DNA of 28,344 nucleotides from a bacterium (GTDB taxonomy: Bacteria > Zhuqueibacterota > Zhuqueibacteria > Oceanimicrobiales > Oceanimicrobiaceae). The notes under the pieces are model-generated. The model ran no database searches, had not been told where the DNA came from, and was given only the letters and a program-made list of their open reading frames with translations. This document shows positions 1 to 28,344 of the stretch, in pieces (positions within the stretch are counted from its first letter, which is position 1; each line of letters opens with the position of its first letter). The DNA is taken from positions 1-28,344 of the forward strand of contig JBBIIG010000054.1 of assembly GCA_037446635.1 (NCBI GenBank). The letters are read 5' to 3'. Made by a program: the position numbers and the translations under genes.

Positions 1-2952
1 CTGTCCGAGGCGCTCATCGGCATCCTGTGCTTGTCGGTGGTCGCGTTTTGCCTTTTGACCTATTCCACCAAAACCGCTCACTACACCAGCAGGCTCTTCA
101 GCAGCAACAAATATTTGGCGTTGTTGGATGGTTTATTCAATCCTTTCCGCAACCGTCACATTTTGCTCAAATCAGGCTTGCCCATTTACGATATCAAAGT
201 CAGCCATCAGGAATTTGCCAAGATCGACAAGATCATCGCGGAGGCAAAAAAACAAGGTTGGATGAGCGATGATCAGAAGGTGTGGGCCAACGCGCAATTC
301 ATCCATAATGGCGAAGTGTATAATATCGACCTGCGGGTGCGCGGCGACCTGCCCGCTCACTGGAAGGGCCCGAAAAAATCGTGGCGCATCAAATTTGGAA
401 ATCGTCTGGTGTCTCACAACGGTAAGGATTTAGTGAAAGAGCAAATTCCGTTTCGCGGCCGCCGGCAGATCAATCTCATCATTCCAATTGACCGCGACTA
501 CATATTGGCTTATTTTATCAACACGCTTATGCGCAAACGCGGCCTGGTCGTCCCCGACGATCGTTTCGTGGTGCTGCGCATCAATGGCGCTATCCAGGGG
601 CTTTATTACGAAGTGGAACATTTTGACAAACCGCTGCTGGCCATGAACAACCGCCCGGAGACCACGGTGTTTGGCCAGAACGATCGCGCCATGCACTTTG
701 AGCAATATACCAAATACGGCACCCCGGCCGCGGCCCACGCCCGCTTCGATATCGGCTCGCAGCGCCTGTTGGTGGACCGCGAGGGCGAGCTGGCGCTGCA
801 GGCGATGAACGTTCTTTTGGAACACTCCGTCAACCCCACGCCGGAAAATTTTCGGCGGGTGCGCGCGGTGATGGATTGGGAGCGCTATCTTACGTTTCGC
901 GTGATGACGACGTTGTGCAATACCAACCACGTCCGTTTTGGCTCCGACAATTTACGGCTTTACTATGATCCCAGCCGCGGTTTGCTGGAGCCAATTCCGT
1001 GGGATTTGCACCTCACCAAAATGCCGAAGGAGCCGGGCACCATCGACTTTTGGAACAGCCACGGCCCGGATGAAATTCAACGGGCGACGCTGCTGGATCC
1101 GCAGTTGCGCTTGCAGCGCAACAAGATTCTGTGGTCGTTCATCGGCGACGGCGGCGACAGCTTGATCGCCCAGTACAACAAAATCCACAATCAAATTCGA
1201 CCGTTTGCCTGGGCCGATGTTTTGTACACCCCCATTCAAGCCCACAAGATGGACGTGCTCAAAGGCATTTTCGAGTTCAACGTGCGGCGCATTCACAAAG
1301 TTATGAGCAACTCCAGCGCCAATTTCACTTATCGCCTGGAGGCGGACGATCGCGCCGCCATGGAGATTTTCGTCAACAATTTTTCCGGCATTCAACTTCA
1401 GAAGATTGAGCTAATCGACTCGTTGGCGTTCGAAGGTAAGTACAAACTTTTTGAGGACAGCAATTTTAATGGCGAATTGGATCCGTACGACGCCCTGCTC
1501 AGCGAAACCGAGGCGCGGGATTGGAAGCTCAGCTTTGATTTCGACAAGCAAATTTTGCCGGACATCGAATACAAAGGCGATTGGATCGATGCGCGCTACT
1601 GGGAATTCTTCGACACCGTTGGCAAGCGCGCGCGCTTTTTTCTGGTCGGCAAACTCACGCCGCCAAAACGCGATCCGTTGATTTGGAATCCGCCACACAT
1701 CATGGTGGCCTCCACCAACGCGGTGACCGGTTACCAAATTCCGTCGGCGTTCATCAGCCAGACCGAGCCCCTTCCAGAAAATTATATGGGCATCATCGCC
1801 TACGATCATTCCGATCCGTTCGATCTCGACGCCATCGATCTCACCCAGGCAGAATTTTTGAAGCGCCATCCGCAATTTGTCGCCAGCGCCGAACAGCCCG
1901 GCGCAGTGGAATTGCGCGGCAAAGTGACCATTGCGGGCACGGTGATCATCCCCAAGTCAACGCCGCTGATTTTGCGGCCGGGAGCCGACATCACCATGAA
2001 GCCGGGGGCGAACGTTCTTAACTACGCCGGCCTCACCGCCATCGGCACGCCGGTGGCGCCCATCCGCATTCACGGCGACGGTTCCGGCGAGCCCTTCGGC
2101 GCGTTTGCTGTGGTGCGGCCGACTTACCGCAAAGTGGTGATGCGCTACACCGAAGTTCGCGACGGCGGCCAATCGCAAATGAACGGTCTGCTCTTCACCG
2201 GCGGCTTCGCGGTTCACGAAGGCGATCTCGATATCGAATTTTGCCAATTCATTGATATGCAGAGCGAAGACGGGCTGAATTTAAAAAACGGCCACATCGT
2301 GATGCGCAACTGTTTATTTGCCAACTCCGCCAGCGATGGCATCGATTTAGATTTTTGCAGCGGCGAAGTGAAGAACAATAAGTTCATCAACACCGCCGGC
2401 GACGGCCTCGATCTTTCCGGCGCCCGCGACCTGTTGATCGCGGAAAACTGGTTTGAAAACATCGGCGACAAAGGCGTGAGTGTGGGGGAGAATTCGCACC
2501 CGATCATCATCAACAATTTTTTCCGCAATTGTGTGATTGGATTTTCGACGAAAGATTTGTCGCACGCGCGCGTGGCGCATTGCACCTTCGTCAACAATCA
2601 GCTCGCTATCGAGGCCAAGCGCAAGAAGCCGATGTTCGGCGGCGCCTCGGCGGAGGTGGTGAACAGCGTGTTCGCCGGCAATCGGGCTTTGCTTGAAGAA
2701 GATTATTTTTCGAAAGGCAAAGTCGCGGTTCAAAATTCACTGCTGGATGCGCCGGTGGATTGGCCCACGTGCCGAACTACCAGCATCCGTTTCGTCGATC
2801 CGCAAAACGAGAATTTTATGATTGAGCCGCTTTCAATTGTGGGGAACGGTTTTCATTTAGCCGAACCGGATTGGCTCAAAAGCTATTTGCACAATCCCGC
2901 GCCGCAGCCGGGTATTTTCTTTAATTCATTTTTAATTGGTTTTAAAAATTAG
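1..2952 (+). CDS. CotH-family kinase fused to a C-terminal right-handed beta-helix domain (5'-truncated by window edge)
   Basis: Frame is open from base 1 (LSEALIGILCLSVVAFCLL, hydrophobic anchor). CotH-like motifs: RVRGD..HW...KKSWRIKF, LRINGAIQGLYYEVEH, DNLRLYYDP...EPIPWD. The C-terminal third has beta-helix repeats (EDGLNLK, SDGIDLD, GDGLDLS, DKGVSVGE). Confidence 0.85.
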   Translation: MSEALIGILCLSVVAFCLLTYSTKTAHYTSRLFSSNKYLALLDGLFNPFRNRHILLKSGLPIYDIKVSHQEFAKIDKIIAEAKKQGWMSDDQKVWANAQFIHNGEVYNIDLRVRGDLPAHWKGPKKSWRIKFGNRLVSHNGKDLVKEQIPFRGRRQINLIIPIDRDYILAYFINTLMRKRGLVVPDDRFVVLRINGAIQGLYYEVEHFDKPLLAMNNRPETTVFGQNDRAMHFEQYTKYGTPAAAHARFDIGSQRLLVDREGELALQAMNVLLEHSVNPTPENFRRVRAVMDWERYLTFRVMTTLCNTNHVRFGSDNLRLYYDPSRGLLEPIPWDLHLTKMPKEPGTIDFWNSHGPDEIQRATLLDPQLRLQRNKILWSFIGDGGDSLIAQYNKIHNQIRPFAWADVLYTPIQAHKMDVLKGIFEFNVRRIHKVMSNSSANFTYRLEADDRAAMEIFVNNFSGIQLQKIELIDSLAFEGKYKLFEDSNFNGELDPYDALLSETEARDWKLSFDFDKQILPDIEYKGDWIDARYWEFFDTVGKRARFFLVGKLTPPKRDPLIWNPPHIMVASTNAVTGYQIPSAFISQTEPLPENYMGIIAYDHSDPFDLDAIDLTQAEFLKRHPQFVASAEQPGAVELRGKVTIAGTVIIPKSTPLILRPGADITMKPGANVLNYAGLTAIGTPVAPIRIHGDGSGEPFGAFAVVRPTYRKVVMRYTEVRDGGQSQMNGLLFTGGFAVHEGDLDIEFCQFIDMQSEDGLNLKNGHIVMRNCLFANSASDGIDLDFCSGEVKNNKFINTAGDGLDLSGARDLLIAENWFENIGDKGVSVGENSHPIIINNFFRNCVIGFSTKDLSHARVAHCTFVNNQLAIEAKRKKPMFGGASAEVVNSVFAGNRALLEEDYFSKGKVAVQNSLLDAPVDWPTCRTTSIRFVDPQNENFMIEPLSIVGNGFHLAEPDWLKSYLHNPAPQPGIFFNSFLIGFKN

Positions 2953-2969
2953 TTTAGCGAAGGCGAAAC

Positions 2970-4163
2970 ATGGCTCACGAGAGTCACATCGATTATGATA
3001 TTCACGGGTTGGTTGGCATTCGGCTGCTGAACGCCCAACCCAGCGACGCCGCGGCGGTGGATCGGCAATTGGGCGCGCTGCGCGCCAATCTGCAGCGCGA
3101 GCCGGACATCGTCATCCGTTTTGAAAAATGGCTGGCCACGCCGCACCTGCGCTTGCTGGGCCTCGATTACGCCGGCTACGATGAAAACGGTTATTACATT
3201 TTGCGCAGCAGCAAGGCGCCGGCAAAAGTGCGCATCCCGTTCGATGAGATTGGCGGGCGCTGTGAGATCGTCTGTGAAAACGGCCTGCGTTCGGTGCCGC
3301 TGCTCATCGCCATCATCAACCTCACGCTGCTGCAAAAAGATTGTGTTCCGTTACATGCGTCGGCGTTCGTTTACAACGGCGTTGGTGTGCTGGTCACCGG
3401 TTGGTCCAAAGGCGGCAAAACCGAAGCGATGCTGGCGTTCGCTCACAACGGCGCCGAATACGTCGGCGACGAGTGGGTGATCCTCGCCGGCGACGGCCAA
3501 ACTATGTACGGGCTGCCGGAGCCGATTACGTTGTGGGATTGGCATCTCGACTATTTGCCCAAGGCCCGCAACCTGGCGCCTAAGAGTAAGCTGCGTTTGT
3601 TTAAAGGCATTCACGCGTTGGTGGGGGTGAATCATTTCCTTCGCAGAAGTTTTTTGAAAAAAATGTTCTTGGCGAAGACTCTCGACGAGAGTATGGCGGC
3701 TTTGAAGCGCCAGTTGCACGTTAATCTTCCGCCGCAGAAACTGTTTGGCGGCAAAGGCGCCCGCAAAGCGAAACCGGAAAAAGTGTTTTTCATCGGCAGC
3801 CACGAGTCGCAGGAGATTGTGGTTGAACGGGGCGACGGCCCGGAAATCGCCGAGCGCATGGCCGCCTCCGTGGAATATGAGCGCACGCCGCTTTTGGAAC
3901 ACTACCTGGCGTTTAAGTTCGCGTTTCCGGAGCGCAGCAACCCCTTCATCGAAACCGCCGCCGAGACGCAATATGAAATTTTGAGCCGGGCGCTCGCCGG
4001 CAAAGAGGCCTACCGGGTGATGCACCCGTACCCGGTGCCGCTGCCCGACCTCTACGCCGCCATGAAGCCCTATTGTGAAAAATCAGCCAGCAGTGTGGAG
4101 CTGAAACCGAAAACCATGCAACCCCAAAGTAAAGCGCTAACCGAGGCGCAAATAGAAGTCTAA
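2970..4163 (+). CDS. HprK-related P-loop kinase, substrate unknown
   Basis: PLHASAF...GVLVTGWSKGGKT followed by YVGDEWVIL matches the HPr-kinase/PEPCK-type His, P-loop and acidic-pair arrangement. Confidence 0.7.
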   Translation: MAHESHIDYDIHGLVGIRLLNAQPSDAAAVDRQLGALRANLQREPDIVIRFEKWLATPHLRLLGLDYAGYDENGYYILRSSKAPAKVRIPFDEIGGRCEIVCENGLRSVPLLIAIINLTLLQKDCVPLHASAFVYNGVGVLVTGWSKGGKTEAMLAFAHNGAEYVGDEWVILAGDGQTMYGLPEPITLWDWHLDYLPKARNLAPKSKLRLFKGIHALVGVNHFLRRSFLKKMFLAKTLDESMAALKRQLHVNLPPQKLFGGKGARKAKPEKVFFIGSHESQEIVVERGDGPEIAERMAASVEYERTPLLEHYLAFKFAFPERSNPFIETAAETQYEILSRALAGKEAYRVMHPYPVPLPDLYAAMKPYCEKSASSVELKPKTMQPQSKALTEAQIEV

Positions 4164-4178
4164 ATTTCAAGGAGGAAA

Positions 4179-5204
4179 ATGGACAAAATGATTATTCGAA
4201 GCAAAGCGCCTTTGCGCATCAGTTTCTCCGGCGGCGGCACGGACATTTCGCCCTATAAAGACGAATACGGCGGCGTGGTGCTGAGCGCCACCATCGACAA
4301 ATACGCCTACGGCTCGCTGCGCCTGAAAGACGAGCGCACTGTCACCGTGAAATCGTTGGACTACGATATCGTCGCCAAATACAACCTCGACGACGATATG
4401 GCCTACAACGGCGAGCTGGATTTGGTGAAGGCCGTCATCAAAAACATGAACAACGGCTTCAAACACGGGATGGAATTTTTCATCCACAGCGACGCGCCGC
4501 CGGGCTCGGGCCTCGGTTCGTCTTCCACGATGGTGGTGGCGCTGATTGGCTTGATCAAACACTTGCAGCGGCTGCCGCTGACCAACTACGAGCTGGCGGA
4601 GCTGGCCTACAAAATCGAGCGCCTGGATTTAGGCATTCAGGGCGGCATGCAGGATCAATATGCCGCGGTGTTTGGCGGCTTTAATTTTATGGAATTCGGA
4701 GCGTCGCGGGTGGTGGTCAATCCCCTGCGCATTCCGAAGGAAGTTATCAACGAGCTGGAGTACAATCTGTTGTTGTGTTACACCGGCAGGACGCGGCTGT
4801 CCGCCAACATTATTACTTCGCAAATCGAGTCCTACAAAAGCAAGGAGCGGACCGTGCTGGAAGCGATGGAGGAGTTGAAAAAGATCACGGTGGAGATGAA
4901 GAATGCGCTGCTGCAGGGGCGGCTCACCGATTTTGGCCGGCTGCTGCACGAGGCCTGGATCAATAAAAAGCAAATGGCGAAACAAATTACCACCTCAACA
5001 ATCGACCAGTTGTATGCGACTGCGCGCGCTAACGGCGCCATCGGCGGGAAGATTCTCGGCGCCGGCGGCGGTGGGTATCTGCTGCTTTTTTGTGAGTTCG
5101 ATAAAAAGCACGTCGTCGCCGAAGAATTGGAAAAAATCGGCGGGCAGATTGTGGAGTTTACATTTGAAATGAACGGTTTGCAAACCTGGGAGGTGCCGTC
5201 TTGA
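4179..5204 (+). CDS. hddA: D-glycero-alpha-D-manno-heptose-7-phosphate kinase (GHMP kinase)
   Basis: KAPLRISFSGGGTD, PPGSGLGSSS, GMQDQY, GGKILGAGGGG. Strong AGGAGG SD upstream. Adjacent to gmhA. Confidence 0.88.
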   Translation: MDKMIIRSKAPLRISFSGGGTDISPYKDEYGGVVLSATIDKYAYGSLRLKDERTVTVKSLDYDIVAKYNLDDDMAYNGELDLVKAVIKNMNNGFKHGMEFFIHSDAPPGSGLGSSSTMVVALIGLIKHLQRLPLTNYELAELAYKIERLDLGIQGGMQDQYAAVFGGFNFMEFGASRVVVNPLRIPKEVINELEYNLLLCYTGRTRLSANIITSQIESYKSKERTVLEAMEELKKITVEMKNALLQGRLTDFGRLLHEAWINKKQMAKQITTSTIDQLYATARANGAIGGKILGAGGGGYLLLFCEFDKKHVVAEELEKIGGQIVEFTFEMNGLQTWEVPS

Positions 5205-5788
5205 ACCAATTCGATAGCGACTTTTCCCCGCGCTTAACGCAAATACTCGAGGAAAGCATCGCGGTTAAAAAACGGGTGGCGGCCGAACACGTTGCGGTTC
5301 TCAATCAAATTGCCCAAACCCTGCGGAAGTGTCTGGCCGAGGGGAATAAGATTTTGCTCTTTGGAAACGGCGGCAGCGCCGCGGATTCCCAGCACATCGC
5401 CGCGGAACTCGTGAGCAAATTCTTTCACAACCGCAAAGCGCTGCCAGCCATCGCCCTCACCACCGACACCTCCATTTTGACCTCCGTGGCCAACGACTAT
5501 AGTTTCGAAGAAGTGTTTGCCCGCCAGATTGAGGCGCTCGGCCATAAAGGCGACGTCGCCATCGGCATCAGCACCAGCGGCAATTCGCCCAATGTTTTGA
5601 AAGCCCTGCGCCTGGCAAAACAGCGAGGGCTGGTTACTATCGGCCTGACCGGCGAGGACGGCGGCAAACTGCCACATGCGGTGGATATTTGTTTTCGCGC
5701 GCCCTCCAAAAGCACGCCGCGCATTCAGGAGGTTCACATCACCATCGCCCATGCCATTTGTGAAATCATTGAAGAGGAGCTTGGATAA
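5201..5788 (+). CDS. gmhA: Phosphoheptose isomerase (SIS domain)
   Basis: GNGGSAADSQHIAAEL, ANDY, STSGNSPN, RIQEVH. TTG start overlaps the hddA stop (TTGA). Confidence 0.95.
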   Translation: MNQFDSDFSPRLTQILEESIAVKKRVAAEHVAVLNQIAQTLRKCLAEGNKILLFGNGGSAADSQHIAAELVSKFFHNRKALPAIALTTDTSILTSVANDYSFEEVFARQIEALGHKGDVAIGISTSGNSPNVLKALRLAKQRGLVTIGLTGEDGGKLPHAVDICFRAPSKSTPRIQEVHITIAHAICEIIEEELG

Positions 5789-5789
5789 T

Positions 5790-6818
5790 ATGGCCCACTC
5801 AAAAACCAACGTCGCCATTTCAACCACCGTGTGGGTTTTGCTCATCTTATTGTCTGTGCAGTTGATTTGGAAGTTTCCGAAACCGTTGTTCTTTTTTTAT
5901 GCGGGTACGTTTTTGGCTTTGTCGCTGGTTTTCTGGATTATGAGGAGAGGCTCTCCGACCCGCGGCCTGCTGCAAAGTTATCAAGTGGTGCTGATTTGGA
6001 TTATCGTTACCTCGCTGTTTTTGACCGGCGTTTATAAAGTCGATCACGCCGGCTGGAACTGGCAGCGGGTGACCGGCTACAACGTCACCCTGCCGGAGCG
6101 GCATTTCAAGCACATCGATTTTTCTATCGAGAAATTTTTGGCGCGCTACCCATTTTTTACCGTCGAGCCGGATTCAAGTGGACTGGTTCTGCCCAAAGGA
6201 ATTTACGATATCCAAAAGACCATCGTTATTCCTCGCCAGCTCCCGCTGCGCATCGAGCCTGGCGCCACCCTGCTATTCGACGTCGGACGCTCGTTGATTT
6301 CTTACAGTCCGATTTATGCCCGGGGGACGAAGGAGGAACCGATTGTTTTCATGGCGAAGAACAAGCTGTTCAAATGGGGGGCCGTTGGGGTTGTTCATAC
6401 CGAGAAATCGTTGTTCGAGTATGTGATTTTCCGCCACGCCCGGCAGGCGCGCGTCAACGATATCGATCTTTTAGGCGGGCTGTCGGTCATCGAAACCGAT
6501 GTGGAAATCCGCAACTGCAAGTTCGTGAACATGTTCGGCAAAGATGCGCTCAACGTGCAGCACGCCAACGTGCTCATCACCAACAATTTGTTCAAAAACG
6601 CCCTGCGCGACGGCCTGGATTTAGACGGCGGCTCGGGAGAAGTCAGCTACAATCAGTTCATCAATTGCCGGGACGAGGGCATCGACATCAGCGAGAATCT
6701 CGACGATCTGCAGGTGTTCAATAATTATATCTATGACAAACGCGGCGGCAAGCTTAGCGCGGAAAACAACATAAATGAGATCTTGTCGCTCAACCGTTTG
6801 GGATATTTGAAAAACTAA
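5790..6818 (+). CDS. Membrane-anchored right-handed beta-helix protein
   Basis: ATG at 5790, 1 nt after the gmhA stop, with GAGGAG upstream; preferred over the 5676 ORF start. About three N-terminal hydrophobic segments, then KDALNVQ, RDGLDLD, DEGIDIS repeats. Confidence 0.8.
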   Translation: MAHSKTNVAISTTVWVLLILLSVQLIWKFPKPLFFFYAGTFLALSLVFWIMRRGSPTRGLLQSYQVVLIWIIVTSLFLTGVYKVDHAGWNWQRVTGYNVTLPERHFKHIDFSIEKFLARYPFFTVEPDSSGLVLPKGIYDIQKTIVIPRQLPLRIEPGATLLFDVGRSLISYSPIYARGTKEEPIVFMAKNKLFKWGAVGVVHTEKSLFEYVIFRHARQARVNDIDLLGGLSVIETDVEIRNCKFVNMFGKDALNVQHANVLITNNLFKNALRDGLDLDGGSGEVSYNQFINCRDEGIDISENLDDLQVFNNYIYDKRGGKLSAENNINEILSLNRLGYLKN

Positions 6819-6820
6819 CA

Positions 6821-8056
6821 ATGAAAATTCTTTATATCACGCCTTCATTTCAACACCCCACGGTGCGCGGCCCGCATCGCCATTACTATTTTATTCGCGA
6901 ACTGGCGCAGCGCCACGAAATCACGCTGCTCACTTTGGCTCGGCACCCAATCGGCGACGACGCTTTAACGGAAATGACATCCTATACCCGCGACCTGTTC
7001 GCTTTCGACGTTAACGGCGGCTCGCACTACGACTTCGCAAAGCAGATCGGCAAGCTGCCGGTCATAGGCGGGCCATTGAAAGCGCAAACCATTTTCAGGA
7101 ACGGGCTGCGAGAGATGAAGGCAACCTTTCGCGAGCTGGTGAAAACCCGGCCGTTTGACGTGGTGCTTTTTCACGGCAAATCGGTTTTTCCGGTGATCGA
7201 AGATTACGAGGGTTTGCCGCTGGTGGTGGATTTTTGCGACGCCACCTCGATGCGCCTCCGTACCGAGATGCAGTACGCCCCGCCGCTGCGGCGGCCGTGG
7301 CTGTTCTGGCGCCTGCAACAGGTGCGGCGCACCGAGAGCCGATTGATCAACAAAACATCCTACCTCGCCTTTGTATCTCTGCGCGACCGAACGGCAACCA
7401 ACGGCGACACGCCCAACTCGCGCATCATCCCCATCGGCGTCGATTCGAACTATTGGAAAAGAACCAGCCCGGAGTTTGACCGCAAGCGCTTGATATTTAC
7501 CGGCGTCATGGACTACGGCCCCAATCATGACGCTGCCATTTATTTGATCGATAACGTTTTGCCGTTATTGCGAGATAAAAATCCCCGCCTCGAGCTTTGG
7601 CTGGTGGGGCGAGCGCCGCGCCCGGAATTACAGCAAAAGGCCCGGCAAACCCCGGGCGTAACCGTCACGGGGGCGGTGGATGATTTGCGGCCCTACCTGC
7701 AGCGGGCGGCCCTGTTTGTGGCGCCGATGCGCTACGCTTCTGGTACGCAAAACAAGCTGCTTGAAGCTATGGCTATGGGAGTTCCGGTGGCAACCACCAC
7801 ACTTGCCGCGGGCGGTTTGTACGTGGAAGGTGGGGGCGAGCCGCCGGTGATCGTGGCTGACAATGCAAACCAGTTGGCCGAAAAAATAATCAACATTCTT
7901 GAAAATCAGGAGCTTCATACTCGCCTGGCGAGTCAAGGACGTGCTTACGTGGAAACCCATTTCAACTGGACGCGCAGCGCCGAAACTCTGGAGACCATGT
8001 GCATCGATGCCGCAAGCCAGAAAGCGACAACATCTCCCCGGAGGATGAAATCATGA
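6821..8056 (+). CDS. Glycosyltransferase family 4 (GT-B fold)
   Basis: MKILYITP start, IFTGVMDYGPNHDA, VTGAVDDLRPYL, GTQNKLLEAMAMGVPV, FNW near the C-terminus. Confidence 0.92.
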   Translation: MKILYITPSFQHPTVRGPHRHYYFIRELAQRHEITLLTLARHPIGDDALTEMTSYTRDLFAFDVNGGSHYDFAKQIGKLPVIGGPLKAQTIFRNGLREMKATFRELVKTRPFDVVLFHGKSVFPVIEDYEGLPLVVDFCDATSMRLRTEMQYAPPLRRPWLFWRLQQVRRTESRLINKTSYLAFVSLRDRTATNGDTPNSRIIPIGVDSNYWKRTSPEFDRKRLIFTGVMDYGPNHDAAIYLIDNVLPLLRDKNPRLELWLVGRAPRPELQQKARQTPGVTVTGAVDDLRPYLQRAALFVAPMRYASGTQNKLLEAMAMGVPVATTTLAAGGLYVEGGGEPPVIVADNANQLAEKIINILENQELHTRLASQGRAYVETHFNWTRSAETLETMCIDAASQKATTSPRRMKS

Positions 8057-8880
8057 ACGATATTTTACTGTCAGCTGAAAATGGCGCCGCCGAACATTCC
8101 CACGGAGGGTCGCTAAAAGACAAATTCAACTTGCTTTTGGATGACAGCGCCAAAGCCTGGAACACCTCTCGGAGCATGATCATTTTTCTGTGGCTGCTGC
8201 CGATACTGTTTTGTCTGGCGGGGGTAGTAGCCGCGTTGATGGGAAAAAGCGCTTACAAGGCGTTCACCACCGAAGACGGTATCGCGGAAAACATCCAGGT
8301 GGTGATGTTCGTCGTTGCGTTTGTATTCTCTTTTAATGTGATGCAGAACACCGTCCGCCGCGGCCAATACTTTTTTGCGGCGCTTTACGGAATTTTGTGC
8401 GTTGGGCTTTTTTTCATTATCGGCGAAGAGATTAGCTGGGGTCAGCGCCTCCTCGGCTGGGATACGCCGCAGCACATTAAGGCCATCAACAAACAGGACG
8501 AAACCAACATTCACAATATTTATGTGGTGGGCGAAACCATCAAATGGCTGCATCTGGTGTTTGCGGCCTTCGGAACATTTATGCCGCTGCTGGTGATGCG
8601 CCTGGAGCGATTGCAGCGCTACCGTAAGCAACTCGCCATGTTGGTTCCCCATTATTCGATGATCCCGTTTTTTTTTATACCTTTGCTATGGCGGCTCTTC
8701 CGCAATCTGGTGCCGGTGCCAAAACGGTTTTATTTCGTCGTCTCAGAATACACCGAGGTGATTGAATTGGTGATTGCCAGCGCCATCATGTTGTTTTTGA
8801 TTTTTCAATACCGGCAATTTTCCAGAAAGGATTCCGGTGCTGAACGGACACGTAACAAGAAAGAATCATTTGCCCAATAA
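8053..8880 (+). CDS. Uncharacterised polytopic membrane protein with EEISWGQR and ETNIHN motifs
   Basis: ATGA overlap with the GT4 stop at 8053-8056. About six hydrophobic segments with polar motifs EDG..EN, GEEISWGQR, NKQDETNIHN, SEYTE. Confidence 0.75.
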   Translation: MNDILLSAENGAAEHSHGGSLKDKFNLLLDDSAKAWNTSRSMIIFLWLLPILFCLAGVVAALMGKSAYKAFTTEDGIAENIQVVMFVVAFVFSFNVMQNTVRRGQYFFAALYGILCVGLFFIIGEEISWGQRLLGWDTPQHIKAINKQDETNIHNIYVVGETIKWLHLVFAAFGTFMPLLVMRLERLQRYRKQLAMLVPHYSMIPFFFIPLLWRLFRNLVPVPKRFYFVVSEYTEVIELVIASAIMLFLIFQYRQFSRKDSGAERTRNKKESFAQ

Positions 8881-9111
8881 CTACGACGAGATCGCTGTTC
8901 AAAATTCGCAAGCCAGTGTCGTCGCCGGCGCTGGCCGCCGCGGCTGCAACTGCGTCGAATTCTCACCCGCTACCATGACATTTTGCTGGCCGTCAACCTT
9001 CCAACAAAGTGTTTCCCTCGTTGGCTTTCCGCAAAAGCCTGTTTTTGACCTTAGTTTGACATGGATAGTTAACAATTGAACAACATTGCCTTTCAGCGGA
9101 GGTTTTCTTTC

Positions 9112-11253
9112 GTGAATAAAGAAATTTGGTGCACCTTAGGCCCGGCCTCATTGAATGATCACGTGTTGACTCGGCTGGTGGAGTTGGGAGTCAGTTTATT
9201 TCGACTGAATTTGTCACACACTAAAGTTAGTAAACTTAGAGAAATTCTGGAGTATATTCAGAGTCGAACCAAAGTTCCGGTATGTTTGGACACCGAAGGC
9301 GCGCAAGTTCGAACCGGCGACTTGGCAAAGGGCAAGATCGCGGTTCTGGAGAATAGCACCATTCGGGTACATTACAATCGTGTGCCCGGCGATTCGGGCA
9401 ATTTGAATCTTTACCCCGAGGAGATTGCCCGTCAGTTAATTATTGGGGATTTGCTCAAGATAGACGCCGAAGTGCTGGCGCAGGTGGTGGCGATTGAAAA
9501 CGATTGCGTCGTTTTATGGGTATTGAACGGCGGCGAGATTGGTCAAAACAAAGCCGTGAGCCTGCTGGAGCGCGATCTTTCCCTGCCGGCGGTTACCGAG
9601 AAAGATAAGCAGGCGCTGCGGATTGGCAACGAAATGGGAATTCGGCACGTGGCACTTTCGTTTGCCAACCGCGCCAGCGACGTGGGGGTTGTGCGTGCGC
9701 TGGCAAACAACGGCACTTTAGTGACTTCAAAAATTGAGTGTCTGAGTGGGCTGCGTAATCTTCCAGAAATCGCGGCAGCCTCGGATGCGCTGTTGATCGA
9801 CAGAGGTGATTTATCGCGCCAGGTAAACATCGAGAAAATTCCGGCGGTGCAAAAAGACATCATCCACTACGCCAAAGGAGTAGGCAGAAAAATTTACGTC
9901 GCCACCAACTTGCTCGAATCGATGGTGACGTCGGCCAACCCTACCCGCGCTGAGGTCAACGATATTTATAACACTCTGATGGACGGCGCCGATGGCCTGG
10001 TGCTGGCAGCCGAAAGCGCCATCGGAGCGTTTCCAGTGGCGGCCGCGAATATGGTCAAAAAAATTATTCTTGAATACGAAAACAAGCAAAACTCCTGGCA
10101 TCAAGTTCATTATTCTTCCACAGCCGTCAACTCCCTGGTGGAGCCTTATGGCGGCGCACTGGTGCAGCGCGCCGCGAATATTATCGATCGCCGCGGGCGC
10201 CGCAACTGTCCCACTCTGCAAGTCAAAACCACGGACCTGATGGACTGTGTGCAAATTGCCACCGGCGTTTACTCGCCTCTAACCGGATTCATGGATTCCA
10301 AAGAGCTCGACAGTGTTCTCAACGAGAATCGGCTGCAAAATGGTTTAGCGTGGACCATGCCGATTGTTTTGCAGGTTGCTGAAACATCCCTTTCCGGAAT
10401 TTCCGCCGGCGATCGCATCGCGTTGGCGGACGGCAATGGAAAAATCTACGCCACGGTGGACGTTACTGAGATTTACGGCTTCGATTTTGAAAAACTGGCG
10501 CAGAAATGGTTTGGAACCTCCTCGCTAAAACATCCCGGGGTGAAAAAACTGGCCGAGGGCGGGGACCGCCTGGTCGCGGGCGCAGTCACTTTGGTTGAAC
10601 ACTTCGCCACCCCTTACCGGCAATTTGAGCTCAGCCCTGGCCAAAGCCGCTTGATTTTTGCCCAAAAAGGCTGGAGCAAGGTGGTCGGCTTTCACGCGAA
10701 TAGCGTGCCGCACCGCGCGCACGAATATATGCAGCTCAAAGCATTAGAGGCGGTGCACGCCGACGGCATATTTATTAGCCTGCTCATGGGCCCAAAACGG
10801 CGCGGCGATTTTCAAGCTGGCGCGATTTTAAAAAGCTACCAGCATTTGCTGCAAACTAACATTTACCCTTCCGGAAAATTCGCCTTGGGAGTCTCCCAGC
10901 TCTACGTCCGTCATTGCGGCCCGCGCGAGGCCGTGTTCATGGCGATCTGCGCAAGAAATATGGGCTGCAGCCATCTCGTGATCGGAGAAGATTACTTACA
11001 TAGCGATGGTTTTTATGAACCCGCGCAAATACGAGAAGCATTTGAGCGCATCGGCGACATCGGCTGCACGCCGGTGTTTTTCGACGCCGCCGTCAAGAAT
11101 CCCGCCACCAACGAAACCACGCCCATTCGCGATCAGGTCATTCAATCGGCTTTGGCTAAAAAGGAAAGCCTGCCCGACTGGATGATCCGCGATACCCTGC
11201 AGCAGGTGTTGTTACAAGAAATTTCGGAAAACCGGCAAGTTTTTTATCTCTAA
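9112..11253 (+). CDS. Pyruvate kinase (barrel and lid) fused to an ATP-sulfurylase (Sat)-like domain
   Basis: GTG at 9112 follows GGAGG; the ORF track starts at 9076. PK motifs: CTLGPAS, FRLNLSH, LDTEG, SKIE, RGDL, ATNLLESM, PTRAEVND, DGADGLVL. Sat motifs from about 10135: LVEPYGG, GVYSPLTGFM, WTMPIVL, HPGV, HRAHE, GPREA, RNMGCSH. Confidence 0.9.
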   Translation: MNKEIWCTLGPASLNDHVLTRLVELGVSLFRLNLSHTKVSKLREILEYIQSRTKVPVCLDTEGAQVRTGDLAKGKIAVLENSTIRVHYNRVPGDSGNLNLYPEEIARQLIIGDLLKIDAEVLAQVVAIENDCVVLWVLNGGEIGQNKAVSLLERDLSLPAVTEKDKQALRIGNEMGIRHVALSFANRASDVGVVRALANNGTLVTSKIECLSGLRNLPEIAAASDALLIDRGDLSRQVNIEKIPAVQKDIIHYAKGVGRKIYVATNLLESMVTSANPTRAEVNDIYNTLMDGADGLVLAAESAIGAFPVAAANMVKKIILEYENKQNSWHQVHYSSTAVNSLVEPYGGALVQRAANIIDRRGRRNCPTLQVKTTDLMDCVQIATGVYSPLTGFMDSKELDSVLNENRLQNGLAWTMPIVLQVAETSLSGISAGDRIALADGNGKIYATVDVTEIYGFDFEKLAQKWFGTSSLKHPGVKKLAEGGDRLVAGAVTLVEHFATPYRQFELSPGQSRLIFAQKGWSKVVGFHANSVPHRAHEYMQLKALEAVHADGIFISLLMGPKRRGDFQAGAILKSYQHLLQTNIYPSGKFALGVSQLYVRHCGPREAVFMAICARNMGCSHLVIGEDYLHSDGFYEPAQIREAFERIGDIGCTPVFFDAAVKNPATNETTPIRDQVIQSALAKKESLPDWMIRDTLQQVLLQEISENRQVFYL

Positions 11254-11269
11254 CCCCTCGGAGAAATCT

Positions 11270-12169
11270 GTGATTCAATTTGATCGACCTATCATGATCG
11301 TCTGCACTGGCCGCAGCGGCTCCACCGTCTTTTATCGCGTTATCGCCCGCCACCGCGACGTCGGCTGGCTATCGACGCTTAACCACGCGTTTCCAAGCCA
11401 AACCTGGCTCTCGGTTTTTTCGCGATTGTATCCCATGAAAATGTTTGACGCCATTCGCGATCATCGCCTGTTTCCAAAACCGTTCAGCCCCTACAAATTT
11501 TGGGAACAGTACCTGCCCGGGATCACCCGCCACGATCGGCCGTTATTCCCCGAGGACGTGCCCAGTGAAGCCATTGAGCCGCTGCGCCAGACCGTCGCCA
11601 AAGCGCTCAGGTTACAAAATAAAAAGCGCTTTTTGATGAAGGTGACAGGTTGGGCGCGCATGGCCTATTTTGCCCGCGTTTTTCCCGAATTGCGTTTCAT
11701 TTACATCAAACGGAACCCGCGCGACGTGGTCTCGTCTTGGATTCAAGCCGGTTGGTTGAATGTGACTTCACCGGTGGACAGCGATTCCTGGGAGTGGGGC
11801 AAAGTGCCGGAAGAATACATCCAAGTTTGGAAGGAGATGGGGCGGCGGCCATTTCTCTCGGCGGCCATCAAAACGCAACTGGATATCGACGACATTCGCA
11901 GCAACATGGCTCTGTTTCCGGGTCGCTGTTTCGAGCTTCATTACGAAGACTTCGTGGTCGATCCGGTCGGGCAGTTGCGCCAGACCCTTGACTTTTGCGA
12001 GCTGGAGTGGTACGAGGGTTTCGAGAGGCTCGTCCGGCAAACCAAGATTTACAATTTTGCTGACAAGTGGAAGAAATATTTGACCGAGGAAGAGGGTGAA
12101 GTGTTAGCGGAGTTTTTTGAGCGCATCAACCGCGCGAAGAAACGCCGGCTCGTCGCCGAAACTGTGTGA
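11270..12169 (+). CDS. PAPS-dependent sulfotransferase family protein
   Basis: 5'-PSB-like CTGRSGST, 3'-PB-like IYIKRNPRDVVSS, HYEDFVVDP, late DKWK. GGAGA SD before the GTG. Confidence 0.88.
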   Translation: MIQFDRPIMIVCTGRSGSTVFYRVIARHRDVGWLSTLNHAFPSQTWLSVFSRLYPMKMFDAIRDHRLFPKPFSPYKFWEQYLPGITRHDRPLFPEDVPSEAIEPLRQTVAKALRLQNKKRFLMKVTGWARMAYFARVFPELRFIYIKRNPRDVVSSWIQAGWLNVTSPVDSDSWEWGKVPEEYIQVWKEMGRRPFLSAAIKTQLDIDDIRSNMALFPGRCFELHYEDFVVDPVGQLRQTLDFCELEWYEGFERLVRQTKIYNFADKWKKYLTEEEGEVLAEFFERINRAKKRRLVAETV

Positions 12170-12178
12170 TGCCAGTTT

Positions 12179-12222
12179 CCTCCCCCATTTTCGCTTTTTC
12201 AAAATGGGGAGGTTAGGAGGGG
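12179..12222. repeat. Palindromic C-run/G-run REP-like element
   Basis: cctcccccatttt ... aaaatggggagg stem followed by ttaggagggg. Confidence 0.6.
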
Positions 12223-12258
12223 CATCATGAATTTATCCATCAAAAATAAAATAAACCA

Positions 12259-13521
12259 GTGAGCACAGCCAACATCACATTGTCTGAAGTGGAATTGACG
12301 CGGTTTTTGTTCGCCATCGCCGCGCTGCTGATTTCCGCGCACACGTTCGGATATGTTTTCAACAAGCTGAAGCTTCCGAAAGTCGTCGGCGAAATTTTCG
12401 GCGGCGTGCTGTTGGGTCCCACGGTTCTGGGCGCCTTTGCGCCAGAACTGTACACCTGGTTATTCAATGCTTTTGAATTCGAGGGCAAATTAATTTCGAT
12501 CGTCTATTGGCTGGGTTTGGTGCTGCTGATGTTCGTTTCCGGTTTTGAGATCCAAATGTCCATGGACCGGGAAGATAAACGAACGGTGGTTGGGCTGCTG
12601 ATCGGTTCCACCCTGCCGTTCTTCGCGGCCTGGCTGGCCCCGCTTTTTTTTGATTTTTCACCCTACCTGGGCGCAAAACAGAATATGCTCGCCCTCCAAA
12701 TTGTCGTCGGCGTGGCGGTGGCGGTCACCTCGATTCCGGTAATCTCAAAAATATTTATTGATTTGAATATCATCAACACGCGCTTTGCTCGCATCGTCTT
12801 GACCACCGCCACCATTCACGATGTTTTGCTGTGGGTGGCGCTGGCCATCGCGACCGGCTTGGTGAGCGCCGGCAGCTTCTCCATTTCAAGCATCATTTCG
12901 ACGGTGATGATTACGTTCACCTTTCTCGGCGTGGCGGTGATGTTCATGCCGCGGCTGATGCTGGCGCTGACCCGCCTGCGCTATAATTTGCTTTTGAAAT
13001 CGTCGCGCTCCGGTTACGTGTTGAGCGTCTGCTTTTTATTTGCCGGCGTCGCGAGTTTGTTGAACGTCAACGTGATCTTTGGCGCCTTTTTGGCCGGGGT
13101 GGTGATCGGCCTCATGCCTTCGCGATTCAGCAAAACCAAAACTCAAATTAAGGAGATTGGTTTGGGATTTTTTATCCCGATTTATTTTGCCATCGTCGGC
13201 CTAAAGCTGGATTTGGTTCATCAACTGGATATCAAATTTCTGCTGTTTTTTTTATTTTTCACGACGTTTTTCCAAACGGTTGGGACGCTGGTCGCTTCAA
13301 AGTTGCTGAAAAAAGATTGGCTCACCAGCTTCAATTTCGCCGTCGCCATGAACACTCGCGGCGGCCCGGGGATTGTGCTGGCAACCATCGCCTTCGATCT
13401 CGGCATCATCAACGAAGCGTTTTTTGTAACGCTGGTGCTGATTGCTATTTTCACTTCCCTGCTGGCCGGCGCCTGGTTTAGATATTTGCTCTCGAGGGGA
13501 TATGAGTTGTTGAGGACGTAG
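12259..13521 (+). CDS. Cation:proton antiporter (CPA2, Na+/H+ exchanger fold) without a TrkA domain
   Basis: About 12-13 TM segments. PKVVGEIFGGVLLGPTVLG, TSIPVISKI, GAFLAG, FFIPIYFAIVGL, MNTRG. Confidence 0.88.
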   Translation: MSTANITLSEVELTRFLFAIAALLISAHTFGYVFNKLKLPKVVGEIFGGVLLGPTVLGAFAPELYTWLFNAFEFEGKLISIVYWLGLVLLMFVSGFEIQMSMDREDKRTVVGLLIGSTLPFFAAWLAPLFFDFSPYLGAKQNMLALQIVVGVAVAVTSIPVISKIFIDLNIINTRFARIVLTTATIHDVLLWVALAIATGLVSAGSFSISSIISTVMITFTFLGVAVMFMPRLMLALTRLRYNLLLKSSRSGYVLSVCFLFAGVASLLNVNVIFGAFLAGVVIGLMPSRFSKTKTQIKEIGLGFFIPIYFAIVGLKLDLVHQLDIKFLLFFLFFTTFFQTVGTLVASKLLKKDWLTSFNFAVAMNTRGGPGIVLATIAFDLGIINEAFFVTLVLIAIFTSLLAGAWFRYLLSRGYELLRT

Positions 13522-13539
13522 CGCCTCCCCTTGCGCTCG

Positions 13540-13608
13540 TCCGCCGGTTAGCTTGGCGGGTCCGCTTCGCGGACGCAGGCAATGAAATGTACGTTTTTGG
13601 ACAACCCC
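13540..13608. repeat. Two short hairpins plus an IS-end-like 18-mer
   Basis: ccgccgg-ttagc-ttggcgg and perfect gtccgc-ttc-gcggac hairpins. 13591-13608 reverse-complements 28290-28307 at 15/18 positions. Confidence 0.45.
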
Positions 13609-13654
13609 ATGCAGTGAATGTTTGAATGGCAAGAAAATCAGAAAGTATTCCACA

Positions 13655-14626
13655 ATGAAAAGTTTGACGGCCTACCTGCAGCCGATTCGCCGGCGCATGG
13701 GCGTGCGCTTCGTCATCGACCGCGATGCCGACCATCGCAAGACGGTCTTTCTGGCCGGCACCGGCCGCAGCGGCGGCACCTGGGTAGCCGACATCATTAA
13801 CCAGCATAACGAATATCGCTTCATCTTCGAGCCCTTTCACCCGAAGCAAACCCCGTGGATGAAGCCGTTTGGGGAGCGAAAATATCGGCGGCCCGAAGAT
13901 GACGATCCGCAATTCCTGGCGCTGGCGCGATCGATCATCACCGGGAAAATCCGTCATCCCTGGACCGAGCGCTTCAACCGCCGCTTCGTCGCCCACCAGC
14001 GCCTGATCAAGGAAGATTACGCCAATCTCATGATGAAGTGGCTGCACGTCAACTTTCCGGGGATGCCGCTGATTCTCCTGCTCCGGCACCCGTGCGCGGT
14101 GGCGGTCTCCTTCGTCGCGCACAACTACCGCGGCGCGGTGATGCCGCTCCTCGATCAGGAGAAGCTGGTCGCGGATTTTCTGCACCCGTACGTGGACGAG
14201 ATTCGGCGCGCCCGGGACACCTTCGAGCGCACCGTGTTTCTTTGGTGCGTGGAGACGCTGGTGCCGCTGCGGCAGTGCCGCCCCGAGGAGATGCACGTGG
14301 TGTTTTTCGAGAATTTGGTGCAGCAGCCGGAATCCGAGGTAGGGCGGCTGTTCGCCTATCTCGGCAAGAGCTTGGACGGGTTCGACTTTGAGAGACTCAA
14401 GCTGCCCTCGCTCACGTCGAGAAGAGCGAGCAGTGCGGTTTGGACCGGCGACGATCGCGTGACCAGTTGGAAAAACAAAATAAGCGACGAGCAGCGCCGG
14501 CGAGCGCTCGAAATTCTCCAGTTGTTCGGCCTGGACGGTATTTACACCGACGACCCCATGCCCAGGGTGGAGGGCGCGTTGGAAATCATGACGCGCGGCG
14601 AATGGATTCATAACGAGAGACCATAA
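13655..14626 (+). CDS. PAPS-dependent sulfotransferase family protein
   Basis: LAGTGRSGGTW, FEPF, LLLRHPCAVAVS, FFENLVQQP, SWK. ATG at 13655 chosen; TTG at 13622 is also possible. Confidence 0.85.
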   Translation: MKSLTAYLQPIRRRMGVRFVIDRDADHRKTVFLAGTGRSGGTWVADIINQHNEYRFIFEPFHPKQTPWMKPFGERKYRRPEDDDPQFLALARSIITGKIRHPWTERFNRRFVAHQRLIKEDYANLMMKWLHVNFPGMPLILLLRHPCAVAVSFVAHNYRGAVMPLLDQEKLVADFLHPYVDEIRRARDTFERTVFLWCVETLVPLRQCRPEEMHVVFFENLVQQPESEVGRLFAYLGKSLDGFDFERLKLPSLTSRRASSAVWTGDDRVTSWKNKISDEQRRRALEILQLFGLDGIYTDDPMPRVEGALEIMTRGEWIHNERP

Positions 14627-14644
14627 AGATTATCAAAGTGAGAC

Positions 14645-15898
14645 ATGAAAAAAAGACGATTCACAGTTTTGAGTTTAATTTTAATCGTCAGTTTGCCTTT
14701 AGGCCTACAGCTCTTTCGCAAACACCTTAATGTCTCGCTGGTTTTTTACCAACCGGCGGAAATACATTTTCTGGAAACGAGTTCGACGAAAACCGAGCCG
14801 CTGCCGCTTTTGCCCGATAACCAAATCAACAACATCATTTTATTTATCGGCGACGGCATGGGGTTGTCGCATCTCACCGCGGCGCGCGTGCATTTGGTGG
14901 GGGCGGAGGGCCGGCTGAACATCGAACGCCTGCCGGTCACTGGGTTGGTCGCCACCCACGCCATCGATAACTTGATCACCGACTCAGCTGCCAGCGCTAC
15001 CGCCCTGGCCACGGGCATTAAAACCACCAACAAAAGCATCGGCATGGATGCCAGCGGCAGAAGTCATCCCACCATCCTCGAAGCGGCGCGGGATGCTGGT
15101 TTCGCCACCGGCTTGGTAACCACCACCCATCTCACGGACGCCACGCCGGCGGCGTTTGCAGCGCACGTCCCAACCCGCGCTATGAAATCGGAGATCGCTG
15201 TGCAGCTTCTGCATTCGAAGGTGAACGTGCTGCTCGGGGAAGGGGAATATTTTTATCCGCGAACGGACCCCCGCAGCCAGAGGAATGATGACGTCAATCC
15301 CATCGCTATCGCAAAAGAACTGGGATATGCCGTGGTTGACAATCGCGAGGATTTGAAAAAGGTGCGTTCTAATTTCATTTTGGGACTGTTTGAAGATTTG
15401 ACAACCGATAGAAAGAAACCGGGGCTGACCTCGTCATTAAATCCCCCGACGCTGGCGGAATTGACCGCCAAAGCTCTGGAGGTATTAAGCTCAAATGAAA
15501 AAGGTTTTTTTCTGATGGTCGAAGGGGAAGGCGTGGACATGGGCAGTCATGTCAATCGGGTGGATTATTTCATCCATCATCTCCGCGGCTTGGACGAAGC
15601 CGTCAAAGTGGCCATTGATTTTGCGCTGCAAGATGAACACACATTGGTGATGGTCACTGCCGACCACGAAACCGGCGGTTTGAACATCATCGGCGGCGCT
15701 TACCACGACCAGGAGCTGAAACTGAACTGGGATACGGACGATCATACGGGCACGCCGGTGCCGTTGTTCGCGTTTGGGCCCCACGCCGTCAGATTTACCG
15801 GCTTGAAGGACAACACCGAGATTCCAAAAATCATGGCGGAATTGCTGGCACTCGAAACTTTTCGAAATCAACTGAATGCGAACGGAAGCTCTAACTGA
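14645..15898 (+). CDS. phoA: Alkaline phosphatase (PhoA type) with N-terminal signal or anchor
   Basis: MKKRRF plus a hydrophobic stretch. IILFIGDGMG, TDSAASATA (catalytic Ser), DATPAAF, GFFLMVEG..VD..SH, VTADHETGG, DHTG. Confidence 0.9.
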   Translation: MKKRRFTVLSLILIVSLPLGLQLFRKHLNVSLVFYQPAEIHFLETSSTKTEPLPLLPDNQINNIILFIGDGMGLSHLTAARVHLVGAEGRLNIERLPVTGLVATHAIDNLITDSAASATALATGIKTTNKSIGMDASGRSHPTILEAARDAGFATGLVTTTHLTDATPAAFAAHVPTRAMKSEIAVQLLHSKVNVLLGEGEYFYPRTDPRSQRNDDVNPIAIAKELGYAVVDNREDLKKVRSNFILGLFEDLTTDRKKPGLTSSLNPPTLAELTAKALEVLSSNEKGFFLMVEGEGVDMGSHVNRVDYFIHHLRGLDEAVKVAIDFALQDEHTLVMVTADHETGGLNIIGGAYHDQELKLNWDTDDHTGTPVPLFAFGPHAVRFTGLKDNTEIPKIMAELLALETFRNQLNANGSSN

Positions 15899-17258
15899 CA
15901 AAAACCAGATCGACGCGCCCAGCGATTTTGTCGCCAGCGTCTTCGCCGCCCTGGCCGACGACGCCATTTCCTACGTTCTGCTGCGCGGCTACGATGAATT
16001 GCTCACCAGCAGCGGATTTCTTGAAATCGACCTGCTGGTCAAACCCGATCATCTGGATTTGTTGAGAAGAACCGTCGCCGAGTTGTCTTTCGTGGAATGG
16101 CCGGCCTGGGGCCATTGGCCGCACCATTTCTTTCTGGCGTTTGATAGCGAACGCGGGGATTGGATCAAGTTAGACGTGGTGACCGAGCTGATGTATGGCC
16201 GCCCCATCCGCCGGTTTCGAGTGGATTTGGCGGAGGCCTGCCTCCAGCAGCGCCGCAGCGATTGGGTTTACCGGCTGGCGCCGCTCCATGAATTCGCAAC
16301 ATTACTTCTGCATTGCCTTTTAGACAAAGGGCAATTCCGAAAAAACCACCAGGGACGATTGTTGGAACTGCTCGGCTTGATGGAAAGCGAGAACGGTGCA
16401 GTTGGCCCGGTGATTGAAAAATATACCGCGCCGGTTCTTTTCTGGGAAGCGATTCGGCAAGCGGCAGCTCGCGGCGATTGGGATGCGCTGCTGGCAAAAC
16501 GCCAGCAATTGGCTCGGCGGTTTTTCCGGCAACAGCCGCTGGCTTCGCTGTGGCGGATTGTCTGCGCCAGAGTCATGCGCCTGCTGCGCGCGCCGGCGTT
16601 CGCGCTCTTTCGCCGGGGGATATCCGTGGCGCTGTTGGCGCCGGATGGCGCCGGCAAGTCCACCCTCACGATGGCTCTGGCGCAGGATCGAATTTTAAAA
16701 GCCCGCGGTGTTTACATGGGCGGCAACCTGGCAGCCAACGCCTTCACTTTGCCCACCACACGATTTTTACACCAACGGCTCCAAGCGAAAAATGGCATGA
16801 AATCCAAAGCCAACAAGATTGTCCAGGGGCTAAATTTTTGCAGCAGATTAGTGGAACAGTGGCTGCGCGCGGCCATCGCCCACTTTCATTTGGGGCGCGG
16901 ACGATTTGTTGTATTTGATCGATACATATTTGATTCCTGGGTGAACCCCAAACCGCGCACCCTGTGGAAACGCGCCCGGCGGATTCTGTTCGAGGCCGTC
17001 TTGCCGGCGCCGGATTTGGTGATCCTGCTCGATGCGCCGGGCGAGGTTTTGTTCGCGCGCAAAGGAGAGCACACGCCGGAATGGCTCGAAGAACAACGCC
17101 GGCGTTATTTACGGCTGCGGACGCGCCTGCCGAATTTGCGCGTCATCGACGCCGCGCTGCCGGCGGAGATGGTGCGCCGCCAGGCCATCGCGATGATTTG
17201 GAAACAGTACCAACTTAAGCATAATTTGAAAAATGGAAATCGAGACGCCAGATATTGA
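15876..17258 (+). CDS. Nucleotidyltransferase-like N-domain fused to a thymidylate-kinase-like P-loop domain
   Basis: YVLLRGY...LEIDLLV...KLDV (Pol-beta-like acidic triad), then APDGAGKST, YMG, FDRY, PAPDLVILLDAPGEVLFARKGE. Confidence 0.75.
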   Translation: MRTEALTDKNQIDAPSDFVASVFAALADDAISYVLLRGYDELLTSSGFLEIDLLVKPDHLDLLRRTVAELSFVEWPAWGHWPHHFFLAFDSERGDWIKLDVVTELMYGRPIRRFRVDLAEACLQQRRSDWVYRLAPLHEFATLLLHCLLDKGQFRKNHQGRLLELLGLMESENGAVGPVIEKYTAPVLFWEAIRQAAARGDWDALLAKRQQLARRFFRQQPLASLWRIVCARVMRLLRAPAFALFRRGISVALLAPDGAGKSTLTMALAQDRILKARGVYMGGNLAANAFTLPTTRFLHQRLQAKNGMKSKANKIVQGLNFCSRLVEQWLRAAIAHFHLGRGRFVVFDRYIFDSWVNPKPRTLWKRARRILFEAVLPAPDLVILLDAPGEVLFARKGEHTPEWLEEQRRRYLRLRTRLPNLRVIDAALPAEMVRRQAIAMIWKQYQLKHNLKNGNRDARY

Positions 17259-18810
17259 TAAACCCGTAAAACCCCGCAAGGTTAAACACGATACCACCAA
17301 CAAGCAAATTCGCGGCTCCAGTTTGCTGCTGTTTGGCCGGCTGTTGTCAACCGGTATCAACTTCGCTTCACAAGTTTTAATTGTTCGAAGTTTAAGCAAA
17401 GGCGATTTTGGCGCATTCGCTTACGGTTTGGCCATCGTGGCGTTCTTTCAGGGCCTCACCGGCCTTGGACTGAAGCGCGGCATCACCCGCTTTCTGCCCA
17501 TCTACCACGAGCGCGAGGAGTATTCAAAGATCACCGGCACACTGCTGCTGGTGGTCGCCACTTTGGTTCTGATTTCCTCGATCATCATTCTCGCGGTTCA
17601 TCTTTTTCCCGAGCAGGTAGCGCGGTTGGTGAAGGACAAGGATCAGCCGGTGGAATTGCTGCTGATTCTGATTTTTCTGGTTCCCGTGGAATCATTCGAC
17701 ACGCTGTTGGTGTCCTTATTTGCCTGCTTCACCAGCCCGCGCGCCATCTTTGCCCGCAAGTACATCATGGCGCCCGGCTTTCGGCTGGCGGCCGTGCTGC
17801 TGCTGGTGTTTTTTAACGCTCGCGCCACGTTTCTGGCCTACGGCTATCTCATTTCCGGCGCGCTGGGCATTTTGATTTTTATGGGCATGTTTATACATCT
17901 ACTGCATCGCCAGGGCGTGCTGCAGAAGTTGAGCCTCAGCCAGGTCAACGTGCCGGCAAAAGAACTGTTTGCGTTTGCCTTGCCGCTGCTCAGCACCGAT
18001 CTGGTGACCATCGTGATGCATCAACTGGATACCATGTTATTGGGGTACTTTCATGACGCCGCGCAGGTGGGGGCGTTCCGTGCGATTTTGCCGGCCGCGC
18101 ATTTCAATAAAATTCCCATGGAGAGTTTTGCCATTCTGTTTACGCCGCTCGCGGCCCGTCTCTTTGCACGGGGAGACTTTCTCGGCATCAATGAACTCTA
18201 CTGGCGGACGGCCGTGTGGATGTCCATTGTCTCGTTTCCAATTTTTGCCCTCACTTTTTCCATCGCCAAGCCCATTACCGTGCTCCTCTACGGCGCCCGG
18301 TACGAAAGCTCGTGGATTTACCTCAACCTGCTTTCTTTCGGTTATTATTTTAACCTGGTCACCGGCTTCAACGGCTTGACCCTCAAGGTGCTGGGGAAGG
18401 TTCGCTACGTTGTTATCATCAATTTTGTGGCGATGATCGCCAACCTCATTTTTGCCGTGTTGCTGATTCCCAAATACGGCGCTTTGGGCGCCGCCATCAG
18501 CACCACGCTGGCGATGGTTTTGTATAATCTCCTCAAACAGGCTGGCCTGCGTTTGGGCGCGAGCTTGAGCATTTTTGAGTGGAAATATCTGTCGTTTTAT
18601 TTGATTCTCGCCGGCGCCGCCGCCGGCTTGTTCTTAGTGCAGTTCTTAATTCAAAACGTCGTGGTTTTGGTGGTCTTGACCGGCATCGTCACGGTTTTGA
18701 TTTTTCTTTTTTCAAAAGAAAGATTACGGGTGGAAGAAACGTTTCCCGAATTGCTCAAGATTCCAATGATGCGATTTATTCTCAATTTGCAACTTCCGAA
18801 AAAGAAATAA
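17233..18810 (+). CDS. wzx: Polysaccharide flippase (Wzx, MOP superfamily)
   Basis: About 14 TM segments. RSLSKGDFG, DTMLLGYF...VGAF, LLIPKYGALGAAIST. Confidence 0.9.
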   Translation: MEIETPDIDKPVKPRKVKHDTTNKQIRGSSLLLFGRLLSTGINFASQVLIVRSLSKGDFGAFAYGLAIVAFFQGLTGLGLKRGITRFLPIYHEREEYSKITGTLLLVVATLVLISSIIILAVHLFPEQVARLVKDKDQPVELLLILIFLVPVESFDTLLVSLFACFTSPRAIFARKYIMAPGFRLAAVLLLVFFNARATFLAYGYLISGALGILIFMGMFIHLLHRQGVLQKLSLSQVNVPAKELFAFALPLLSTDLVTIVMHQLDTMLLGYFHDAAQVGAFRAILPAAHFNKIPMESFAILFTPLAARLFARGDFLGINELYWRTAVWMSIVSFPIFALTFSIAKPITVLLYGARYESSWIYLNLLSFGYYFNLVTGFNGLTLKVLGKVRYVVIINFVAMIANLIFAVLLIPKYGALGAAISTTLAMVLYNLLKQAGLRLGASLSIFEWKYLSFYLILAGAAAGLFLVQFLIQNVVVLVVLTGIVTVLIFLFSKERLRVEETFPELLKIPMMRFILNLQLPKKK

Positions 18811-20475
18811 ATGCTGGAAACAACCTTAAACACAGAATTTCTGCCCGGCACCAATGTCAAAGGCGATATGGTATCCGCCGACTGGCGATTTTTGCTGCCC
18901 AGCCTCGAAGTGGATAGCGTGGTCTGTTTCGGATTTCCGCCGCTTTCCACCATTCAGGTGTTGGCCAGAATGTGCCGAAAAGTGACGATCGTTTCGGACC
19001 ACAGTTTGAAGCGCGATACCCTCGACAACCAACTCCACGCCCGCAACATCAAAAACGTGGTCATGATTGCGATGAGCGAGTTGACAGCCATTGCCGACCA
19101 AAGCGTTGACCTGGTTCTGGCGATGCGCAAATCGATCATCAGTAAAGTTTTGGGGAACGCGGCCGCGCTGGCGCAGCTTTCAAGAATCGTCAAAAATCAG
19201 GGCGTGATTTTTTTCCGTTTGAGCGGCCTCTGGGATCGCCTGCTGCGCCGCAAAGCGCACAACGCTTTTTTGAAGGACGGTTTCTGCCAGCCGCAGGAAT
19301 TCTGGCTGGCGCCGGCGTTGGGCCGAATGCGCATGGCCGTGCCGCTGGCCGATCGCGATTTGCGGCCCTATTTTATCAACAAAATTCTCGCGGGGCAAAC
19401 GCTCAAAAACCGGCTGCTGAAATCTTACGGCAAAATTTTGGGATCTTATCCGCGCGCGCTGGTGAGCCGCTATTCCGGCGAATTGGCAACCCGCCCGCCG
19501 GAGTACCTGCTAACTTTGGGAAAGACCGCGGGGCTGGATTTATCCGCCTATCGCTGGGGCGTCGCGGCCGGCGGCCGCTACAACGCCAAAAAAATTGTGT
19601 TCTATTTGTTTAATGAAAACGTGGAAAATCCGGAGATCGTCATCAAACTAACTCGCAGCCCGGAATTCAACCCCCGCCTGGAAAACGAGTACCGCGCGCT
19701 GTCGCTGCTGCATGAAAAAAAATTGGCGGAAGACGGCTCGTTTCCGGAGCCGCTATTTCAAGGATATCACGCCGGGCTGGTGGTAGTGGGCCAACGCGTC
19801 ATCGACGGCGAGCTCTTCAGCAAGCGCACCAGCGGCGCGCCCAATTGCCGCTATTTGCGGGCCACGGTGGATTGGCTGCAAACTCTGGCGCTTAATTCCA
19901 AACGCAGCGATTCCGTCAGCTCAGTGGAGGTGGCGGCGACGTTGAAAATTCTGCTTAACCGCTTGTGTGAGATTTATAAAGTGGCGCCGCAGCATTCCGA
20001 ATTTCTGGCACAGCAGATCGACGCCCTCGGTCGCTCACAGCGCAAATTTCCGCTGGTGTTTCAGCACGGCGATGCCGGCAGTTGGAATGTTCTCATCACC
20101 CGCGACGAGCGAGTCGCTTACGTGGATTGGGAAGCCGCCGAGTCGAGCGGCCTGCCGCTGTGGGATCTGTTTTATTTTCTGAAAACGTACGGCACGATCA
20201 TGTTTCGTCTCGCCGGTGTTCATGATTCTTTACAAGCGTTCACCAATAATTTTTTGAACGCTACCGCCATCAAGTCGCTGCTGCTGGATTCCACCCGACG
20301 CTACTGCGATGCCGTGGGCGTCGAAAAAGAATGGGTCGAGCCGCTGTTTTACACTTGCTGGGTGCACCGCGCGCTGAAGGAAGCCACGCGCTTGCCCCGC
20401 GAAAATCTCGACTCCGGGCATTACATCAACTTGCTGCGGCTGGCCATCGAACAGCGCGACCGGTTAGGCATCTGA
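18811..20475 (+). CDS. Degenerate methyltransferase-like N-domain fused to an APH/choline-kinase-like phosphotransferase
   Basis: N-part: DWRFLLP, SVDLV, RIVKNQG. C-part: VIKL...LENEY, QHGDAGSWNVL, VDWE, PLWDL. Confidence 0.78.
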   Translation: MLETTLNTEFLPGTNVKGDMVSADWRFLLPSLEVDSVVCFGFPPLSTIQVLARMCRKVTIVSDHSLKRDTLDNQLHARNIKNVVMIAMSELTAIADQSVDLVLAMRKSIISKVLGNAAALAQLSRIVKNQGVIFFRLSGLWDRLLRRKAHNAFLKDGFCQPQEFWLAPALGRMRMAVPLADRDLRPYFINKILAGQTLKNRLLKSYGKILGSYPRALVSRYSGELATRPPEYLLTLGKTAGLDLSAYRWGVAAGGRYNAKKIVFYLFNENVENPEIVIKLTRSPEFNPRLENEYRALSLLHEKKLAEDGSFPEPLFQGYHAGLVVVGQRVIDGELFSKRTSGAPNCRYLRATVDWLQTLALNSKRSDSVSSVEVAATLKILLNRLCEIYKVAPQHSEFLAQQIDALGRSQRKFPLVFQHGDAGSWNVLITRDERVAYVDWEAAESSGLPLWDLFYFLKTYGTIMFRLAGVHDSLQAFTNNFLNATAIKSLLLDSTRRYCDAVGVEKEWVEPLFYTCWVHRALKEATRLPRENLDSGHYINLLRLAIEQRDRLGI

Positions 20476-20481
20476 TGATGA

Positions 20482-20663
20482 AAATTAAACACCGAAGGTC
20501 ACCGAAAGCCACGGAACGATTGTAAAACTTGACCGCAAAGAACGCAAAGTTGGTGCAGAGATCGCTAATAAATGAACAATTTTTTTTCCTGGGTCCTTTG
20601 CGTTTTCTTAGCGAACATTGCGGCGGCTTCGGTGTTTTTTCGGTGTGCTCAGGTGTTAAATTT
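20482..20663. repeat. Nested imperfect inverted repeat built from short periodic units
   Basis: Outer arms: caccgaa, caccgaa, cacggaa versus ttcggtg, ttcggtg, tcaggtg, with termini matching 11/12. Inner arms: accgcaaagaacgcaaag versus ctttgcg...ttgcgg. Confidence 0.75.
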
Positions 20664-20676
20664 GTATTAGTTTGCG

Positions 20677-21564
20677 ATGATGATTTCCCGCAGAGAATTT
20701 TTGAAGGTCGGCGCGCTGGCCGGTTTGGGTTCGACATTCGGAAGCGTGTTGCCGTTTGCTGGTAGCGAAAACGCAGAAAGCGACTTTTCTTTTGGCATCG
20801 TGGCGGATCTGCATTACGCCGACAAAGGCATGCGCAACAATCGCTACTACCGCGAGTCGGTTATGAAAGTGCAGCAGTGTGTGGAAGAATTTCAATCCCG
20901 CGGGCTGCCGCTGGCCATCGTGCTGGGAGATTTTGTTGATTCCGCGCCCGATCGCGCGGCGGAGTTAGGATATCTGCAAACCATCCGGAAACCGTTTGCA
21001 CAATTTTTGGGAGAGCGTTATCTTGTTCTCGGCAATCATGATCTGATGCGGCTCTCGAAAGACGAATTCTTGGAGCACAGCGGCTTTGAAGTTCCCGGAA
21101 GCTATTATTCATTCGACAAAGGCGGCTACCACTTTGTCGTTCTCGACGCCAATTTCCGGCAGGATGGCGAGCCGTATGCCAGCGGCAACTTTAAATGGCG
21201 CGATACCTACATCCCGCCTTTGCAAATGGAGTGGTTGCGGGAAGATCTGCAAAATGCTGGCGGCCAAAAAACGCTGGTGTTTGTGCACCAGAATTTGAGC
21301 AATGAATCCAACGACTACCGTGTCAAAAATGCGGCTGCAGTTCGAAAAATTTTGGAGGGCTCTCGAAACGTGCTGGCGGTCTTTCAAGGGCACGATCATC
21401 GCGGGGGCTACCGCAAGATCCACAACATTCACTACCTCACGCTGAAGGCGCTGGTCGATGGCGCAAGTTTGGAAAACAACGCTTACGCGATCGTCTCCAT
21501 CTCTGGCGATCAGCGTATCCGGATTCAGGGATTCGGCAAACAGGAAAGCCTGAATTTGATCTAA
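20677..21564 (+). CDS. Tat-exported calcineurin-like metallophosphoesterase
   Basis: SRREFLK twin-arginine signal. ADLHY, LGDFVD, LGNHD, VHQ, GHDH. Confidence 0.9.
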   Translation: MMISRREFLKVGALAGLGSTFGSVLPFAGSENAESDFSFGIVADLHYADKGMRNNRYYRESVMKVQQCVEEFQSRGLPLAIVLGDFVDSAPDRAAELGYLQTIRKPFAQFLGERYLVLGNHDLMRLSKDEFLEHSGFEVPGSYYSFDKGGYHFVVLDANFRQDGEPYASGNFKWRDTYIPPLQMEWLREDLQNAGGQKTLVFVHQNLSNESNDYRVKNAAAVRKILEGSRNVLAVFQGHDHRGGYRKIHNIHYLTLKALVDGASLENNAYAIVSISGDQRIRIQGFGKQESLNLI

Positions 21565-21585
21565 TTAGTTTAGTGAGATTAAATC

Positions 21586-23184
21586 ATGAACAACACCATC
21601 ACTCGCCAATCGTTTTCAGGAACCAACGGCCACTATCGCAAGCCCATCGATTTGAAATTGCTGATGCTGGGCGTGTTGCTTTTGATACTGCCGATTTTAG
21701 GATATCTGGTTTTCACAACCGAGAAGTTAATCATTGTCGCTGGCGTAGCGGGCATCATCGTGGTGGCGGTTTCTTTGCTTAAACCGGAATTTGCCACGCT
21801 GGCGGTGGTGTTTGTGTTCTATTCCAATCTGGCGGTGGTGATGAAAACCCTGCACGGCATTCCGGAGGCGCTGGCCGCCTCGTTCACGCTGCTGCTCTCG
21901 CTGCCGCTGGTCAATTACATTTTTATCAAAAAGCAGAAAGTGGTTGTGGATTATGTGTTCTTACTGATGGTGGTTTTCTTTGTCATCTGTGTGGCTTCAG
22001 CGTTTTTGATGGCCAAGGATTTGGATTTGTCGATCCAATGGCTGGCGGTTTATGTAATGGAAGGCTTAGCGCTTTATTTCCTTTTTTTAAATGTGATAAA
22101 GAATCTCTCCATCCTCAACAAAGTTGTCTGGGTTTTGTTATTTTGCGGAGCGATGCTGGCGGCGATGTCGCTTTATCAGGAGATTTTCAATCAATACAAC
22201 CAGACTTTTGGCGGCCTGGCGCAGCGCTCGCACGAGTTGGAAGAGTTCGACGATTTTCAGGGCGATGTCTATGCCGAGAATCGCGATAAGATTGGCGGAA
22301 AAAACCGCTCCGGCGGCCCGATCGGCAAGCCCAATCGCTATGCGCAAGTCTTGCTGGTTTTAGTGCCCCTTGGCCTATTTCGAATGTGGAGCGAAAAGAG
22401 GATCCTGCATAAATTTATCGCTGGCCTGGCCACTATGACCATCATCGGCGGGTTTTTACTTACCTATTCGCGCGGCGGATTTGTGACCATGGTGCTCATG
22501 TTTTTGCTGCTCGCGTTTCTGCGCTATATCACGCCCAAACAAATTTTGATTTCCTCGGCTTTGATATTGGTACTGATGGCCGTGGCTGCGCCCGGATATT
22601 TTGCCCGCGTGCAGAGCATCACCGGCGCCAGTTCGCTCTTTTCACCGGAGTCCGGCGCCCGCGCCGACGGCACCACCCGCGGCCGCATGACAGAAATGTT
22701 GGCGGCTTTTCTGGCATTTACCGACTACCCGATCTTGGGCGTTGGTCCGGCGCAGTACACGCCGTTTTATTCCACTCACTATCAAGCCGATCCCGACATC
22801 GCATTTCGTCACCTCGGCCGCGCCCGCCGCGCCCATACGCTCTATTTCGAGCTGGCCGCCGAAACCGGAATTTTAGGCTTTGCCACCTTCGTTGCTATTT
22901 TTTCTGTGCTGATGATTCGGCTTTGGGGCATTCGCCGCCGCGCCGTGCGCATCCGTCCAGACCTGGCGCATCTGGCAACCTCGCTCTGGTTCGCGATTTT
23001 TGCCTACCTCGGCACCGCCATTTTTTTGCACCTGGCGTACCAGCGCTATTACTGGTTTATTCTTGCCCTGGCCGGCGCCGCCATTCAAGTTGCTAAAAAA
23101 GAATTAGACGAATCCGAATCGGCGACGGCCAAACCCAGTCCGTTTCTTCAGGACGGCTCTTTGCAGGCAAAAGGGAGTATCTGA
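21586..23184 (+). CDS. O-antigen ligase/polymerase (Wzy_C) family membrane protein
   Basis: Multi-TM. RSGGPIGKPNRYA, LTYSRGG, PILGVGP, AHTLYFELAAETGILG. Confidence 0.88.
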   Translation: MNNTITRQSFSGTNGHYRKPIDLKLLMLGVLLLILPILGYLVFTTEKLIIVAGVAGIIVVAVSLLKPEFATLAVVFVFYSNLAVVMKTLHGIPEALAASFTLLLSLPLVNYIFIKKQKVVVDYVFLLMVVFFVICVASAFLMAKDLDLSIQWLAVYVMEGLALYFLFLNVIKNLSILNKVVWVLLFCGAMLAAMSLYQEIFNQYNQTFGGLAQRSHELEEFDDFQGDVYAENRDKIGGKNRSGGPIGKPNRYAQVLLVLVPLGLFRMWSEKRILHKFIAGLATMTIIGGFLLTYSRGGFVTMVLMFLLLAFLRYITPKQILISSALILVLMAVAAPGYFARVQSITGASSLFSPESGARADGTTRGRMTEMLAAFLAFTDYPILGVGPAQYTPFYSTHYQADPDIAFRHLGRARRAHTLYFELAAETGILGFATFVAIFSVLMIRLWGIRRRAVRIRPDLAHLATSLWFAIFAYLGTAIFLHLAYQRYYWFILALAGAAIQVAKKELDESESATAKPSPFLQDGSLQAKGSI

Positions 23185-23188
23185 AAAA

Positions 23189-23821
23189 TTGAGCGCCATT
23201 TTAAAATCGGAAGAAACCATCGCTGAAAAACCCCCTTCTTGCCTCGCATCTCACGCCTCTTTCGGTTTGGACTACCATCACGATCAAAAACTCCAGCTGG
23301 TACGCCGCCTGGATTGGCGATTTCTGCTGCCGGAGCCGAATCTGAAACGGGTAGGGTATGTTGGTGAAAGCGACCCCGCGCTGGTGACCGCCTTAAAATA
23401 TTTTGCGGATGATGTGGAGATGTTGAATTCCGCCGCCCCCGAGCGGCCGCCGTTTGATTTGATAGTGGCGCGAGCTCAGCGTGCAGCGGAGATCGAATTC
23501 GTTTTCGATTGGTTAAAAGCCGGTGGATGTCTCTATTGGGAAATCCTACCCAAAAATTTTCTCTCGCCGCCGCGTATTGAAAAAATCGCCGGCGAGTTAA
23601 GCCGGATCGGTTTTGTGGAAATCCACGCCCAGTGGCACCGCCCAAGTTTTGAGCGCGCGCTGCATATCATTCCACTCGCTCAAACCGCTTTCCACTATTT
23701 TTTTGCGCCCGAGCGCGGCGACCGCCACAAAAGCGCCGCCGGGCGATTTTTGCAGAAAACCGGTCTATTGAAATACGCCATGACCTGCGTGAGCGTGGTG
23801 GCAATGAAATCGAGTCGCTGA
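23189..23821 (+). CDS. Stand-alone degenerate methyltransferase-like protein, homologous to the N-domain of 18811..20475
   Basis: RRLDWRFLLPEP, PFDLIV, WLKAGG. Fills the gap between neighbours. TTG start is uncertain. Confidence 0.65.
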   Translation: MSAILKSEETIAEKPPSCLASHASFGLDYHHDQKLQLVRRLDWRFLLPEPNLKRVGYVGESDPALVTALKYFADDVEMLNSAAPERPPFDLIVARAQRAAEIEFVFDWLKAGGCLYWEILPKNFLSPPRIEKIAGELSRIGFVEIHAQWHRPSFERALHIIPLAQTAFHYFFAPERGDRHKSAAGRFLQKTGLLKYAMTCVSVVAMKSSR

Positions 23822-23822
23822 A

Positions 23823-24857
23823 ATGAATTTTGTCGTAAATTTTCTTTTGCAAAATTGGCAGCAGCTCGGATTGCAAACGTTGGGCTCGCCTGCTGGGCTG
23901 GTGTCGGTGGCAGCCACGCCGCGCTTTCAAGCTTCCGCGCATGTGATTTTTTTTATACTGACGCCGGCGAATCCCCAACCCATTTTGGTGGTGAAGGTGC
24001 CGCGCCTCCCCGGCGACACCGGCCGCCTCGATCGCGAAGCCGAAAATTTGCGGGCAGTCCAAGCGATGCGCGCCGGCGGCTTCGAGTCCATCCCCAAAGT
24101 GCTGGCGTATGAAGATTATCTCGGCCACCGCCTGCTCGTCGAAACGGCCATTGCGTTTCCAACCATGCGGCCTTCGTTGGTGCGCCGGCAACCTGGAGTT
24201 TGCATCGAAGCTCTGTTCAAATGGCTGGTGGATTTGCACACCGCCTCCGCGCAAAAGAACCGCGAAGATCGAAACTGGTTTCAACGGCTGGTGCAACAAT
24301 CGCTTGAACAATTGGAGAATTGGTTGCCGATGACTTCAGAAGAAAGGCTTCTTTTGGAGCGAACTCGCGAATGCGGCGCGTCACTGGCCGAGTGTTCTTT
24401 ATCATTAGTGGTTGAACACGGCGATCTCAGCTCCCCCAACATTTTGATGAACGATAAAAATCAAATCGGAGTCGTCGATTGGGAACTAGCGCAGCCAAAC
24501 GGCCTGCCAGTGGTCGATCTAATTTTTTTTCTAAACTATGTTGCCTTCTCCAAAAAGAAGGCGCGCAAAACTGCGGATTACATTGCTGCTTTTGCTGAAG
24601 CCTTTTGTGGAAGAAAGGCCTGGGCGACGGCCCACCTCCAGCGTTATTGTGACGCGATGCAAATTTCACGGGCAACCTTGAGACCATTGTTCATTCTATG
24701 CTGGGCGCGCTATGTCGCCGGCCTCGTGCAGCGGCTCAAGCAGCACGAAGCCCCGAATCAAAAACTTTCATCCGAGCAAGTGACGTGGCTGCGCACCAAC
24801 CGGTTTTACGTTTTATGGAAATATGCGGTCGCTCATGTCACCGATCTGGGATTTTAA
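23823..24857 (+). CDS. APH/choline-kinase-like phosphotransferase
   Basis: VVKVPR...LDREAENL, EHGDLSSPNIL, VVDWE, PVVDL. Confidence 0.85.
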   Translation: MNFVVNFLLQNWQQLGLQTLGSPAGLVSVAATPRFQASAHVIFFILTPANPQPILVVKVPRLPGDTGRLDREAENLRAVQAMRAGGFESIPKVLAYEDYLGHRLLVETAIAFPTMRPSLVRRQPGVCIEALFKWLVDLHTASAQKNREDRNWFQRLVQQSLEQLENWLPMTSEERLLLERTRECGASLAECSLSLVVEHGDLSSPNILMNDKNQIGVVDWELAQPNGLPVVDLIFFLNYVAFSKKKARKTADYIAAFAEAFCGRKAWATAHLQRYCDAMQISRATLRPLFILCWARYVAGLVQRLKQHEAPNQKLSSEQVTWLRTNRFYVLWKYAVAHVTDLGF

Positions 24858-24972
24858 TGTAACCCGTGTTCTACGCGGGGAGCGCCGCTTCCCCGAAATC
24901 GCCGCAATGGAAGTAATTATAAACATTGGTCGGAATTGATTTGAGTTTTGATCTTTGTTATTTGGATTAAAA

Positions 24973-25668
24973 ATGTTTACCGTCACGATAATCGGCCCGG
25001 ACGGCGTGGGCAAAAGCACGGTCGTCTCTCGCGTGCGCGAACAATTGTCTAGGCCGGTCAAATATGTTTACATGGGCGATAACGTCGAGTCCAGCAACTA
25101 TATTTTGCCCACGGCGCGCTGGTGGAAGCAGCGCAATCTCGCCAAAAGCAAAGCCGCGAAAACCCAGACCGCGCCCAACATCAATGGCCATTCAAAAAAT
25201 TCCAGCACGAAAATGAATCCGATTCGCGCCATCAAAAAGGCGGTTGGATTTGTGAACCGCATTTTGGATGTCTGGTACCGCTACCTCGTGGCCGGCTATT
25301 TTGTGCGCCGTGGGTTCGTGGTGCTGCTGGATCGCCATTTCACGTACGATTATTACCACTTCGATATTAATCCGGAAAATGGCCGGCCTTCGCTGAAACG
25401 CCGCCTCAACGGTTTTTTGATGAAGCACACCTTGCCCGATCCGGATCTCGTCATCTGTCTCGACGCGCCGGCGGAAGTGATTTTCAAACGCAAAGGCGAG
25501 TTTTCGGTGGAATATATTGAAAGCCGGCGCCGGCAATACAAAAGCCTCGCATCGATCGCCAAAAATTTCGCGCTGGTCGATGCCAATCGCGCGCTCGAAG
25601 TTGTGGTGCAAAATGTTTGTGAGATCATTACTGATTTTGAAATCGCAAAAACGAAGAAGAGTCAATAA
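24973..25668 (+). CDS. Thymidylate-kinase-like P-loop protein
   Basis: IIGPDGVGKST, YMG, LDRH, LPDPDLVICLDAPAEVIFKRKGE. ATG at 24973 chosen. Confidence 0.8.
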   Translation: MFTVTIIGPDGVGKSTVVSRVREQLSRPVKYVYMGDNVESSNYILPTARWWKQRNLAKSKAAKTQTAPNINGHSKNSSTKMNPIRAIKKAVGFVNRILDVWYRYLVAGYFVRRGFVVLLDRHFTYDYYHFDINPENGRPSLKRRLNGFLMKHTLPDPDLVICLDAPAEVIFKRKGEFSVEYIESRRRQYKSLASIAKNFALVDANRALEVVVQNVCEIITDFEIAKTKKSQ

Positions 25669-25690
25669 TGAAGTTGTTGCTGAACAGTAA

Positions 25691-25764
25691 CCCCCCTCAA
25701 TTCCCCCTTGACAAGGTGGGAAGAAATAAGGTTTCCCCCCTTAAAGGGGGGAATTAAAGGGGGG
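25691..25764. repeat. Double-hairpin C-run/G-run REP-like element
   Basis: cccccctcaattcccccttgacaaggtgggaa ... ttccccccttaaaggggggaattaaagggggg: two internal hairpins plus complementary termini. Confidence 0.75.
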
Positions 25765-25769
25765 TGTTT

Positions 25770-27041
25770 ATGAAGAACGGGCATCTCCCAAAAATTCTCG
25801 TCACCGACGCCGGCCGCGGCAGCGCCGTCGCCATCATCCGCTCGCTGGGACGCAAAGGCTACCGGGTGGTCGCCGCTGACGCGAATCCCAAAAGCCTCGG
25901 TTTTCGATCGCGCTACGCCCATGAATCACTGGTTTATCCCGCGCCCGAAACTCACCCCGATGAATTTTGTGACGCGATGCTGCGCGCCGTGAAAACTCTC
26001 GGCGTCGATTTGATCATCCCCGTTACGGATTTGACGCAACAGCCGCTGGCTCACGCCCGCGCTGAGTTTGCCGGCAAATGCCGGCTCGCCATCGCCAACC
26101 CGGAAGCGCTGGCAGTGGTAACGGACAAAGATAAAACGGTGGAGCTGGCGCAGCAATTGGGCGTGCCGGTGCCGAAAACGTTTACCGTTTACACTGCGGC
26201 CGAAGCGCAGGCGGTTGCCGCTGAGCTGGGCTGGCCGGTGGTGCTCAAGCCGCAAATTTCGCGGCTGCTGCGCGAAGGCGAGGGCATCGAAAAATACAAA
26301 GTGACCTACGCCGGCAACTCGGATGAATTGGCGAAAACCATGAGTGAGTTGGAGGGCCGCTGCGCCGTGCTGTTGCAGCGCTATCTTCCCGGCGAGGGCC
26401 ACGGCGTCGAGTTGCTGCTGCACGAAGGGCGTCCGCTGGCGGCATTTCAACACCATCGTTTGCGGGAAGTGCCGGTGACCGGCGGCCCGAGCTCCTACCG
26501 CGAGAGTTTTCGCCTCGATCCGCAACTGTACGATTACTCTGTCCGCTTGCTGAGTGCGCTGCGCTGGACCGGTCTGGCGATGGTGGAATTCAAAGTGGGC
26601 GTGGGCCGCGCCGAGTTGATGGAAATTAACGGCCGAGTTTGGGGATCGCTGCCGCTGGCGGTCGCTAGCGGCATGGATTTTCCGGCGCTGTTGGCCCAGC
26701 TCCATTTTGAAGGGCCAACCGCCATCACTCCGAATTTGAACTCCAACTACAAAATTGGTTTGAAGTGCCGCGATCTTGGTCGCGATTTTTCGTGGATGGT
26801 CAAAGTTTTGGCGCAGCAGCGGCCGCACAAATATTTGAAATTTCCGGGGCGGGCGCAGGCGGTTGCCGCCTTTTGCGGACTTTTTAATCCGTTGAACAAA
26901 TTTGATCTTTTGAGTTGGAGGGACCCGCTGCCGGGATTGTTGGAGCTGCCGGTGATTTACAAAAAATTTTGGCAGAAGAAAATTGCGGCCAAAAGAAAGA
27001 TAGCGGATGTTCATTATCAGGCAGAGATGGAGGAAGATTGA
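25770..27041 (+). CDS. ATP-grasp (carboxylate-amine ligase) protein
   Basis: DK..T..LA...GVPVPKT, WPVVLKP, LQRYLPG, MVEFK, LMEINGRVWGS. Confidence 0.9.
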   Translation: MKNGHLPKILVTDAGRGSAVAIIRSLGRKGYRVVAADANPKSLGFRSRYAHESLVYPAPETHPDEFCDAMLRAVKTLGVDLIIPVTDLTQQPLAHARAEFAGKCRLAIANPEALAVVTDKDKTVELAQQLGVPVPKTFTVYTAAEAQAVAAELGWPVVLKPQISRLLREGEGIEKYKVTYAGNSDELAKTMSELEGRCAVLLQRYLPGEGHGVELLLHEGRPLAAFQHHRLREVPVTGGPSSYRESFRLDPQLYDYSVRLLSALRWTGLAMVEFKVGVGRAELMEINGRVWGSLPLAVASGMDFPALLAQLHFEGPTAITPNLNSNYKIGLKCRDLGRDFSWMVKVLAQQRPHKYLKFPGRAQAVAAFCGLFNPLNKFDLLSWRDPLPGLLELPVIYKKFWQKKIAAKRKIADVHYQAEMEED

Positions 27042-27076
27042 GAGTAACCTGTGTTTTCGCTGTGCTCCTCCTCAAG

Positions 27077-27170
27077 TGTCATTTCGAGGCGAAGCGCAGC
27101 GAAGCCGAGAATCTGAGATAGAACTTTACGCGCGTTACCAGATTTTTATGAGAGCGAAGCGGGGCTTCGC
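27077..27170. repeat. TGTCATTTCGAG...GAGAATCT-type palindromic repeat remnant
   Basis: tgtcatttcgaggcgaagcgcagcgaagccgagaatctg ... cagatt. gcgaagc occurs three times. Perfect hairpin gcgaagc-ggg-gcttcgc at 27154-27170. Confidence 0.55.
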
Positions 27171-27242
27171 GTTACAATTTTACATTTCCCAATGAAATTT
27201 TTGAACGAGCTAATTTAAAAGACTCTTGCGATTTTGAATTTT

Positions 27243-28208
27243 ATGAAATTACTACGCATCCTCACCTACCACCGCGTCGCGAACCTCAGCGACACCCCGC
27301 ACCTTCATCCGGGGCTCATCAGCGCCACGCCGGCGCGGTTCGCCGAGCAGATGAAATTTCTGAAAGATCGCTATCGTGTTATTCACATGGAACAAGCAGT
27401 GGATGCGTTGCAAAACGGCAAATCACTGCCGAAAGGCGCGACGCTCATTACTTTCGATGACGGTTATCGAGATTTTGCCGAAAACGCCTGGCCCGTCCTC
27501 AAAAGTTTCGGTTTCCCGGCCACGCTGTTCGTCCCGACCGCCTATCCCGATCAGCCGCAGCGAAGATTCTGGTGGGATAAGCTGTATCAAGTAATTGTGT
27601 CATCGCGAGCGAGCGCAGCGATCCCGCAGGGGTGGGATGACTTCGGCAAAGAGCGCCTGACCACGACAGGAGACCCACGGCACATACTCAAGCAGATCCA
27701 AAGCCGCGTGAAAACTCTGCCGCACGAACAAGCAATGGCGCTGGTAGATGAACTTTACGAAACCGCCGCGACTAAATCGAACGGCGCGCCGGCTGTCCTC
27801 GGCTGGGATGAGTTGCGCCGGCTCGCCAAAGAAGGCGCGACCCTCGGCGCGCACACCCAGACCCATCCGATTTTGACGCGCGTCTCGCCCGAGGTTGCCC
27901 GTAAAGAAATCGCCGGCTCGCAGGAAGATTTACAGCGGGAAATCGGCGCCACCTTGCCGATTTTCTCCTATCCCGATGGCGGCCACAACGATACGATTGT
28001 GCAGATTCTGATTGAGGAAGGTTTCGTCCTGGGGTTCAATGGGCCAACCGGTGTGAACGATTTGCGATCGTGCGATCCATTCCGGCTGCGGCGCATCAAC
28101 ATCACGCCCAAATCCTCGCCGTTGATTTTTCAGCTGCGACTGACGCGTTGGTTCGGAGAAGTGGAGAAGATGCGGTTGAAAAAGCGCATCAAAGAAATTA
28201 GTTATTGA
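27243..28208 (+). CDS. Polysaccharide deacetylase (NodB/CE4 family)
   Basis: ILTYHRV, ITFDDGY, ATLFVPT, GAHTQTHPIL, FSYPDG. Confidence 0.92.
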   Translation: MKLLRILTYHRVANLSDTPHLHPGLISATPARFAEQMKFLKDRYRVIHMEQAVDALQNGKSLPKGATLITFDDGYRDFAENAWPVLKSFGFPATLFVPTAYPDQPQRRFWWDKLYQVIVSSRASAAIPQGWDDFGKERLTTTGDPRHILKQIQSRVKTLPHEQAMALVDELYETAATKSNGAPAVLGWDELRRLAKEGATLGAHTQTHPILTRVSPEVARKEIAGSQEDLQREIGATLPIFSYPDGGHNDTIVQILIEEGFVLGFNGPTGVNDLRSCDPFRLRRINITPKSSPLIFQLRLTRWFGEVEKMRLKKRIKEISY

Positions 28209-28215
28209 TTGAAAC

Positions 28216-28245
28216 CGTCGGGGCGTATCGCAATACACCCCAACG
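28216..28245. repeat. REP-like palindrome (GTAGGGGCG...CGCCCCTAC-like, degenerate)
   Basis: cgtcggggcgtat-cgca-atacaccccaacg, 11/13 paired. The leading aaccgt[c/a]gggg recurs at 28282. Confidence 0.65.
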
Positions 28246-28289
28246 CCGGACATCCCTCGGCGTAGATGGTTCGACTATATTAACCGTAG

Positions 28290-28344
28290 GGGGCTGTCTA
28301 AAAAGGTCAGTCTATATGAATTTTGATAAAATAGAAATTGAAGC
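28290..28344. mobile_element. Possible left end of an IS or MITE running off the window
   Basis: ggggctgtctaaaaaggt resembles IS1182/IS5-type terminal repeats as I recall them. It is followed by AT-rich sequence. No transposase is visible in the window. Confidence 0.3.

Follow-up and report, generated by a model that had tools for sequence, protein, structure and literature searches.

Why should a glycan locus carry a pyruvate kinase (PK) fused in frame to an ATP sulfurylase (Sat), and which reaction would such a protein serve? We addressed this question for contig JBBIIG010000054.1 of assembly GCA_037446635.1, whose complete 28,344 nt stretch is referred to here as the window. The initial annotation had proposed a PEP-driven ATP-regenerating module that powers its own sulfurylase for glycan sulfation.

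A single reading frame joins a PK-like barrel to a sulfurylase fold

The fusion gene and its parts are as follows:

9112..11253, + strand: fusion gene, 713 aa, with PK-like barrel and lid, PUA-like domain and a decayed ATP-sulfurylase domain
9098..9102, + strand: Shine-Dalgarno-like GGAGG, 9 nt ahead of the GTG start, read from the sequence
9121..10086, + strand: PK-like A and B domains, without the allosteric C domain (Pfam scan, alignment)
9799..9801, + strand: Asp230, replacing the Ala of the PK signature MVARGDLGVE
10141..10599, + strand: PUA_2 domain, the N-terminal domain of Sat (Pfam scan)
10621..11217, + strand: ATP-sulfurylase catalytic fold, predicted inactive (Pfam scan, motif loss)
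10690..10722, + strand: degenerate sulfate/phosphate loop FHANSVPHRAH, TRN lost and HxxH kept
10984..10998, + strand: degenerate ribose/sulfate loop GEDYL, for GRDHA (sequence)

Positions 9112-11253 of the + strand form a single open frame of 713 residues, and three families were reported for the product in the profile scan that the initial annotation had suggested: PK (residues 4-311, E 1.5e-65; 221.9 bits against a cut-off of 30 for PF00224), PUA_2 (residues 344-496) and ATP-sulfurylase (residues 504-702), the latter two both at E 3.7e-42 and 144 bits. This Pfam scan gave no match to PK_C and no APS kinase domain on the chain. Frame and scan together confirmed the earlier description of a one-frame fusion of a PK barrel with a Sat fold lacking PK_C, and the motifs RLNLSH, KIE, RGD, AT and TRAE named for the PK half were all found. 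The NCBIfam PK and Sat models all scored below their cut-offs for the fusion protein (265.9 bits against 306.4 for TIGR01064).

A chimeric assembly at the junction was considered and ruled out. A protein search of a 5.8-billion-sequence set, proposed earlier as a search for homologues of the same architecture, returned PK, PUA_2 and ATP-sulfurylase domains in all 120 of the best matches listed, i.e. the window protein and 119 others of 50-92% identity. Complete plasmid or chromid records of Ensifer adhaerens and Sinorhizobium chiapasense matched with 99% query coverage, and Methyloversatilis discipulorum has a RefSeq copy of the fusion, its protein P0112 (intact fusion WP_029143666.1) being an intact member. 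Furthermore, a 6489-nt contig from run X3 of another study spans positions 9781-11600 unbroken, which supplies the junction coverage called for, at the level of a contig and not of raw reads.

No sigma-70 promoter-like site was found upstream of the fusion, and the one terminator-like hairpin upstream of it (9023-9039) is within chance (1 vs 0.4 ± 0.6). The window gave no Rfam match, and no phage record matched at 80% query coverage. A single-sequence scan of GTDB contigs returned stand-alone Sats only (14 loci) and the ESM Atlas PK clusters only.

The fusion heads a sulfotransferase block followed by Wzx/Wzy glycan genes

The neighbouring genes on which the functional argument draws are:

11270..12169, + strand: sulfotransferase 1, 16 nt 3' of the fusion
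12259..13521, + strand: CPA2 cation:proton antiporter, a linked gene at 11 of the 59 fused loci
13622..14626, + strand: sulfotransferase 2 (Pfam scan)
17233..18810, + strand: polysaccharide flippase (Pfam scan)
21586..23184, + strand: Wzy/O-antigen-ligase family gene (Pfam scan)

Two sulfotransferases had been said to follow the fusion; both are present, but they are not consecutive, the CPA2 antiporter gene lying between them. Counterparts of sulfotransferase 1 with 64-74% identity adjoin the fusion in G013, G160, G164, G165 and G166. Sulfotransferase 2 is followed by an alkaline phosphatase and then by the flippase, the Wzy-family gene, kinases and a deacetylase, the locus as a whole containing many kinases and phosphatases. 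The flippase and the Wzy-family gene mark the region 17233..23184 (+) as a Wzx/Wzy glycan locus, whose polysaccharide is probably sulfated by the neighbouring sulfotransferases. An APS kinase gene was not found within the window.

The sulfurylase half of the window copy is predicted to be dead

Where QTRNPxHxxH and GRDHA are expected, the window protein carries FHANSVPHRAH and GEDYL, a feature absent from the initial annotation. The QXRN loop, which is of the HTRN type in intact relatives, reads HANS in the window copy and GRD(H)A reads GEDYL, with the HXXH motif retained as H534-R-A-H537. In the A. vinosum Sat, according to extracts of PMC3779200, APS is bound through its sulfate by Gln199, Arg201 and Ala299, through its phosphate by Thr200 and Asn202, and through its ribose by Gly295, Arg296 and His298; judged by the same extracts, the window Sat is without equivalents of Thr200, Arg201, Asn202, Arg296, His298 and Ala299. 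The C-terminal SG-x-x-x-R stretch of P0029 and of the separate Sat encoded on C7 of the window genome is likewise missing, and stand-alone Sats reach 324-332 bits on PF01747 versus 144 bits for the window domain. The window Sat domain is thus predicted to be dead, and with these motifs lacking from its sequence the protein is not assigned to the Sat family.

Calling a Sat dead upon loss of the Arg, the Asn, the second His or the GRDH His, we counted 44 dead and 128 intact among 172 scorable fusions, a set which is biased to near kin, holds some duplicates and from which 7 truncated rows had been removed; of 66 representatives at 50% identity, 17 were dead. The window copy falls in a dead clade of 37 rows. 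Nevertheless, the decayed domain is still under purifying selection and not free to drift (dN 0.10, dS 1.11 against L031). The ratio of Sat dN to PK-half dN was 1.99 in 7 dead copies vs 0.96 in 14 intact ones.

The intact fused Sats also depart from the A. vinosum residues given in those extracts. A His stands in place of the sulfate-binding Gln199 in 128/128 of them, compared with Gln in 39/39 scorable stand-alone Sats, and Thr or Ser occupies the position of Ala299 in 109/128.

Ordinary copies of both enzymes are encoded elsewhere

The window genome carries an intact sat on C7 and, after it, cysC, its sole APS kinase, as well as an ordinary pyk on C2. A housekeeping PK or Sat role for the fusion was rejected on account of these ordinary copies. 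Similarly, a separate Sat and an APS kinase were present in 6/6 dead-Sat genomes examined, that is the window genome and five others, which have one or two ordinary Sats each plus an APS kinase. Within the window's phylum the fusion is carried by 9 of 167 genomes, one being the unpublished G162, which was counted only in this tally and in that of soluble pyrophosphatases (PPases) below. Profile searches in other phyla gave a match in 1 of 401 genomes around G167 and in 0 of 401 around G168, and yielded no whole genome carrying a barrel-only copy.

The PK-like half is conserved but has a private active-site signature

The PK half keeps R31, N33, S35, H36, D60, R67, K147, S183, K207, E209, R231, G232, D233, T265, R279 and E301. 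Six of these (R31, K207, E209, G232, D233 and T265) align with the catalytic constellation Arg35, Lys217, Glu219, Gly242, Asp243 and Thr275 of P. aeruginosa PykF as given in extracts of PMC8637920, and showed, gaps aside, zero substitutions in 208 family rows (177 fused and 31 barrel-only). Compared with L031, the PK half is under purifying selection (dN 0.05, dS 0.98).

The PK active-site signature is MVARGDLGVE (PMC8637920, extracts), where the window protein reads LIDRGDLSRQ. Position 230 is Asp in 208/208 family sequences versus Ala in 13/13 ordinary PKs, and S235/R236 are near-invariant in the family versus G-V or A-V in ordinary PKs. Further near-invariant differences in the pocket are N266 for Gln, V297 (mostly) for Met and A299 for Ser. 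We take the Ala and the Met of these positions to line the pyruvate site. On the Ala, Met and Ser positions the literature extracts consulted gave a single direct statement, in PMC3467265, where Ser362 is located at the site of the gamma-phosphate of ATP.

At the monovalent-cation signature, E62/Q65 fit neither the Glu117 nor the Lys117 type (PMC8835810, in the part available), and Gln65 is found in 208/208 family rows. As Gln or Ser at this position also occurs in some crenarchaeal PKs (extract of PMC4374775), the departure is not fatal to PK identity. In a FastTree phylogeny of PK domains (92 rows) the family formed one clade apart from ordinary PKs with a support of 0.996, and from its sequence it is assigned to the pyruvate kinases only provisionally.

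The sulfurylase half has been lost repeatedly

The barrel also exists without Sat: for one barrel-only protein, the 120 relatives listed all consist of PK only, at 316-359 aa, and 117 of these 120 carry the DRGD signature. Possibly truncated representatives were left out of the 92-row tree, and some of its 'dead' assignments could stem from errors in the sequences. In this tree, Sat halves that are dead, eroded or missing made up 25 maximal clades under 13 well-supported parents, placing Sat losses under at least 13 well-supported parents that also contain intact forms. A single clade of 20 lost forms was rejected (p-AU 4e-7) in a test on 44 rows picked after the first tree had been seen, and half-eroded Sat remnants were found in P0427 and P0510. 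Judging from these sequences, the Sat half repeatedly decays or vanishes across the family and the PK-like half stays conserved.

The barrel goes with APS kinases and sulfotransferases

Locus contents were counted with purpose-built profiles seeded from Pfam-confirmed neighbours, many of the loci being short. Among 59 fused loci, a sulfotransferase was found in 37 and an APS kinase in 18, at least one of the two being present in 45, in agreement with the tie to glycan sulfation first suggested from the window. The 39 barrel-only loci, among them six viral contigs and a fusion truncated at the end of its contig, had a sulfotransferase in 16 cases and an APS kinase in 19, which lay within 300 nt in 17; a single locus had a separate Sat. 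No CysD, CysN or Sat turned up when 63 neighbours selected from the barrel-only loci were scanned with Pfam. Direct PK-APS kinase fusions were found (P0397, P0465), as were triple PK-Sat-APS kinase fusions (P0452, P0464, P0471, L061 and L077) and, in L140, a sulfotransferase-PK-Sat frame. PK and APS kinase distances correlated over 29 pairs (r 0.35, reached in 0/2000 permutations), the kin not being independent. Besides sulfotransferase, the neighbours include TauE genes, and some were labelled CysQ-like from a reading of their sequence.

The barrel is thus associated more with APS kinase and the sulfotransferases than with Sat. APS kinase is likelier to be the functional partner, given that barrel-only forms adjoin it and that it also occurs fused directly to PK.

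The linked APS kinases are themselves altered. Arg497, which binds sulfate in M. tuberculosis CysC (PMC4373884, extracts), has no equivalent in 22 of the 29 APS kinases that adjoin the barrel or are fused to it (3 lying farther away were not counted), and in the remaining 7 the neighbouring Asn and the ISP motif are changed. Unlinked APS kinases, by the same extracts, keep the Arg497 equivalent in 70/71 cases, and the barrel is absent from all of their loci. The Arg-less kinases fall, in 21 of 22 cases, in one clade with a support of 0.96, and Arg483 is retained in 32/32 APS kinases.

Possible functions of the barrel

The explanation that we favour, and to which we give about an even chance on the sequences compared, is that the barrel would be an unregulated PEP:ADP kinase recycling the ADP of APS kinase and so feeding PAPS supply for glycan sulfation. 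The barrel, without an allosteric domain, would still perform the PK reaction, converting PEP and the ADP released by APS kinase to ATP; ADP kept low and ATP kept high beside APS kinase would keep the neighbouring sulfotransferases supplied with PAPS. Removal of ADP may also aid APS kinase, an enzyme known to stall as a dead-end E-ADP-APS complex (PMC3734648, extracts), although such relief would be only indirect because PK takes free, not enzyme-bound, ADP. The private substitutions around helix alpha6' might stand in for the absent C domain by fixing the active state. With a housekeeping Sat to spare, the fused one would be free to decay, the dead fold possibly being retained as a scaffold, and in the window genome APS and PAPS would be supplied in trans from C7.

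Several observations speak against ADP recycling. With no APS kinase at the window locus and an ordinary pyk in the genome, a second PK that diffuses freely would seem superfluous, yet the conservation of the barrel is strong. The near-invariant pocket differences from ordinary PKs count against it as well, and plain ADP recycling does not predict partner enzymes altered at their sulfate contacts. Sulfotransferase is at least as frequent a neighbour as APS kinase in the fused loci, and the Ensifer and Sinorhizobium loci have no sulfotransferase within 15 kb by the purpose-built profile.

A changed substrate is a serious rival, since three enzymes (the PK pocket, Sat with Gln199 to His and CysC at Arg497, the latter two numbered after the extracts cited above) are altered at the same kind of site, namely that for the anion or substrate; we consider it possible, though less likely than ADP recycling. 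The barrel would then be a new PEP- or ATP-dependent phosphotransferase whose acceptor is not the pyruvate/ADP pair but, for example, a 3'-phosphorylated nucleotide (PAP, 3'-phospho-ADP) or a small anion. The Sat-like and APS-kinase-like partners would make a PAPS analogue with phosphate or another non-sulfate group, which sulfotransferase-fold proteins would pass to the glycan. In its broadest form, which we put forward equally tentatively, this might be a rewired PAPS-like cassette spread over many phyla, abundant marine bacteria included, in which the remodelled barrel charges a 3'-phospho-adenosine carrier with a non-sulfate group or makes an activated anion, Sat is dispensable and sulfotransferase-fold proteins transfer the group to surface glycans. 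Conservation of the barrel even without an active Sat or an adjacent APS kinase, as in the window, and the wealth of kinases and phosphatases at that locus are consistent with such a change. However, the altered sites represent few events, the Gln-to-His exchange being probably one ancestral event and nearly all Arg-less kinases one clade. His and Thr can still bind sulfate, and the conserved Arg483 counts against a changed substrate, as do the sulfotransferase, TauE and CysQ-like neighbours (the last so labelled from sequence reading). Loss of Sat is simply explained by the spare ordinary Sat, and we found no single alternative pathway that would account for Sat being both conserved in most members and lost repeatedly.

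That the barrel acts as a pyrophosphate sink, moving a phosphoryl group from PEP to PPi or hydrolysing PPi and thereby pulling Sat, is improbable. The idea rests on an analogy with diatoms, in which a pyrophosphatase fused to ATP sulfurylase pulls the sulfurylase reaction; the Sat-pyrophosphatase and triple fusions of stramenopiles and haptophytes (PMC2275785 and PMC3734648, extracts) parallel the PK-Sat-APS kinase fusions, and a membrane H+-PPase was present in 5/5 carrier genomes tested. Against it, the barrel goes with APS kinase and not with Sat where these part, and the nucleotide-binding residues of PK are kept. Moreover, soluble PPase is not scarcer in carriers (3/9, window genome included) than in the phylum (48/167), G162 being among the carriers.

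Sat releases PPi, not ADP, and PK therefore removes no product of Sat and cannot pull its equilibrium. Pulls that do act on the Sat reaction are PPi cleavage, APS kinase or reduction (PMC3734648, extracts). The initial model, in which both halves are active and PEP-made ATP passes to the fused Sat for APS formation, is accordingly very unlikely and not supported for the window copy. Age and conservation of the fusion, the intact motifs of most relatives, the surviving HxxH and the purifying selection on the Sat domain speak for it, but the window copy has lost TRN, GRDHA and the SG-x-x-x-R stretch, and with them APS-binding residues, an intact sat-cysC pair and a normal pyk lie on C7 and C2, and the PK half persists without a live Sat.

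Significance and relation to known systems

The usual picture of pyruvate kinase is of a single reaction in a near-invariant pocket, from which a large separate clade departs: its regulatory domain is gone, its signature residue is changed, and its members accompany genes for sulfate activation and sulfotransferases, as fusions with Sat, APS kinase or both. In databases these proteins bear plain labels of 'pyruvate kinase' or 'ATP sulfurylase', which would mislead reconstructions of glycolysis and sulfur metabolism. If the barrel recycles ADP, it would be a natural version of in vitro PK/PEP nucleotide regeneration and useful for making PAPS; if its substrate has changed, it would point to new group-transfer chemistry on bacterial glycans. 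The cultured hosts M. discipulorum, E. adhaerens and S. chiapasense make the question directly testable.

In keeping with the earlier statement that there was no characterised example, no description of a PK-Sat fusion was found in the literature searched, although subscription papers and supplementary annotation tables could mention one; PMC2275785 and PMC3734648 give APS kinase, pyrophosphatase and APS reductase as partners in sulfate-activation fusions, with 0 mentions of pyruvate kinase in the main text of either. The fusion is apparently of the PAPS-synthase type, built on an uncharacterised PK clade, and the family, though widespread, is apparently unstudied.

With pyruvate kinases (M. 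tuberculosis 5WRP, P. aeruginosa PykF 7OO1 and E. coli PykF) the window protein shares both its A and its B domain as well as the catalytic constellation, but it lacks the C domain and has DRGDLSR for ARGDLGV, ATNL for ATQM, LAAE for LSGE/LSAE and DTEGAQ at the K+ signature. Its best solved match among Sat-type sulfurylases is that of Methanothermococcus thermolithotrophicus (PDB 8A8D, E 4.5e-63, residues 343-658), which like the A. vinosum Sat has in common with it the PUA and catalytic folds and the HxxH motif; the family differs in being fused behind a PK barrel and in the His for Gln199 (residue as in the PMC3779200 extracts), and the window copy in lacking TRN and GRDHA. Bifunctional PAPS synthases and other Sat fusions (Sat-APS kinase, Sat-pyrophosphatase and Sat-APS reductase) likewise combine Sat with a helper enzyme, and triple fusions occur there too (PMC2275785 and PMC3734648, extracts), whereas here the helper is a PK-like barrel which outlives Sat.

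A precedent for the predicted dead Sat is the APS kinase of Entamoeba histolytica, in which, according to the part of bioRxiv 10.64898/2026.04.02.716029 available, a dead Sat fold sits on an active kinase and was shown to modulate it. There the partner is APS kinase, whereas here it is PK-like. For the Sat domain of the window protein, motif loss and continued purifying selection were observed, and a modulating role of the Entamoeba type would be conceivable.

Genes accompanying the PK-ATP sulfurylase fusion

The glycan locus around the fusion gene encodes two membrane proteins, heptose enzymes and an unusually large number of phospho-enzymes:

7999-8880: membrane protein without a Pfam match, directly upstream of the fusion gene
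12259-13521, + strand: CPA2 antiporter
4179-5788: HddA-like heptose kinase and GmhA isomerase
31-4163 and 14645-25668, kinases: CotH kinase, HPr-kinase-like protein, two thymidylate-kinase-like proteins and two APH-type kinases
31-4163 and 14645-25668, phosphatases and esterases: alkaline phosphatase and TAT metallophosphoesterase

Of 59 fused loci, 11 from distant lineages also have the CPA2 antiporter, and homologues of the upstream membrane protein were found in the same loci of four other genomes (G013, G160, G164 and G166). TauE-family transporters accompany the cassette, fused or barrel-only, in 11 of 98 loci. Neither a heptose phosphatase nor a nucleotidyltransferase was detected among the 22 window proteins scanned.

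Near the cassette of three loci (L036, L052 and L092) lie PPDK-like, peptidase C26 and nucleotidyltransferase genes, which we take to be phosphoramidate-type pathway genes, and in a further locus a PEP mutase gene is located immediately 5' of the cassette (L110:7169-8008).

Small HxGH protein and viral loci

A small HxGH cytidylyltransferase-like protein, which may be a minimal sulfurylase, adjoins the barrel-only gene in four loci (L085:9036-9386, L096, L111 and L112), the last two being viral contigs from IMG/VR; in L112 a sulfotransferase also adjoins the barrel-only gene. Of 58 viral loci within L167-L230, 17 have the HxGH protein close to APS kinase, and in four of these the two are fused.

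Other architectures of the barrel and of Sat

In three relatives (P0368, P0503 and P0506) the barrel is joined to further domains, the partners in this set being CBS domains and a type I phosphodiesterase domain placed ahead of the barrel; P0503 also contains Sat and has RFD in place of RGD. Another barrel-only PK-like family was found in Zhuqueibacterota (L131-L135, from G040, G026, G035, G025 and G030, respectively). Five of the six short copies examined carry WLCRGDL and a Gly for the catalytic Thr, and this family is possibly a pseudo-enzyme or a different enzyme. Ordinary Sat domains also form the C-terminal part of open frames at least 824-835 aa long in L019, L021, L023 and L024 (genomes G014, G009, G022 and G004), and a long N-terminal fusion partner is therefore implied.
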